DNA from: Deltaproteobacteria bacterium
GTDB taxonomy: Bacteria > Myxococcota_A > UBA9160 > JAJDAL01
Reading direction: 5' to 3'
NCBI GenBank assembly: GCA_029261875.1
Contig: JAJDAL010000033.1
Coordinates: 143,830-207,829, forward strand
Length of the DNA stretch: 64,000 nucleotides
Under the pieces are notes generated by a model. The model had not been told where the DNA came from. It did not search any database and saw nothing but the letters and a program-made list of their open reading frames with translations. Positions 1 to 64,000 of this stretch are shown here, piece after piece (within the stretch, counting starts at the first letter, position 1; every line of letters starts with the position of its first letter). The translations under genes and the position numbers were made by a program.

Positions 1-305
1 GTCCCGAATCCCGTTCCAAAATCATCGATCGATAGGACGGGTGCATCGAATGCGAGGCGTCCAATCGGGCCGTACGACCCTTGGTTCGTTATCCGAAACG
101 TCAGGATCGGGCTTCCTCCTGCGCCCATCTCGCTATCTTCGAGCAGCAAAACCATGGTGTTGAAGCCGACGTCGTCGGTATGGAGTCGCCGAAGCAACGA
201 CCCCGGGTCCATTTCGATCTCGAGCGCCGATACGTGTCCGGATCCGAACAGTGTAAAGACAACACCAACCGCCAGCATGATTCGAGCAAACAACGTCAAC
301 TGCAT
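1..305 (-). CDS. hypothetical exported protein, 5' part only (gene runs off the left edge)
   Basis: Open-ended, so absent from the ORF track. The reverse-strand frame from ATG 305-303 is stop-free to position 1. TTG 299-297 is an alternative start and is better spaced from the AAGGAGG at 313-307. Translation: MQLTLFARIMLAVGVVFTLFGSGHVSALEIEMDPGSLLRRLHTDD... The N-terminus looks like a signal peptide. No family recognised. Confidence 0.45.
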   Translation of the reverse strand, partial: MQLTLFARIMLAVGVVFTLFGSGHVSALEIEMDPGSLLRRLHTDDVGFNTMVLLLEDSEMGAGGSPILTFRITNQGSYGPIGRLAFDAPVLSIDDFGTGFG

Positions 306-368
306 TCCTCCTTGGCACACCGCTCTGGAGATTAATTTTACTCGTTTCGAATTCAGGGTTCCTCGTCG

Positions 369-403
369 AACTCTCACGATTAAGGAGGCCAACTCTCACG
401 ATT
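369..403. repeat. two exact copies of AACTCTCACGATT (369-381 and 391-403, 22-bp period); the second copy overlaps a CTCTC-N7-GAGAG inverted repeat (393-409)
   Basis: Read directly in the AT-richer intergenic stretch 306-470. Function unknown. Confidence 0.6.
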
Positions 404-470
404 CGAGAGGCAAACAAAGCATCGACCGAAATGGGGATCGATTCATAGGTGTATGAAAGCAATGGGATGA

Positions 471-869
471 GCGGGTATCTGCGCAGGTTCTGTCAGCCAT
501 CCCGGCAGTCCGATTCCCCATGCGTGGCTCGCCATCGGCGATCGGGAAGTCTCCACTCTCGACCTCTGCGCCTACGACCGTTTCACCCTCGTCACGGGCG
601 CCGGTGGACAGCGCTGGCTCGATGCCGCCGCGAAGGTCTCCGTTGAGCTCGGCATCGAAGTCACGGGCGTGCAGGTTTCGCTCGGGCTCGCGGTCAACGA
701 CGTCGACGGCGACTGGATCCGCTGCCGAGAGATCGACGACAAGGGCTGCATCCTCGTGCGCCCCGACCGGATCATCGCCTGGAGCTCTCCCCCCGAGCGC
801 CACCATCCGATCGCAGTCGTCGCCGACTCCCGCTATGGAGACCCCCGTCTCGCGGGCGGGCTGAGGTGA
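471..869 (+). pseudogene. C-terminal remnant of a PheA/TfdB-type FAD-dependent aromatic monooxygenase
   Basis: The frame opens after an in-frame TGA at 468-470. Translation: ...PIPHAWLAIGDREVSTLDLCAYDRFTLVTGAGGQRWLDAAAKVSVELGIEVTG...DWIRCREIDDKGCILVRPDRIIAWSS... This fits the conserved C-terminal tail pattern of this flavoprotein family (PHxWL..STLDL..FTLxTG..W..AA..LG....LVRPDxxIAW). The roughly 400-aa FAD-binding part is absent. Only about 165 nt separate the stop from the divergent gene at 305. Confidence 0.55.
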
Positions 870-1073
870 TTCCGACTCGGGTCTTTGTGTGATCGGAGCG
901 CTCATTTCGCCCGCCCTCATGCCTTTCATGCATCGATGGGGATCGGAACTCCCCCCTTCCATTGGGTCGGAATCGCGATTGCCCGATACGTCCTGCAGGG
1001 AACACTGCAGCTCTTCGGGGTAAACCGGTTGGGCGCCTCGCGCGTCTAAACCCCGGGAGATGGGCCGCTCGGG

Positions 1074-2621
1074 ATGCCGCCCATGGAAGTCGCGCAGGAG
1101 GATTGGCGAAGGATGGGAATCGGTCGGTTGGATGCGCGACACGCGGCAACCGGGTGCGCGGGGAGAACGGCGCGCTCGTGCGCCAAGTGTGTGGCGCTCG
1201 TGCTGGCGTGCACCGTCCTCGGCGCGTGCGCGGGAACGCCGGCGGTGCCCCCCCCCGTCGATCTCCCCAGCGCCTTCTCCCGCGATGGTGTGCAGCCGAG
1301 AGCCGATCGCTGGTGGGAGTCCATGAACGATCCCACGCTCGATTCTCTGATCGACGAAGCCCTGCGCGAAAATTTCAACCTCGCGACACTGTGGGATCGC
1401 CTCGCCCAGGCGCGCGCGGTGGCGCGACGGGAGGGGGCGCCGCTGCTTCCAGCGCTCGACACCGAGAGCGGAGCGACTTCGACCTGGTCAGATCGCCCGG
1501 ACCGAACGACCACGAGCGGAACGCAACACGAAGAAGACTATCGCGTGGGACTGGATCTCAGCTGGGAGTTGGATCTATTCGGCCGCCTGCGCGCCGCGCG
1601 CAACGCCGCGCGTTTCGATGCACAAGCAAGTCAGGCGGAGGTCAACGCTTCTGCCATCGTGCTGACGGGACAGGTCGCGAGTCAGTGGTATTCGGTCGTC
1701 GAGCAGGTGCGGCAGCTCGCGTTGCTCGACGCGCAGATCCGGACCAACACAGAGGTGCTGCGCCTCGTCACCATGCGCTTTCGTGCGGGCCAATCGGCTG
1801 CCGCGGACGTCTTGCGCCAACGTCAATTGGTCGAGCAACGCCGCGGTGAACGGGCCCAGGTGTCCGCGCGTGCCCAGGTGGCCGCACACGCACTCGCGGT
1901 GTTGCTCGGGCGACCGCCCGTGGAGGTGGTGTTTCCCGACGCCGAAACAATGCCGGTTCCCGGGCCGCTGCCCCAGACGGGCTTGCCTGCCGCATTGCTC
2001 GAGCGCCGGCCCGACGTGCGCCGCGCCTATCTCGACATTCTCGCCGCCGACAGCCGACTGTACGCCGCGCGGGCGGACCGCTATCCGCGCTTGAGCCTCA
2101 GCGCAAAACCGGGCTTCGGGGCCGAAGAGATCGCCGATGTCGTGGACAACTGGATCGCTACGCTGGCCGGAAATCTCGTGGCGCCGTTGTTCGATGGCGG
2201 CCGGCGTCGGGCGGAAATCGATCGCACGCGGGCGCTGGTTTCCGAACGCATTCACGGCTACGGCCAGGTGGTCCTGATCGCGTTGCGCGAGGTCGAGGAC
2301 GCGTTGGTGCAGGAAGCGAGACAACGCGACTTGATCGAGAGCCTGGAGGCCCAATCCACGCTTGCACGCCAGACCCTGGAGCGACTGCGCGATCGCTATC
2401 TGAAGGGCGCCGTAAACTATCTCGACGTGCTCGATGCCCTGGCGAGCCAGCAGACGCTCGAGCGCAGTCTGGTGACGGCGCGACGCGAGCTCCTGGATTT
2501 CCGGATCGCGTTGCACCGCGCCCTGGCCGGCAGCTTCGAACTCGAGCCCGCGGACCTGGCGGTGGTGGAAGAACGGCATGAGGGCCGCAACCGGCGCGAG
2601 AGCTCGGAAACGACGTCGTGA
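1074..2621 (+). CDS. RND efflux outer-membrane factor lipoprotein (NodT/TolC-like)
   Basis: 515-aa track ORF; the true start is possibly ATG 1113. Lipobox-like VLGAC|AG follows a hydrophobic stretch. Contains the RWWESMNDPTLDSLIDEALRENFNLATLWDRLAQARA motif typical of NodT-family OMFs. First gene of an OMF-MFP-RND operon. Confidence 0.85.
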   Translation: MPPMEVAQEDWRRMGIGRLDARHAATGCAGRTARSCAKCVALVLACTVLGACAGTPAVPPPVDLPSAFSRDGVQPRADRWWESMNDPTLDSLIDEALRENFNLATLWDRLAQARAVARREGAPLLPALDTESGATSTWSDRPDRTTTSGTQHEEDYRVGLDLSWELDLFGRLRAARNAARFDAQASQAEVNASAIVLTGQVASQWYSVVEQVRQLALLDAQIRTNTEVLRLVTMRFRAGQSAAADVLRQRQLVEQRRGERAQVSARAQVAAHALAVLLGRPPVEVVFPDAETMPVPGPLPQTGLPAALLERRPDVRRAYLDILAADSRLYAARADRYPRLSLSAKPGFGAEEIADVVDNWIATLAGNLVAPLFDGGRRRAEIDRTRALVSERIHGYGQVVLIALREVEDALVQEARQRDLIESLEAQSTLARQTLERLRDRYLKGAVNYLDVLDALASQQTLERSLVTARRELLDFRIALHRALAGSFELEPADLAVVEERHEGRNRRESSETTS

Positions 2622-3940
2622 CCGAACCGGACCCGAAGCGTCGTGGCCCCCTGCGTACGGTCGAAGTCGAGGGCGCCGAAGTCACGGTGTCGGGCGCGAC
2701 GCCCCAGGGTTCGCAGCCCCGTTGGCGCGCGGCGCTGATTCCCATTGCGATCCTCGCCGGCTGCGCGGTCCTCGCGGTGGTGGTGATCGAGACCAGCCCG
2801 GTTGCCGAGCGGAAGGCGCGTCCGTTGCGTGCGCGCCTGGTGGAGGTGGTTCCCGCGGAAGTCTCGACCGCGACCACGCAGGTCGTCGCCATGGGGACCG
2901 TGGTAGCGACGCGCGAAGTCGTGTTGAAACCCCAGGTCAGCGGGCGCGTTGTGGAAGTGAGTCCGGAATTCGTGCCCGGCGGCCGCTTCGAGCCCGGCCA
3001 GGTGATGCTGCGCGTCGATCCGAGCGACTACGAACTCGCTGTGCGTCAGCGCGAGAGCGAGTTGGCTCAGCACCGCGCGGACCTCCGCATGGAGCAGGGA
3101 AATCAGTCCGTGGCGCGTCTCGAGTTCGAGTTGCTCGGCGAAAGCGTGTCCGAAGAGGATCGCGACCTCGTGCTGCGCGAGCCCCAGCTCGATCGCGTGC
3201 GCGCTCGCGTGGGCGCGGCGGAAGCCGCCCTCGCCCAGGCGAAACTCGACCTCGAGCGCACGGTAGTGCGCTCGCCGTTTCACAGCTGGGTGCGCGAGCG
3301 GGGTGTCGAGCTCGGCACGCGCGTCGATTCCGGAACCGTTCTGGCCACGCTGGTCGGCACGAGTGACTACTGGGTGGAAGTCGTGGTGCCCGTGAACCAG
3401 CTGCGTTGGATCGAGATCCCGAGCACACCGGAGGAGACCGGATCGGTGGCGCAGATCGGCGACGCCGGTGCGTGGGGGCCGGGTGTGTACCGCGAAGGAC
3501 ACGTGGTGCGCTTGCTGGGTGACCTCGAACACGAGGGCCGCATGGCCCGCGTGCTGGTTCGGGTGGAAGACCCGTTGGCGCTCGAGTCCGACGACCCGGG
3601 TGTGCCGCCGCTGCTGCTCGGCTCCTTCGTGAACGTGCGCATCGACGGGCATTCCCTCGACAACGTGGTGGCCCTCGATCGCACGCTGTTGCGCGATGGA
3701 GACCGCGTGTGGGTGATGGGATCGGACGACGCACTCGAGATCCGCGAGGTTCGCGTGGTCTTCCGCAGCGAAGACCGCGTTCTCGTTCGCGAAGGACTTC
3801 GCGCCGGCGAACGCTTGGTGAAGTCGGATCTCTCCTCACCGGTAACGGGAATGGCGCTGCGCACCCGCGAATCCGATTCGGAATCGGGCGAGGCCACGGC
3901 AACGCCGCCGCCTACGCCGAAAGCATCCCGTGACGACTGA
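2618..3940 (+). CDS. RND efflux periplasmic adaptor (membrane fusion protein, HlyD family)
   Basis: 440 aa. The GTG start overlaps the upstream stop (GTGA at 2618-2621). N-terminal membrane anchor AALIPIAILAGCAVLAVVVI. Coiled-coil hairpin region (ELAQHRADLRMEQG...AEAALAQAKLDLERT) and beta-barrel segments typical of MFPs. Confidence 0.85.
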   Translation: MTEPDPKRRGPLRTVEVEGAEVTVSGATPQGSQPRWRAALIPIAILAGCAVLAVVVIETSPVAERKARPLRARLVEVVPAEVSTATTQVVAMGTVVATREVVLKPQVSGRVVEVSPEFVPGGRFEPGQVMLRVDPSDYELAVRQRESELAQHRADLRMEQGNQSVARLEFELLGESVSEEDRDLVLREPQLDRVRARVGAAEAALAQAKLDLERTVVRSPFHSWVRERGVELGTRVDSGTVLATLVGTSDYWVEVVVPVNQLRWIEIPSTPEETGSVAQIGDAGAWGPGVYREGHVVRLLGDLEHEGRMARVLVRVEDPLALESDDPGVPPLLLGSFVNVRIDGHSLDNVVALDRTLLRDGDRVWVMGSDDALEIREVRVVFRSEDRVLVREGLRAGERLVKSDLSSPVTGMALRTRESDSESGEATATPPPTPKASRDD

Positions 3941-6900
3941 TCCCGACGCGCGCGGTCCGATCGCCTGGATGGTGCACCATCGCGTGGCGCCGAATCTCTT
4001 GATGCTCGTGTTGATCGTGGGCGGCGTTCTCATGGCGACGCGCATCCAGCAGGAGATCTTTCCCCAGTTCGATCTCGATACCGTGTCCGTAGTCGTCCCC
4101 TATCCCGGAGCGAGCCCCGAGGAGGTGGAAGAAGCCGTCGTTCTCGTGGTGGAAGAGGCGGTGCGCACGATCGCCGGCGTAAAGGAGGTGATCGCCACCG
4201 CGAGCGAGGGCGCGGGCTCGGTCGTCGTCGAGATGGACGAGGATGCAGATGCCCCGCGCGTCTTCCAGGACATTCAGCAGGCCGTGGCGCGCGTGCGCAC
4301 CTTCCCCGTCGACGCCGAGGAGCCGCGGGTCAGCCTGGCTCTGCGCCGACGATCGGTGCTGGAGCTGCAGCTCTACGGCGACGTCGCGGAGTTCGTGCTG
4401 CGCGACCTGGCGGAGCAGCTGCGCGATCGGCTCCTGCAAGAATCCGAAATCACCCAGGTCGACTTGCGCGGCGCGCGTGCGACGGAGATCCACGTGGAGA
4501 TCTCCCAGGCGGATCTGCGGCGCTACGGGTTGACACTATCCGGTGTCGCCTCACGCCTGCGCAGCACGGCTCTCGATGTTCCGGGGGGGAAGATCGACAC
4601 CCCGGGTGGTGAGGTGCTGTTGCGGGTGAAGGAACGGCGCAACTGGGCCCACGAGTTCGCCGAGATCCCCATCGTTACCACGGCGTCTGGGGCGTCCTTG
4701 CGATTGGGCGACGTCGCGCAGGTGAGTGAGGGGTTCGAGGACACCCATCGCAATGCCACCTACAACGGTTTGCCCGCCATTCGACTGGACGTATTCCGCG
4801 TGGGAGACCAGACGCCCGTGAGTGTTTCCCAAGCCGGGCGCCGGGCCCTGGCGGACATCGAAGCGGACCTCCCGCCAGGTGTCCGCATCGCAATCCAGGA
4901 CGACGATTCGGAGATCTACACCCAACGCCGCGACTTGCTCGTGAAGAATCTGCTGTTGGGACTCACGCTGGTGCTGTGTGTGTTGGGCGTTTTTCTCGAA
5001 CCGCGCCTGGCCTTCTGGGTCACCATGGGCATACCGACTTCCTTCCTCGGCGCGTTCCTGCTGCTGCCGTGGATGGGAATCACGATCAACATGATCTCGA
5101 TGTTCGCGTTCCTGGTGGCGCTCGGAATCGTGGTGGACGATGCCATCGTGGCGGGCGAGAACATCCACGAGCACCGCGAGCGCGGGATGGAGCCCGAAGA
5201 GGCGGCGATCAAGGGGGCGCGCGACGTCGCGACGCCCATCGGGAGCAGCATTCTCACCAACCTGATTGCCTTTGCGCCCCTGGCCCTGGTGCCGGGTCGG
5301 TTGGGGAAGATCTGGTATTCGATTCCCCTGGTGGTGGGGAGCGTGTTCGTGATTTCGTGGATCGAGTCGCTGCTGATTCTGCCATCTCATCTCGCCCACG
5401 CGTCGCCGTCGCGGCGGGGACGGTTGCAGCGGTTTCGCGATGCGGTGCAGCGCCACTTCACGCACTTCGTCGAGCGGCGCTATGCGCCTTTCCTCGCTAC
5501 CGCGGTGCGCTATCGCTACGTCACGGTTGCGGCGGGCGTGGGGGTGCTCGTGGTCATCATCGCCTATGTGGTCTCCGGGCGCTTGGGCATGGTGTTGATG
5601 CCGCGCGTGGAATCGGATCGCGCGGTGGCGACGGCGCGACTTTCCTTCGGAAGCCCACTGGCGGCGGCGGAGTCCGTGCGCGATCGACTGTTGGACGGCG
5701 CGCGGGCCGTGGCGGATGCGGGCGGGGGGGAAACGCTCGTCACCGGAACCTTCGCCCTGATCGAGGAGAACAGCGTAGAGGTCGACGTCTACCTCACGCC
5801 GCCGGGCGTGCGGCCGCTCTCTACCGCCGAAGTGTCCCGTCGCTGGCGCGAGGCGGTGGGCGCCATTCCCGGAGTCGAGTCCCTGCGCTTCGAGTCGAAC
5901 GCCGGCGGTCCCGGGCGCGGTGCCGCGTTGACGGTGGAACTCTCCCACCGCGACGTCGAAGTGCTGGATCGCGCCAGTGAGCAGCTCGCCGCAACCCTCG
6001 AGCAGTTCCCCAACACCAAGGACGTGGACGACGGCTACTCGCCCGGAAAACCCCAACTCGATTTTCGTCTGCTCCCCGCCGCGCGCAGCCTGGGACTCTC
6101 TTCCGCCGATGTGGCGCGCCAGGTACGCGACGCGTTCTACGGCGCGGAGGCGCTGCGTCAGCAACGCGGTCGGGATGAGGTTAAGGTTCAGGTGCGTCGT
6201 CCCGAGCGCGAACGCGTGAGCCTCGCGAATGTGGAGCACCTGTTGATCCGCACGCCGGCCGGAACCGACGTACCGCTGCTGGAGATCGCGGAAGTGGAAC
6301 GCGGGCGCGCCTACACGCGCATCAATCGCCGCAATGGAAGACGCACGGTTTCCGTTACCGCCGACGTAACCCCCCAGGATCAGACCAACCAAGTGCTTGC
6401 CGCGGTGCGGACCCAGGAGATTCCGCAGCTGGTGCGCGACTACCCGGGGCTCGCCACCAGCTTCGAAGGGCGCCAGGCCGACATGCGGGAATCCCTGGCG
6501 GCCCTGCGCAATGGATTTCTCGTGGCGTTGCTCGCCATCTATGCCGTCCTCGCGTTGCCGTTTCGCAGTTACCTGCAGCCCGCCATCGTGATGCTCGCCA
6601 TCCCCTTCGGCATCGTGGGTGCGGTTCTCGGGCACTGGATCATGGGTTTCAGCCTGAGTGTGATCAGCATGATGGGAATCATCGCGCTCTCGGGCGTGGT
6701 GGTGAACGATTCGCTGGTGATGATCGACTACGCCAACCGCCGACGCCAGGAGGGGGCGACTGCCTACGAGGCCATCATGCGCGCCGGGACGCGCCGCTTT
6801 CGTCCCATCTTGTTGACGACGCTCACCACGTTTGGCGGCCTCGCACCGATGATCTTCGAGACCTCCCGCCAAGCGCGCTTCATGATCCCCATGGCAATTT

Positions 6901-7025
6901 CCCTGGGCTACGGAATTCTCTTCGCCACCTTCATAACGCTGCTCCTGGTCCCGGCCCTCTATCTGATCCTCGAAGACGTCCGCGATCGGATCCGTCCGCC
7001 GAGCCGCTTTGGCGCACGTATTTGA
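3930..7025 (+). CDS. RND efflux transporter permease (AcrB/CzcA superfamily)
   Basis: 1031 aa, overlapping the MFP gene by 11 nt. N-terminus (VHHRVAPNLLMLVLIVGGVLMATRIQQEIFPQFDLDTVSVVVPYPGASPEEVE) and the 12-TM, two-large-loop layout are typical of RND pumps. Confidence 0.9.
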   Translation: MTTDPDARGPIAWMVHHRVAPNLLMLVLIVGGVLMATRIQQEIFPQFDLDTVSVVVPYPGASPEEVEEAVVLVVEEAVRTIAGVKEVIATASEGAGSVVVEMDEDADAPRVFQDIQQAVARVRTFPVDAEEPRVSLALRRRSVLELQLYGDVAEFVLRDLAEQLRDRLLQESEITQVDLRGARATEIHVEISQADLRRYGLTLSGVASRLRSTALDVPGGKIDTPGGEVLLRVKERRNWAHEFAEIPIVTTASGASLRLGDVAQVSEGFEDTHRNATYNGLPAIRLDVFRVGDQTPVSVSQAGRRALADIEADLPPGVRIAIQDDDSEIYTQRRDLLVKNLLLGLTLVLCVLGVFLEPRLAFWVTMGIPTSFLGAFLLLPWMGITINMISMFAFLVALGIVVDDAIVAGENIHEHRERGMEPEEAAIKGARDVATPIGSSILTNLIAFAPLALVPGRLGKIWYSIPLVVGSVFVISWIESLLILPSHLAHASPSRRGRLQRFRDAVQRHFTHFVERRYAPFLATAVRYRYVTVAAGVGVLVVIIAYVVSGRLGMVLMPRVESDRAVATARLSFGSPLAAAESVRDRLLDGARAVADAGGGETLVTGTFALIEENSVEVDVYLTPPGVRPLSTAEVSRRWREAVGAIPGVESLRFESNAGGPGRGAALTVELSHRDVEVLDRASEQLAATLEQFPNTKDVDDGYSPGKPQLDFRLLPAARSLGLSSADVARQVRDAFYGAEALRQQRGRDEVKVQVRRPERERVSLANVEHLLIRTPAGTDVPLLEIAEVERGRAYTRINRRNGRRTVSVTADVTPQDQTNQVLAAVRTQEIPQLVRDYPGLATSFEGRQADMRESLAALRNGFLVALLAIYAVLALPFRSYLQPAIVMLAIPFGIVGAVLGHWIMGFSLSVISMMGIIALSGVVVNDSLVMIDYANRRRQEGATAYEAIMRAGTRRFRPILLTTLTTFGGLAPMIFETSRQARFMIPMAISLGYGILFATFITLLLVPALYLILEDVRDRIRPPSRFGARI

Positions 7026-7068
7026 TCTTTGCGGTCGAACGGACACGCTAGAGCGCTAATCTGGGCAC

Positions 7069-8817
7069 GTGACGATTCCCGCGCCCACTGAGCTACCCCG
7101 TACTCCCTTTGAGGATGGAGCCGCATCCGGGTTCGCTCGCTTGCAGCGCGGCGAGATCGTGATCGTTCGACAATTGCCCGAGATCCATCAGCTGCGGGGC
7201 TTCTTGGTTGATCGGGTGGCCGCGGCGATGCCCTCGACGGATGCGGACGAAGTCCGCGCACAGCTGGACGACCCTCAGCGATTCACGATTCCGGTGCTCG
7301 AAGCGCTGTATCTCGAACTGCGTGAACTCCGCGACAGCCGCTTCGTCTCGTGTCTTTTTTCGGATTTCGTTTCGCGGCTGGGGCTTCCGAAGCCCATCAA
7401 GATCGATACCGGCCATTTTCGGTTCGTGCTTCCGTTTCTTCACGCGAACTTGCGCGAGGCCGTGGGGAACCGGTTTCGGGACGAACGTGAACCCGAAGCC
7501 AACGATGTGGAACCGATGATCTGCAGCCACATGGCGGCCGGTGTCCACCGCGATCTCGATGTGGCGCACCAGACGTTTCAGATCAACTTCTTCTTCGCAC
7601 TGCACCCACTCAGCGAAAAGCAGACGTTGGTTCTTTTCCCGAATGCCTACCGCCAATCGAAGCCCTACTACCCGGACTACCAGGGCGAACTCAACCCCGC
7701 CAAATGGGGGTACGGGGATCCACTCCAGATCCCGCTCGACGTGGGCGACATGATCCTGTTTCACTCGCAACACTTTCACGGGTCATCCTCGCAAACGCCT
7801 GAACGCAACCGGCTGTCGGTCGAGATCCGAGTCGCCTCCGCGTGCGACGACGACAACGCAACCCTCTACCGCCGAACGTTCTGGGATCTGCGGAATTTCG
7901 AAGGCGCCGAGTCTCCCTTCGACCGTGCGAAACGCCTGATCGAACCGCGGGCCCCGCTAGCGAGCGAACCATCCGCGGAAACGCCCCAACTCGGATTTCG
8001 TCGTCTGTTTGCAGACTCGTTTTCCGCTCGGCAAGCTTCTTATGGCTTGGCGGATACCGCCGTTCTATCAAACGCTCCAGAGCGTGCGATCCCAACCTGG
8101 GACGTGATGCTCAAGTCTCTGGATGGAAGTCCGTTCAGTGAAGACCGGCACGTCGCCCTGGCCCGCACGATGCTCGCCCGCGGCACGACCGATCGGGCGA
8201 CGTCCTGCCTTCGCGATGTCGCAAATCGAACCGATCGCTACTTCTGGCTGCTCGAAGTGGCTCGCATCGCGGGCTCGGCGGGCAATCGCGAGCTCGCTCG
8301 ATACGCGCTGGAGAAGGCCGTCGGGGTCGCTGCGCGGTCCAACGATTCGATGGGGCAGTACTCCACAACCCCGGTTCGCCATGGCGAGGTCCTCCAGCTC
8401 ACCCCGCGAATGGCCCACCGGATCGCTCGGACGTTTCTCCGACAGGTTCGCAAGTCGGATACCGGCCCGTGGTTCCTCGATCCGAGGACCTTTCTCCCCC
8501 CTGCCCTCGTCTCTTCCTATATGCATGCCGACGTTTTTCGAACGGGGTTCCTCTACACCGCCCTTCCCGCCGGAAGCCGATTTACACCGGAAGGCGTCCT
8601 CCGAGGAAAGGCAATCGTTCACGGAGGTTCGGAATCCGCGATCGTTTCAGCGGCGGGGGATCAACTGGGTTCGAGACTCGCCGCCCCACGGGCGGTTCCG
8701 CGATCGCATCGACTCCTCGGCAAACTCGAACAGAGTCTCCGGGTTCCGCTCGATCGCTTCCGTTACAACTGGGACCGACGATTTCGTCGTATCGACGCCG
8801 GTTCGATTCCAGATTAG
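7069..8817 (+). CDS. PhyH-like Fe(II)/2-oxoglutarate oxygenase domain protein with a C-terminal helical-repeat region
   Basis: 582 aa, GTG start. Candidate facial triad: HRD in AAGVHRDLD, then the distal His in DMILFHSQHFHGS, with a downstream Arg (RLSVEIR). The C-terminal roughly 280 aa is alpha-helical and TPR-like (LARTMLARGTTDRATSCLRDVANRTDRYFWLLEVARIAGSAGNRELARYALEKAV). Confidence 0.5.
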   Translation: MTIPAPTELPRTPFEDGAASGFARLQRGEIVIVRQLPEIHQLRGFLVDRVAAAMPSTDADEVRAQLDDPQRFTIPVLEALYLELRELRDSRFVSCLFSDFVSRLGLPKPIKIDTGHFRFVLPFLHANLREAVGNRFRDEREPEANDVEPMICSHMAAGVHRDLDVAHQTFQINFFFALHPLSEKQTLVLFPNAYRQSKPYYPDYQGELNPAKWGYGDPLQIPLDVGDMILFHSQHFHGSSSQTPERNRLSVEIRVASACDDDNATLYRRTFWDLRNFEGAESPFDRAKRLIEPRAPLASEPSAETPQLGFRRLFADSFSARQASYGLADTAVLSNAPERAIPTWDVMLKSLDGSPFSEDRHVALARTMLARGTTDRATSCLRDVANRTDRYFWLLEVARIAGSAGNRELARYALEKAVGVAARSNDSMGQYSTTPVRHGEVLQLTPRMAHRIARTFLRQVRKSDTGPWFLDPRTFLPPALVSSYMHADVFRTGFLYTALPAGSRFTPEGVLRGKAIVHGGSESAIVSAAGDQLGSRLAAPRAVPRSHRLLGKLEQSLRVPLDRFRYNWDRRFRRIDAGSIPD

Positions 8818-8841
8818 GATCTGCATCCGGGGGGAAGCTAC

Positions 8842-9951
8842 GTGAGCAGATGGGGGTCACTCAATCGTCGTCCGGATCGGCTGCCGCTGGCCGTCCGGAT
8901 CCTCCGTAGGCTGCACGTCCTTCCGTCCTTCATTCCCTCCAAGGACTTTCTCACGACGCTCTTTGACGGGGACGCAACGAATGCGGACGTCGCCCTCACC
9001 GAGGCTTTCCGATCGCTTCCGGACGAGTTCAAGCTGATCGGTCCTGCAGACGCCGTCGATCGACTCGCCGCCCTCGCACCGAGTGGGAAACACGCGATTC
9101 CCGTGCACTGGGAATTCGGCCATCCCATCCCCCCCGTCTCAGCTGGAGTCCACATTTTTGCCGTCTCCCCGACGTCGGAAAGCGAGTGGGATCAGTTTCG
9201 ACAATGGCAAGACCAGCTCGGGTCCAATCTCTTGACGTCCTGGGGGCTCGCCCTCCCCTTCGCAACGCTCCCGTCTTTGCAAAAGCTCGTAGATTTCAAC
9301 AGCGATTCTTTTTCCGGGCTTTGCGATTTCTACGCGGGCCGCGGATTCTCCGTCCCGGTTGCGGAATCGGGCGACATATCCCTCGACTTCAAGGGCAAGA
9401 GCGTCGTCGAGTTTGGTCCCTCGGACGGTTGCCACACAGGGGGGATCGTTGCGGGCGGAGCAGCACGCGTGTTGTGTGTCGAGGCGCGACCGGAAAACGT
9501 CGTCAAACTACTGGCGGCTCGTCAGTCGTTCGGCTGGAACCCAGTCGAAGTCCTGCCCGAAAACTTTCACGCGATCCATCCTGCAGTCCACGGCCGCTTC
9601 GACATCGCCTACGCCCACGGCGTCTACTATCACACCAACGCCCCGCTCCATTTCCTCGAGAATCTCACGCGCCTCAGCGACGAGATTTATATCGGTGGCT
9701 GGTGCGCTAGCGACGCCAAGCCCGACGTACCCTGGGAAGAATGGAAATATCGAGGCGAGACGTATCGCGGGAAGACCTACAAAGAACCCATGCACTTCCT
9801 CTCGGGAATTCAACAAACCAGCGTCTACCTCGACGCCGAAAGCTTGGACCGATTCTTCGAACACCGCGGGTTCAAAGTCTTCACCGTTTCGCGGGAACAA
9901 TCCCTCCCGGACGTGACTGGGGACTTCTATCGCTTCATCGCTCGTCGCTAG
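8842..9951 (+). CDS. class I SAM-dependent methyltransferase-domain protein with an unknown ~190-aa N-terminal region
   Basis: 369 aa. Motif I-like VVEFGPSDGCHTGGIV. Acidic post-I VLCVEARPENV. Motif II-like FDIAYAHGVYYH. Confidence 0.5.
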   Translation: MSRWGSLNRRPDRLPLAVRILRRLHVLPSFIPSKDFLTTLFDGDATNADVALTEAFRSLPDEFKLIGPADAVDRLAALAPSGKHAIPVHWEFGHPIPPVSAGVHIFAVSPTSESEWDQFRQWQDQLGSNLLTSWGLALPFATLPSLQKLVDFNSDSFSGLCDFYAGRGFSVPVAESGDISLDFKGKSVVEFGPSDGCHTGGIVAGGAARVLCVEARPENVVKLLAARQSFGWNPVEVLPENFHAIHPAVHGRFDIAYAHGVYYHTNAPLHFLENLTRLSDEIYIGGWCASDAKPDVPWEEWKYRGETYRGKTYKEPMHFLSGIQQTSVYLDAESLDRFFEHRGFKVFTVSREQSLPDVTGDFYRFIARR

Positions 9952-10121
9952 CGAACGTCACCAGCCAAGCCCAACCGGGCGCATACGCCCTTTCCGAGTG
10001 TTCAAATCTGTTGAATCTCGGCAAAACATGATCGAACAAATGATTTTCCGTGATTACCCGCGGCTCTCAATCGTAACTTGTGATATTCGCTGCAGCTCAT
10101 TTACGCTTGGGGAGATTCGTC

Positions 10122-10631
10122 ATGCTGAACCCACGCAGCCCGCAAACCCGTCGCGTCGTTAAACGAACGGTCGCCGCACTCATTTGCCTGATACTCCCAT
10201 CCTTCCTGCTCGTCACCCCTGAAACGGTACATGACTGGGTCCTAGAACGAGTTCGCAAACGGGAACGCGTCGCCAAGGAGATCGCGCGTCAGCGTCGCCC
10301 CCTCACGAATCAGGCACCCGATGCGAGCGAAAAACTAGACGACGTCTATGTAACTGTTCGCAAGGCCCTCGCGAGAACGAACGTCGGCAAAGATGGTTCC
10401 GGTACGGACCGCAGCAGCCGTCCGAATGACGAGACCCTCCAAGACATCATCCACCGCATCCAAGCACCGCCTCGGGACTCTGAGGAACACCGTGCCCTCA
10501 TCGAAGAGAGACAGAAACTTCGTCGACGTCTCGTGACCCGGGGTGGCACCGAAACCCTCGCCAAAGCCAACCCCAATCTCCGCGAGCCTTCCCTCGTGCC
10601 CCTCCCAGTGCGACTCCGGGAGGGGAACTAG
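10122..10631 (+). CDS. hypothetical membrane-anchored, highly charged protein immediately upstream of the RHS gene
   Basis: ATG 10122 is preceded by GGGGAG 8 nt upstream; the track ORF starts earlier, at GTG 10080. MLNPRSPQTRRVVKRTVAALICLILPSFLLVTP is a basic N-region plus one TM helix. The rest is Arg/Glu-rich. The stop at 10631 lies 2 nt before the RHS ATG. Confidence 0.5.
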   Translation: MLNPRSPQTRRVVKRTVAALICLILPSFLLVTPETVHDWVLERVRKRERVAKEIARQRRPLTNQAPDASEKLDDVYVTVRKALARTNVGKDGSGTDRSSRPNDETLQDIIHRIQAPPRDSEEHRALIEERQKLRRRLVTRGGTETLAKANPNLREPSLVPLPVRLREGN

Positions 10632-10633
10632 CC

Positions 10634-13600
10634 ATGGGAGTTCTAAAGCGAACACTCGTCGGCATTCTCGCTCTCCTCGGCCTCGCGTCGACGGCGACTG
10701 GCCAAAACTCGACCGAGGCGTCTCAAGGCGTCAACGGCTTTTTTGGTTCGTTCTCGACCGAAATTCCGATCGAGGTACCGCCCTTTCACGGCATCCAGCC
10801 CCGAATCAAGTTGGTGTACAACTCCGGTTCCCAAAACGGCTGGGTGGGTGTGGGGTGGAACGCTGCCGCGACGTCGATCGTCCAGAGAACTTCCGCGCGC
10901 CGCGGAGCTCCGAAGTACGACACCACCGACATCTACATGATCGACGGAATGGAGCTGGTTCCCTGCACGACGCAGGGCGGAACTCACTGCACTCGAATCC
11001 AGAACTTTGCGCGGGTTGAGCGCAACGAAGCGAGCGACCACTGGACCGCCACTGGCACCAACGGAAACGTCGCGGTCTACGAACCCCTGCTTTCCATCGC
11101 AGAGGGAACGTTTCGGTGGGCGTTGACCAGCGTCACGGACCCCCTCGGGCACACGGTCGACTACGAGTACTGGTGCGACGGACAGGACTGCTACCTGGAC
11201 CGAATTTCGTACACAGGTGCAGAAATTCAGTTCCTTAGCGAAACGCGCCCCGACCCGATTCCGTTTGGAAACGGAAAGTGGATCAACCGCACAAACTACC
11301 GCCTCAAGGCGATTGACGTGCGAGTCTTTGGTTCCACCGCCAGAGCATACCAGCTCGACTACGACACGGGATCGAGCACAGGACGATCTCGGTTGATCAA
11401 CGTTCAGCTATTCGGAAATGACGCCCTAGTCAACGGAACCCAAATATCGGGGACCAGCTTCCCCCCGCAAACCCACAGCTATCAAGAGCTCCAGAACGCC
11501 AACTACGGAGGTGGCCCCGCGTGGGCAACAATTCTCAACAACGGCGGAAACCAATTTCAACCTGGGCAGACGCGTGTAGTCGACATTTCGGGAGACGGAT
11601 TCGACGACCTAATCTTTCAAGATGACCTGAATGCGTTCCACGTCGCTCTTTCCACGGGAACGGATTTTTCGTCACCACAGACTCCAACCATCGACCACGG
11701 AGGCGGATTCGAAGCGGGGCGGGCCCACTATGCCGATGTCAACGGCGACGGGCGGAGTGACCTCATTTTCCAAGGAAACAGCAACGAGTTCTATGTTTCG
11801 TTGTCGGACGGATCCAACTTCCTTCCGGGTGCAATCTGGGAAGATCATGATGGATCCTTCGTCTACGGCCAGGCTCAGTTCGGCGACGCAAACGGGGACG
11901 GACTCGCAGACCTCATTTTCCAAGGTAATGACAACGCCTTCAATGTTTCGCTTTCCTCCGGGACTGACTTCATGCCGTCTTCCGTATGGGGGCAGCACGG
12001 TGGCGACTTTGTCAGTGGACAGGCTCAGTACGCCGACTTCAATGGCGACGGCATGATCGACCTCGCGATGCAAACCGACAATGGTCCAACCCTGACTCAG
12101 TTCCACATCTGGCTTTCGGACGGCACTCAGTTTGTCGGAAGCCCGAGCTGGGGAGGACACGGCGAGCAATTTCAACCCGGTCAGGCCGCCTACGCGGACG
12201 TCAACGGCGACGGAATGTCAGATCTGATATTTCACGCAAACAACAACATCTGGTGGGTCAATCTTTCGCGCGGAACCACCTTCGACGGTGCAAATCATTG
12301 GTTCAGTCAGCCGGGGTCGTCCGAGCCCGGCCGAACCGGATACGGCGACTTCAACGGCGACGGCCGTGTCGACATTTCCGTCCAATTGTCCGGCACGGGG
12401 CAACAGTTTTTGATTGGACTATCAAACGGCCTTCAGTTTGTCCATTCCGGCGCGTGGATCGGCCACGGGGGCGGATACGTCAACGGTGCAATGACGTACG
12501 GCGACGTCAACGGCGATCGCCTTACGGATTTTGTCTACCGAGGCGGCTCCGACTACTGGGTCAACAACAGCCTCGGTGAAATTCCCGACCTGCTATCCGC
12601 TGTCGACAACGGGCGAGGGGGAAGTACGCAGGTCGTCTACGACCCATCGACGCGGTGGAATACGACACCAGGAACCGAGCTCCCACTGGGACTAATCCAA
12701 CCAGTTGTTTCTTCGGTGATCTCTTCGGATGGACGAACCAACCCTTCGACGACCGACTACTTTTACGAGGGAGCAAAGTGGGAGTCGACTGAACGTCGGT
12801 TCCTGGGGTTCCACACGACAACCGAAGTCATGACAGCGGTTGGCAGCTACGCGATCACGGAGTTCCTTCAGAACGCCTACGCGATCAACAAGCCCGCACA
12901 GCGGTGGTTGTTCGGGCCGAACGACGAACTCCTCTCAGGCGAGATGCTCCAGTACACAGAGAACACCGAAAACCCACCCTTTACATCGCTTCTCACATCA
13001 CGCTGGCAATATGAATGCAACGGCGTTCCCACAATCACGCAGTGTCGGGAGACTCGAATTGATTTTGCGTACGACATCTATGGGAATGTCTATGAAACAG
13101 TGGAGCACGGAGACACCAACGTTATCGGTGACGAACGCATGCGCACACGTGGACACTTTCCGAACACGGTCGACTACCTCGTTGGATTCCCCGCCTTCGA
13201 AGAGGTTTTCGAGGGGATGGGCGACCCTGGAACGCTTCTCCTCGTGCAACGCTCCGAGAATCTCTACGACGGAAACACTGCAATAGATCAACCGCCGACA
13301 GACGGACTCGTCACCTCGAAACGCCGACTGAAGGATGGCGGCGGCTTCGCTGAATCGTTCTACACATACGATTCCCACGGAAACGTGAAGACGGAAGCCG
13401 ACGAACGCGGGCACCAGACTACGTACCAATGGGACACGAAGGTCTACCAGTACGAGACATCGCGTTGTAACGGATTTGACCACTGTGTCACAGAGACGCA
13501 CGACCTTGACTTCAGTACGGTCCGCTTCTCGACGGATGAGAATGGGATAGCAACTGAATTTCGCTACGACGCCCTAGGGCGAATAGTAGACATCATTCGC

Positions 13601-16423
13601 GTTGATGGGACCAACCGATCGTTCCAATACCTCGATACGGGCGACCCGAACCTACAACGCGTTCGTGAAACAGCATACGACGGAACCCCAGATGGACTCT
13701 GGACGGAGAAATACCAGGACGGCCTTGGTCGGGTATTCAAGACCGTCCGGGAAGGACCGATAGAGGGTGGCCAGCCTACGACTCTTGTTCAAGAAACCAT
13801 CTATGACGGGTCCTCCACGCGCGCCCTGCAGCGATCGCTATGGCACCGAGGAACCGAATCACCGCGCTTCGTCACTTTCTCTTACGACGCCGCGCTTCGC
13901 CCCCGAATCGTCACCAACCCGGATCTTTCTGAGCGCGAAACCCTATATGGACTAATTTTTGGCATTCCAGTCGAAACTCGATCGGATGAAAACGGGAATC
14001 AAACGATTTACCTCAAGGACGCCTATGGACGCACCGCCGCGATTTTCGAAAGCGACGGTGAAACGACGATCCCGACAACATTCAACTACGACTCCCTCGA
14101 CCGTGTCGTCAGCACCCTGACCGACAAGGAGATTACGGTCACATGGAACCTCCTCGGCGAGCGCACCGAGCTCTGCGACCCCAACTTCGGGTGCGTGACG
14201 CACACCTACGAGGCAGGCGGTCTACTCGCCGTAAGGACCGACGCCAAGAATCAGACCCTCACTTATGACTACGATGCCATCGGTCGCGTCCGATTCGAAG
14301 CCTCGTCTGACGGCGATGTCCACGAGTGGCGGTATGACGAAGCGAACCATGGGTACAGCGCTGGGCGCCTCACGACCATTCTCTATCCCGCCGGCTCCGA
14401 GTCCTTTGAATATGACACGTTTGGTCGAGAGACGGCTGTCACGCGAACGATCGCGGGCGCAGGATCGAAGACATTCCTTGCTGCTTATGGCGCCACCAGT
14501 CGACTCGAATCGCTGACCTATCCAGACAGCGAAATCGTCACCTACCAATATGATGAGTCGGGCCGACTGTCGTCCGTCCCCGGGTATGCTCCAACCCTCG
14601 AATGGTCACCTAGCGGGCAGCTGAGACAGATCGAATACGCAAACGGGACAACCTCGCGGTTCGACTATGACCAAGACCGACTCTGGCTCGATCGCTCCCG
14701 AGTCGACGGCCCCCGCGGAAACTATTACGACGTTTCGTACGAATACGACGTCGGTGCTCGCCTCGTGACAAGCAATTCGACGCTGAACCCCGAGATGAAC
14801 CTCGGCTACCAATACGATCCCCTAAACCGACTAATTGGGGTTACAGGCTCCCAGTCCCAGTCGTTCGACTACGGCACGCGGGGCAACACGCTCTACAACA
14901 GCTCCCTGGGAGACTATTTCTACGAAGCCGCCGCTCACCCTCATGCTGTCACACGCGTAGGCGACAAGAACTATCAGTACGATACAAACGGAAATTTAAA
15001 ACGAATGTGGCTTTCGACCGGCAGCGGAAGCTGCGGCCAGAATACGATAGCGACCCTTACGTGGAGCGGCCGAGACCGGCTCGAATCAATCGACAAGCTG
15101 GGTGCACTCGTTGAGTTCGCTTACGACAGCGAGAACATCCGCGTGCGAAAGACGACTGCCACGGGGAGCACTTACTATTTTGGTGACATCCTCGAGGTCC
15201 TCGAGGACGGAACCGAAGTCAAGTACTACAACGCGGCAGGGATACTTATCGCGAAAAGAGTTGGCTCAGATCCGTTCTGGTTCCACGCGGATCGCCTCGG
15301 TTCTCCCAAGCTAATCACCGACGCACAAGGCCAAATCGCATCGTCTTTCGAGTACTCCTCCTTTGGGGAAGAAACAACGATGTCTGGCTCGATGGCCAGT
15401 GGACGCGGATATACGGGACACCGTCTCGACTCCGAAACCGGTCTCGTGTATATGAACGCGCGATACTACGACCCCGAGCTGGGACGATTCATTTCCTCTG
15501 ACGATTTCGTTCCCAACCCGAACAACCCGCAAACGTTCAACAAGTACGCCTACGCAGACAACAATCCTATTTCCAACGTCGATCCCAGCGGAAACAACGC
15601 CAAAGACATCATCACGAAGATCGCTGCCGTTTTCCTCGCAGTGTTCCTACCGCCCGGATATGCGCTTCTCGTGGGCGTGATTGGGTTGGGACTTTCAATA
15701 GCCGGTTTCGCGACCGAGAACCCAACACTTGTTTTTATCGGGCAAATTCTCCTTGGAGTCGCGGCGACAAATCTAGTTGGTGGAAATCTTCTATCACCGG
15801 CTGGCAATCCAGGCACAAGCCCAGGCTGGCCGCATTTTGGGGGAACTTTCTCTGATGGAGGTACGGGGAACACGACCAACAAGATTCGAGAAGCCGTCGA
15901 CGCTGTCGACAAAGCTAGGGAAATTTCTCAAGCGGTTGGCGAGAAACGCAAAGAAACCGCGAAAGACGACGCGGCCGCCAACCTGGCACTTGATCAGCTT
16001 CGAAAATACAATCCAATTTCGGTCGAAACCGACACTGAGTATGGCGGTTTTATCTATGAATTTGGAGATGGAACGTTGGGCGCAACGCCATCGGTGTCGT
16101 CTCCTTGCCTCGGGGGAACCAGCTGTGAGCTTCCGTTGGGGGACCTAGCTGAGTCGATCCCGGATGACGCCTCAATCATTCTCGACTGGCATACGCATGG
16201 GGCGGCACCCGCCACGAACCCGATGCGCTGGGAGCGATTCAGCAGGAATGATGTGATGGGAACCAATCAATTGGGGTCCTCTTATGGAACGTTCCGGGGT
16301 TCTTACCTTGGCACACCTCAAGGACGCGTCTACTTCTTGCCTCCGGGACGAATCTCGGGATCTCAATGGTCCGAGCGAGCGATTCGGCAGGCGCAACAAT
16401 ATCAAGGGAGAATCCCAAGGTGA
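10634..16423 (+). CDS. SpvB-N / FG-GAP propeller / RHS (YD-repeat) polymorphic toxin with a variable C-terminal domain
   Basis: 1929 aa. Signal peptide MGVLKRTLVGILALLGLASTATGQ. SpvB-type N-domain (SFSTEIPIEVPPFHGIQPRIKLVYNSGSQNGWVGVGWNAAATSIVQRTSARRGAPKYD). Seven FG-GAP/VCBS repeats. Many YD repeats (YDALGR, YDSLDRV, YDAIGRV, YDESGRL, YDPLNRL...). RHS core end: YMNARYYDPELGRFISSDDFVPNPNNPQTFNKYAYADNNPISNVDPSGN. Confidence 0.92.
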   Translation: MGVLKRTLVGILALLGLASTATGQNSTEASQGVNGFFGSFSTEIPIEVPPFHGIQPRIKLVYNSGSQNGWVGVGWNAAATSIVQRTSARRGAPKYDTTDIYMIDGMELVPCTTQGGTHCTRIQNFARVERNEASDHWTATGTNGNVAVYEPLLSIAEGTFRWALTSVTDPLGHTVDYEYWCDGQDCYLDRISYTGAEIQFLSETRPDPIPFGNGKWINRTNYRLKAIDVRVFGSTARAYQLDYDTGSSTGRSRLINVQLFGNDALVNGTQISGTSFPPQTHSYQELQNANYGGGPAWATILNNGGNQFQPGQTRVVDISGDGFDDLIFQDDLNAFHVALSTGTDFSSPQTPTIDHGGGFEAGRAHYADVNGDGRSDLIFQGNSNEFYVSLSDGSNFLPGAIWEDHDGSFVYGQAQFGDANGDGLADLIFQGNDNAFNVSLSSGTDFMPSSVWGQHGGDFVSGQAQYADFNGDGMIDLAMQTDNGPTLTQFHIWLSDGTQFVGSPSWGGHGEQFQPGQAAYADVNGDGMSDLIFHANNNIWWVNLSRGTTFDGANHWFSQPGSSEPGRTGYGDFNGDGRVDISVQLSGTGQQFLIGLSNGLQFVHSGAWIGHGGGYVNGAMTYGDVNGDRLTDFVYRGGSDYWVNNSLGEIPDLLSAVDNGRGGSTQVVYDPSTRWNTTPGTELPLGLIQPVVSSVISSDGRTNPSTTDYFYEGAKWESTERRFLGFHTTTEVMTAVGSYAITEFLQNAYAINKPAQRWLFGPNDELLSGEMLQYTENTENPPFTSLLTSRWQYECNGVPTITQCRETRIDFAYDIYGNVYETVEHGDTNVIGDERMRTRGHFPNTVDYLVGFPAFEEVFEGMGDPGTLLLVQRSENLYDGNTAIDQPPTDGLVTSKRRLKDGGGFAESFYTYDSHGNVKTEADERGHQTTYQWDTKVYQYETSRCNGFDHCVTETHDLDFSTVRFSTDENGIATEFRYDALGRIVDIIRVDGTNRSFQYLDTGDPNLQRVRETAYDGTPDGLWTEKYQDGLGRVFKTVREGPIEGGQPTTLVQETIYDGSSTRALQRSLWHRGTESPRFVTFSYDAALRPRIVTNPDLSERETLYGLIFGIPVETRSDENGNQTIYLKDAYGRTAAIFESDGETTIPTTFNYDSLDRVVSTLTDKEITVTWNLLGERTELCDPNFGCVTHTYEAGGLLAVRTDAKNQTLTYDYDAIGRVRFEASSDGDVHEWRYDEANHGYSAGRLTTILYPAGSESFEYDTFGRETAVTRTIAGAGSKTFLAAYGATSRLESLTYPDSEIVTYQYDESGRLSSVPGYAPTLEWSPSGQLRQIEYANGTTSRFDYDQDRLWLDRSRVDGPRGNYYDVSYEYDVGARLVTSNSTLNPEMNLGYQYDPLNRLIGVTGSQSQSFDYGTRGNTLYNSSLGDYFYEAAAHPHAVTRVGDKNYQYDTNGNLKRMWLSTGSGSCGQNTIATLTWSGRDRLESIDKLGALVEFAYDSENIRVRKTTATGSTYYFGDILEVLEDGTEVKYYNAAGILIAKRVGSDPFWFHADRLGSPKLITDAQGQIASSFEYSSFGEETTMSGSMASGRGYTGHRLDSETGLVYMNARYYDPELGRFISSDDFVPNPNNPQTFNKYAYADNNPISNVDPSGNNAKDIITKIAAVFLAVFLPPGYALLVGVIGLGLSIAGFATENPTLVFIGQILLGVAATNLVGGNLLSPAGNPGTSPGWPHFGGTFSDGGTGNTTNKIREAVDAVDKAREISQAVGEKRKETAKDDAAANLALDQLRKYNPISVETDTEYGGFIYEFGDGTLGATPSVSSPCLGGTSCELPLGDLAESIPDDASIILDWHTHGAAPATNPMRWERFSRNDVMGTNQLGSSYGTFRGSYLGTPQGRVYFLPPGRISGSQWSERAIRQAQQYQGRIPR
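11582..12545 (+). other. seven tandem FG-GAP/VCBS-like Ca-binding repeats inside the RHS protein (probable 7-bladed propeller)
   Basis: DISGDGFDDLIFQ, DVNGDGRSDLIFQ, DANGDGLADLIFQ, DFNGDGMIDLAMQ, DVNGDGMSDLIFH, DFNGDGRVDISVQ, DVNGDRLTDFVYR, at a period of roughly 45-50 aa. Confidence 0.8.
15593..16420 (+). other. RHS C-terminal variable (payload) domain downstream of the DPSG core boundary
   Basis: 276 aa after ...NVDPSG (15581-15592). Two hydrophobic TM-like stretches: IITKIAAVFLAVFLPPGYALLVGVIGLGLSIAGF and PTLVFIGQILLGVAATNLVGG. A soluble region follows, with EYGGFIYE (from 16037), WHTHG (16187-16201) and FSRND (16238-16252). Confidence 0.7.
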
Positions 16424-16833
16424 TTCGAACAAATCGAGCTTGTTCATCTGTACTATTTTCACTTCTGCTCGCCACGTCGTGGTCGGCGCACGCCGAGTCT
16501 CCTGCTCCCCACGACCCCGCGGAGAACTATCCCGAAGCTATCGAGCAGGTGACGGTTTCATCCAAACTGCTTGCCGCATTCCTTGCCGCATACGAGGCCG
16601 ACCGAACTTGGACCAAGCAGAAAGAGGGCATAGATCTCTCACTCGCCGAGTTTGTCCGCCGAAACGACCGCGTGTTCTTGACGAAACTCGCCGACGGAAC
16701 GTTCGACATTCAGATGGGAGGAGATTCCAAAGGAGACATGTCCGCGAAGCCAATGCGGTTTCCCAAACTGGGACGGCGATACATCCTTGATGGCTCAAAT
16801 TTCTCGGTGATCGAGAGCTTCTTTGACAGGTGA
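16420..16833 (+). CDS. putative cognate immunity protein (exported), no recognised family
   Basis: GTG 16420 overlaps the RHS stop (GTGA), with GGGAG 9-13 nt upstream. VIRTNRACSSVLFSLLLATSWSAHA|ESP reads as a Sec signal peptide with an AHA cleavage site. Its position directly 3' of the RHS toxin fits the usual toxin-immunity order. The track ORF starts at 16366, inside the RHS gene. Confidence 0.5.
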   Translation: MIRTNRACSSVLFSLLLATSWSAHAESPAPHDPAENYPEAIEQVTVSSKLLAAFLAAYEADRTWTKQKEGIDLSLAEFVRRNDRVFLTKLADGTFDIQMGGDSKGDMSAKPMRFPKLGRRYILDGSNFSVIESFFDR

Positions 16834-16880
16834 CTTTCGTGGGCACGGTCGAGGTTGACGGGTTCAGGAGGCTGAGCGAA

Positions 16881-18335
16881 CTAGAGAATTGGAACCGTTC
16901 TCAACGAGGTATTGGGCATTTCCCGCGCCTCCTGAATGAGACCCGCCCGCCCTATGGGGTCAACCATCCCCGAGCCCCCACCGTGGGTCGCCCTAATCCA
17001 CGGTCGCCTCGTCTCAATCGCCCTGAACGTCGCGGCCGCAAGGTGCTGTAGCGACTCACTGGGTGAGTGGAACCACGAATCGCTTACGAGAGCGATGTAC
17101 ACATCGGGGATAAGCCGACTCATTTTCATGATATGGTCTTTGTCAAGATCTTCCGAGCAAATTGCAGGAGCGATAACTATCGAACCAAACGGAATCGTTT
17201 CCACTCGTCGCCCGTAAGCGAGGACCGGCGCATCGGGAAGTCTTCGTCGAATTTTTTCGCTTGCCCGAGGGAACCTCGTTTCCGCGAAGGGAGTTTCCGC
17301 AACCGGAACCAGCTGAACCTTGTCATATCGCCCTAGGATTTCTCCACTTTCCCCTACAAGAACGGCCGAGTTCCATACGCGCTCGGTCCCAATTTCGTGC
17401 GTGAGAGTGCCGAACAAGATGGGGACGTTGGTTCCCCGACGCTGAGCCCAAGGATGGTGCTCCGAAAAAATTCGCGTCGCAGCGCGATCCATTCGGTACG
17501 GCCAGACTGCCTCGGGCCAAACCACGAGGTCTGCACCCATATCCGCGAGATCCTTCGTTCCCTTACGAAGGACCTCGACGTATTCCTGAGCGCGCTCCTG
17601 GCGTTCCGAGAGGGTGAGGTGTCCGAATCCTGGTTCGACGATGCCCACTCGAATCGTTTGAGCTGACTCCATCGAACGCATGACTTGGTAGGCTCGAATC
17701 AATCCACTCGCTTGGACCAACCCAAACACGGCGAGCGCCAACCCGGTCAATCGGTAGAGCGCTACTCCGTTCCGCCAAGCGACGAAGCATTCTCCCACGA
17801 TGACGTTCGCCAACACGATGAGCGCAACGACGGCTGAAGTGCCTCCCCACTCGGCGACCTGAATCAGCGGCCAGAGGCGCCACCAGAGAATCGCGAGGTC
17901 CCACTCGAACAGAGGCGGAGGAAACGAGCTCGAAACCATTGCGACGACCGGTGCTGCAACCAGCCATGGAATCCGCTCCCGTCGGCCCACAACAAGCCGG
18001 GTCAACCCTGCCCAGATTCCAAGCTGAAGACCGTGGTATGCGCAAAGAAGCATTGCTCCGAGGAGCGCGACCGGAATCGGGAGGTCCGCGAACCGCATGA
18101 GAGTCGGCGTCCACCACCAACACCCGACAAAGTTCACGACGAAGCCCGTGACCCAACCCGCCTTGAAAGAAGCCCCCACCCTTAATCCGCGGATAGCGAT
18201 CCAAAGAGGAATCAGGCAAACGAACGAGAAGATCCAGACGTCGTAGGGAGGGGCGGCGACGACAACGAGGCCGCCAGACAGGAGCGAGTGGTAGATCCAG
18301 GGGTGCTGAGGAAGCCAGCTGCGTCTGCCGTGCAC
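16881..18335 (-). CDS. lnt: apolipoprotein N-acyltransferase
   Basis: 484 aa. Polytopic N-terminal half plus a CN-hydrolase domain with an E-K-C triad context: VVWPEAVWPY, RYDKVQLVPVAETPF, IAPAICSEDL. Confidence 0.8.
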   Translation of the reverse strand: MHGRRSWLPQHPWIYHSLLSGGLVVVAAPPYDVWIFSFVCLIPLWIAIRGLRVGASFKAGWVTGFVVNFVGCWWWTPTLMRFADLPIPVALLGAMLLCAYHGLQLGIWAGLTRLVVGRRERIPWLVAAPVVAMVSSSFPPPLFEWDLAILWWRLWPLIQVAEWGGTSAVVALIVLANVIVGECFVAWRNGVALYRLTGLALAVFGLVQASGLIRAYQVMRSMESAQTIRVGIVEPGFGHLTLSERQERAQEYVEVLRKGTKDLADMGADLVVWPEAVWPYRMDRAATRIFSEHHPWAQRRGTNVPILFGTLTHEIGTERVWNSAVLVGESGEILGRYDKVQLVPVAETPFAETRFPRASEKIRRRLPDAPVLAYGRRVETIPFGSIVIAPAICSEDLDKDHIMKMSRLIPDVYIALVSDSWFHSPSESLQHLAAATFRAIETRRPWIRATHGGGSGMVDPIGRAGLIQEAREMPNTSLRTVPIL

Positions 18336-18728
18336 CGGACAATCGTAACACGCGAATCGATGGGACTAAATGGCGGAATCCGCACTCAGCCCTGGAAATC
18401 AAAGGAATTCAAACAGATCTCGACCGCCGAGTCGGTGCCCTGGATGCTCTTGCGCTGTACCAACTGAATCCGGTTGCTCAAGGTCGTTGAGTTCCCACAT
18501 CGAAGCCATGTGAAAGCCGGCTACACCAGCTTCTCCATGCTATGCCTCGGATACCCGGCTGCGATTTTTGCCACGGAGGGCGCGACCGAGTACAACCAGG
18601 CTCGTCAGCTTGAACTTTATCTGGGAGGATCCCGCCAGCGCCTTCGGACCCTTCCGGGTCGATCTCGAGAGCTGCTCGACCAGCCAGCACGTCTGGTGCG
18701 TGGAGGACTGGAACTGACGGGAGAATTC

Positions 18729-18753
18729 GTGGAGGCGGCGGGAATCGAACCCG
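18729..18753 (-). repeat. 25-nt exact copy of the ssrA 3' end (att-like remnant), direct repeat of 26576-26600
   Basis: GTGGAGGCGGCGGGAATCGAACCCG occurs at both positions in the same orientation, with mismatched flanking bases on both sides. The copy at 18729 cannot be folded into a tRNA or tmRNA. Confidence 0.75.
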
Positions 18754-19909
18754 TCGGCCTACTCGGACTTCCGCTCCCGCCACTTCGAATTCTACAGCGT
18801 CGGTCGACAGATCCGCGAAATCGAATCCAGACATGGAAGTCATCAGATCCAACTGACCTGCTTGAGGATGGATCGCGCTAAGAATCGCGCCGTTCTCGAT
18901 GATCCTCGTGAGAACGAGAGCATCGTCGAGATCGACAAACGGTTCGTTACCTCACTCGAACGCACAGCCAAGCCCCGAGAGCACAGAAAGCGCGCGAGCC
19001 AGTGCAGCCAGCGTGCGGGCGAATCCACTAGCGGGTTCGGACACGCTTCGCCTTACGAACTTCTCCCGCGAAATGCAGCTGGGTCGACATCGCTTCAGCA
19101 CCCAGGTCTTGTCAGTCCCGGGACGATTCCAAGGCTGTCTCTCGATTTACTTCGCAATCTCAGCAATAGACATCGGCATCGCGAGGCATCCTTCGGTTGC
19201 GAATCGTACGACAAGCAACCCATCGGTCCTGCCCGGCCAGGCGGCACGAGTGATGGACCCGGACGCAAAGTATTCGAACCGCGACGGGGTGCCATTCGAG
19301 ATGGCTCTGGTCGAGACCTCCGAACTGCCCGCCGTTGGCCTTCGGGCACCAGCGCGTCAACCCGTTGAAATCGCCCCGAATCGGGGCCCTATCCCCCTCG
19401 CCGGGTGGATGGTTGAGTGAACCGGTACTTGTCGGACGTGCCGAGAACGCAGCTTCCCTTTCCTATGCCCGACGAAAGTATTCTTCTGGATTGGCGTTGA
19501 ACATTCGAGCCGGTTCAGAGTGCTAGATCTTCCTCGGATGGCGTCAAAGGCACGGTGACATCTTCGAATCATCACGAATGCGATCGCAACGCGATCAACT
19601 TCGCAATCGTCGCATCGTTGCGAAATGGACGCATGAATCTCTCCACGTGGGAACAATCGTTCACTTCGGTGGCACGACCCGGTTTGTGACGTCCCTTCGA
19701 TGGACATTGGAGTCGAACATTGGAACAGCATCGAGCGCGCCGATCCACAAGACGGTGGTTCGAAATTCAGGACGACATTGATCTCAGCGTGCTCGACAAC
19801 CGCAACTGGAATCGACTCGATTGGGACGGAAACAACGAGTTCACTGGCGCAGCGCGTTTCGGACGCTGGGTCGTTGACCTCCCTCGGATTCATGGAATAG
19901 GAGAAAGCA

Positions 19910-21046
19910 ATGTTGAAACCTTCGCACGGAATTCTGGCGTTCGCGATGGTCGGCCTCCTCACGGGCTGTCCGGTCAATAAGACGACACTCATCGTTGGAA
20001 CGGCGAGCTTTGGCAACGAAACCGGCGGTGGCTGGTTTGAACGATTCAAAGGCCTTCCACCGGGAGACTCCAAAGGCTGGGACCGGGTTTCTGAATTCGA
20101 TCTCTATAGCGACAGCGGGGGTGGCGCTCGCCCCGTCCTGTGCAACTTCGATGACGATGGCCGAAATGAAGTTGCCATCGGGTTGGACAGCCTTCCCGGC
20201 AATGGAGGCTGGGTACAAATCCTAGACGATGAATCAACAGGCTTCGCCCATCTCGCATGGGTGCGGTACCGAACCAACACGATCTACGATTCCAACAACG
20301 GAGAAACACGACCCGCCTGCGGCGACGTCGACGGCGACGGTCGGGATGAGCTCGTGGTGGGCGGTGGCCCTGGAAGCAGCACGCTCCTGCAGATCTTCGA
20401 TGATGCCACCACGGACTTCGCGCATCTCGACTACCAACTACTGCTCACCGACATTGGGTACCTGGTTACCAACGGCGAGACACGGCCCGTGTTGTGCGAT
20501 GTAGACGGCGACAATCGGGATGAGATCGTGATGGGCCTCGGATCCTTCCATTCGGGCAAAGGCGGCCGAGTCGCCATCTTTGACGATGCGCTACGTGAAT
20601 ACAGGCTGCTCACTGAGCTGCAGACCACCTGGGGCGCTGCTCGAACAAAGGGTACGGGAACACGACCCGCCTGTGGTGATCTCGACGGCGACGGTCTGGA
20701 CGAGATCGTGATGGGCTTCGGCCCCGGCACGAAAGGCTGGCTCGAAATCTTCGACGATGCCGTCGCAGTGCATGCGCCCATCGGCTGGACTCGGGTGAGC
20801 TGGACCGACTACAACGACGCGCAAGGAGAAACCTTCCCGGCCTGCGGTGACATCGACAACGATGGTGTCGCTGAGCTGGTGATCGGCCTCGGCGCCTATC
20901 CAGAGAACGGTGGCTGGTTCGAAACCCAGGACGGCTTTGATCGCAGCGATCCCGTGCAACTGCTCGACAACCGCGATTGGGGGCGACTCGATTGGGAAGA
21001 ATACAACGAGTTCAGCGGTGCGACGTTTCCGACAGTGGGTCGTTAG
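19910..21046 (+). CDS. FG-GAP/VCBS-repeat lipoprotein
   Basis: 378 aa. AGGAGA RBS. Lipoprotein signal MLKPSHGILAFAMVGLLTGC. Five repeats of the type CNFDDDGRNEVAIG, CGDVDGDGRDELVVG, CDVDGDNRDEIVMG, CGDLDGDGLDEIVMG, CGDIDNDGVAELVIG. Confidence 0.75.
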   Translation: MLKPSHGILAFAMVGLLTGCPVNKTTLIVGTASFGNETGGGWFERFKGLPPGDSKGWDRVSEFDLYSDSGGGARPVLCNFDDDGRNEVAIGLDSLPGNGGWVQILDDESTGFAHLAWVRYRTNTIYDSNNGETRPACGDVDGDGRDELVVGGGPGSSTLLQIFDDATTDFAHLDYQLLLTDIGYLVTNGETRPVLCDVDGDNRDEIVMGLGSFHSGKGGRVAIFDDALREYRLLTELQTTWGAARTKGTGTRPACGDLDGDGLDEIVMGFGPGTKGWLEIFDDAVAVHAPIGWTRVSWTDYNDAQGETFPACGDIDNDGVAELVIGLGAYPENGGWFETQDGFDRSDPVQLLDNRDWGRLDWEEYNEFSGATFPTVGR

Positions 21047-21132
21047 GCAAGGGGGCTGCTGGCGAGCGGCATACGTGGCCGATGCCGGCAGCCCCTAACC
21101 AGGAGTCTCCTGGAGACAGATCGGATGCTGCA

Positions 21133-22398
21133 ATGAAATCGTGGTGGCTGCTTATCCTACTTCTTTCGCTGGTTGCGATTCCTGCTGTCGCTGCCGAGCC
21201 CGCGCAGATCGGAAGCCTGGCGCTTCGCGACCTGCGCGCGCCGTCGGCCATCGAGCTGTCGACGGACGGCGCCACCCTGTACCTGGGCACGGTGCGAAGT
21301 CGAAAGCCTGAGCTCTACGTCATCGACGCGTCAATCCCGGAAGCGCCTGTGATCGCGGATCTCGTGGAAGTTGGAGCCCGTGTCCATGACATCGTGCTCG
21401 GCAATGGTCGGATCTATCTCGCGACAGGACACCCCGCGACGGAGCTCCTGATCCTGGATGCCGGAACCCATGCGGAGGCCGGCCGCTACGACCTGCCTGG
21501 ACGGCGCGCTGCGCGTTCGCTCGAGCTTCTGGAGAATGGCAACCTCCGAGTCGGCCGGAAACGCGGACAGGGCGCGCAGTATTTCGAGATCGACGTCCGC
21601 GATCCCCATCTTCCCGTGCTGATCGGTACCTCGAACTCCCCCAATCGCATCCCACGGCCCACTCGCGCCAGCGCGCCTCCTTCCTATCGCGAGGCTGGGC
21701 TGGTGCGAGCACGCCAGGATTTCCCCATTCCCTTCGGAACGCGCTTCTTCCTGGTCAGTCGGGTTCGCGGGCGCGGGTTGCTCCAGGTCGTCGAGCAAAT
21801 CGCGCCGGTGCGATTCCTCGACGCCAACGGCGACGGCCGTTTCGTGCTCGGATGCTTGGGAGATTCCAATACCGTCGCCAGCCCCTCATTCAAGAGGTGG
21901 TGCGACCGCCTGAAAGAGCGGGTCAACGACAGCCAATTCCGCATCCACAACATCGCGGTCTCCGGCGCAACCGCCAACTCGAATCTCAACCCGGCCCAGC
22001 CGGGCAACGATTTGCCCAATCAGATGGCGGAGATCCCCTCGCTTCGACCCGCGCTGGACGCCGTGGTGATGAGCTTTGGCACCAACGACATCTTTCAGGG
22101 GCGGCCGCCGGAGACGGTGGTGGACGCGTATCTCGCAGCCGCCGAGCTGGCCGAGGCGAGAGGTCTCGCGGTCTATGTCACCACCACGCCACCGCTACGG
22201 GGATGTCTGGATGCCGGATGTCCCGGGGCGGAGGCACAGAATGCGCTGATCCGTACGGCGTTCCCCGGGCAGTTCATCGAATTCTACGACGGCATCCACG
22301 AAGCGCAGTTTGCCGACGGCATTCATTTCAACGCCGACGGACAGATGCTTCGGATGCAACGGGCCTTTGACATGATCGCCGTCGAGGAGGCGGACTGA
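21133..22398 (+). CDS. exported protein: beta-propeller-like N-terminal half plus SGNH/GDSL hydrolase domain
   Basis: ATG 21133 gives the signal peptide MKSWWLLILLLSLVAIPAVAAEP; the track ORF starts upstream at 20977, inside the previous gene. LVIVD-like strands (ELYVIDASIPEAPV, ELLILDAGTH). SGNH blocks: LGCLGDSNT (I), SFGTNDI (III), DGIHFNADG (V). Confidence 0.7.
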   Translation: MKSWWLLILLLSLVAIPAVAAEPAQIGSLALRDLRAPSAIELSTDGATLYLGTVRSRKPELYVIDASIPEAPVIADLVEVGARVHDIVLGNGRIYLATGHPATELLILDAGTHAEAGRYDLPGRRAARSLELLENGNLRVGRKRGQGAQYFEIDVRDPHLPVLIGTSNSPNRIPRPTRASAPPSYREAGLVRARQDFPIPFGTRFFLVSRVRGRGLLQVVEQIAPVRFLDANGDGRFVLGCLGDSNTVASPSFKRWCDRLKERVNDSQFRIHNIAVSGATANSNLNPAQPGNDLPNQMAEIPSLRPALDAVVMSFGTNDIFQGRPPETVVDAYLAAAELAEARGLAVYVTTTPPLRGCLDAGCPGAEAQNALIRTAFPGQFIEFYDGIHEAQFADGIHFNADGQMLRMQRAFDMIAVEEAD

Positions 22399-25300
22399 TG
22401 ACCGCACTGAATCGGATCCCGGTGGCCGCCCTCGCGGGAGTACTTCTTGTCTTCGCCGCCCCTGCCTCGGCAGGGATCGACAAGGAAAACCTCGTCGCCA
22501 TCATCAGCCCCGCGACCGTCACGCCGGCCGTCGAGCTCCCCATCGAGCCCGGCGAGACCTCGACCCAGGTGCTCCTGGAGGTTCGATTCGGTGAGTTGCC
22601 CGACGGGACGGGCGCAGATCCGGATACCTTCAAGCCGCGCTTCACCGGAATCAAGTCGAAGCTTCTGCTCCCGATATTCGAGGACGTGACCGACTCGGAC
22701 GGTCGCCTCGTCGGAAAACGGGCTGTCGTCGACATCCCCTACGTGAGCGACAGGAAGAACTACAGATTCTCCGCGCGGGTGAAGTCGAAGCCCTATCAGA
22801 GCGATTCCGGACGCTTCCGCACCACCAGCGATACGGACCGCGCGCGGCTGCGGCTGCGGCGCAATACGCCGCCAGTGATCGCGAACCTGCGCCTCGGCGG
22901 AGAAACACTCGAGAACGCCGACGGCTCCTGGCGAGTCAATCCGGGGCAGGGGATCACCGTGGAAGCCGACCTCTCGGATCCCGATGGCGATCGGGTGGTC
23001 CATTACAGTGTCGACTTCGGAGACAATGCCTCCGCCGAACGCACCAGCTCAGCTGGCTTCGGCCATGTGAGCGAGCCGCACACCTATCAGGGAACCGCGA
23101 GCAGCTACCGGATCTTCATCACGGCCTCCGACGGGGTCACGTCGACGAGCGCAGAGCTGAACCTGGCGTTGAACAGTGCCCCAGTGCCGGTTCTGCGGAT
23201 TCTCCCCGAGGAAGGCACCTTCCTCTACCCCGTGCTCTTCGATGCGCTCGACAGCGTCGACTCCGACGGCGATGCGCTCCGCTACGAGTTCGATTTCGGG
23301 GACGGCACAACACCCACGATCGGTAGCGAGCCCCGCGTCGAGCACATCTATCCCCGGCCCGGCAAGACCAAGGTGGTCTATCCGGTGCGAGTCACCGCTC
23401 GCGATTCCCTCGGTCTCTCCGCCTCGGTCCAACGCGAACTGGTGGTCAAGCGGGCGCTTACCGGGGAGACTCTGCTGCAGCTGGCTGCGCCACTCGGGCG
23501 CGAGACCGTTCAAGTGGGCGACCACCTGCCGGTTCGCGTCGAGGTCGGACGGGCCAGCAGCGGTGCTCTCATCGACCTCTCGAGCTTCGATGCCGCACTC
23601 AATGGCGTCGATGTCACCAGCCACTTCACTCCGGTTCTGGATCCGGAACGGGGCGGTGAGATCCTGCGTCTCGAGGGCGCGATCCCCCTCGAGCTCGTCG
23701 CTCAGGCAGGCAACAACAGCATCCGGGCGACAGCCCGCAGCCTGCCCTTCCTCAAGGTGGGGCAGACCACACCGACGACGCTCGTCGATACCGACTGGTC
23801 GCGGTATTTCCGTGTCAGCACAAACGCTCGGCCGACAGCAACTTTCACCGCCTCCCCGGGTGCACCGCTGGAGGGCGACACCGTCTCCTTCGACGCATCT
23901 GCCAGCTCTGATCCAGAGGGTGCGCCGCTCCTTTTCCGCTGGGACTTCGGAGACGGCACCCCCCTCACGACCACCGCCGCCGTCGTGACCCATGTCTACG
24001 AGAACGAAGGCATCTACCTCGTCGAGCTGACGGTATACGACGGGGTGTGGGAAGTTGTCGCGGCCCCGTTGAGTATTCCGGTGGTGCCCGAGACCGGGCC
24101 GCCGGGCGATCCGCTGCTGGAGATCTCGCCGGACAGCGCAACGGGCCTGGACTTCGGCGCGATCAATCTCGACAACGCCTTCCCTCCGTTCTTTCAGTCG
24201 GCCCGTGAGCGCATCGTCGAGATCCGGAACGCCGGTCAGGGACTGCTCTCTGTCGACTCGATCTCGCTATCGGATCCGAATGGAGTGTTTCGGATCACTT
24301 CGCCCGCGGTGCCATCGCTCCAGGCGGGCGAGAGCCACTTCCTGTCGGTGGAGTTTCGCCCGACGACTCGCTCCGCGGGCAGCCACTCGGCCGGCATCGA
24401 GATCCGGAGCAACGGCGGAAACGCCCAGCTGAGCCTCAGCGGCGTCGGGACTCTCGATCAGGTCGAGTACTCCGACATGCTGACCGCCTTCGATGTCGAT
24501 CCCGGCCCCCCTTCGGCGGTGATTGCGGACTTCGGACTCAGCTTCGGGCGCAAGACCAGGAGATGGAACCAACTGGGCAACCAGGCGCGGCTCGAAGTAT
24601 TGCCCTCCGGTCCCTGGCCCTTCGGTCGCGTGGTGGGCGTCGAGATCGTCGGCCAAGATGCCGGGGCGTTCGGAGCCAGCCTGAACCAGACCCTCTTCGG
24701 CTTCACGCCCGGTGTCTCCCACATTTTTCCGGCCGAGTTCGACCCGCCGAATCCGCACATCGAAATATCTTTCGAGCCGGGCGAGGTCGAGAGCAGCCGG
24801 CGCTTCTCAGCGGTCATGAACGTTCATTGGCAGCACCCCATCGCGCCCTTCGTCTTCGGCTGGGTCGACGGGGAGCCGATCCAGGTGGGGCTCATGGGAG
24901 TGGCGTCGAGGGCCGGACAGGTCGCCTTCTCGGCACCGCCAATGGAGTTCCAGCGCATCGCACAGGGGCAGAGTACGGACCAGCTGGGCTCCGCCCGATC
25001 GGGGCTGGTCCCGGCCCGAATCAAAGCCACCTATCTCGCCGGAAGCGAGACCGTGACGGGCTCGGTCGAGATCACCCCGATCCATCCGCCGGGTCACTCG
25101 GCGTTCACGGTCACATCCCCCAGCTGGACCCTCGACCCCGACCAGCTGGACCCGAGCAACCCTTCGATCTTCATCCCGGTCGAGTTTCACTCGAGCACCT
25201 CCGGCCACTATTCGGCGGTCCTCAGCATGCAGCCCAACGCCGCTCACATCCCGGCCCGCAAGTTCCTGCTCCACGGCTACGTCAAGGGCGACAACTCGAT

Positions 25301-26405
25301 CGGTGTCCTCGGCAGTCCGGAGACCCTCTACTTCGTCGACGACGAGTACTTCAGCGGCTTCAGCAATGATGGCGATTTCAGCACTCGGGTGATCGGGCTG
25401 TCGGCATCCGGCGGCGTGGCCAACAACGGTCGGGGGCATGCCGACCTCGCCGTCATCGACGACCCGTTCAGCTCGCCTTCCCTCGAAGCCGGAACCGACC
25501 AGTGGATCGAGGAGCCGAGCGACGTGGTCGTTGTGAACGACACCGTCTACGCGATCGATTCGGAGGTCTTCGAGCACTCGTCCTGCGTCCCCGAGCTCAC
25601 CGACCACGCCTGCGATCGCATCGCCGCCGGCGGAATCGGAACCGGTGCAATCGTCGAGGACGACCGGTTCCTCGGGGGTCTCGAAGCGAGCTCCGGCGAC
25701 GCGGATCTCGTGTACGACGGAGAGAGCCTTCTCGAACTCGACGCCACTTCCGACGGCCGGCTCTTCTTTACCGAATCCCAGAGCTCTTCGGGCGCCGCGA
25801 TCGGAACCCGGTTGCGCTGGCACGACACCCAGAGCGGTGCGACCGGGGCCCTCAGCGACGATCTGATGGCCAGCGTCGGCGCTCCCGCCGGCTCGGTCCT
25901 CGAGGAGCTGCGGGCCATCCGCAATGGGACGAACTACCGACTCTTCGCCATTCTGGAGGACGGCGCGCTCTACGAGCTGGACGTTGCAGGTTCGACGATG
26001 ACGATCAGTGCCACCGCGGTCCTGGCCCCATCGACGCCCCCGGATGCCACCCTGGTCATCGATGCCGATGGCAACTGGATCACCGTCCTGGGCGATGGAA
26101 GCTTCATCGATGTGTGCCGCGAGAGCTTACACGCGGGGGCTTCTTCGCGGACCTGCATCGGCCACGCGGAACTCCCCGCGGAAGATCTCGCGCTTTCCGT
26201 GAAGCTGGACAAGCACGGGAACGTCTTCGTCGAGACCCAGCTTGGTGTCGTGAAGTTCGCTCCCGCCGGACCCGGCAGTCTCCGCTTTGAAGGGTACGTC
26301 CTGGCCGGCGCGAACTACCAGAGCGACAAGTTGCGGGGCGACGATCCCGAGGACACCACCGCCGACATCGACATCGACTTCACGCGCACCTGGTTCGAGA
26401 AGTGA
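22398..26405 (+). CDS. large exported PKD-domain protein with ASH/HYDIN-like beta-sandwich segments
   Basis: 1335 aa. The ATG overlaps the upstream stop (TGATG). Signal peptide ...LLVFAAPASAG. Three PKD signatures: VHYSVDFGDNAS, YEFDFGDGTTP, FRWDFGDGTPL. A later segment (LDFGAINLDN...VEIRNAGQGLLSVDSISLSDPNGVFRITSP) resembles choice-of-anchor-D/ASH domains. Confidence 0.8.
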   Translation: MTALNRIPVAALAGVLLVFAAPASAGIDKENLVAIISPATVTPAVELPIEPGETSTQVLLEVRFGELPDGTGADPDTFKPRFTGIKSKLLLPIFEDVTDSDGRLVGKRAVVDIPYVSDRKNYRFSARVKSKPYQSDSGRFRTTSDTDRARLRLRRNTPPVIANLRLGGETLENADGSWRVNPGQGITVEADLSDPDGDRVVHYSVDFGDNASAERTSSAGFGHVSEPHTYQGTASSYRIFITASDGVTSTSAELNLALNSAPVPVLRILPEEGTFLYPVLFDALDSVDSDGDALRYEFDFGDGTTPTIGSEPRVEHIYPRPGKTKVVYPVRVTARDSLGLSASVQRELVVKRALTGETLLQLAAPLGRETVQVGDHLPVRVEVGRASSGALIDLSSFDAALNGVDVTSHFTPVLDPERGGEILRLEGAIPLELVAQAGNNSIRATARSLPFLKVGQTTPTTLVDTDWSRYFRVSTNARPTATFTASPGAPLEGDTVSFDASASSDPEGAPLLFRWDFGDGTPLTTTAAVVTHVYENEGIYLVELTVYDGVWEVVAAPLSIPVVPETGPPGDPLLEISPDSATGLDFGAINLDNAFPPFFQSARERIVEIRNAGQGLLSVDSISLSDPNGVFRITSPAVPSLQAGESHFLSVEFRPTTRSAGSHSAGIEIRSNGGNAQLSLSGVGTLDQVEYSDMLTAFDVDPGPPSAVIADFGLSFGRKTRRWNQLGNQARLEVLPSGPWPFGRVVGVEIVGQDAGAFGASLNQTLFGFTPGVSHIFPAEFDPPNPHIEISFEPGEVESSRRFSAVMNVHWQHPIAPFVFGWVDGEPIQVGLMGVASRAGQVAFSAPPMEFQRIAQGQSTDQLGSARSGLVPARIKATYLAGSETVTGSVEITPIHPPGHSAFTVTSPSWTLDPDQLDPSNPSIFIPVEFHSSTSGHYSAVLSMQPNAAHIPARKFLLHGYVKGDNSIGVLGSPETLYFVDDEYFSGFSNDGDFSTRVIGLSASGGVANNGRGHADLAVIDDPFSSPSLEAGTDQWIEEPSDVVVVNDTVYAIDSEVFEHSSCVPELTDHACDRIAAGGIGTGAIVEDDRFLGGLEASSGDADLVYDGESLLELDATSDGRLFFTESQSSSGAAIGTRLRWHDTQSGATGALSDDLMASVGAPAGSVLEELRAIRNGTNYRLFAILEDGALYELDVAGSTMTISATAVLAPSTPPDATLVIDADGNWITVLGDGSFIDVCRESLHAGASSRTCIGHAELPAEDLALSVKLDKHGNVFVETQLGVVKFAPAGPGSLRFEGYVLAGANYQSDKLRGDDPEDTTADIDIDFTRTWFEK

Positions 26406-26516
26406 ACCCTCGCGCCGATCGAGGAGAAGGGAATATGCGTGAGCACGGACTTCACCGCCCTTCTAACCGCTCTGGAAACGCGTCGACAACCTATTGGAAA
26501 GAACGAAAATGGTGGA

Positions 26517-26539
26517 GTGAGCGAAATCGCGCTGCTCAC
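26517..26539 (-). terminator. possible intrinsic terminator of ssrA
   Basis: Reverse strand: GTGAGC-AGCGCGATTTC-GCTCAC (6-bp stem, 11-nt loop) followed by TCCACCATTTTCGTTCTTTCC, about 35 nt downstream of the tmRNA 3' end. The stem is short and the loop large. Confidence 0.3.
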
Positions 26540-26573
26540 GATTCCCCACCCTTTCTTAGCGCTATCGCTGAGA

Positions 26574-26937
26574 TGGTGGAGGCGGCGGGAATCGAACCCG
26601 CGTCCGAATGAGCTCTAGTGACCGCGTCTACGTGTGTAGCTCCCGATTAAATTTCGGTGGGGCCTTGGCTCGGGAACGGGGCCAGCACCCACCTAGCATC
26701 GAATAATCTCACCTCCGACGACGACGGTGCCACGGTCCGGAGGCCAGCCTTCTTTTGGCGTTCGCGATCCCCTAGAAGGCGTCGAGGACGAACGTCACTA
26801 ACCTAGTTTCAGCTAGGCAGCGATTGCGTAGTTATCGTCGGCAGTTATCACTACCAAGTGCCACCTGTTTAACGACGGAATGACAAAGTCGACACGCAGC
26901 GTCCACCTTCGACCACCCGTCGAAGCCGATCGCCCCC
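26574..26937 (-). ncRNA. ssrA: tmRNA (SsrA), one-piece; tag reading frame encodes ADDNYAIAA-stop
   Basis: The reverse strand begins GGGGGCGAUCGGCUUCGACGGG and ends UUCGGACGCGGGUUCGAUUCCCGCCGCCUCCACCA. Both ends closely match the conserved ends of E. coli tmRNA. The acceptor stem has the G3:U Ala identity pair. Tag ORF GCC GAC GAU AAC UAC GCA AUC GCU GCC UAG lies at complement(26813..26842). Confidence 0.95.
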
Positions 26938-27165
26938 AAACCCACAAAGCCTAATCCCCCCAGCGCCGAGCGCCAGTCCCCGGACGACGACCCACCTGGG
27001 GATAGTCCGGGCCGTGGGCCGAACCCGAGGGACCGTAAGGTACCGGCGGAAAACCAGGGACTTTCTTCGGAAAAACCTGTCCAAAAGCGACGGATTCTCG
27101 GCACCGCCTGGAAGGGGTTTCGGTCACTCCGTAGAATGGCCTTTGGACTTTCGGGAGACCCGAGC

Positions 27166-27954
27166 ATGCAATCGACGCTTCGACAATTCGCCCAAGCGGG
27201 ATTCCTCGCGCTTGCAACCTGCGTTCTCTGCGTCGTCAACGGGAGCGCCCAGGAACCCGCGCAAAGTGGGGCAGCCGACCTGATTCGCGCGCTGGGCGCG
27301 CGGATCACCCCCTATTACGAGAATCAGAACATGCAGGGAGTTCGGCTGACGCAGGTCGAGCCCCACGGCCGACTTTCCCAGATGAGTTTTGTCGAAGGCG
27401 AGATCATCCTCGAGCTGGACGGGAAGCCCCTCGATAGCCCGAGCGCGACCGCCACGATGTTGAAGAGAATGGCGCGCGGCGAAGGGATGGAATTCCTGGT
27501 ACGCCGGCCCGACGGACAGCTTCGGAAAATGCGCGTCACCGAAACCCGCAGCGCCGGAGGCGGCGTGACTTCGTTCGCGGTCGAACACTACGAGGTTGGC
27601 CCGAAAGTGTTCCGGTCCCCACGCCCGGTCGCCTCACCGCCACCGCTGGTCGAACCCGAACCGGAAGTGGAAGTGGAACCGGAGCCCGAAGACCGCAGGA
27701 AGTTCATCTCGGTCTACGAGAACGACAAAGTCATCGGCGCCCGCTTCGAAGACCCCGACGGCCTCGGCCCTACCCTTCCCGGACTCCGCCCGGGAGACGT
27801 CGTAACCGAATTCGATGGCCGCATCGTGGACAACGAGGAAGACGTCGCCGCACTCTCCGAAGCGATCGGGCGCGGCTCCAACGTCGAACTGATCTTCCGC
27901 GATGGCTCGGGGTTCGAAGCGCTCTCGTCGCTCTCCTTCGCAGACTCCCCCTAG
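27166..27954 (+). CDS. exported protein with two PDZ-like domains
   Basis: ATG 27166 with GGGAGA 8 nt upstream. Signal peptide MQSTLRQFAQAGFLALATCVLCVVNGSAQEP. PDZ-like segments GVRLTQVEPHGRLSQMSFVEGEIILELDGKPLDS and LPGLRPGDVVTEFDGRIVDNEEDVAALSEAI, separated by a Pro/Glu-rich linker. Confidence 0.6.
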   Translation: MQSTLRQFAQAGFLALATCVLCVVNGSAQEPAQSGAADLIRALGARITPYYENQNMQGVRLTQVEPHGRLSQMSFVEGEIILELDGKPLDSPSATATMLKRMARGEGMEFLVRRPDGQLRKMRVTETRSAGGGVTSFAVEHYEVGPKVFRSPRPVASPPPLVEPEPEVEVEPEPEDRRKFISVYENDKVIGARFEDPDGLGPTLPGLRPGDVVTEFDGRIVDNEEDVAALSEAIGRGSNVELIFRDGSGFEALSSLSFADSP

Positions 27955-28142
27955 CCTACGGCTCCCCGCCCAAAAGGTTCCGTCGTGTCCGCGACGTATC
28001 GCGCCTTGGGTGGGATGAAATCCAGAGTGATATCAAGCGGTTCCCACCGCGCCCCGGAAGTGACCCCAATTCAGTGGGAAGCGACGCTGGGCCGAGCTGG
28101 AGAAAGCCGCCCAGTCTGTTAGAAAGTCCGCCTGCTGTGTGA

Positions 28143-30401
<2,259 letters not shown>

Positions 30402-30491
30402 CCGGAAGCAGCACAACCCCAACGCGAATCACGAATCGAAAAAGCTGAATTCGCGTTTTCCGGTTGCCTCGAGCGAGGCGGAGCCGTTGCG

Positions 30492-33400
30492 CTAGTAGAC
30501 TTCGCGAACGAAGACGCGTTTCTTGCTGCCTTTGAAGATTCCATAGGTGTATTGGAATTCAGGATTTTCAGGACCATTCTCGTTCCAATCGGATTGCAAC
30601 CAACATGCGAACTGGTCGACGGGAAAGGTCTCAGTCCACGTCCCTGTATTGTCCTTACCCTGTGCGTCGTATCGAAAGCGCCACTGATCCCCGTTGAGAT
30701 CCACCATCTCCAGTGCCGGGTCCTTGGCGGTATCTCCGTGTACCCGTTGAGGCCCGCCGCCATGCGCCAAGAAGGGGACGATCTTCTCGAAACCATCCTC
30801 CGAGTACGGGCGGCGGATCTTGCCATCATAGTCTGGATCCGATTGAAGAATCTCGTCCGAAGTTACTCCAACCAATCCGTTCAATTGAGCCGCCACACAG
30901 GTCTGTCCAGCAGGGTCTTTCACCCAGGCCGCGCTCGAACCGTACATCCTCATGAATTCCACCTGCATGGGTACGTCGAGGTCCTCTAATTCGGATCCGT
31001 AGGCGTTCGGAATATTCAACCGACCGACGCGGAAGTTCCCGAGTGCGATCTGCGGCGCCGTTTCGAGCGGCGCCCGATGCGCGTCATCTTCCTCTTCTTC
31101 GACGATCTCACTCAGATAAAAGCGCGCCGCAGTCTCCCCCATCTTCTCCATGTCCCACATTTGAGTGAATTTCAATTTCACTTCACCGGGGTTGTGGTTG
31201 TCGAAGTCGTGATCGATACCGCTCTCGTCTACGTAGTCGACCATCGGTTCTTGAGCCAAGCTCATGGGGTCGCATTCACCTGCAACGTATTTGGGAGCCG
31301 GACTGAAAGGGATCGGCGTCACGAACGGACTCAGCGTGGGCCCTGTGTTCACAACAGTCAGTTGGTCCGGATGATTCGTGTCATCTACCGATACTGGATT
31401 CCATTTCGCGAAATCTCCGCGGTAGTTTTCGGTTGTTCCACCAAATACATTCTTTGCCTGGATCGTTAGCTCGACTTGGAAGGGCTGCCGCGAATACGTA
31501 AAACCCGTGCCTTCGGAACATCCAGGGGTTACCGGCGTGGTATTCGCGACTTCGAAATGATGCGGTGAGAAACGTCCGATCGGATCCGACGGCCGCAAAT
31601 TCGCGACGCCGACCCCGGTTCCCAGGTATCCTTTCCCCGCCTCGCAGTTTCCAGCGAGGTCACAGGTATCGATTTGAGCAGTGATTCTCAGAATCCCCAC
31701 TTCATCCCAAGTGATGATCGCTCCAGCAGCCCCATCGGAAGGGCTGGCGTCGTCGAAGTCGAGCGTCTCGATTGGATCCCCGTCTTCGTTGGTGGGCTTG
31801 AGGATGACTCCTAGTTCGTCTTTTCCGTGATCGATATTTCCCGACGAACCACCAGTCGGCTTGAATGCGCTCGGGTAGAGACTTCCCAAGGAGACCGTAA
31901 TCGGGTCCCCAAGAGGGGCCGCGTTCGGATCTGCGGGGCGATGTTCCCGACCGAAGTTGCTGGCGGGTATCGGCGACTCGGACGCCGCGGCGTCGCCCGC
32001 GGTCATCGCCGTCACGCGGATCTGGAAGGGCTCTCCTGCGTGCGCCCACCAGTCGTCGTCGGCATCGTCCATATTTGTCGGAACCGGGGTGCCATCATCG
32101 TACCGTCCGACTTGATCGATTCGGAAGTGGTCCGGAGCAAACACGAGATCGTGGCCCAGGGCGCCGATGGGTCCGAGATGAAGGCCGGAGTCGCCCCACT
32201 CCTTGAACGCGGTATCCCACAGGATCCCGATTTCGGGGTCGATGATGTGTGCGAGCAAGATGCTCACGCGACCCACATCGCGATACTTGATCCCGGTGAT
32301 CTCGGTTTGGCCCTGATCGAAAGTCAGGACCATGGGGGCGAAGGTCGTCGAGATCGAGAATTTCCCATTCACCGTATCGACTTCGACCTTCTTCGGGACT
32401 TCCGGTGCCCCCGGGTTGTTGTAAACCATCACGGTTTGGATTTGTTTCGTACCGTCGAAGGATTCGATGATTCCACACTCTTCACTGCCGGGCATTTTCC
32501 CGTACGCGGTCATCCACAAGCTATGCGGTGCGCCCGCCGTAAGCGGACTGATCTTCAGGTCCCCGTTCGCGGCTTCGATCTCGGCGGCACTGGGCTTGTC
32601 GTGAGATGCGACGAATCCCCAGGGAAAGAACTTGATCGCGCCTTCGGAATTGTCGTCTCGAATCGTGGGGTTGAATTCGTCCCATACGTCGACCACGACT
32701 TTGGCATCGCCCGCCTCGTAGTTGAGTTGGAACTCGACCTCGCCTTCATCCAATGGGCTCCAGGTGTACACACCCGTACGGGGGTCGCTTTCGTCGGGAT
32801 CCCAGGTTCCATGGCCGTTGGACGTCCAACTCATGACGCTTCCCGCTTCGCCGTTGTGGGGCGACGCCGTGATGCGCGTGGTTCCCTCGTAGATTTTGTT
32901 GACACCTCCATCGGTCAGGCGCGCGGTGACGGTGACGGGTTCGGGTACACAGCTCACCCCGATCTTTCCAAGGGTGATGTTGAATCCTTCCTGATAGGGA
33001 GGCATGTAGACCGCATCCATGATCGGTTGACGGTTGAACAGGATGTGGGCGTCGAGAATCTTCCGTGCCCCGAGGGGTCCGAGGCCATCCACAACCTTCG
33101 TCGGGTCTGGGTTGTACTCGATCAAGTCACCTTTTCGGAAATAGCGCCTTCCGAGCGAGACCAATCCGTCGCCGGTCGTCGAAGCCGACCGGGTGGAAAG
33201 GATGTAGTTCCCGTTGTACTTCATGTGGAATGCGTTGATGTCTTCCTTCCGTCGGAACGTCGGCGGTGACCCATCGAAGAGAATCTCCGCTTCACCCGCC
33301 TCGAGATTTCCGCGCTTTTCGGCCGCGCAGCCGCGCCACGCGCGACAGCCGTTGTATTCGATGACGTCCTCGCGATTGAACAGTTCGTTCGTCGATTTTC

Positions 33401-34964
33401 CCACGCGGTAATAGATGTTGTTTCGAATCGAAATCAGCAGGGTTTGGTTGTCCGGATGCACGGACACGAGATTGACACCGATATTTCCCACGCTCTGGCC
33501 CGCGATGGGAGACCAATCCCAATCGTTGACCAGGTAGACACCCTCGCCGGGCGGAATCGGGTCGCCCCAGAGCGAAGTCTTCGTGATGCTCGTCGGGTTC
33601 CATTCGACGACGTGATGGCGCTGAATCTTTGCCGACGGATCGGGCCACACCGGATAGCCGGGCCCGAGCGTGAGCTGCTCTCCATCCTTGCCCATGGTGA
33701 AGATCCACGTTCCCTCACCCCGGCGATAGTGAATTCCGTCGAGGTCGCGCTTTCTGTCGAAGGGCAACCCGGTCTCTTCACCCAGGACCTGCCCCGGCAG
33801 CGGGGAATAGGCTTCGGGAATGACGGGATCGTAGTCGACGAGATTCGAATCCTTCAAGTCGATGGTCGTCGTCGCCGTGGTGAGAACGTCGTTGCCGCCG
33901 TTGGTCGAGAAGAAGATATGACGTCCTTGAGGATCTGCGGGGACGGTCGCCGCGATGATGGTCTGCATCTCTTCGGCCTTCAGGGTCGCGTCGAAGAGAA
34001 CGACTTCGTCGAGGTGTCCACAATAGGGGTCCTCGAGGTCGTCGGTGTGGACGGGATCGCCGTCGTCCGGAAACCCGGTGGGGCTGTTTCGTTGACTGGC
34101 CCCGAAGATGAGCGGTTGAATGTTGTCTTGGAGGTTGAAATTCTTCGGGTTGTCGACGACCAGCATCCCGTCGATGATCAATTGCTGCCGGCCACCGAAC
34201 GCGAAGGTGATGTTGTACCAGTAGTCGGGATCGTCGAGGGTGACGGGTTCGATCAGCACCTTCGTGACCGTCCCATCCTCTTCTTCCTCGTCTTCTTCTT
34301 CCGTCGGAAGGTCCGAGCGGAGAATGCACTCGTTGTCGTCATCCGGCCCGGCACAGCCGCCGCCGTGGGGTTCGGTTCGGACCACCACCGCGTTCGTTCC
34401 GGCTTCGATGTAGATCTCGAAATCGCCATCGTTGTAGCCGATGTGATCTTTGGAGATGACGGTTCCATGGGAACCGAGGGTCTTCACCCAGAACGAGATC
34501 GTCCCGTTCGCCAGATCGAATTCCGTCGCCCCGGAGATCGGTGTGTGGGGAACCCGAACGTGCCCCGGTCGCTCGTTGGTGATCTGAGTGGGCGTCTCCG
34601 GCGCGACGACGGGCAGAGCTGGATTGCAATTGTTCTCGAACCAGATGGCCCCGTTCAACGGGTCTTCGATGGCACCGGTGATCCCGTCTTTCCCGGCGTA
34701 GCGAAACTTTCCCTGCTTGATGTAGCGGCCTTCCATGGGGCCGATTTCATCGTTGGTCACCTGACTGATGTTTCCGTCGTCTTCGCGCAGAGTCCAACGC
34801 GAAACCGCATTCCCATTGGCGGTCAATGCGTCGGTGAAGTCGGCGAACGCCGGACGATTCGACGCGGCGAGCACCATCACCACCAAGGCGGCGAGCAAGG
34901 CTCCCTGGAGGGCGCACAAGATGCACGCGAAACGCGGTCGGTTGCGGAAGTTGGGGCAACGCAT
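30492..34964 (-). CDS. very large exported LamG (concanavalin-A-like) domain protein, possibly MshQ-like
   Basis: Start taken as ATG 34964 (GGGAG 9 nt upstream), giving MRCPNFRNRPRFACILCALQGALLAALVVMVLAASNRPAFA; the track ORF extends to 35138. LamG-like block: ANGTISFWVKTLGSHGTVISKDHIGYNDGDFEIYIEAG ... YNITFAFGGRQQLIIDGMLV ... GHLDEVVLFDATLKAEEM. Two acidic runs: TEEEDEEEEDG and VEEEEDD. Confidence 0.7.
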   Translation of the reverse strand: MRCPNFRNRPRFACILCALQGALLAALVVMVLAASNRPAFADFTDALTANGNAVSRWTLREDDGNISQVTNDEIGPMEGRYIKQGKFRYAGKDGITGAIEDPLNGAIWFENNCNPALPVVAPETPTQITNERPGHVRVPHTPISGATEFDLANGTISFWVKTLGSHGTVISKDHIGYNDGDFEIYIEAGTNAVVVRTEPHGGGCAGPDDDNECILRSDLPTEEEDEEEEDGTVTKVLIEPVTLDDPDYWYNITFAFGGRQQLIIDGMLVVDNPKNFNLQDNIQPLIFGASQRNSPTGFPDDGDPVHTDDLEDPYCGHLDEVVLFDATLKAEEMQTIIAATVPADPQGRHIFFSTNGGNDVLTTATTTIDLKDSNLVDYDPVIPEAYSPLPGQVLGEETGLPFDRKRDLDGIHYRRGEGTWIFTMGKDGEQLTLGPGYPVWPDPSAKIQRHHVVEWNPTSITKTSLWGDPIPPGEGVYLVNDWDWSPIAGQSVGNIGVNLVSVHPDNQTLLISIRNNIYYRVGKSTNELFNREDVIEYNGCRAWRGCAAEKRGNLEAGEAEILFDGSPPTFRRKEDINAFHMKYNGNYILSTRSASTTGDGLVSLGRRYFRKGDLIEYNPDPTKVVDGLGPLGARKILDAHILFNRQPIMDAVYMPPYQEGFNITLGKIGVSCVPEPVTVTARLTDGGVNKIYEGTTRITASPHNGEAGSVMSWTSNGHGTWDPDESDPRTGVYTWSPLDEGEVEFQLNYEAGDAKVVVDVWDEFNPTIRDDNSEGAIKFFPWGFVASHDKPSAAEIEAANGDLKISPLTAGAPHSLWMTAYGKMPGSEECGIIESFDGTKQIQTVMVYNNPGAPEVPKKVEVDTVNGKFSISTTFAPMVLTFDQGQTEITGIKYRDVGRVSILLAHIIDPEIGILWDTAFKEWGDSGLHLGPIGALGHDLVFAPDHFRIDQVGRYDDGTPVPTNMDDADDDWWAHAGEPFQIRVTAMTAGDAAASESPIPASNFGREHRPADPNAAPLGDPITVSLGSLYPSAFKPTGGSSGNIDHGKDELGVILKPTNEDGDPIETLDFDDASPSDGAAGAIITWDEVGILRITAQIDTCDLAGNCEAGKGYLGTGVGVANLRPSDPIGRFSPHHFEVANTTPVTPGCSEGTGFTYSRQPFQVELTIQAKNVFGGTTENYRGDFAKWNPVSVDDTNHPDQLTVVNTGPTLSPFVTPIPFSPAPKYVAGECDPMSLAQEPMVDYVDESGIDHDFDNHNPGEVKLKFTQMWDMEKMGETAARFYLSEIVEEEEDDAHRAPLETAPQIALGNFRVGRLNIPNAYGSELEDLDVPMQVEFMRMYGSSAAWVKDPAGQTCVAAQLNGLVGVTSDEILQSDPDYDGKIRRPYSEDGFEKIVPFLAHGGGPQRVHGDTAKDPALEMVDLNGDQWRFRYDAQGKDNTGTWTETFPVDQFACWLQSDWNENGPENPEFQYTYGIFKGSKKRVFVREVY

Positions 34965-35142
34965 GGACGTACTCCCTGCCGCGCCTTCGGGAGAAGGCGA
35001 AAGCCGAGGAAAACATTGGGAAAACCTGTAATTGTGTGATCGACGTCGCGTGGAGACGGCCACAGGGGTGAAACCCTGAGAAGCCCATCGGCAGCGGATC
35101 CGCAAAACCCCGGGCAAGTGCGCACTCGAGATTGGCAAGTAC

Positions 35143-37017
35143 CTATTCGATGTATCCCAATGTCCTCAGGCGCTCTTCGCGGGCACGATCGATGGCGCGG
35201 ATTTCCTCGCCCTTCACGACCGGCTCGAACCCGAAGTAGCGCACCAGGAAGCACTCCCCGGGTTTGGGTTCGAGGCGAACCGCGAAGGATTTTCCCTCCA
35301 CGGTGACGTATCCAGCGGGCTGCGGCTTCGCCTTGAGGTACCGATCGATTTCCCAGGCACCGCTTTCGAGCGATCGTTCGGTTCCCTCCACGTGCAGGTT
35401 CCCATTGCCCAGGGTCGCGGCGGTCAGGCGGTAGGTCCCATTGGGAATCCGAAAGCGCACGTCGATCGGGGGCGCCCCGGGACGCGCCTGTAGGAAGTAT
35501 CCGGAATAGTGATTCGATCGAAGCCAGCCCGGGTCGGCGGGACCCGATTGGCAGTCTGGCTGGGCGGATTGGGGGATCGTGTTTCCGGGACGGAATCGAA
35601 AGTTCTGCGCCGATACCGCGAACGCGGATTCGGGCTGATCGTGGGATACGGACGCTTCGAAGCGGTCGAAATAGAGCCGCATCGCTTCGCGGTAGCGGAC
35701 GAGCAAGTCATCACCGATCTCCGGACGAGCGGTCCAGAGGTTTTGACGTTCTTCGGGATCGGTCTCGAGGTCGTAGAGCGCACCCATCTTCGGATTCCGC
35801 GGCGGCGTCGCGTCGCGTAGAAGCATCGAGTCGCGGCGATGGAAGATGGCTTTGTATCGCTTCCCGCGAATCGCTCCGGACTTGAAGACGAACTCCTTTC
35901 CCGGTTCCTCGCCGCGTATCACCGGTACCAGATTTTTTCCATCCACTGTCCGATCACGCGGCAGTTCCACTCCCAGGAGTGCGACCAGTGTCGGATGCAC
36001 GTCGACGCCCTCGGTCAACCCGCGAACGCGCCCCGGTTCCAGTGTTCCACCGAACCGCAGGATCAAGGGGATGCGGGCGACGGTTTCGAACCAATCTCTT
36101 CCACCGTGTCCGAAGCGACCCGGATCTTCCGCCAAGCGCTCCCCGTGGTCGGAGGTGATGACCAACAACGTCTCTTTTCCGGTAGCAGATGCATCCACAG
36201 CTTCGAACAATCGTCCGAGTTCACGGTCCGTGTAGCGAAGACTTCCGTCGTACAAGGCGTCGAGGTAGCGGCGTTCCGTTTCGTCGAGCGCGCGTTCGCG
36301 CCAATCCCGCGGAACCCCTTTCGCATCGAACCCCTCCACCGGCGGTATCCCGTCGCCAAAGAACGCTTGGGCTTCGGGCCCAAAGGCGTGGGGATAGTGG
36401 GTGTCCATCAGGTGCAGGTAGAGGAAGAAATTGCGCTGGCGGTTTGCCTCGTACCATTCGAGGGTGAAATCGATGGCTTGCGCCGCACTTGGGTACCCGC
36501 GAACACCGAGGGAATACGGGAGTTCGTGCAATTCGTCGAACTCCCGCGCGAATCGGGTGGTCTGGCGCAGCCAGGGATGTGTGGAGATCGCCACCGTATG
36601 CAATCCCGCGCGAGACAAGGCGCGGGGCAGGGAAATCGTTTCGTCGTCCGGGCGCAGAAATAAAACTTTGGGTGCCGTCAGCGGAACATTTCGACTGTGC
36701 GGAAAGATCGGGAGGGTGAAATAGCGGGAAAACAGGAGCGTCGGAAGCGAATCGCGGGTGTCCGTCGCCTGCGCAAAATGATTCTCGAACACGACGCCTT
36801 CGCGCGCAATCCGATCCATGTTCGGTGTCGTCTCGCGCGAATACCCGTAACTGGAGAATCGGTCCGCGCGGGCCGCGTCCAGCAGGATCATGATCACCTG
36901 GCGCTTCGGTCCAGACGCGTCGCCACACGCGGCGATCCACAGACTGAGGGGCAAAATCGCGAAGAGGCCAAGGGCGCCCCCCCGGCACCGGCTCGCGCAA
37001 CGGCCGCGCAACGCCAT
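35143..37017 (-). CDS. sulfatase-like (alkaline-phosphatase superfamily) lipoprotein lacking the C/S-x-P-x-R motif
   Basis: 624 aa. Lipobox LWIAAC. Sulfatase-fold N-terminal pattern VIMILLDAARADRFSSYGYSRETTPNMDRIAREGVVFENHF. Later SDHGE. At the position where CxPxR is expected it reads AQATDTRDSLPTLL. Confidence 0.7.
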   Translation of the reverse strand: MALRGRCASRCRGGALGLFAILPLSLWIAACGDASGPKRQVIMILLDAARADRFSSYGYSRETTPNMDRIAREGVVFENHFAQATDTRDSLPTLLFSRYFTLPIFPHSRNVPLTAPKVLFLRPDDETISLPRALSRAGLHTVAISTHPWLRQTTRFAREFDELHELPYSLGVRGYPSAAQAIDFTLEWYEANRQRNFFLYLHLMDTHYPHAFGPEAQAFFGDGIPPVEGFDAKGVPRDWRERALDETERRYLDALYDGSLRYTDRELGRLFEAVDASATGKETLLVITSDHGERLAEDPGRFGHGGRDWFETVARIPLILRFGGTLEPGRVRGLTEGVDVHPTLVALLGVELPRDRTVDGKNLVPVIRGEEPGKEFVFKSGAIRGKRYKAIFHRRDSMLLRDATPPRNPKMGALYDLETDPEERQNLWTARPEIGDDLLVRYREAMRLYFDRFEASVSHDQPESAFAVSAQNFRFRPGNTIPQSAQPDCQSGPADPGWLRSNHYSGYFLQARPGAPPIDVRFRIPNGTYRLTAATLGNGNLHVEGTERSLESGAWEIDRYLKAKPQPAGYVTVEGKSFAVRLEPKPGECFLVRYFGFEPVVKGEEIRAIDRAREERLRTLGYIE

Positions 37018-38328
37018 CTACCAGCAGATCCCTTCGTAGCCCGCGGGCGTGTCGAGCCGACCTTCCACGCCGACCAGATCGATCACGAATTGGTCCGGGC
37101 GCAAGCTGCGAATCGCCGCCGCAACCGCCGTCGATCGGTGACCGAGCACCAGGAGTTCGGCCTCTTGGAGAAACGGCTCCAGATCGGCGATCAGGAGCGA
37201 CGAGAGATGTGGCACGCGTTCTTCGATGTAACGTCGATTGGCACCGATCAAACGACTCATGGAAACGTCGGGATCGTGAATCGTAACGGCGAATCCCTTG
37301 CCCAAAAGGGTTTCGATGGCTTCCACCAGCGGGCTTTCCCGCAGATCGTCCGTTCCGGCTTTGAAACTCATTCCGAGAAAACCGACACGCGCCGGCCGCA
37401 AGCTCTGGATCCGCCGCACCAACCAGCGGATCTGCTCCTGGTTGCTTTCGGAGATCGCATTCAAGAGCGGCGTCTCGAGATCCAGGTGTTTGGCACGGTA
37501 GGTCAACGCACGCAAATCCTTGGGCAGGCACGAGCCTCCGAACGCAAACCCCGGTTTCAGGTACGCGTCGGAAAGGTTGAGCTTCGTGTCCTGGCAGAAG
37601 ATCGACATCACTTCGTGACCGTCGATCCCCATGGCCTTGGACAGATTCCCCACCTCGTTCGCGAAGGTCACCTTGAGGGCGTGAAACGCGTTGTCGGTGT
37701 ATTTCACCATCTCCGCCGTTCGCAGCGTCGTGCGAATGACCGGGGCCGATATCCCTTCGTACATCGCCAGCACCGCGTCGCCGGCACTGGGCTCGCTTTC
37801 ACCGATTACAATTTTCGGAGGCTGGTGAAAATCCGCGACCGAAGATCCTTCGCGCAGGAATTCGGGGTTGAAACAAACGTCCAGTCCCTGCCCAATCGGT
37901 CTCCCCGAGGCCTCGACAAGGATCGGAATCACGACCTCTTCGGTCGTTCCGGGCAGTACGGTGCTGCGAATCACCACCTGATGGGGGCCCGATTTCGTGC
38001 GGATGGCCTCGCCGATCTCGCGACACACCTTGCGGACGTGGTCGAGATCGAGACTGCCGTTCGCCTCGCTTGGTGTCCCGACACAAACCAGGGACAAATC
38101 GGACTGGTGGACGGCTTCCGTGGCGTCGAGGCTGCCGCGCAGATCACCGCGGGCCTGGGCGTCCCTCACGAGGTCTTCGATCCCCGGCTCCACCAGCAGG
38201 CTCTGGCCCGCGTTCAGGGCATCGACCTTCTGGGGATTGACGTCGACCCCGATCACCGAGTGGCGGTCCGCGAGGCAGGCGGCGCAAACCGTCCCCACGT
38301 AGCCCAGGCCAAATACACTGATTCGCAT
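37018..38328 (-). CDS. algD: GDP-mannose 6-dehydrogenase (AlgD-like nucleotide-sugar dehydrogenase)
   Basis: 436 aa. MRISVFGLGYVGTVCAACLADRHSVIGVDVNPQKVD..., GFAFGGSCLPKDLRALTYRA, SFKAGTDDLRESPLVE and the C-terminal ...YEGICW track my recollection of P. aeruginosa AlgD (same length, same GICW end). The substrate assignment is by similarity only. Confidence 0.82.
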   Translation of the reverse strand: MRISVFGLGYVGTVCAACLADRHSVIGVDVNPQKVDALNAGQSLLVEPGIEDLVRDAQARGDLRGSLDATEAVHQSDLSLVCVGTPSEANGSLDLDHVRKVCREIGEAIRTKSGPHQVVIRSTVLPGTTEEVVIPILVEASGRPIGQGLDVCFNPEFLREGSSVADFHQPPKIVIGESEPSAGDAVLAMYEGISAPVIRTTLRTAEMVKYTDNAFHALKVTFANEVGNLSKAMGIDGHEVMSIFCQDTKLNLSDAYLKPGFAFGGSCLPKDLRALTYRAKHLDLETPLLNAISESNQEQIRWLVRRIQSLRPARVGFLGMSFKAGTDDLRESPLVEAIETLLGKGFAVTIHDPDVSMSRLIGANRRYIEERVPHLSSLLIADLEPFLQEAELLVLGHRSTAVAAAIRSLRPDQFVIDLVGVEGRLDTPAGYEGICW

Positions 38329-38407
38329 GCGGATACCTCGCGCCCCTGGCGTGAATGAAGCCGGACTAGATTATCATCGCTGGCTGAACACGCACTCGAG
38401 GCCGTTC

Positions 38408-39166
38408 TTGATCTACGTCGTTCTCGGCATGCACAAATCGGGCACCACGCTGGTATCCCGGCTGCTCCATCATTCGGGCATCTCCATGGGACCCGGATTC
38501 GATGCCGCGGTCGACTACGAGAAAGGCAACACCTACGAAGATTCGGCCGCCAGCGCGCTCAATCGCGCGCTCCTGGGGATCACCGACACGCGATCGATCG
38601 AAATCGGAATCCCAGATCCCTTGCAGGCCGATCCCATCGCGCAAGAGAAGCTTCGGCGCTTCATCGCATCCCGCCAGACCGCGCACAGCCACTGGGGCTT
38701 CAAGGACCCCCGATCCACACTCACCTACCCGGTTTGGAGGGGCCTGCTCCCCCCCCACCGCGTGGTCGGCATTTTTCGCCCGCCCGAGGAAGTCTGGCCG
38801 CGCTACCGGAGAGGCGGGCTCAAAGGCCCCTGGCTCGACATCGCAATCGCGCGACAATTTCTTCGCAGTTGGTGCGAGCACAACGAACGCTTGATCGGCA
38901 TCGTCCGCGCAAACCCCGCTGCGATCCTGCTCGACTACCGAGCGCTGATGTCGGGCTCGGCGGAGTACGAGCGGCTCGAGCGTTTCCTCTGCGTTCCCCT
39001 TTCGGACCAACGCAAAGCCGTTGCATCGGAGTCGAAGCCGTCCTGGCATCTGACTTTGGCTCGCCCCTTCGCGCGGTCTACCTCCGGGCGTCCTGCGAGT
39101 GCGATTCTGCGGGAACTCGGAGCGATTCGCGGGAGTCAGCTCACGAACCCCGAGCCGCCCGAATGA
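38408..39166 (+). CDS. sulfotransferase family protein
   Basis: PAPS-binding 5'-PSB loop GMHKSGTTLV, and HWGFKDPRSTLTYPVW, typical of bacterial sulfotransferases. Start proposed at TTG 38408 (GAGG 8 nt upstream). The track start, ATG 38327, would overlap the divergent algD start codon and leave no promoter space. Confidence 0.6.
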   Translation: MIYVVLGMHKSGTTLVSRLLHHSGISMGPGFDAAVDYEKGNTYEDSAASALNRALLGITDTRSIEIGIPDPLQADPIAQEKLRRFIASRQTAHSHWGFKDPRSTLTYPVWRGLLPPHRVVGIFRPPEEVWPRYRRGGLKGPWLDIAIARQFLRSWCEHNERLIGIVRANPAAILLDYRALMSGSAEYERLERFLCVPLSDQRKAVASESKPSWHLTLARPFARSTSGRPASAILRELGAIRGSQLTNPEPPE

Positions 39167-40118
39167 TCGTTTCCAATTCGTCGCGCAGATTCGACCATTC
39201 GGCCCGATAGCGCGCCCGTAGACCTTCCATCTCCTCGGCCAGGCGTTCCGATTCGACTTCCAACACTTGCAGCGCTTGCGCAATGCCGCGCTGGGTGTTG
39301 TCTACGTGAAGGGTTCCCGCGCTGAAGAACGAACGCAACAGGGGCGTATCCGAAGTGATCAAGGGTTTCCCCAGGTCAAGCGCCTCGCAGCCACCGCGTT
39401 GCATGGTGTTTTCCTGGGTCGTCAACGCCATGACGGCATCCGCCCCGCGCAACAATCCCAGGTAGCGGGCATCGGGCAAGAAGCCCGTGAGTTCGACGTT
39501 GGGGGGAAGCTGCGCGAGTTCCTGGAGCGTGGATTCCGACGCGTCCCCGGTGATGTGGAATCGGATATGGGGCACGGACTTCGCGGCCCGAAGCAATTCG
39601 CCGAGGGGTTCGTCGGGCGCCCAGGAGGCGATCACCGCAACGTTGCGCGCCCCGGACAACGCGAGGGGCTCACCCGGCGGAAGTCCGACGGGAATGTCGG
39701 GAACCCTCAGTGCAACGCCTCCCCAACTTTCCACCAACCGCGCATGCGCCTCATTCGTGACGAGGGTCGCCGCGGCGGCGCGCGAGAGCCGCGCATGCAA
39801 GGGGAACGACCAGCGCCACACGGGCCCTTGTAGCGCCGTCGTGTGGGAATCGATCAGAAACGTCGCTCCGCGCAGCGCGGAATAGAGGTAGACCGCCAAC
39901 GGCGCGAAGATGGGCGGATTCTGCACGAACACCACCGGGGGTCGGTCCCGCCACAGTCGCCAGAATGTCCGAACCCATTGCGCGCAATAGCGCACTGGCG
40001 TGGGAAGCCGGCGCGAGTTCGCGATCGGGTGCATCTTCAACCCGAACGCTTTCGCGAACAATTGCCCCCGGCGGCTGTAGGAAATCCAGGCGACGAATGC
40101 GCCGCGGAATTCAGCCAC
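39141..40118 (-). CDS. glycosyltransferase (GT-B fold, GT4-like C-terminal half)
   Basis: GTG 40118 overlaps the end of the upstream gene by 8 nt; the track ORF extends to 40274. C-terminal pattern ...ALTTQENTMQRGGCEALDLGKPLITSDTPLLRSFF is the EX7E-type nucleotide-sugar binding region. Confidence 0.6.
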   Translation of the reverse strand: MAEFRGAFVAWISYSRRGQLFAKAFGLKMHPIANSRRLPTPVRYCAQWVRTFWRLWRDRPPVVFVQNPPIFAPLAVYLYSALRGATFLIDSHTTALQGPVWRWSFPLHARLSRAAAATLVTNEAHARLVESWGGVALRVPDIPVGLPPGEPLALSGARNVAVIASWAPDEPLGELLRAAKSVPHIRFHITGDASESTLQELAQLPPNVELTGFLPDARYLGLLRGADAVMALTTQENTMQRGGCEALDLGKPLITSDTPLLRSFFSAGTLHVDNTQRGIAQALQVLEVESERLAEEMEGLRARYRAEWSNLRDELETIIRAARGS

Positions 40119-41352
40119 GGGATCCGCCGTTCTGTTGGCGAAACAAACCCACGAGACGCTCCACCGTGCGTTCGATGTTGAAATCCGCCTCCACCTTGGC
40201 GCGCCCGGCAGCCGCCAGCTTCGCGCACAAGGCGGGTTCGGAGAGCATTTTTTCGATTCCATCGGCCAGGGCACGCGGGTCCTCCGGGGCGACCAGCCAT
40301 CCGGTTTCGCCGTGGATCACCAATTCCGGAACTCCCGAGACCGGAGTCGCGATCACCGGACGTTGACACGCCATGGCTTCCATCAAGACATTGGGAATGC
40401 CGTCGCGGTCCCCATCGCGAGCCACCACACAGGGGAGCGCGAACAGATCCGTTGCCGCCAGGCTGCGAATCACCTGTTCCTGAGCGAGGGGGCCTCGGAG
40501 TTGCACCCACTCCTCGAGATTCGCCGCTGCGATCTGGCGCGTCAGGGTATCGCGCAGGGGGCCGTCGCCGATGATCTCCAGCCGAATGCGCAGGTCCCGC
40601 TCGTGCAGCATCCGGCAGGCTTCGATCAGGTGTCGAAACCCCTTCTTCTCGACCAGCCTTCCGATCGAGAGAAGCTGCGGCACCTCCCGACCGGGGACTA
40701 CGCTCGCAGGTTTGAAGCGTTCGAGGGGAATCGCCGAATGAATCACATGGACCTTGCCGCTTCCGCAAAGCGACGGTTCGATCTCCTCGAGAACCGCGCG
40801 GTTGTAGTCCGAGATCGAAACGATGAAAGCCGCGGACCGGAGCTTCTCGCTCAAGAGAAGCGGATCCACGAAAAGATCGTTTGCCCGCACGGTAAAGCTG
40901 AAGCTGGTGCGATTCAGGCGTGCGAGGGCGAGCGCCACACTCGCGGCGTTCAGAGCCGAATGCGCATGGACGTGCCGAACACCCGCGCGATCCATCTCGC
41001 TCGAGAACAAGACCGCTTCGCCGAAATGCAGCAGCGTTCGCCAACGTTGACGAAAACGCGGGTAGCGCCGCGCCATCAGATACCGGATCGCGCCCAGATA
41101 GCGCGCCGGTTTCCCGATCAGACAACGCAGATTTTCGATCAGAACCCGCATCGGGCCCACGGGAAGTGCATAGTGGGTCGACGCTTGCAGTCCCAGGGGA
41201 TCCTTCGGCGTTTCATCCGCCGCCGGTCGCCAAATCGAAAAAAGCTGCGGTTCGAAACCGAGTCGTCGGGCCTGCTCGATCTCGCGATAGACGAACGTCG
41301 TCGTCAGCATCGGGAACTCTTGCATCACGTACGCTACGCGATCACCCGCCAC
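40111..41352 (-). CDS. glycosyltransferase family 4 (WcaL-like)
   Basis: 413 aa. N-terminus YVMQEFPMLTTTFVYREI. C-terminus GIPNVLMEAMACQRPVIATPVSGVPELVIHGETGWLVAPEDPRALADGIEKML. Confidence 0.8.
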   Translation of the reverse strand: MAGDRVAYVMQEFPMLTTTFVYREIEQARRLGFEPQLFSIWRPAADETPKDPLGLQASTHYALPVGPMRVLIENLRCLIGKPARYLGAIRYLMARRYPRFRQRWRTLLHFGEAVLFSSEMDRAGVRHVHAHSALNAASVALALARLNRTSFSFTVRANDLFVDPLLLSEKLRSAAFIVSISDYNRAVLEEIEPSLCGSGKVHVIHSAIPLERFKPASVVPGREVPQLLSIGRLVEKKGFRHLIEACRMLHERDLRIRLEIIGDGPLRDTLTRQIAAANLEEWVQLRGPLAQEQVIRSLAATDLFALPCVVARDGDRDGIPNVLMEAMACQRPVIATPVSGVPELVIHGETGWLVAPEDPRALADGIEKMLSEPALCAKLAAAGRAKVEADFNIERTVERLVGLFRQQNGGSRG

Positions 41353-42601
41353 GTCGGATCTCCCGCAAGAACCCCGTCGACAATGCGACGTAGAGCCCCC
41401 ACTCCAGGCGGTTGCCCACCAGGAGTGCGCTGTTGGTCAGATTCGACAATCCCAGAAAGCAAAAGAACAAGAACGGCCAAAGCGCCAGGGCGGACGGCCC
41501 AGCGATCCCCCAGCGAAACACGCGCTGCACGAGAATCCCAAACGGGATGAGCCACGCGAGCAGGCCTACGACTCCGAGCCCCAGCACGAGATCCAGAAAC
41601 CCGTTGTGGGCGTGGGCTGCCCATTGGAAGTCGTGTAGCGGTTGATCGGGTCGATCGGCGACGGTCGACCAGACCGCCTCGAACCCATACCCCAGCCACG
41701 GCTGGACGCGCGCCACCTCGATCGACGCTCCCCAAAGCGGGGCTCGTGCGTTCAGGGTCGCATCCTTTCCGAGTGCAGCGAGCAGGGGATCCGCCCACAA
41801 CAAACCCAGCACGACGAACGCGAGTCCCAACACCACGGACGTCCCCAGCAGACGGATTTGCGCTCTGCCCTCGATACGTTGAGCAACGCTACACAGTACG
41901 CCGATCCCCAACAGCACCGGGAAAACAATCCAAGCCGACCTCGATTGCGATCCCACCACAGCAACCAGGGAGAGGAAAACGCCAACCCAGCCCAGCACCC
42001 TACCCCTTCGCATTCCGAGTGCAATCGGAGTAAAAAGCGCCACCGCGAACACCATCCGCGAGCCGAGCGTGAACCGATTGGTGAAGATTCCGTTCCACGC
42101 GCCTCCGTCGACATCCGTCATGGTCGCGTGGGCGGGAAACAACGTGGATGCAGCGATGCAGGCCAGGACGATTGCGCCGGTCAGGAATCCCAGCAACCGC
42201 ACCTGTCGCGCCAGGTCGAGCCGAAGGCCGAGCAATACGCCCCAGGCCGACGTCGCCACCAACGCGCCCGCGCGTTGCAGAGTTCGCATAGCGTCCTCGG
42301 ACCAGGCGGCAGACAATACCGCCAAGGCGACCACCGGGAGCCAGGGCCAGGCCACAGCGAGTACTTCCCGACTTCGGTCGCGCTCTCGAAACAGCAGAAT
42401 CAGCGTGGTGGCGTAAATCGCCGCAATCAAGAACAGGCCGGCCGTGGAGCCGAGACCGGGAATTTGCGCGACGGAAAAGTCCCTCCAGCTTCCATACAGG
42501 AGTACGTCGAGGCTGCGCAGTAGCCATGCGAACGAGACCCACCAGAAGATCGATTCCCAGGGCGACGGTGTACCGCGACCCGATTCTCCGCTTGCCGTCA
42601 T
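41342..42601 (-). CDS. O-antigen ligase/polymerase family (Wzy_C) membrane protein
   Basis: ATG 42601 overlaps the upstream stop (ATGA); the track ORF extends to 42796. Polytopic. VVGSQSRSAWIVFPVLLG and AAHAHNGFLDLVLGLGVVGLLAW are Wzy_C hallmarks. Confidence 0.7.
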   Translation of the reverse strand: MTASGESGRGTPSPWESIFWWVSFAWLLRSLDVLLYGSWRDFSVAQIPGLGSTAGLFLIAAIYATTLILLFRERDRSREVLAVAWPWLPVVALAVLSAAWSEDAMRTLQRAGALVATSAWGVLLGLRLDLARQVRLLGFLTGAIVLACIAASTLFPAHATMTDVDGGAWNGIFTNRFTLGSRMVFAVALFTPIALGMRRGRVLGWVGVFLSLVAVVGSQSRSAWIVFPVLLGIGVLCSVAQRIEGRAQIRLLGTSVVLGLAFVVLGLLWADPLLAALGKDATLNARAPLWGASIEVARVQPWLGYGFEAVWSTVADRPDQPLHDFQWAAHAHNGFLDLVLGLGVVGLLAWLIPFGILVQRVFRWGIAGPSALALWPFLFFCFLGLSNLTNSALLVGNRLEWGLYVALSTGFLREIRRGG

Positions 42602-44034
42602 GCGCTGCTTTCCGCCCGTCGCGCGCGAAGGCGTTCCGTCACGATGCACCCGAACAATCCGAACGCGATGGTCTTGATGGACTGGTGGTTCAACACGGAC
42701 GCCAAGGCGGGCAAAACCATGGCGACGCCGAGACAAGCCAACAGCGCCAGGAGTGCGGAGGCGCCGTTTCCCTCCGATGTTCGCAAGCCACGCCACGCCG
42801 CGAAGAACGGAATCGCGAGAAAGAGGATGTAGGGAAGCAGCAGAACCAACCCGCCATCGACGAGAATTTGCAGGTAATCGCTCTCTACACTGCGATAGGG
42901 CTTGTGATCCTCTCCGGCGTAATAGTCTTGCGCCCTCCGACTCGACTCACCGTACCCCCATCCCAAGAAGGGTTTCTCGGACCACATGCGGACCGCTCCG
43001 ATCCAACGGGGAATGCGGTCGTGTAGGGTGGCGAGCTTGTGGGTCACCCGTTCCCACAGTGACTCCGACGCCGATGAGACCGCCGCAGGGCCGGGCACGG
43101 AAGCTTCTTTCTGGGGTTCCGAAACGCGTTCGGGCCTGGCGATTTCGGGCGCATCCATCGAATCCGACTCCGCCTGTGGCTGCCCAGGAATCTCTGCGAG
43201 TAGAAAGCCTGCCAGCGCGATGCCGAGCGCCAAAGAAATCAACATCCGAAATCGGACTCGCCCAAAGAACCACATCGCCAGAGCGATTTCCAGCAAGCAG
43301 GCAATCCACGCCGTGCGACTGAAGGTCAGGACCAGAGCGCAGGCCATCAAACCCACGGCAGCCACCAGCCCATTGCTTTGAAGGGCGCTGCCCCCGCGTT
43401 GCATGAGATAGAAACCGAGCGGAACCCCGAACAGCATGACGCGGGCGAAGTTCCCGGAACGACCCATCACACCTTGCAACAACCACAGGCTTTGGTCGCG
43501 GTCGTGATAGAGCGGCGCCGGCGTCCCGAAGGACGGTTTCAGCCAAACATGCTGTGTTTCCGCTTCCAAGATCGCATACAACGCCAACACGACCGCGAGG
43601 GCGACAACCGACGCGAAGACCCAATGCAGTTCGCGCGAATCGCGAATGAAACTTCGACCGAAGAAATAGCTGGCCAGCGGCATACCGAGCAGGGTAACGG
43701 CGCGCTGGGCCGCATCGCTGTCCACGGCCCGCGGCAGAAAGACCACCAGAACGAACAGCGTCATCAGCGCGAACCCATCCATGCTCTGCAATCCGGAGCG
43801 CAGGAGCCCGTCCGAAGCGCGAACCTCGCGCGCCACGAACGCGATCGCCAACCCCGCGGTCAGGGCGCGGCTGAAGCTCAAGTCCGGGATGCCGGCCCCC
43901 AACCCGAAGTGGAGAAAGAGTTCGGCGAATGGCGTCACACTCAGCAAAGCGATGAAGCCCAGAACGGGCCGAAAGAGGCCGAGCAATGCAACGAGCAGCA
44001 GCGCAATGCCGGCGACGAGATTCGATAGATCCAT
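42598..44034 (-). CDS. second Wzy_C-type membrane protein
   Basis: Start taken as ATG 44034, 2 nt after the upstream stop; the track ORF extends to 44088. Polytopic. LTFSRTAWIACLLEIAL and a periplasmic loop, then SVESDYLQILVDGGLVLLLPYILFL. It deviates from the usual H-N motif. Confidence 0.62.
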   Translation of the reverse strand: MDLSNLVAGIALLLVALLGLFRPVLGFIALLSVTPFAELFLHFGLGAGIPDLSFSRALTAGLAIAFVAREVRASDGLLRSGLQSMDGFALMTLFVLVVFLPRAVDSDAAQRAVTLLGMPLASYFFGRSFIRDSRELHWVFASVVALAVVLALYAILEAETQHVWLKPSFGTPAPLYHDRDQSLWLLQGVMGRSGNFARVMLFGVPLGFYLMQRGGSALQSNGLVAAVGLMACALVLTFSRTAWIACLLEIALAMWFFGRVRFRMLISLALGIALAGFLLAEIPGQPQAESDSMDAPEIARPERVSEPQKEASVPGPAAVSSASESLWERVTHKLATLHDRIPRWIGAVRMWSEKPFLGWGYGESSRRAQDYYAGEDHKPYRSVESDYLQILVDGGLVLLLPYILFLAIPFFAAWRGLRTSEGNGASALLALLACLGVAMVLPALASVLNHQSIKTIAFGLFGCIVTERLRARRAESSA

Positions 44035-44035
44035 C

Positions 44036-45073
44036 TCAGTTTCGCCGCCGCACGGACGCGAGACCGCGCACGAGCGCGTATCCGACACGACTTACGGAGA
44101 ATCGCATGGGAGACGGGACATGGAGATGGCGACCGAAGTCGTGTTGCGCGCCACCGAACTTCGCCTTGAAGTCGCGCACGCCGTACGGTTTGTCGGGGTG
44201 GCCCGCGCCTCCGAAATCGTAGACCGAATAGCCGTTGCGCGCGCCCCAATCGAGAATCTCCCAGGTAACGGCCTCGGTGGGTTGGAAAGACGAAAATTCG
44301 CGGTCGGTTCCACCGTACCAGCCGTAGATCTCGTCTTTGAAACACAACTCCGCTCCGCAGGCCGCGGGTAGTCCATCGACGAGAGCAAGGTTGAAGCGCA
44401 CGTGGCCGAGGGGCAGGAGTTCCCGAAGCGCCGATTCGAAAAGCGCTCGGGGAGCCATCGGAACCCGCGCCTGCCGATAGGTAGACTGAAGCGGCGCGTA
44501 CCAGGCGTCGAGTTCCGACAGATCCCGAATTTCGCGCACTTCGAGTCGCGGATCCCGCAGACCGCGACGAATCCCCTTCCGGACGCGCTTCCCCATTCCT
44601 TGGAGAATTTGCTCCGCAGGATCCTTCAGGCACAACCGGTAGGTCAGGTGCGGTTCGAATCGGAATCCGGCGTGTTCGAGGACACCCGACACATCGGGGC
44701 AAGCCGATTGATGGCGGACTTCGGAGAATACGGCGTCGCGCGCCGTCGACACGAGGTATTCCCCGAGTACGTGCGCGAGCGCTCCCATTCCGTTCGCGCC
44801 CGGTGCAGCGAGCAGACCACCGTAGTGGAGCAGGCGCGTGGTGAGGCTCGGAAAAAGACCGCCGCCCACCTGCACGGCAACCGGGGTGAGGAGAGCCAGG
44901 GGCGTTCCCGCCGAATCCGTCGCGGCCCAAAGATGCGGCGTGTAACCCGGCACGCTGGAGAAGACGCGGAACATCTCCGGTGTGTGAAAGATGTTGCCCC
45001 CGGGGACCGAATCGACGAAGGCCCGCCAGACCGCTTCATCGAGCTTCCGCACAACCTTCATGGAAGCTTCCAA
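44036..45073 (-). CDS. FemAB-like / GNAT-fold acyl- or aminoacyl-transferase
   Basis: 345 aa. MKVVRKLDEAVWRAFVDSVPGGNIFHTPEMFRVF... at the N-terminus and TWEILDWGARNGYSVYDFGGAG...YGVRDFKAKFGG at the C-terminus match the FemAB-family pattern seen in polysaccharide loci. Confidence 0.6.
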   Translation of the reverse strand: MEASMKVVRKLDEAVWRAFVDSVPGGNIFHTPEMFRVFSSVPGYTPHLWAATDSAGTPLALLTPVAVQVGGGLFPSLTTRLLHYGGLLAAPGANGMGALAHVLGEYLVSTARDAVFSEVRHQSACPDVSGVLEHAGFRFEPHLTYRLCLKDPAEQILQGMGKRVRKGIRRGLRDPRLEVREIRDLSELDAWYAPLQSTYRQARVPMAPRALFESALRELLPLGHVRFNLALVDGLPAACGAELCFKDEIYGWYGGTDREFSSFQPTEAVTWEILDWGARNGYSVYDFGGAGHPDKPYGVRDFKAKFGGAQHDFGRHLHVPSPMRFSVSRVGYALVRGLASVRRRN

Positions 45074-45281
45074 TACGGGGGATAAATCGAATTCGACACA
45101 GTCAGTTGCGGCCTTCAGTTGCGCATTGCATCAAGCGCCCGCCTGCGCTTCCCTATTCTCTTCCCGAGGCAACCCGTAGTAAGGTACCGAACTCGGGAAT
45201 ATCGGAGCCCGCTCGCCCAGGCGCGGCGAACCTTTCATCGACCCATGCGCTTGGTCCGAAGCTAGGAAAGTTGGCAGACCG

Positions 45282-45971
45282 TTGGCATTGCATCAGTTCA
45301 TCAAGCGATCCCTTGAGATCATCTTTTGCTTGGTCCTACTTCCCGTCTCACTCGCGGTTGGAATCTGCATCGCCCTGGCGATTCTTCTCGACACGGGTCG
45401 GCCCATTTTTTTTTCCCAACGCCGCGTGGGATGGAAGGGTCGATCGTTCCGGCTTTACAAGTTTCGCACACTCACCAGCGTCGAATCGGTTCCGGATTCG
45501 GAACGCGAATACATGCGCTCCTATGTTCGCGGCGAACTGAACGCCGACGAAGACTTCATCTTCCAACCCTATGATGACTCGCGAACGACCCGATTGGGTC
45601 GTTTTCTACGCGATTCCGGCCTCGACGAATTGCCCCAGCTATGGAATGTGCTCCGGGGGGAGATGAGCTTGGTGGGGCCGCGCCCCCATGTTCCGTGGGA
45701 GGTCGACGAATACCTGGACCATCACCACCGAAGACACGAAGTCCGACCGGGCATTACGGGCCTCGCCCAGGTTCGCGGTCGCAGCAACATCCCGTTCGAG
45801 CGCGCCGTAAGGTACGATCTCGATTACATCGACAACCGCTCTATCTGGCTAGATCTGCAGATCGTATTCGAAACTCTCGGCCAAGCCCTGGGTTCGAATC
45901 GCGATTCCGATCGCAGAGACGAAACCGATGGAGTGGTCGGCGCGCAAGTCTCGAGCTCGCGGGAAAACTAG
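45282..45971 (+). CDS. polyprenyl-phosphate sugar-phosphate transferase (small bacterial sugar transferase, WbaP C-terminal type)
   Basis: 229 aa, TTG start. [58 protein letters not shown]. Confidence 0.85.
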
Positions 45972-46077
45972 GCGTCTGATCCGGGCTTGTGCCTCTCGAG
46001 GCGCAGGTGGTTCTTCTCCATCGTTTCCCTTCAAGCATCGCTGCGCATCCCGGGGGTTCCCGTTGGCCCGGCACTGC

Positions 46078-47247
46078 ATGGTGGTCCACGCCTACTATCC
46101 GTTTGGCGAAACGCGCGTCCAGCGCCAAGCCGAAGCGCTCGCGGAGCGCGGCTACGAGGTCGATGTGATTTGCCTGCGCGGTCCCGGTGAGGCCCGGCGC
46201 GAACGCGTCAACGGGGTCGACGTGATCCGTGTACCCACCAAGCGGTTCAGTCGCAGTGCGGCACTCCAACTCCTGGAGTATCTCGCCTTCTTCCTACTGG
46301 CCGCGTGGGAACTGAACCTTCGGTCCGCGCGCCGAAACTATGCGGTCGTCCAAGTCCACAATCTTCCCGATTTCCTCGTGTTTTCCGCGATCGTCCCGCG
46401 GCTCCGGGGTTCAGCGATCCTGCTCGACATTCACGATCTGATGCCGGAGTTTTTCGCGTCGCGCTTTGCGTCCGGAGCCGACTCGCTGGGGGTGAGGATT
46501 CTTCGCTGGCAAGAACAGCTTTCCTGTCGCTTCGCGGACCACGTCGTCACCGTGACGGAAGCGTGGCGGAAGACACTGATTCGCCGCGGGGTTTCGGAAA
46601 GCAAATCGAGCGTCGTGATGAATCTGGCGGACGATCGCATCTTCCGTCCCTCGAACCCTTCACGCGCTCCGTCCGCAGACGGCGACTTCCAGCTGCTCTA
46701 CCACGGAACACTGACGGATCGCTATGGCATCGACTTGCTCGTTCGTGCCGTTCATCTCTTGAAGGACGAAATTCCGGAACTCCGCTTGACGATCCACGGT
46801 TGGGGCGACGCATTGGCGTCCTTGCGGGCGCTGGCCGCGCAACTGCAGATCGACGACCGAATCGAATTCGACCAGGAACGGCTCGACGTCCCGGACCTCG
46901 CGCGCATGATCGAGGAGGCAGACTTGGGCGTCGTCCCCAATCGCGCGGATCCGTTCACCGACGGGATCTTGCCCACCAAACTCCTCGAATACACCGCCAT
47001 GGGGACTCCCGCGGTCGCCGCGCGTACCTCGGCGATCCAGGAATATTTCGATGACGGCATGGTCGCCCTGTTCGACCCCGGCGATGCGGCGGATCTCGCC
47101 CAACGCATCCGGGAACTCCACGCCGACCGACCGCGCCTGGCCGCGCTTTCGGAAAACGCGGCCCGTTTCAACGAACGCTACTGCTGGCAACGGCAAAGCG
47201 CCGAGTATGCGCAACTCGTCGAACGACTCGGACGTGGAAAGCCGTGA
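46078..47247 (+). CDS. glycosyltransferase family 4
   Basis: Start taken at ATG 46078 (MVVHAYYPFGETRVQRQAEALAERGYEVDVICLR, a typical GT4 N-terminus); the track ORF starts at 45928, inside the previous gene. C-terminal GILPTKLLEYTAMGTPAVAARTSAIQEYF. Confidence 0.75.
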   Translation: MVVHAYYPFGETRVQRQAEALAERGYEVDVICLRGPGEARRERVNGVDVIRVPTKRFSRSAALQLLEYLAFFLLAAWELNLRSARRNYAVVQVHNLPDFLVFSAIVPRLRGSAILLDIHDLMPEFFASRFASGADSLGVRILRWQEQLSCRFADHVVTVTEAWRKTLIRRGVSESKSSVVMNLADDRIFRPSNPSRAPSADGDFQLLYHGTLTDRYGIDLLVRAVHLLKDEIPELRLTIHGWGDALASLRALAAQLQIDDRIEFDQERLDVPDLARMIEEADLGVVPNRADPFTDGILPTKLLEYTAMGTPAVAARTSAIQEYFDDGMVALFDPGDAADLAQRIRELHADRPRLAALSENAARFNERYCWQRQSAEYAQLVERLGRGKP

Positions 47248-47897
47248 CATGGCGGGCCGCCCTGCTGGGCACAACGGACCGGATTCGCGATCTCCAGACG
47301 ATTCTCGCTCGCGAGGGGTGGGCGCACGGCATTCGACGATCGCTCCGAGAAGTGGTCCCCCCGCTGTTTCGGCGCACGGACTACGTCTTCGTCGCAGCCG
47401 ACGTGAACGACGTACGGATCGGATCCAGCGGGGACTTTCGCGGAACGGTCCGAACCGCCACCTCGTCTGATCTGCCGCGTTTTGGAAACATCGCGACGCC
47501 GTCCCAGATGCGGCAGCACGCGACCCGGTTTTCCCGTCGACAGGTCTGCCTGATCGCAATCGAGGGGGACCGATTGGCGGGCTATTGCTGGGGAACCCAG
47601 CACGTGGATCCGATCCTCGAAGGTCTTCCCGTAACGCTCGCTCCCGGCGACATCCTGATCGCGTATCTGTTCGTCGCTGAGGAATTTCGCAAACGGGGCG
47701 TCGCGCACCGTTTACTCGAAGCGCTCAAGCAATACGGGGAGAACCGGAAGCTCCGGCGTACCGTCGGTACGGTGGATGCACTCAACTACGCCTCGCGTGC
47801 GCTGCTGGAGGCCACCGGGCACCGCGAAATCGGCCGCGGAACCTACAGGCGGATTCTGTGGCACCGGTCGTTCCGCATGCTCGAGGACGGTTCCTGA
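47244..47897 (+). CDS. GNAT family N-acetyltransferase
   Basis: 217 aa. The GTG start overlaps the upstream stop (GTGA). Acetyl-CoA motif LFVAEEFRKRGVAHRLLEAL. Confidence 0.6.
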   Translation: MTWRAALLGTTDRIRDLQTILAREGWAHGIRRSLREVVPPLFRRTDYVFVAADVNDVRIGSSGDFRGTVRTATSSDLPRFGNIATPSQMRQHATRFSRRQVCLIAIEGDRLAGYCWGTQHVDPILEGLPVTLAPGDILIAYLFVAEEFRKRGVAHRLLEALKQYGENRKLRRTVGTVDALNYASRALLEATGHREIGRGTYRRILWHRSFRMLEDGS

Positions 47898-47898
47898 G

Positions 47899-49233
47899 GT
47901 GAGCGCCGAAAAAGCCCCGTCCGCACTCTTCCAACTCGCGGTTCGCGGATCGGCGTTTACGACCGTGGGCCTGGCGATCGAACAGGGCCTGCGTCTCGGC
48001 GGAAACCTGATCCTGACGCGCCTCCTCTTCCCGGAAGCCTTCGGGTTGATGAGCCTGGTATCCGTGGTGCTGACCGGCCTCGAACGGCTCTCGGAAGTCG
48101 GTATCCGCCAGAGCATCATTCGCAGCGAGCGCGATGACGCGGACTACCTCAATACGGCGTGGACCCTGCAGATCCTTCGGGGGATCGCGCTCGCCAGCCT
48201 CGCGATGTTGGCCGCGGGCCCGGTGGCCGATTTCTACGGTGCACCCGAATTGGCCGGGTTGATCGCCGTTGCCGGTTTGGCGGCCGTCGCGGGTGGCCTC
48301 GCCTCGACGCGACTCTTCACCCTCAATCGCCAGCTCGCCTTGGGACGACAGACCGCAATCGAGATCGGCAGTCAACTGTGCAGTCTCGCGCTCATGGTCG
48401 TTTGGGCATTGCTCGATCCCAGCCCGACGGTGTGGATCCTGGTCGCCGGCCCGCTCACCGGGAGTGTGATCCGGGCCGTTCTGACCTACATCGCCGTTCC
48501 GGGCATCCGCCAACGATTGCGTTGGGAACCCCGCGCGGCGCACTCCCTCCTCCACTTCGGAAAATGGTTGATCCTCACCAGCGCGGTGAGCTTCCTCGCC
48601 ATGCAGGGCGATCGCTTGCTGCTGGGTCGACTCGTGTCCGTGGAATTTCTGGGGATCTACAGCATTGCCCACTTCGTGAGTGACGCGGCCTCCCAGGCCG
48701 TGCGCCGCATCTCTCAGCGCGTCCTCTATCCCGCCTTCGGCGAAATCGCCCGCAACCAACCCGACGCGCTCGCTGCGGTCTATTGGCGCGCTCGACGCTA
48801 CCTCGACTTGTCGATTCTCCCGGCGGCCTCCGTGCTCGCCTTTGCGGGCGGACACTTGATCGAATTTCTCTACGACGATCGCTACATCGAAGCGGGCTGG
48901 ATGCTGCGGATCCTATCGGTGCGCATCGCCCTGAGCTCGATCCTTCCGCCGGCCAACATGTGTCTGCTGGCGCTCGGAAACCCGCGCTACAACCTGGTGG
49001 GGAACGTCGCCCGGGCCGCGTGGGTGTTCGTCGCGCTGCCCCTCGGTTTCGAATTCGCGGGAATGACGGGTGCCGTGATCGCCATCGCGGCCTCGGACGC
49101 CGCACGCCTACCCTTTCTGTGGTGGGGCCTTCATCGCTACGGCCTACTCTCGCTGCGGCGCGAACTGTTGCGACTCTGCTGGATCCCCGCCGCGGCGCTG
49201 CTCGCCGGACTCGGTTTCAGCGTCGACGGCTAA
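47899..49233 (+). CDS. Wzx-type oligosaccharide flippase (MOP superfamily)
   Basis: GTG 47899 lies 1 nt after the GNAT stop; the track ORF starts at 47776. N-terminus ...GSAFTTVGLAIEQGLRLGGNLILTRLLFPEAFGLMSLV plus about 12 predicted TM helices. Confidence 0.7.
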   Translation: MSAEKAPSALFQLAVRGSAFTTVGLAIEQGLRLGGNLILTRLLFPEAFGLMSLVSVVLTGLERLSEVGIRQSIIRSERDDADYLNTAWTLQILRGIALASLAMLAAGPVADFYGAPELAGLIAVAGLAAVAGGLASTRLFTLNRQLALGRQTAIEIGSQLCSLALMVVWALLDPSPTVWILVAGPLTGSVIRAVLTYIAVPGIRQRLRWEPRAAHSLLHFGKWLILTSAVSFLAMQGDRLLLGRLVSVEFLGIYSIAHFVSDAASQAVRRISQRVLYPAFGEIARNQPDALAAVYWRARRYLDLSILPAASVLAFAGGHLIEFLYDDRYIEAGWMLRILSVRIALSSILPPANMCLLALGNPRYNLVGNVARAAWVFVALPLGFEFAGMTGAVIAIAASDAARLPFLWWGLHRYGLLSLRRELLRLCWIPAAALLAGLGFSVDG

Positions 49234-49276
49234 GCGATCGGCTAGATGCGTTTCGCGAACGCGGAATGGATCGCAA

Positions 49277-50785
49277 TCAGGGAAGCATCGGACCCGCGGA
49301 GGCTTCCATCAGCCGAGAATAGAACGCCACCGCCCGGGGAAGGGATGCGACGGGCACGCGTTCGTTGAGACCGTGGGCGCGCTGGAGCGTTTCGCGTTGC
49401 ACCTCGATCGGCGTCAGCCGATACACCGAGTCCGTCAACCGATGAAAGAACCGCGCGTCGGTACCGCCGGTGGAGAGCGCCGGGATCAACACGGCTTCCG
49501 GAAACCGCTCCGCCACGGTTCGCTGAATCGTCGAGAAAGCCGCGGAGTCGATCCGCGACACGGGGCTTGGACCGCGGGGTTTCGAGCGCGGCAGAATCCG
49601 CACCTCGACCCGGTCGTCGTCAACGGTTCGCACGACGTGTTTCCGAACCCCCTCGACGGAATCGCCCGGCAGGATTCGGTGGTTCACGACGGCCCGCGCC
49701 TCCTGGGGCACGACGTTCGCCTTGACGCCGCTTTGCAGGATCGTCACCGCGGTCGTGGTTCGCGCGAGCGCATCGATGACCCGGTCCTGGGCGACGAAAT
49801 ACCGCAAGGGCGTTTCGAATAGCCAGAGATTCCCCAGCACGAGACGCGGTCCGAACGGGAGTTCCGGGGCCAGAAAGTCGAGGGTGAGCCGCACGGTCCC
49901 GCCCAGATTCGCAGGCATCGGGTTGCCTTCCAGCCGTACGACCGCAGCCGCCAGAATTCCCGCGGCCGTATTTCTCGGGGGCACCGAGGAATGCCCGGCC
50001 GTGCCGCGCGCGATCAGCTCGAAGCTCACGGACCCCTTTTCGGCGATCACGAGCGGGGCCAGGGTCCGGTCCAGAATCGAGAGTCCGTCGACGAGAAAAC
50101 CGCCTCCTTCGTCGAGCACGTACTCGAGTTCGACGCCCCGCGACTCCAACAGCGCAACGGCCGCCTCCGCTCCAACGCTCTGAACTTCCTCATCGTGCCC
50201 GAGGAACAAATAGAAACTTCGATCCGGATGGAAACCGCGCTCGATCGAGCGTTCGATCGCCTCCAACATGCAGATGATGTCGGCTTTGTCATCGATCGCT
50301 CCCCGACCCCAGATGAAGCCGTCTCGAATTTCTCCGCCGAAGGGCGGATAGATCCACTCGCTCGCACTGGCGTCCTCGATCGGGACGACGTCCATGTGCC
50401 CCATCCACAGCACGGGTCGCAGCGAAGGATCGCGGCCGGGCCAGGTGAAGAGCAGGGACAGATCCGCCACGGTCTCGCGCTCGAGGGTGGCGTGCACTGC
50501 CGGAAAGCTGCGTTCCAAGTAGGCGTGAAACGACCGAAAGACCGCGGGGTCCATGCGTTCGGTCTCGCGGTAGCTGATGGTGGGAAAGCGAAGACTACCG
50601 GCCAGTCGCTCGGTCAGTCCATCGGTGTCGATGGTAAGGCGGGGACCGGGCGGTACCCGGAGCTGTTTGGAGGTGAGCGGTGCGGCCCGGACGAATAGAA
50701 CCGCGACCAACAGTCCCAGCGCACCCACGACCCCGATTCCGAAACGACGCATCGCGTTCCTCCGCCCCGAGCCCGAGCCCGGCAA
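49277..50785 (-). CDS. M20 family metallopeptidase (carboxypeptidase-like), exported
   Basis: 502 aa. Signal/anchor MRRFGIGVVGALGLLVAVLFV. WMGHMDVVPIED and WGRGAIDDKADI metal-binding motifs. Confidence 0.8.
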   Translation of the reverse strand: MPGSGSGRRNAMRRFGIGVVGALGLLVAVLFVRAAPLTSKQLRVPPGPRLTIDTDGLTERLAGSLRFPTISYRETERMDPAVFRSFHAYLERSFPAVHATLERETVADLSLLFTWPGRDPSLRPVLWMGHMDVVPIEDASASEWIYPPFGGEIRDGFIWGRGAIDDKADIICMLEAIERSIERGFHPDRSFYLFLGHDEEVQSVGAEAAVALLESRGVELEYVLDEGGGFLVDGLSILDRTLAPLVIAEKGSVSFELIARGTAGHSSVPPRNTAAGILAAAVVRLEGNPMPANLGGTVRLTLDFLAPELPFGPRLVLGNLWLFETPLRYFVAQDRVIDALARTTTAVTILQSGVKANVVPQEARAVVNHRILPGDSVEGVRKHVVRTVDDDRVEVRILPRSKPRGPSPVSRIDSAAFSTIQRTVAERFPEAVLIPALSTGGTDARFFHRLTDSVYRLTPIEVQRETLQRAHGLNERVPVASLPRAVAFYSRLMEASAGPMLP

Positions 50786-50797
50786 GACGGACCGACG

Positions 50798-52618
50798 CTA
50801 GCGAAGCTCGTTCACACGCGGGGGTGTCGCGACATCGGGAAGAGACGCGTGGGGATCGATCGCAAAGTAGAGCAGATTTCCATCCTGGCTCTCGAGGACC
50901 GGTGCCCCCAGACGGGCTTCGAGCGCGTGTGCGAGCGAGCGCCCTCGATCCTCGAACCCCCGGCGATCGAGTGCGACCCCGGAGAATTCCTTCTCGGCAA
51001 TCGACGCCAGGAAGGCATCCGGTTCCAATCCGGTCACCCGTCGATGCCAGGCGTCATCGCGCCCCTTCATGGCACCATGGCTCCAGGAAAGCGAATGCGA
51101 ATGCAGCGCCACCCGGAAATGGGTATAGGGCGAGAGATCGTGCAGATGGCGCGCTTCCGGAGTCTCGATGAAGGGAAGCTGAAAGATGCGGGCTCCCGGG
51201 TAATCGGATTCGATGTGATCGACGAAGGCCCGGTCGGATTCGAATCCGCTGCGTATCTCCGCGCTGTCGATGGAGTCCGGAAAGTCGAAGGAGTTGGGAT
51301 AGCGCTGGTCGTAGACGCCAATCACCGCGACCAGAACACACAGCGGCACGTAGAGCCAGGCGCGCCGGTTGCGTGTGACGATTCGCGATAGTTCCGCGGC
51401 GACGAAGGTCAGGGCGAACAACCCGATCAAGACACTCAGTCTCGACCAAACTCGAAACTGAGACGTCACGGTCGCGGCGAAGAGCACCCCGAGCCCCCCG
51501 ACCGTCGCGAACAGGAACGCGGCGACGTTCAGTTGCGCCAATCGATCGACGAGCGTTCCCACGTTGCGGCGCCGACCCAACACCACCAGCAGGCCCAAGA
51601 AGCCCAACGCGCCCACCAACCCCAGATACGTCGGACCGTGGGGTTGATTGGGCAACGCGTCCCAATATTGCGCTGCCATTCGGTTCAGGATCTCGAAACC
51701 CGACCAGTGGGGCAGTACGAGATGCGTGAGCTTCAGCGCGTACGCCTCGGATTCGATCGGGGAGCGCGCTGCCGTCACCGGATTGCGACCGTGGCTCGCC
51801 CAGTACAGGATTGATGGCAACACGTTCAAGATGAGCGTCACTCCAATCGCCCCACACACCGCCGCGCTGGCGCGAATCCGCGAAGCGCGTCCGGATCCGC
51901 CAAACAGAAGATCCGAGCTCGCCATCACGCACAGCAGCAAGACGCTCCAGAAAGCGAAGTAGGCCCCCGCAGAACCCAGCAGCACGCCGAACAGAAGCAG
52001 CCCGAGCATGGACCGACGGGTTTGGCCGAACCAGCGTACGGATGCTCCGGCCCCCTCCCCCGCAGCGCGACAGTGGATGTCGTGCACGACGACCACGAAC
52101 AGCGGGAGCAAGAAGTAGGAGGTCTGATGCAGATGCCCGATGTTGACGAGCACGTGGTATGGGAGAAACGCAAACAGCAACCCGCAGACCAATGCCGCGA
52201 GCGGACGAATCCCCACCCGCGAAGCCATGTAGGCGAAGCTGAGACTGCAAAGGGAATAGGTGAGAACGAAATACGCGTTGACCGCGCGAAAGACGTCCCC
52301 GACGAAAACGCCGATCAGGCGCACGATTCCCAACACGAAATTGTCCGGAACGGGGAAATCCCGAAAATCGAAACCGACCGGTGCGCCCAACTGACCCGAG
52401 CGAATTCCGAGGTAGAGGGTCCAGTCTCCATCCAACAAGGTCTTCGACAGCGTCAGATAGACCAGGGCGTCCCACTCGTAACTCAGGGGAATCCCCCAGT
52501 CGATGTCGCGCGCCCCCTCCCATCCCGCAATCACCGCGAGCGGAAGTACCGCGGCCAGCGCGTAGTACGCGACCGTGCGCCAGACAGCTTGGGAACCCAT
52601 TTCGTTCACGCGCACCAC
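50798..52618 (-). CDS. large polytopic membrane protein with a C-terminal soluble domain (GT-C-like architecture; function unknown)
   Basis: 606 aa. About 11-13 hydrophobic helices over the first ~430 aa, then a soluble tail: FQLPFIETPEARHLHDLSPYTHFRVALHSHSLSWSHGAMKGRDDAWHRRV. No family assigned with confidence. Confidence 0.5.
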   Translation of the reverse strand: MVRVNEMGSQAVWRTVAYYALAAVLPLAVIAGWEGARDIDWGIPLSYEWDALVYLTLSKTLLDGDWTLYLGIRSGQLGAPVGFDFRDFPVPDNFVLGIVRLIGVFVGDVFRAVNAYFVLTYSLCSLSFAYMASRVGIRPLAALVCGLLFAFLPYHVLVNIGHLHQTSYFLLPLFVVVVHDIHCRAAGEGAGASVRWFGQTRRSMLGLLLFGVLLGSAGAYFAFWSVLLLCVMASSDLLFGGSGRASRIRASAAVCGAIGVTLILNVLPSILYWASHGRNPVTAARSPIESEAYALKLTHLVLPHWSGFEILNRMAAQYWDALPNQPHGPTYLGLVGALGFLGLLVVLGRRRNVGTLVDRLAQLNVAAFLFATVGGLGVLFAATVTSQFRVWSRLSVLIGLFALTFVAAELSRIVTRNRRAWLYVPLCVLVAVIGVYDQRYPNSFDFPDSIDSAEIRSGFESDRAFVDHIESDYPGARIFQLPFIETPEARHLHDLSPYTHFRVALHSHSLSWSHGAMKGRDDAWHRRVTGLEPDAFLASIAEKEFSGVALDRRGFEDRGRSLAHALEARLGAPVLESQDGNLLYFAIDPHASLPDVATPPRVNELR

Positions 52619-52825
52619 TCCTTCGGGCGTTCATTGCCGGTCGGCTGCGAGCGCGTGTGGCTTTAGGGTGAGGCACAACCCCCCCGCCCATCGGCGCGCA
52701 GCACCGCGTTTCACCAACCCGCAATGGAGATGATGCGAGGCACTCCAACTGCGCGATTTTCATCTTAAAGCGCCGCCATACCCCATCCGATAAGCGGGAG
52801 ATCACTTTTCTTAGGGGGGAGCGCG

Positions 52826-54439
52826 TTGGCTCCGGAGAACACCTGGTCGCGAATTTCAGCCGGACGCCCGCACACGGGCGGTTCGAAATCCGTTGCGCTC
52901 GTCATTCCCCCCTCCCCGTTCCTGTTGGACGAGCGCGTATTCGTAAGCTTGGGCGTCCTCAAGGTGGCGGCCTCGCTGCGCGCCAGTGGGCACGACGTGC
53001 GCGTGCTCGACCTTTCGGGAATCGAAAATTACCTCGACACGCTGTCCCACTACTTGCGCAACCATCACGACGACGCGATTGGGATCACGACCACCACACC
53101 GCAGCTACCGGCCGCGATCGCCATCGCAAAGACCATTCGCGAACAGTCGCCCCAGGTCCGAACCGTGCTCGGCGGTCCCCACGTCACCCTGACGTACGCA
53201 GCGGTGAAGCTCGAGCAGAAACGCGGAATCCAGGGCGGTCGAGCCCAAGCGGGCGCCAGCCGCCTCGAAACGGCGGTAGACGTCCTGTGTCCCGGAGATG
53301 GCGAACTCGCCATGTTGCAGGCGCTGTCCGACCGCTGCCCCAAGGTGATCGACGCGGACGATCCCCGGGGTCCGTACTTCCTTACGGATGAGATGTTCAC
53401 CAAGAGCCCGCGGCCGGCGCGCGACCTGGTCGACATGAATTCCTACCACTACGAGATCGAAGGTCATCGCGCCACGAGCTTGATCGCCCAACTCGGGTGC
53501 CCCTTCCAATGCGGTTTCTGCGGAGGTCGCAACAGCAAGAGCTTGCGGCTGATCCGAAAGCGTTCCAGTGAATCGATCGTGCGCGAGATCGAGCACCTGC
53601 ACACGCAATACGGTTACACGGGTTTCATGTTCTACGACGATGAGCTGAACGTGAATCGCCAGCTGGTACCGCTCATGAATCAGATCTCCGACCTCCAGCA
53701 GCGGCTGGGCACGGAGTTTCGACTGCGCGGATTCGTGAAATCCGAACTTTTCGACGCGAGCCAGGCCGAAGCCATGGTGCGCGCGGGTTTTCGCTGGCTC
53801 CTGTGTGGATTCGAAGCGGCACACCCGCGCATCCTGAAGAACATCAACAAGCGAGCCACCATCGACGACAACACCCGCTGTGTCGAAATTGCCAAGCAAC
53901 ACGGACTCAAGATCAAAGCGCTGATGTCGTGTGGCCATCCGGGAGAAACTGCGGAATCGGTGCAAGCGATTCGCGATTGGTTGATTCGAAGCGAAGTCGA
54001 CGACTTCGATTGCACGATCATCACCACCTACCCCGGCACTCCGTACTACGACGAGGCGGTTCCCCACGTCGCAATGCCCGATGTCTGGACCTATTCGAAC
54101 CCCATCACCGGAGACGCACTGCACAGCCGCGATCTCGACTTCACGAAGACCGCCGACTACTACAAGGGCGATCCCAGTGGCGGGTACCGCGCTTTCGTGT
54201 TTACCGACGAGCTTTCCTCCGAGGAACTCGTCGAACAGCGCGATGCATTGGAAACCGAGGTCCGCGAAAAGCTCGACATCCCGTTCAATCCCGCGCGGGC
54301 GGCCTTGCGCTACGAACATTCCATGGGCCAGGGGCTGCCGGATTTCATCCTGCGAGGGGTCAAGAAGTCGCCCGCGGAATCCAAGACCACGCAGGGTTCG
54401 ACGCCGGCGCACCCCGGCCTGCCGTTCGTAAGCCGTTGA
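52826..54439 (+). CDS. B12-binding-domain radical SAM protein (class B)
   Basis: 537 aa, TTG start (uncertain). N-terminal cobalamin-binding-type Rossmann region (VALVIPPSPF...HDVRVLDLSG...IGITTTTPQLPAAIAIAKTIRE). CxxxCxxC cluster in AQLGCPFQCGFCGG. Confidence 0.85.
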   Translation: MAPENTWSRISAGRPHTGGSKSVALVIPPSPFLLDERVFVSLGVLKVAASLRASGHDVRVLDLSGIENYLDTLSHYLRNHHDDAIGITTTTPQLPAAIAIAKTIREQSPQVRTVLGGPHVTLTYAAVKLEQKRGIQGGRAQAGASRLETAVDVLCPGDGELAMLQALSDRCPKVIDADDPRGPYFLTDEMFTKSPRPARDLVDMNSYHYEIEGHRATSLIAQLGCPFQCGFCGGRNSKSLRLIRKRSSESIVREIEHLHTQYGYTGFMFYDDELNVNRQLVPLMNQISDLQQRLGTEFRLRGFVKSELFDASQAEAMVRAGFRWLLCGFEAAHPRILKNINKRATIDDNTRCVEIAKQHGLKIKALMSCGHPGETAESVQAIRDWLIRSEVDDFDCTIITTYPGTPYYDEAVPHVAMPDVWTYSNPITGDALHSRDLDFTKTADYYKGDPSGGYRAFVFTDELSSEELVEQRDALETEVREKLDIPFNPARAALRYEHSMGQGLPDFILRGVKKSPAESKTTQGSTPAHPGLPFVSR

Positions 54440-55461
54440 GTTCGACCCCGACTTCCTTGGGAAGGCTGCACTCCTCGGCTGTCGATTCGGCCCCCGCGGC
54501 GCGCTATGCCATCTTGATTCCGGTCTACAACGATTGGGGCCCGCTGCGCACGGTCATGCGCGAACTCGATGCGGTGCTCGCAGACAAAGGCCTCGAGGCC
54601 GACTTATTGATCGTCAACGATTGCTCCAGTGACGTTCGCGAAGATCAACACTTCGCAGCCGACTGGAAGGCCCTGCGAACGATCCGCGTCCTGGAACTCC
54701 GGCGCAACATCTCGAACCAACGCGCCGTGGCCGTTGGGCTCACCTACCTCTACGAAGAAGCCCGCTATCGCGGCGTGCTCTTGATGGACGGAGATGGCCA
54801 AGACAACCCGGCCGACGTTCCCCGCTTGATCGAAGCCTTCGAGAAACACGATGCCCAGCGCTGTATCTTTGCGGAACGCACCAAGCGCAAAGAAGGTATG
54901 TTCTTCCGCGTGGCCTACCGGGCCTTTACGGCCCTGCATCAGCTACTCGTCGGCCCGCGGCTTCGAATCGGGAACTTCGGAATCGTTCCCTTCGAACTGC
55001 TCAAGCGCGTCGTAGTGTCACCGGAACTCTGGAGCCACTACGCCGCGACGGTCATTCATTCGCGAATCCCCTTGGAAACCATCTCCACGACGCGTGCCCA
55101 ACGCGTGGCGGGTGAATCCAAGATGCGTTTTACGGATCTCTTTCTCCACGGCTTGCGCGCCATCGCGGTCCATACCGACTACGTGAGCGTGCGCTTGTTG
55201 TTGATGATCGGGGCCGTCTCCGCCTTGCTGGTCGGTGCACTGATCGCCACCGTGGCGATTCGAATGTGGACGGACCTCGCCATCCCGGGCTGGGCGACCA
55301 ACGCCGGTGGGCTTTCGTTGATCGCCCTGGCGCAGAGCTTCATCATCGGCTTGTTGCTCGTATTCGGGACCGTCAATGCCCGCCAACTTTCGAGCTTCCT
55401 ACCGATCCGCGATTGCCCGTACTTCATCGACTCCGTCGATCAGGTGTTCCCCAACCCGTGA
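54436..55461 (+). CDS. GT2 polyprenyl-phosphate glycosyltransferase (GtrB/ArnC/DPM1-like) with two C-terminal TM helices
   Basis: Candidate TTG 54436 overlaps the radical-SAM stop (TTGA); the track ORF starts at 53803, inside that gene. YAILIPVYNDWGPL...LLIVNDCSSD, LLMDGDGQDNP. C-terminal helices LLLMIGAVSALLVGALIATVAI and GGLSLIALAQSFIIGLLLVFG. Confidence 0.72.
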   Translation: MSSTPTSLGRLHSSAVDSAPAARYAILIPVYNDWGPLRTVMRELDAVLADKGLEADLLIVNDCSSDVREDQHFAADWKALRTIRVLELRRNISNQRAVAVGLTYLYEEARYRGVLLMDGDGQDNPADVPRLIEAFEKHDAQRCIFAERTKRKEGMFFRVAYRAFTALHQLLVGPRLRIGNFGIVPFELLKRVVVSPELWSHYAATVIHSRIPLETISTTRAQRVAGESKMRFTDLFLHGLRAIAVHTDYVSVRLLLMIGAVSALLVGALIATVAIRMWTDLAIPGWATNAGGLSLIALAQSFIIGLLLVFGTVNARQLSSFLPIRDCPYFIDSVDQVFPNP

Positions 55462-56177
55462 CGGTGGCGGGGGACATCGAATACCTGAGCGAAGATCTCC
55501 ATATCTTTCGCCACGCACGCCATTGGAAGCGCTACTTCGCGCGCCAGCTGCGTCCCTTTCTCGGGCGCTCCGTCCTCGAGGTGGGTGCGGGCCTCGGCGC
55601 AACGACCCAGATGCTCTGCCCAGCCGACACGGATCGCTGGCTCTGCCTCGAACCCGACGCGGACATGGCGAACACCCTGGAGGCCTCTCGCCGCCGCGGC
55701 GACCTACCCTCCTGCTGCGTCACGCGGCACGGCACCGTGGCAACCGTCCCGGAGGATGAGCGCTTCGACACCATTCTCTACATCGACGTGTTGGAACACA
55801 TCGAAGACGATCGGGGCGAACTCACAAAGGCCCTCGCGCACCTGCAACCCGGCGGACGCATCGTCATTCTCGCCCCGGCACACCAGACCTTGTTTTCCCC
55901 ATTCGACGAAGCCGTCGGACACTTTCGTCGCTACGACCGCCGTTCCCTGCGGGCCGCCATACCGGCGCCGCTGCGCCAAGAAAAACTGATCTACTTGGAT
56001 TCCGTCGGGTTGTTGGGATCCTTGGGCAACCGCGTCCTTCTGAAATCCCGAATGCCGACCCTGCGTCAGATTCGCGTCTGGGACAATCTCATGGTTCCCG
56101 CATCAACGATCGTCGATCGCGTGACCGCGCATCGGTTGGGAAAATCGATCCTCGGCGTCTGGAGAGCTCCGGAATAA
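55458..56177 (+). CDS. class I SAM-dependent methyltransferase
   Basis: GTG 55458 overlaps the GT2 stop (GTGA); the track ORF starts at 55266. SVLEVGAGLGATTQML (motif I), ILYIDVLEHIED, LQPGGRIVILAP. Confidence 0.7.
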   Translation: MTVAGDIEYLSEDLHIFRHARHWKRYFARQLRPFLGRSVLEVGAGLGATTQMLCPADTDRWLCLEPDADMANTLEASRRRGDLPSCCVTRHGTVATVPEDERFDTILYIDVLEHIEDDRGELTKALAHLQPGGRIVILAPAHQTLFSPFDEAVGHFRRYDRRSLRAAIPAPLRQEKLIYLDSVGLLGSLGNRVLLKSRMPTLRQIRVWDNLMVPASTIVDRVTAHRLGKSILGVWRAPE

Positions 56178-56320
56178 GCGCCGTCTGCGCACGCAATCGA
56201 ACTCGAACGGTTCTTCCTGGTACATCCCATCGCCCTGCTCCTCACTGTGTTTTTCCCAACATCGCCTCGCAACCCGTGGATGCGAGAAACGAAATAACAG
56301 TGCGAAGAATCGCTGCGCGG

Positions 56321-56340
56321 TGGGCACGCGGGATGCATTG
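56321..56340 (+). promoter_or_regulatory. candidate sigma-54 (-24/-12) promoter upstream of hsp20
   Basis: tGGGCACGcgggaTGCAttg. GGCACG at 56323-56328 and GC at 56335-56336 give the required GG-N10-GC spacing. The -12 box ATGCA has one mismatch to TTGCA. The predicted TSS is about 40 nt before ATG 56388. A sigma-54 activator gene lies adjacent. Confidence 0.45.
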
Positions 56341-56387
56341 ACTCGTCGTGAAGTCACGGGAGTCGCCCACCATGAGGACCGAACGCG

Positions 56388-56801
56388 ATGCATTTCTTCT
56401 TCGAGGTCTACGAACAAGCTGGATCCTTGTACGTCGAAACTGCACTACCCGGCATTGCCCGCCACGAGATCGAGCTTTGCGGACGCGACACGGCGCTCGT
56501 GATCTGCGTTCGGCGTCGGGTGTCGGAATCTCCCCGACGGATCCACTATTCGCGGGGCGTTCCCGTACCCGAGGAATTCCAGCGGGAGATAGCGCTGCCC
56601 CATCCAGTCGAATTTTCGTCCGCCGAGGCCTCGCTTCACGCGGGAATCCTTCGTGTGTGTTTTCCCGATCGGAAACCGAAGCAAGCCTCCCGGGTAGGGA
56701 TTGCGGTCGGTGGGTTGCGCTCGCGAAGAGGACGATCAGGCGCTGCGAGCGGGATTTCGAGAAGAGGTTCGCACCCGGGCGACGGAACGCGCGGGCTCTA
56801 G
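56388..56801 (+). CDS. Hsp20/alpha-crystallin-domain small heat-shock protein
   Basis: 137 aa. FEVYEQAGSLYVETALPGIARHEIELCGRDTALVICVRR...REIALPHPVEFSSAEASLHAGILRVCFP follows the ACD pattern. The C-terminal ~40 aa is low-complexity and overlaps the convergent gene by 66 nt. Confidence 0.6.
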   Translation: MHFFFEVYEQAGSLYVETALPGIARHEIELCGRDTALVICVRRRVSESPRRIHYSRGVPVPEEFQREIALPHPVEFSSAEASLHAGILRVCFPDRKPKQASRVGIAVGGLRSRRGRSGAASGISRRGSHPGDGTRGL

Positions 56802-58181
56802 CGAATCGATTTCGTCCGCGAGGTGGTGTTTTCGAATGCGGTAGCCCAGGGTACGACGCGAGATTCCGAGCAGGCCTGCGGCGTGGGTCTGGTTGCCCCC
56901 CGTCTTCTTCATGGCGTTCAGGATGCTGCGAATTTCGAGGGCTTCCAGCGTGGCGGCCTCTTCTCCCACCGCCTCTGCGGTTACGCGCGAAAGGGCATGA
57001 TCTTGAATCGCCACCGGGAGATCGCAGACGTCGATGTTTTCTCCCTCGCGCATGACCAGCGCGTGTTCGACGGCGTTGTGGAGCTCGCGAATGTTTCCCG
57101 GCCAGTCGTAACTCGTTACGGCTTGCCAGGCTTGCGCTGAGAAACCCGGACGAAACCCCGGGTTCAACTCGTCGAGAAAGCGCTCGATCAAGGGGGCGAG
57201 ATCGTTCGTCCGCTCGCGCAGCGGAGGAAGCGGAAGAGCGACCACGTTCAACCGATAGTAGATGTCCTCGCGAAACGCACCGCGCTGAACGGCCGCTTCG
57301 AGGTCCCGGTTCGTCGCAGCGATGATCCGCACGCTGACTTGATGCGTTCTTCCCGCTTCACCGACCCGGTGGAATTCCCCTTCCTGAAGGACCCGAAGCA
57401 ACTTCGGTTGAAGGTTCAAGGGAAGTTCTCCGATCTCGTCGAGAAAAATCGTCCCGCCGTCGGCCACCTGAAACAACCCGGGACGGTCGCTGTCCGCCCC
57501 GGTATAGGCGCCGCGCACGTGCCCGAACAATTCGGCTTCCAACAGGGTTTCCGGCAAGGCGGCGCAATTCACCTTCACGAACGCGCGATCGCCGCGGCGG
57601 GAGAGCCGATGCAGCGCATTGGCGATGATCTCTTTCCCGGTACCCGTCTCGCCCAGCAGAAGCACCGTAGTCCCGGAGCGACCGATGCGCGGAAGCTTGT
57701 GGAGCAAATCGTCCATGACGTCGGATTTGGCGACGATGTCGTCGACGCGAAACGGCTCGTGGTCGGAGGTCACGCGCTTGAGGGGTGGGCGGTCCATATG
57801 CTCACTTTCGTGAGGCGAGGCTTCGAGAATCCCGCGAATCAACGGTTCGAGGTGTGAATTCGCCATGGGCTTGGCGATGAAGTCGACCACACAGCGCTTG
57901 AGGGCGTCGCGCGCCATTTCGACGGTTTCTTCACCGACCACGAGGACGATCTCACAGCGGGGGCGAATGGCGCGCGTACGGCGCATCAATTCGATCGCGT
58001 ACGCGTCGGGACGTTTCAGGTCGAGCACGACGATGTCGAAAGGACGATCGATCAACAGTCGCAAGCCGCCATCGGCATCGTGCGACTGTTCTACTTCCAA
58101 TCCGTCCGCGCGAAGCGCACGCACGAGTTCCCCAACGGGGTGGGGATCCTCACCAATGATGAGGATCGAGCCGCGCACCAT
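56736..58181 (-). CDS. sigma-54-dependent response regulator (NtrC family: REC + AAA+ + Fis-type HTH)
   Basis: Start taken as ATG 58181 (GAGGGGG upstream), giving MVRGSILIIGEDP; the track ORF extends to 58250. Receiver DIVVLDLKRPD. Walker A LLGETGTGKE. GAYTGA (GAFTGA variant). EAELFGH. C-terminal AAGLLGISRRTLGYRIRKH. Confidence 0.88.
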   Translation of the reverse strand: MVRGSILIIGEDPHPVGELVRALRADGLEVEQSHDADGGLRLLIDRPFDIVVLDLKRPDAYAIELMRRTRAIRPRCEIVLVVGEETVEMARDALKRCVVDFIAKPMANSHLEPLIRGILEASPHESEHMDRPPLKRVTSDHEPFRVDDIVAKSDVMDDLLHKLPRIGRSGTTVLLLGETGTGKEIIANALHRLSRRGDRAFVKVNCAALPETLLEAELFGHVRGAYTGADSDRPGLFQVADGGTIFLDEIGELPLNLQPKLLRVLQEGEFHRVGEAGRTHQVSVRIIAATNRDLEAAVQRGAFREDIYYRLNVVALPLPPLRERTNDLAPLIERFLDELNPGFRPGFSAQAWQAVTSYDWPGNIRELHNAVEHALVMREGENIDVCDLPVAIQDHALSRVTAEAVGEEAATLEALEIRSILNAMKKTGGNQTHAAGLLGISRRTLGYRIRKHHLADEIDSLEPARSVARVRTSSRNPARSA

Positions 58182-58436
58182 CGACTGACCCCCTCGGACC
58201 CGAAACGCTGGGCTTTCCCAGAAGGCTCTGGTCCGGCGTAGAGCCTCCACCCATTATGCTCCTTCGAGAAGGCTGCATTCAACATGCCAATTCCTAGGGG
58301 CACGAGCGCTCAATGCGATCGCGTGGCTGGACGTTTTGCTCCAGTGGGATTCGTTCTGGTACACCGCACCGGTTCCTGTGGGGACGGAGTCATCGAGTTG
58401 CACCCGCGGGGATCGAACTTTCGCTTTGTTCGCGGG

Positions 58437-59303
58437 TTAGAAACTTTCCATCTGGGAAAGCAAAGCGCGCAGGAAGTCTTCGCGCTCCCGCGGCTCGACC
58501 CCGCCGTAGCCGATCTTCTGACGCAGGACTTCGACGGTTCGCGCGAGAACCGGTTCGCGTTGCGCGGAATCGAGTCCTTCGAGTCGACCCAGGGTACGCC
58601 GAATCAGCTGCAGCTCCGTCGTACCCAAGGACTGAATCTGGGCTCGGTCGAATCGATAACTGGCGGACGGCGAAATCGTTTCGGATTCGGAACGGGCGGC
58701 GCGGGGCGGACGATCTTCGCGAACGACCAGCGTTCCAGCTGCCAGATCCCCAAGCCGGCGGCCCGCGTCGGAGGCCACCATGCTGATGACTCCAACGAGA
58801 TAGCTGGACGGTAGAATGTCCGCGATCCGCATCAAGTTCCTCAGAGCCGACGCGCCGAAATTGATGCGCTGCCCGCCTTCGCGAACGACCCGGAGTTTCA
58901 GGGCCATCTTTCCCGGAGAGCGCCCGCCCGAGACGGTTTCCCAAAAGATGAAATACAGAATCTCGTTGACGAGTTGCGTCAAGAGCAGGAATACGAAGAA
59001 GAACATCACCGCCGTACTGGACTGGAACGCATCGACGTCACCGGAAGCCAGGTCTTGTTGGAGCTGCTCGAAAAGCCCCCCCAGCCAAGCGACCACAGGA
59101 GGCAGCGTGAGGACGATCATCGCGATCAGGCCCACCTGCAGCACGAAGATCAGCAAATAGTCGATTCCATAGGCGAGCATGCGCGTAGACGGACCGGCGA
59201 TCGGCAGTTCGAGGGCCACCTGGTCCGGCGTGCGGAGCTCCTGGTGGAAAGCCCCTACGGGGGAGGTCCGGGGCGAGTCGATGGGGTCGGAAGTCATGCT
59301 CAC
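58437..59303 (-). CDS. RDD family membrane protein
   Basis: 288 aa. RMLAYGIDYLLIFVLQVGLIAMIV..., three TM helices, RSPGKMALKLRVV, typical of RDD domains. C-terminal soluble extension. Confidence 0.68.
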   Translation of the reverse strand: MSMTSDPIDSPRTSPVGAFHQELRTPDQVALELPIAGPSTRMLAYGIDYLLIFVLQVGLIAMIVLTLPPVVAWLGGLFEQLQQDLASGDVDAFQSSTAVMFFFVFLLLTQLVNEILYFIFWETVSGGRSPGKMALKLRVVREGGQRINFGASALRNLMRIADILPSSYLVGVISMVASDAGRRLGDLAAGTLVVREDRPPRAARSESETISPSASYRFDRAQIQSLGTTELQLIRRTLGRLEGLDSAQREPVLARTVEVLRQKIGYGGVEPREREDFLRALLSQMESF

Positions 59304-59366
59304 GAAGGGTATCTTTCGACCGGTCGCCCCCCCACCCTAACCGGAACCGATTTCGGGAGCCTGCAT

Positions 59367-60359
59367 TTGCAAGCCCACGACACCGAGCGATTCGAAGCCC
59401 TGCTGAACAGCGCCGAGGACCTGGGGCCCCGGAGCCAGTCCTTCGCTGAGCTGCGCGAATTGGCGCGCCTGTATCGCGCCCACGCGGCACGCCTCGCGCG
59501 CCTGCGCGACCGCGGAATGGACCCCGACGCAGTCCGCCACCTGAACGCCTTGTGTGTGCGCGCCTTCACGCGCCTGAACGTCGAACCCCTACGGGAAACA
59601 CCCGGGCCTACGCTGCGAGAGCGCGTCGCCAAAGCCATCGCGGAAAGCTGGCCAACACAGACGCTGGCGTGGGGTTTGCTCATCCTGGGCTTGGCGATCG
59701 GTGCTGGGCTCGGAGCGCGCGATGCCGAAATCCTCGCCGTGATGGTCCCGTTCTACAGTACCGAGGTGACCGAGCGCCTGGTGGCCTCCAAGGAAGCGCG
59801 CGAACAATTCCTGGCACGCGAAAAGACGCCGGTGGCCCAGAATCTGTTGTTCGGATCGTATCTGTTCGCGAACAACACGCGCGTGGGATTGCTCTCCTTC
59901 GCCACGGGCATCCTGGCCGGCATTCCCACGGTGATTCTCCAGTTCTACAACGGGGTCATGATCGGTGGCTTCACTTCGATCTTCCTACGCGACCCGTGGC
60001 CGATCGGGTTTCTGGCCTGGATTCTGCCCCACGGCGTGCCCGAACTGACCGCCATCACGCTGTGTGCCGCGGCGGGGCTCCACTTCGGTCGCGCGGTGGC
60101 GGCCCCCGGACGCCGAAGTCGACGGCGGGCGATTCGCGAAGCGGCGTTCCCCGCCCTGCTGCTGTTCGGCACCTCCGTACCGCTTTTCTTTGCGGCTGCG
60201 CTGGTGGAAAGTTTCATTCGCGAGTCGGCCCTGGGAACCACTCCCCGGCTCGCGGTAGCGGCCCTCTTCGTCGCGCTCCTCGGTTGGGGACTCCTGGCGG
60301 CGCGCCGGATCGCGCGCCGTCAGCGCGTCGAGACGAGTTGGCTCGCGGATCTCAGCTAG
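59367..60359 (+). CDS. SpoIIM-like (DUF95) membrane protein
   Basis: ILPHGVPELTAITLCAAAGL is the family signature, with about 6 TM helices. Start uncertain: TTG 59367 is proposed, whereas the track ORF starts at 58974, inside and antisense to the RDD gene. Confidence 0.62.
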   Translation: MQAHDTERFEALLNSAEDLGPRSQSFAELRELARLYRAHAARLARLRDRGMDPDAVRHLNALCVRAFTRLNVEPLRETPGPTLRERVAKAIAESWPTQTLAWGLLILGLAIGAGLGARDAEILAVMVPFYSTEVTERLVASKEAREQFLAREKTPVAQNLLFGSYLFANNTRVGLLSFATGILAGIPTVILQFYNGVMIGGFTSIFLRDPWPIGFLAWILPHGVPELTAITLCAAAGLHFGRAVAAPGRRSRRRAIREAAFPALLLFGTSVPLFFAAALVESFIRESALGTTPRLAVAALFVALLGWGLLAARRIARRQRVETSWLADLS

Positions 60360-61245
60360 CCGGAGCCCGGCCGATTCGGCGCCGCAGCAGCAGCCCGAAA
60401 CCGGCGCCCGCCAGCGACCCGCAGAACAGCCAAGTCACGAAACCCGGTAGCACGGGGACCGCGACCGGCGGCAGCAACCATTGGGCGTAGAAGGCGTCGA
60501 TGGCGTGTTCCGCCAGCGCGACGTACCCCTGCTCCGTGGGGTGGATCTCGTCCACGAAAAGATTCGGGTTGCCGGGAAAGTCGGGATCTCCCCCGCGCAG
60601 GGGCAGGTAGTCGGGAAATCCGCCCGGGAGCGGAGTTTCTCCGGGCCCGAACTCGTTTGGAAATCCGAAGCGGTGATGCAACACCCCGAGGTTGTTGAGG
60701 AGAAACAGATTGGGCTTCAGCGCCGCTCGCGCGATCATCTCTTCCGCAAAAATGCCGAGTTCGAAAGAAAATCCGGTCGAGAGGTTCACGTAGTCGTAGA
60801 CCCCGAGCGCGACGCGCACGTTGCTGCGAACGCCGTGGACGTGGTCGACGATGGTATCCACATCGTCGGCGACCTGAGCGATGACACCGAGCAGTTCGTC
60901 GATCGTGGTCGGCCCGGCGTTGAGGAAATCGTTGCCTCCCACCGAAAGATGGATGATGTCGAGGGTGGGGTTGGCTTGTAATTCCTGGGTGATGAGCGCG
61001 AGGAATCCGGGCGTTGCCCATTGCGCGGCGGTGGTTCCGCCGATCGAAGTGACTTCACCCAACTCCGAAAACTGTCCCAGACCCTTATTGCCGAGTGCGG
61101 TCTCGAACACGCGCTGCGTCCAGGACTCGCGTGCCCAGCTGTCACCCACCAACAGAATGCGATCCGTGGCAGCGCTGGCGGGAGCGCTGAAAAGCGAAAC
61201 CATGACGAAGACCGCACAAAGCGGTCCGAGCACTCGTTCCTTCAC
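60352..61245 (-). CDS. SGNH/GDSL hydrolase with a C-terminal Pro-motif + TM + Arg-cluster tail (paralog 2)
   Basis: GTG 61245 overlaps the upstream stop (GTGA); the track ORF extends to 61368. Signal peptide ...VMVSLFSAPASA. ILLVGDSW (block I), SIGGTTA (II), SVGGNDF (III), DEIHPT (V). Tail LLPPVAVPVLPGFVTWLFCGSLAGAGFGLLLRRRIGRAPAS. Confidence 0.75.
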   Translation of the reverse strand: MKERVLGPLCAVFVMVSLFSAPASAATDRILLVGDSWARESWTQRVFETALGNKGLGQFSELGEVTSIGGTTAAQWATPGFLALITQELQANPTLDIIHLSVGGNDFLNAGPTTIDELLGVIAQVADDVDTIVDHVHGVRSNVRVALGVYDYVNLSTGFSFELGIFAEEMIARAALKPNLFLLNNLGVLHHRFGFPNEFGPGETPLPGGFPDYLPLRGGDPDFPGNPNLFVDEIHPTEQGYVALAEHAIDAFYAQWLLPPVAVPVLPGFVTWLFCGSLAGAGFGLLLRRRIGRAPAS

Positions 61246-62141
61246 TCCACCCTTCTCACGCGATAGCGCGAGACCATAACGAATCCAGCCACTAGCAGCG
61301 CGGCCGCAAACCCCATGCGGGCCCAACCGTTCGCCATGGGGACGGGGGTCGAGGTCGGGAGCAGCCAATCGGCGTAGAACGCGTCGATGGCGTGCTCAGC
61401 GAGTCGGACATAGCTGGCATCCGTGGGATGAATCGAATCATCGAAGGCCGCGGGCGAGCCGGGAAATGCCGGATTGCCTCCCAAAAGCGGTGTGTAGTCG
61501 GGAAAGCCCCCCGGCAACGGTGTCTCCCCCGGACCAAATTGGCCGGGAAACCCGAAGGCGTGATGCAGTACGCCGAGGTTGTTGATCAAGAAGAAATTGG
61601 GCGTTTGATTCGCCCGCTGAAGGATCGCCTGGGCGAGGATGCCGAGCTCCGTCGAGAACCCGGAACCCGTGTTGACGTAATCGTAGACCGCGTAGCCGAT
61701 GCGCGCCTGGGGACGCAGAGCGAGAATGTGATCCACGATCGTCTGCGTGTCTGTGAGAATCTGATTGAGGAGCGCGAGCAGCTCCGCGGGCGTCTGGGCA
61801 TTGGATTGAAAGAAGTCATTGCCTCCGACCGACAGGTGGACGATGTCGAGGGACGGTTGGTTCTGCAATTCTTGGGTGATCAAGGCCAGGAACGAAGCGC
61901 TCGCCCATTCCGCCGCCGTCGTCCCCCCAATTGCCGTCACATCTCCCTTTTCGGAAAACTGACTGAGCGCCTTGTTCGCGAGAGCGGTTTCAAACGCCCG
62001 CGCCTGCCAGGCCTGCGCGACCCAGCTGTCGCCCACCAGGAGAATCCGCTCCGTGGCCGCAATTGCCGTGCCGTGGAACCAAAAAACCACCCCCACGACG
62101 GAAATCAGCGCGAATCGCGGTCTACGTGAGACGAGACGCAT
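61242..62141 (-). CDS. SGNH/GDSL hydrolase with a C-terminal Pro-motif + TM + Arg-cluster tail (paralog 1)
   Basis: 299 aa. Roughly 60% identical by eye to the downstream paralog, with the same SGNH blocks (ILLVGDSW, AIGGTTA, SVGGNDF, DSIHPT). Tail LLPTSTPVPMANGWARMGFAAALLVAGFVMVSRYRVRRVE. Confidence 0.75.
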   Translation of the reverse strand: MRLVSRRPRFALISVVGVVFWFHGTAIAATERILLVGDSWVAQAWQARAFETALANKALSQFSEKGDVTAIGGTTAAEWASASFLALITQELQNQPSLDIVHLSVGGNDFFQSNAQTPAELLALLNQILTDTQTIVDHILALRPQARIGYAVYDYVNTGSGFSTELGILAQAILQRANQTPNFFLINNLGVLHHAFGFPGQFGPGETPLPGGFPDYTPLLGGNPAFPGSPAAFDDSIHPTDASYVRLAEHAIDAFYADWLLPTSTPVPMANGWARMGFAAALLVAGFVMVSRYRVRRVE

Positions 62142-62201
62142 GCGAAGCCCTCCCAGAACGCTTCAGAGCCCGTCGGGATTCTGTCATACTACGCGTAACA
62201 A

Positions 62202-64000
62202 ATGAAGGAGATGCCGGTGCGTCGAATCGAAAAACGGATTTTGGGAATCGCGCTGGTCGTTTCGTTCCTGTTGTCTCCGGTCTGGACCCCCGTTGCCCAA
62301 GCGGCTGTCGACCCGGCGGCGAAGTGCATCGACGGCAAGCTGCGGACCGCGGCCGGATTGACCAAGAGCATCTTGAATTGCCACGCCAGTGCGACCCGGC
62401 GCGGACAGCCGGTCAACCCCAATTGTCTCGATCGCGCCCAGCAGCGCTTCGACAAACGGATGACACGCGCGGAAGACAAGGGCGGCTGCCCCACGCAAGG
62501 CGATGCGCCGATCGTCGCAAGCTTTGCGAATGCCCAGGCCAATCGGGCACTCATCAGCCTGACCCCCAATGGACCCGACGGAAGCAAGTGCTCCGGAAAG
62601 AAACTCTCCGCGGCCGCGAAGCGCGCCTTCAAGACGGCGAGCGCCCACGGCAAGAACGTGCGGAACCCCAACCTGGAGCGTCTGGTTCGCGACATCGATC
62701 GAGCCATTGGCAACTTTGACGACAGCATGGCGCGTGCCGAGAACAAGGGAGATTGCCAGACCCTCGGGGATGCCAATTCCGCCGGGGCCACGGTCGATTC
62801 CGGCGCCGACGCCATCTTCGTTGCCCTGACCCTCGTGGGTTCCGAGACGACCTCGATTGCCAGTGGCGCCGAGCCCGCGGAAACGCCGGGAACTGCCGGC
62901 GTCGACGCCAACGACTACCCGAATCTCGTGACCCAGTTCGGAGGCAGTTCCTTCAACCTCAACCGGGCGACCTACACACGCTATTTCGCAACACCCGACG
63001 GTTCACAACCCGATGCAATTCTCATCCTCGTGCCCGGCTTCGAAGGGGGTGCCACTTCGTTCAAGATTCTGGGCGAGAACCTGGTCACGCGTTCGCTCGA
63101 AAACGGCCTACGCGTCGAAGTCTGGGCCTACGACCGCCGCGGAAATCAACTGGAAGATCGCGAAGGCTTCGCAATCGCGCGGGCCAACGAGGACCCGTTG
63201 ATCGCCCTCGATTGGTATTACGGCGACGACCTGGGTCTGACCCTTTCCCCGGAACTCGTCGCGGGCCCGAATCGCCGGGCCTTCTTCCACGATACCCACG
63301 CCGATACCGCGTTCATCGCCAACTGGACCCCGCTGGTCCTTTCGCGGGACATCGACGCGCTGGTGGAGGCCGCGCGCAGCCAGGCGCTCAACCAGAACGT
63401 ATTCCTCGGCGGACATTCCGCGGGCACCGGGTTTACAGCCCGCTATGCGGCCACGGATTTCGATCTCAGCGGGTTGGGGCCCGTCGAAGCCGGCTACGCG
63501 AAATTGCGCGGATTGGTTCTGCTCGAGGGCGGAGGGGGAAGTGCGGGAGCCCCCCTGACCGAAGATCAACTCGATCGCATCGAAGACAAGGCCGACGGCG
63601 GCCAGTTCGCCGCCGTGCGCGACAACGCCCCACGCTGCAGCGACGGGACTCCCTGCACGGTGGCGACCGAAGCCGTGGACTGCGCGGGGATCGGCCAGGA
63701 AACCTGTACCGAACCCGTCGCTGCGTACTCGGTCGTGGCCGGACTCCTGAATCCCCACATCCTCGCTTCCGCCGAACCCGGCGTATTGCAGCCGCGCCTG
63801 TTGTCGGACACCGAGCAGGTGATCCTTCAGGTCGACCAGGGAGCGCCGGGAAACAACGCCATCGCAATGGTTCCCGAGCTCGCGCCCCTCGCGTTGATCC
63901 CGCAGTCGACTCCCGACGGCGCCCTCGGGACGTTCATCGACGACGATGGGTTCATCTCGTCGTTCGCCGTGTTCGTCCGCACATCGGTCGGCGCGCCCGG
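62202..64000 (+). CDS. exported alpha/beta-hydrolase (lipase/esterase-like) with a duplicated Cys-motif N-terminal domain; 3' end beyond the window
   Basis: Open-ended, so absent from the ORF track. Hand translation from ATG 62202 is stop-free to 64000. MKEMPVRRIEKRILGIALVVSFLLSPVWTPVAQA is a signal peptide. Nucleophile elbow VFLGGHSAGTG. LILVPGFEGG is an oxyanion-hole-like strand. Confidence 0.65.
   Translation, partial: MKEMPVRRIEKRILGIALVVSFLLSPVWTPVAQAAVDPAAKCIDGKLRTAAGLTKSILNCHASATRRGQPVNPNCLDRAQQRFDKRMTRAEDKGGCPTQGDAPIVASFANAQANRALISLTPNGPDGSKCSGKKLSAAAKRAFKTASAHGKNVRNPNLERLVRDIDRAIGNFDDSMARAENKGDCQTLGDANSAGATVDSGADAIFVALTLVGSETTSIASGAEPAETPGTAGVDANDYPNLVTQFGGSSFNLNRATYTRYFATPDGSQPDAILILVPGFEGGATSFKILGENLVTRSLENGLRVEVWAYDRRGNQLEDREGFAIARANEDPLIALDWYYGDDLGLTLSPELVAGPNRRAFFHDTHADTAFIANWTPLVLSRDIDALVEAARSQALNQNVFLGGHSAGTGFTARYAATDFDLSGLGPVEAGYAKLRGLVLLEGGGGSAGAPLTEDQLDRIEDKADGGQFAAVRDNAPRCSDGTPCTVATEAVDCAGIGQETCTEPVAAYSVVAGLLNPHILASAEPGVLQPRLLSDTEQVILQVDQGAPGNNAIAMVPELAPLALIPQSTPDGALGTFIDDDGFISSFAVFVRTSVGAP

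Follow-up and report, generated by a model that had tools for sequence, protein, structure and literature searches.

The window analysed here, a 64,000-nucleotide stretch of a Deltaproteobacteria bacterium contig (JAJDAL010000033.1), contains a divergent four-gene locus. On the minus strand lies a gene for a candidate GT-C-fold polytopic membrane glycosyltransferase (50798-52609), which an intergenic region of ~216 bp (52610-52825) separates from three plus-strand genes encoding a class-B radical SAM enzyme with a B12-binding domain (52826-54439, 537 aa), a putative GtrB/ArnC-type polyprenyl-phosphate sugar synthase of the GT2 type (54436-55461) and a class I SAM-dependent methyltransferase (55458-56177, 239 aa). 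The original prediction described the plus-strand genes as chained by start/stop overlaps, and the open reading frames and both motifs are real, with TTGA at 54436-54439 and GTGA, across the GT2 stop, at 55458-55461. The chaining of the GT2 gene itself is less secure, as its start is ambiguous between 54436 (341 aa) and TTG 54457 (334 aa). The latter, which replaces the 4-nt overlap with a 17-nt gap, was picked by the gene caller on an identical public contig and is the better fit to GT2 homologues in alignment. Under either start the radical SAM and GT2 genes are tightly packed on the same strand, with no terminator-like site detected between them in a sequence scan, and the gene caller's methyltransferase start on the same public contig is also 55458.

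The GT-C gene, predicted as 606 aa from 52618, more likely starts at GTG 52609, which gives 603 aa and agrees with the NCBI copy P0001, and a Shine-Dalgarno sequence (AAGGAG) lies 8 nt 5' of this codon. The radical SAM gene starts with TTG at 52826, 5' of which lies GGGGGGAG. An Rfam scan detected no families, riboswitches included, in or near the intergenic region and operon, and a promoter scan found no sigma-70-like promoter in the intergenic region. A sigma-54-like sequence, AGGCACtccaaCTGC, is present at 52738-52752 on the plus strand, but was rejected as a signal because matches of equal quality occur at chance level in the window (55 observed vs 51 expected).

The locus lies at the edge of a Wzx/Wzy-type exopolysaccharide (EPS) cluster (35143-49233), identified by Pfam and NCBIfam matches, which encodes a sulfatase-like protein, a UDP-glucose dehydrogenase, a sulfotransferase, three GT4s, two Wzy_C proteins, a FemAB-like protein and a Wzx flippase. 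The latter, of the MOP family (47776-49233), is the sole flippase-like gene nearby; a hydropathy scan of the whole window found no small multi-TM open reading frame of the GtrA, SMR or MATE type, such as the dedicated small flippase of three-component glycosylation systems. An M20 family peptidase/deacylase gene (49277-50785, minus strand; NCBIfam PRK08262, 431 bits) lies 13 nt 3' of the GT-C gene in the same orientation. It was considered as a sugar deacylase partner of the GT-C protein and rejected, being absent beside all nine GT-C family contexts examined, and probably lies outside the sugar system. Convergent with the operon is a gene for a sigma-54-dependent response regulator (56736-58250, minus strand; Sigma54_activat 226 bits, with Response_reg and HTH_8), which scores below the cutoff of the PEP-CTERM-box regulator model (319 vs 503 bits) and is a possible regulator of the operon.

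The GT2 was predicted to have the DPM1/GtrB/ArnC layout, and this is borne out along its length. Membership of this type was defined by full-length homology to solved members and by a GT-A GT2 domain that carries a DxD motif and precedes two C-terminal TM helices. The protein carries PF00535, a DGDGQD motif that aligns with DADLQN of ArnC, and hydrophobic segments at residues ~243-270 and 283-305 that align with the ArnC transmembrane region. Among NCBIfam models it matches ArnC (57.7 bits, profile positions 7-287 of 316) and PgfS (44 bits), and among PDB sequences ArnC 8vxh (E 5e-15, residues 13-314), GtrB 5ekp (1e-8) and DPMS 5mlz (8e-4). By sequence, it is therefore ArnC/GtrB/DPM1-like over its full length. 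It is not a true ArnC, as its score falls far short of the NF007986 equivalog cutoff of 529 bits. The methyltransferase call also held, with class I domains matched in Pfam (Methyltransf_12/23/11/25).

These two genes form a conserved pair. Of 53 metagenome loci that extend at least 700 nt 3' of an orthologous GT2, 40 have a methyltransferase orthologue directly after it, and a polytopic protein (at least 380 aa and at least 6 TM) is found within 3 kb in 26/39 loci with enough flank, although gene calls and TM counts at these comparison loci are crude, being based on open reading frames and hydropathy. The polytopic partners often abut the methyltransferase gene and include PMT_2 (54 bits), DUF6311 (231 bits) and unmodelled proteins. 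The conserved core is the GT2-methyltransferase pair with a variable polytopic partner drawn from interchangeable families.

The divergent membrane protein can confidently be predicted to have a GT-C fold. A Foldseek search with its AlphaFold2 model (pLDDT 86.9, pTM 0.89) returned GT-C enzymes for all of the top 22 PDB matches (probability 1.0, TM 0.45-0.53), including ArnT, STT3, AglB, AftA, AftD, DPY19 and PMT, in agreement with the predicted GT-C-like architecture. GT-C membership was judged by a polytopic N-terminal membrane domain of 7-13 TM helices with the fold common to solved GT-C enzymes; here a crude hydropathy scan gives 11 hydrophobic segments and the model ~13 helices before residue 440, followed by the expected periplasmic-type tail, an alpha/beta domain at residues ~450-596. 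In the model, D50 and D87 lie in the first extracytoplasmic loop, flanked by helix 1 (9-32) and the TM helix that follows it; conservation of both reaches at least 90% across 31 sequences and is complete among the 9 closest. These two correspond to the conserved acidic first-loop residues of GT-C enzymes and are candidate catalytic residues; R389 and R393 are also invariant in the family alignment. The divergently encoded GtrB/ArnC-like GT2 suggests that the putative donor is a polyprenyl-phosphate-linked sugar.

This GT-C family is large, with 4661 50%-identity representatives at E<=1e-30, and the protein matches no Pfam model, NCBIfam model or PDB sequence. Neither it nor its close homologues match the DUF6311 (PF19830), YfhO (PF09586) or PMT_2 (PF13231) models even at E<=10. 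Weak profile-sequence likeness was seen between the family and a DUF6311 protein over 104 columns (E 0.0025), and a YfhO-like protein over 398 columns (E 0.002), but membership of DUF6311, hinted at by precomputed weak matches, was not reproduced. The JGI label "phosphoglycerol transferase" on homologues was set aside, with no sulfatase/OpgB-type domain detected and a GT-C fold. Polytopic partners in other radical SAM or GT2 loci were also examined as remote homologues of the window GT-C by BLASTP, HMM and hhalign and rejected, the best E values being 3e-4 to 2.5e-3 over partial regions. Because the membrane-protein alignments contain no conserved 7-10-residue stretch, family contexts were sampled at nine single loci. 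One homologue (L081) lies between a GtrB-like GT2, a TylC3-type sugar C-methyltransferase (Methyltransf_13/14) and another methyltransferase, an arrangement which suggests that branched or methylated sugars are a theme of this family, while another (L082) is found with GtrA, two methyltransferases and an epimerase-GT2 fusion.

The radical SAM enzyme has, as predicted, a class-B architecture, with an N-terminal B12-binding domain (PF02310, 53.2 bits against a cutoff of 32.1) preceding a radical SAM core (PF04055, 79 bits) whose CxxxCxxC cysteines (C225, C229 and C232) are invariant in the family. All named NCBIfam B12 radical SAM equivalogs compared (BchE, HpnJ, HpnR, PhpK, AprD4, ApyD, MgmA and others) fall far below cutoff, the best being BchE (109.7 vs 481) and then HpnJ (101 vs 578). 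Its fold is nearest to TsrM, AprD4, MgmA, CysS, TokK and OxsB, with TsrM and AprD4 the best, and AprD4 is also its best PDB sequence match (E 3e-17). These relatives are mixed, comprising methylases (TsrM, MgmA, TokK and CysS) and, by its PDB title, a non-methylating sugar dehydratase (AprD4). A C-methylase is the most likely assignment, and the C-methylated sugar suggested originally is an inference. At E<=1e-30 the family counts over 4500 homologues, which are 60-70% identical across phyla, and none was found in the plasmid collection. Its members are typically found beside other sugar genes or alone, and sugar genes dominate the 113 neighbours in 80 genomes, which include GT2 (15), epimerase/dehydratase (9), GT4 (5), GT41 (4), GT61 (4) and FkbM (4).

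The locus was originally proposed to be a four-gene unit, which holds for the GT2, the methyltransferase and a polytopic partner but not for the particular GT-C and radical SAM families: the former occurs in 0/80 radical SAM loci and 0/80 GT2 loci, and the latter in 0/80 metagenomic GT2 loci. Among the loci compared, the exact four-family combination is found in this genome only, and no described pathway with this combination was found in the literature, as had been anticipated. It is conceivable, if rather unlikely, that the radical SAM enzyme is uncoupled from its neighbours, acting on a soluble nucleotide sugar or another common metabolite that feeds the adjacent polysaccharide pathway and placed here by the mosaic shuffling typical of glycan loci. 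High identity across phyla combined with very variable neighbours, and the absence of the gene from GT2-methyltransferase loci, speak for this. Additionally, the closest relatives of the window copy (67-69% identity) come without the GT2 and methyltransferase and in some cases, for example in Rhodoplanes, stand alone as orphan genes, so the substrate may be a common soluble one, with no need for the GT2. However, it lies tightly against the co-directional GT2 gene with no terminator between, and in about 6-9 of 80 genomes it accompanies the GT2, the methyltransferase or both, in three or more distinct parts of the radical SAM family. Large polytopic proteins accompany this grouping in L032, L037, L043, L056, L057 and L072, and L023 carries two paralogous radical SAM/GT2/methyltransferase triads. 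L032 also has a FAD-oxidase and SDR pair resembling DprE1/DprE2, enzymes of a type that edits polyprenyl-phosphate sugars (PMC11127046). Overall, the radical SAM gene joins the GT2-methyltransferase pair repeatedly but rarely, as an optional addition.

The explanation that we favour, with modest confidence, is a Gtr/Arn-type extracytoplasmic glycosylation system attached to the EPS cluster. From its full-length homology, the GT2 would transfer a sugar from its nucleotide-activated form to undecaprenyl phosphate on the cytoplasmic side of the membrane. The co-translated methyltransferase, as the conserved partner, and the radical SAM enzyme, as an optional extra and likeliest a C-methylase, would tailor the sugar either as the nucleotide sugar or while lipid-linked, the latter by analogy with ArnD, DprE1/E2 and HpnJ. 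A flippase would then carry the lipid-linked donor across the membrane, and the divergently encoded GT-C would transfer the sugar in the periplasm to an acceptor, from context most plausibly the adjacent Wzx/Wzy polysaccharide. The system probably delivers a methylated sugar to this polysaccharide, and the EPS cluster is likely its acceptor pathway. A more specific version, in which both tailoring enzymes act on the GT2-made undecaprenyl-phosphate monosaccharide to give an O-/C-methylated (branched) donor that the unclassified GT-C family installs on a periplasmic polysaccharide, is an unlikely proposition as it stands.

Several lines of evidence argue for a glycosylation system: the GT-C fold with its near-invariant first-loop acidic residues, the homology of the GT2 to ArnC/GtrB/DPMS including the membrane helices, the conservation of the GT2-methyltransferase-polytopic arrangement, the recurrence of the radical SAM enzyme, the L023, L032, L081 and L082 loci, the sugar neighbours and the EPS context. 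A polyprenyl-phosphate sugar synthase and a GT-C are encoded together, as a divergent pair (50798-55461), near a glycan cluster at 35-49 kb. Against this reading count the lack of a GtrA/SMR flippase gene in the window, the restriction of the four-family combination to this genome among the loci compared, and the closest radical SAM relatives, which occur without the GT2 and methyltransferase. The same system could instead act on lipid A/core, as ArnT does, or on periplasmic or surface proteins in the manner of PMT and PglB. Fold matches to ArnT, PMT, STT3 and DPY19 are consistent with such acceptors, several GT-C family members are orphan genes or distant from polysaccharide clusters, and GT41 and GT61 neighbours of the radical SAM gene hint at protein glycosylation in some loci; nonetheless the window genes abut a Wzx/Wzy cluster, no WWD-type or other acceptor-peptide motif was noted in passing, and we regard another acceptor as distinctly improbable. 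It is more improbable still that the plus-strand trio makes a methylated glycolipid end product, as in HpnI GT2/HpnJ B12 radical SAM or glycosyl-carotenoid pathways, beside an unrelated GT-C, since although HpnJ, whose substrate is a lipid-linked sugar, ranks second among the named models for the radical SAM enzyme, and the GT-C gene lies on the other strand and belongs to a family absent from the other radical SAM loci compared, HpnI/HpnJ membership was rejected on the scores (no HpnI model matches the GT2), Pfam and NCBIfam scans found no hopanoid or carotenoid genes among the window open reading frames scanned, and polytopic proteins, some recognisable GT-C (PMT_2), directly follow orthologous GT2-methyltransferase pairs in most loci with enough flank.

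The favoured glycosylation system resembles several known ones in part. Gtr-type three-component systems, represented by GtrA/GtrB/Gtr, CsbB/GtcA/YfhO and the pentofuranose systems with GT136 (PMC11127046), likewise combine a GtrB-like GT2 bearing C-terminal TM helices with a polytopic GT-C transferase beside a Wzx/Wzy cluster, and the GT-C partner swaps between loci as serotype-converting Gtr enzymes do. Unlike these systems, the window locus has no nearby GtrA, SMR or MATE flippase gene, its GT2 has a conserved SAM methyltransferase partner plus a class-B radical SAM enzyme, and its GT-C family has no Pfam or NCBIfam model. The ArnC/ArnD/ArnT lipid A aminoarabinose pathway supplies the closest sequence match to the GT2 and a fold match to the GT-C and, with the mycobacterial DPPR synthase/DprE1-E2/arabinosyltransferase pathway, a precedent for sugar editing on a polyprenyl phosphate carrier. 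However, the window lacks ArnA, ArnB and ArnD, and the tailoring enzymes are a methyltransferase and a radical SAM enzyme rather than a deformylase or epimerase. Among B12 radical SAM enzymes, GenK/GenD1 carry out aminoglycoside C-methylation, HpnJ the ring contraction of hopanoid-linked glucosamine, and AprD4, with a B12-domain-like region, is a sugar 1,2-diol dehydratase. The window enzyme shares with them an N-terminal Rossmann B12-type domain, a radical SAM core and a carbohydrate genomic context, but reaches no named family threshold, and whereas they are secondary-metabolite enzymes its family is found across many phyla in cell-surface glycan loci. TylC3-type NDP-hexose C-methyltransferases have an unrelated fold and mechanism and are absent from the window, although the L081 member occupies the equivalent place, with a GtrB-like GT2 and the GT-C homologue on either side.

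Periplasmic decoration of surface polysaccharides drives antigenic diversity as well as phage and immune evasion, and to our knowledge the known decoration systems add plain sugars. Defined here are a widespread, uncharacterised pair of GT2 and methyltransferase genes accompanied by interchangeable GT-C partners, an uncharacterised radical SAM family in glycan loci, and a large GT-C family without a database model. Founding members of such model-less families have recently defined new CAZy families, for example GT136 (PMC11127046). Tailoring on the lipid-linked donor, if true, would extend the chemistry known for polyprenyl-phosphate sugars and lead directly to ways of identifying rare methylated or branched sugars of environmental bacteria. 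The more specific version, with the GT-C installing the branched sugar, would represent the first case of a lipid-linked monosaccharide donor tailored by a radical SAM enzyme, and would give a function both to the very large, highly conserved radical SAM family, at present an orphan, and to a GT-C family of more than 4600 sequence clusters.

All four open reading frames lie in the window (GC content ~62%) where the original prediction had placed them, with a membrane protein gene (50798–52609, −) diverging from genes for a radical SAM enzyme (52826–54439, +), a family 2 glycosyltransferase (GT2; 54436–55461, +) and a methyltransferase (55458–56177, +). The motifs said to chain the plus-strand genes by overlap are present, TTGA at 54436–54439 and GTGA at 55458–55461, however, the first 4-nt overlap itself is uncertain. 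An independent gene call on the identical public contig L088 gives the same methyltransferase start (55458) and begins the GT2 at the next TTG (54457, 334 aa), and the N-termini of homologues fit this shorter protein better, so the first overlap may be a 17-nt gap. No terminator-like site was found between the three plus-strand genes and it is reasonable to keep the operon reading with either GT2 start. For the membrane protein, the likeliest start is GTG 52609, 8 nt downstream of AAGGAG, which gives 603 aa as in its NCBI copy (P0001). Apart from these minor start-codon corrections, the original observation is confirmed.

The GT2 has the ArnC/GtrB layout proposed for it. Residues 13–314 match ArnC (PDB 8vxh, E 5e-15) in an alignment that takes in both C-terminal membrane helices, with further PDB matches to GtrB (5ekp, E 1e-8) and DPMS (5mlz, E 8e-4). 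The protein scores well short of the ArnC equivalog cutoff (57.7 vs. 529) and is classed by sequence as ArnC/GtrB-like, not ArnC. The last plus-strand gene encodes a class I SAM methyltransferase by domain match. The first has the predicted class-B architecture, a B12-binding domain and a radical SAM core with an invariant CxxxCxxC motif; its closest folds are TsrM, AprD4, MgmA, CysS, TokK and OxsB, and it reached no named family threshold. Judging from homology searches, its own family is abundant and unusually conserved, with more than 4500 proteins at E ≤ 1e-30 and 60–70% identity across Alpha-, Beta-, Gamma- and Deltaproteobacteria, Planctomycetota, Acidobacteriota, Elusimicrobia, Omnitrophota and others.

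The membrane protein has no match in Pfam, NCBIfam or PDB sequences. Its AlphaFold2 model, from a 31-sequence alignment, is confident (pLDDT 86.9, pTM 0.89). In a Foldseek comparison of this model with the PDB, the 22 best hits are GT-C glycosyltransferases without exception (probability 1.0, TM ~0.5), among them STT3/AglB, AftA, AftD, DPY19, ArnT and PMT. The modelled fold is that of a transferase, in agreement with the type of enzyme originally suggested. Across the family alignment, D50 and D87, in the first loop after helix 1, are nearly invariant and R389 and R393 are invariant. Profile searches recovered 4661 representatives at 50% identity with E ≤ 1e-30 and 12757 with E ≤ 1e-3, whereas a word-indexed search found only 54 relatives. 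Many members, including the homologues P0002, P0004 and P0006, carry the JGI label “phosphoglycerol transferase”. Given the GT-C fold and the lack of any detectable sulfatase/OpgB-type domain, this assignment was rejected, and the label looks like an annotation error spread through the family.

Viewed from the GT2, a compact unit recurs. Among the best 80 of at least 551 metagenomic loci with GT2 orthologues (34–45% identity), an orthologous methyltransferase lies directly downstream in 40 of the 53 with room for one. Of the 39 loci with 2 kb or more of flanking sequence, 26 have a polytopic protein (≥380 aa, ≥6 TM helices) no further than 3 kb away, often starting −15 to +47 nt from the methyltransferase stop; in all comparison loci, genes were called from ORFs and TM helices were counted by hydropathy. 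These partners belong to different families, including PMT_2 (54 bits), DUF6311 (231 bits) and several without a model, and sugar genes such as GDP-mannose 4,6-dehydratase recur nearby. Neither the radical SAM enzyme nor the GT-C family of the window occurs in any of the 80. By sequence and synteny, what is conserved is a predicted GtrB/ArnC-like synthase, joined by a dedicated methyltransferase and by a GT-C that is exchanged between loci.

From the radical SAM side, the best 80 of at least 291 species-representative loci were scanned; both scans cover only the best 80 loci and many metagenome contigs are short. Sugar genes make up most immediate neighbours (n = 113: GT2 15, epimerase/dehydratase 9, class I methyltransferase 7, GT4 5, GT41, GT61 and FkbM 4 each, YfhO 3), with no fixed single partner among the 80 loci, and in Rhodoplanes the homologue is an orphan gene. 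Orthologues of the GT2 occur in six loci (L023, L032, L037, L056, L057 and L072), those of the methyltransferase in 7–8, and all three genes together in four. The window's GT-C family is found in 0/80; loci with the GT2 or methyltransferase carry other large polytopic proteins (491–728 aa, 6–11 hydrophobic segments), some with weak PMT_2 or YfhO matches and none with sequence kinship to this GT-C. By identity analysis, the radical SAM copies of L037, L056, L072 and L043 form a mutual-best subgroup, every one with such partners, and those of the window and L032 group among alphaproteobacterial copies without partners; on this distribution the association is found in no fewer than three distinct parts of the family.

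Two of these loci are instructive. A Hyphomicrobiales MAG (L023) holds two paralogous B12-radical SAM/GT2/methyltransferase triads back to back (12593–15915, −; 8893–12536, +), with NeuB- and PseB-like nonulosonic-acid genes adjoining. L032 (12512–16399, −) has an SDR, a FAD_binding_4 oxidase and a 613-aa 11-TM protein beside a methyltransferase–radical SAM–GT2 operon; the oxidase/SDR pair resembles DprE1/DprE2, which by analogy suggests that a polyprenyl-P sugar may be epimerised within the same pathway.

The radical SAM enzyme may act on a common soluble substrate, a reading favored by its extreme conservation and frequent independence of the GT2; its tight packing with the GT2 in the window and the triads repeated in other loci argue for a functional link. 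Across the loci, the radical SAM enzyme recurs as an occasional add-on to the GT2–methyltransferase–GT-C unit. The original interpretation is partly supported: the GT2–methyltransferase pair recurs with polytopic partners from different families, whereas the radical SAM enzyme is a rare addition and the window's own GT-C family is missing from both sets of 80 loci.

Neighborhoods of the GT-C family itself were sampled at nine places, three of which are orphan genes. At L081, genes for nucleotide-sugar synthesis (a nucleotidyltransferase and two dehydratase/epimerases) come before a run (5658–13667, +) of a GtrB-like GT2, a TylC3-type C-methyltransferase (Methyltransf_13/14), a GT-C homologue, a methyltransferase and a second GT-C paralogue. 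L082 combines the GT-C with GtrA (called on a second, Logan contig carrying the same GT-C protein), two methyltransferases, an epimerase–GT2 fusion and a split transketolase, while at L170 a PMT_2 GT-C precedes the family member, with a GT2 and methyltransferase nearby. Planctomycete contexts are arrays of GT-C paralogues with an epimerase or FkbM. The planctomycete loci L083, L084, L085 and L172 share a conserved neighborhood, in which paralogues of the family repeatedly sit beside glutamate dehydrogenase, a lysine-2,3-aminomutase-like radical SAM enzyme and two D-Ala-D-Ala-ligase-like genes.

Upstream of the locus in the window, a Wzx/Wzy-type exopolysaccharide (EPS) cluster at 35–49 kb encodes sulfatase-like, UDP-glucose dehydrogenase, sulfotransferase, three GT4, two Wzy_C, FemAB-like and Wzx proteins. 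At 35143–39166, sulfatase/phosphoethanolamine-transferase-like and sulfotransferase-family genes adjoin the UDP-glucose dehydrogenase, a hint that the polysaccharide is acidic and carries sulfate or other substituents. The GT-C gene is followed by an M20 peptidase, and the methyltransferase by a small HSP20-family gene (56388–56801, +) and then a sigma-54 response regulator in convergent orientation. At 56322–56336 there is a sigma-54-like GGGCACgcgggATGC, but the window contains matches of such quality about as often as chance predicts. Within the 64 kb, no small membrane ORF resembling GtrA was found. Elsewhere lie a full-length tmRNA gene (26574–26937, −; RF00023, 166.8 bits), two very large proteins (30492–35165, −, 1557 aa with DUF6701; 22371–26405, +, 1344 aa with PKD domains), and a 10-kb stretch at ~10000–20000, perhaps an island gained by horizontal transfer, with a GC content of 0.56–0.58 (0.61–0.68 in the blocks on either side) and a positive AT skew.

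The methyltransferase and radical SAM enzyme would tailor either the lipid-linked sugar or the nucleotide sugar, and genomic context suggests that the acceptor would most simply be the adjacent EPS. ArnD and HpnJ are precedents for editing a polyprenyl-phosphate-linked sugar. Another, DprE1/E2 and the phosphatase step, is described in PMC11127046. That work also reviews, and adds to, the three-component periplasmic glycosylation systems of which the predicted synthase/methyltransferase/GT-C unit is a variant. Full-text literature searches returned nothing on DUF6311, or on a B12 radical SAM enzyme tied to O-antigen, EPS or GtrB-type systems. The roles given to the components are putative throughout. 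The value of the locus lies mainly in tying together three uncharacterised, widespread families.
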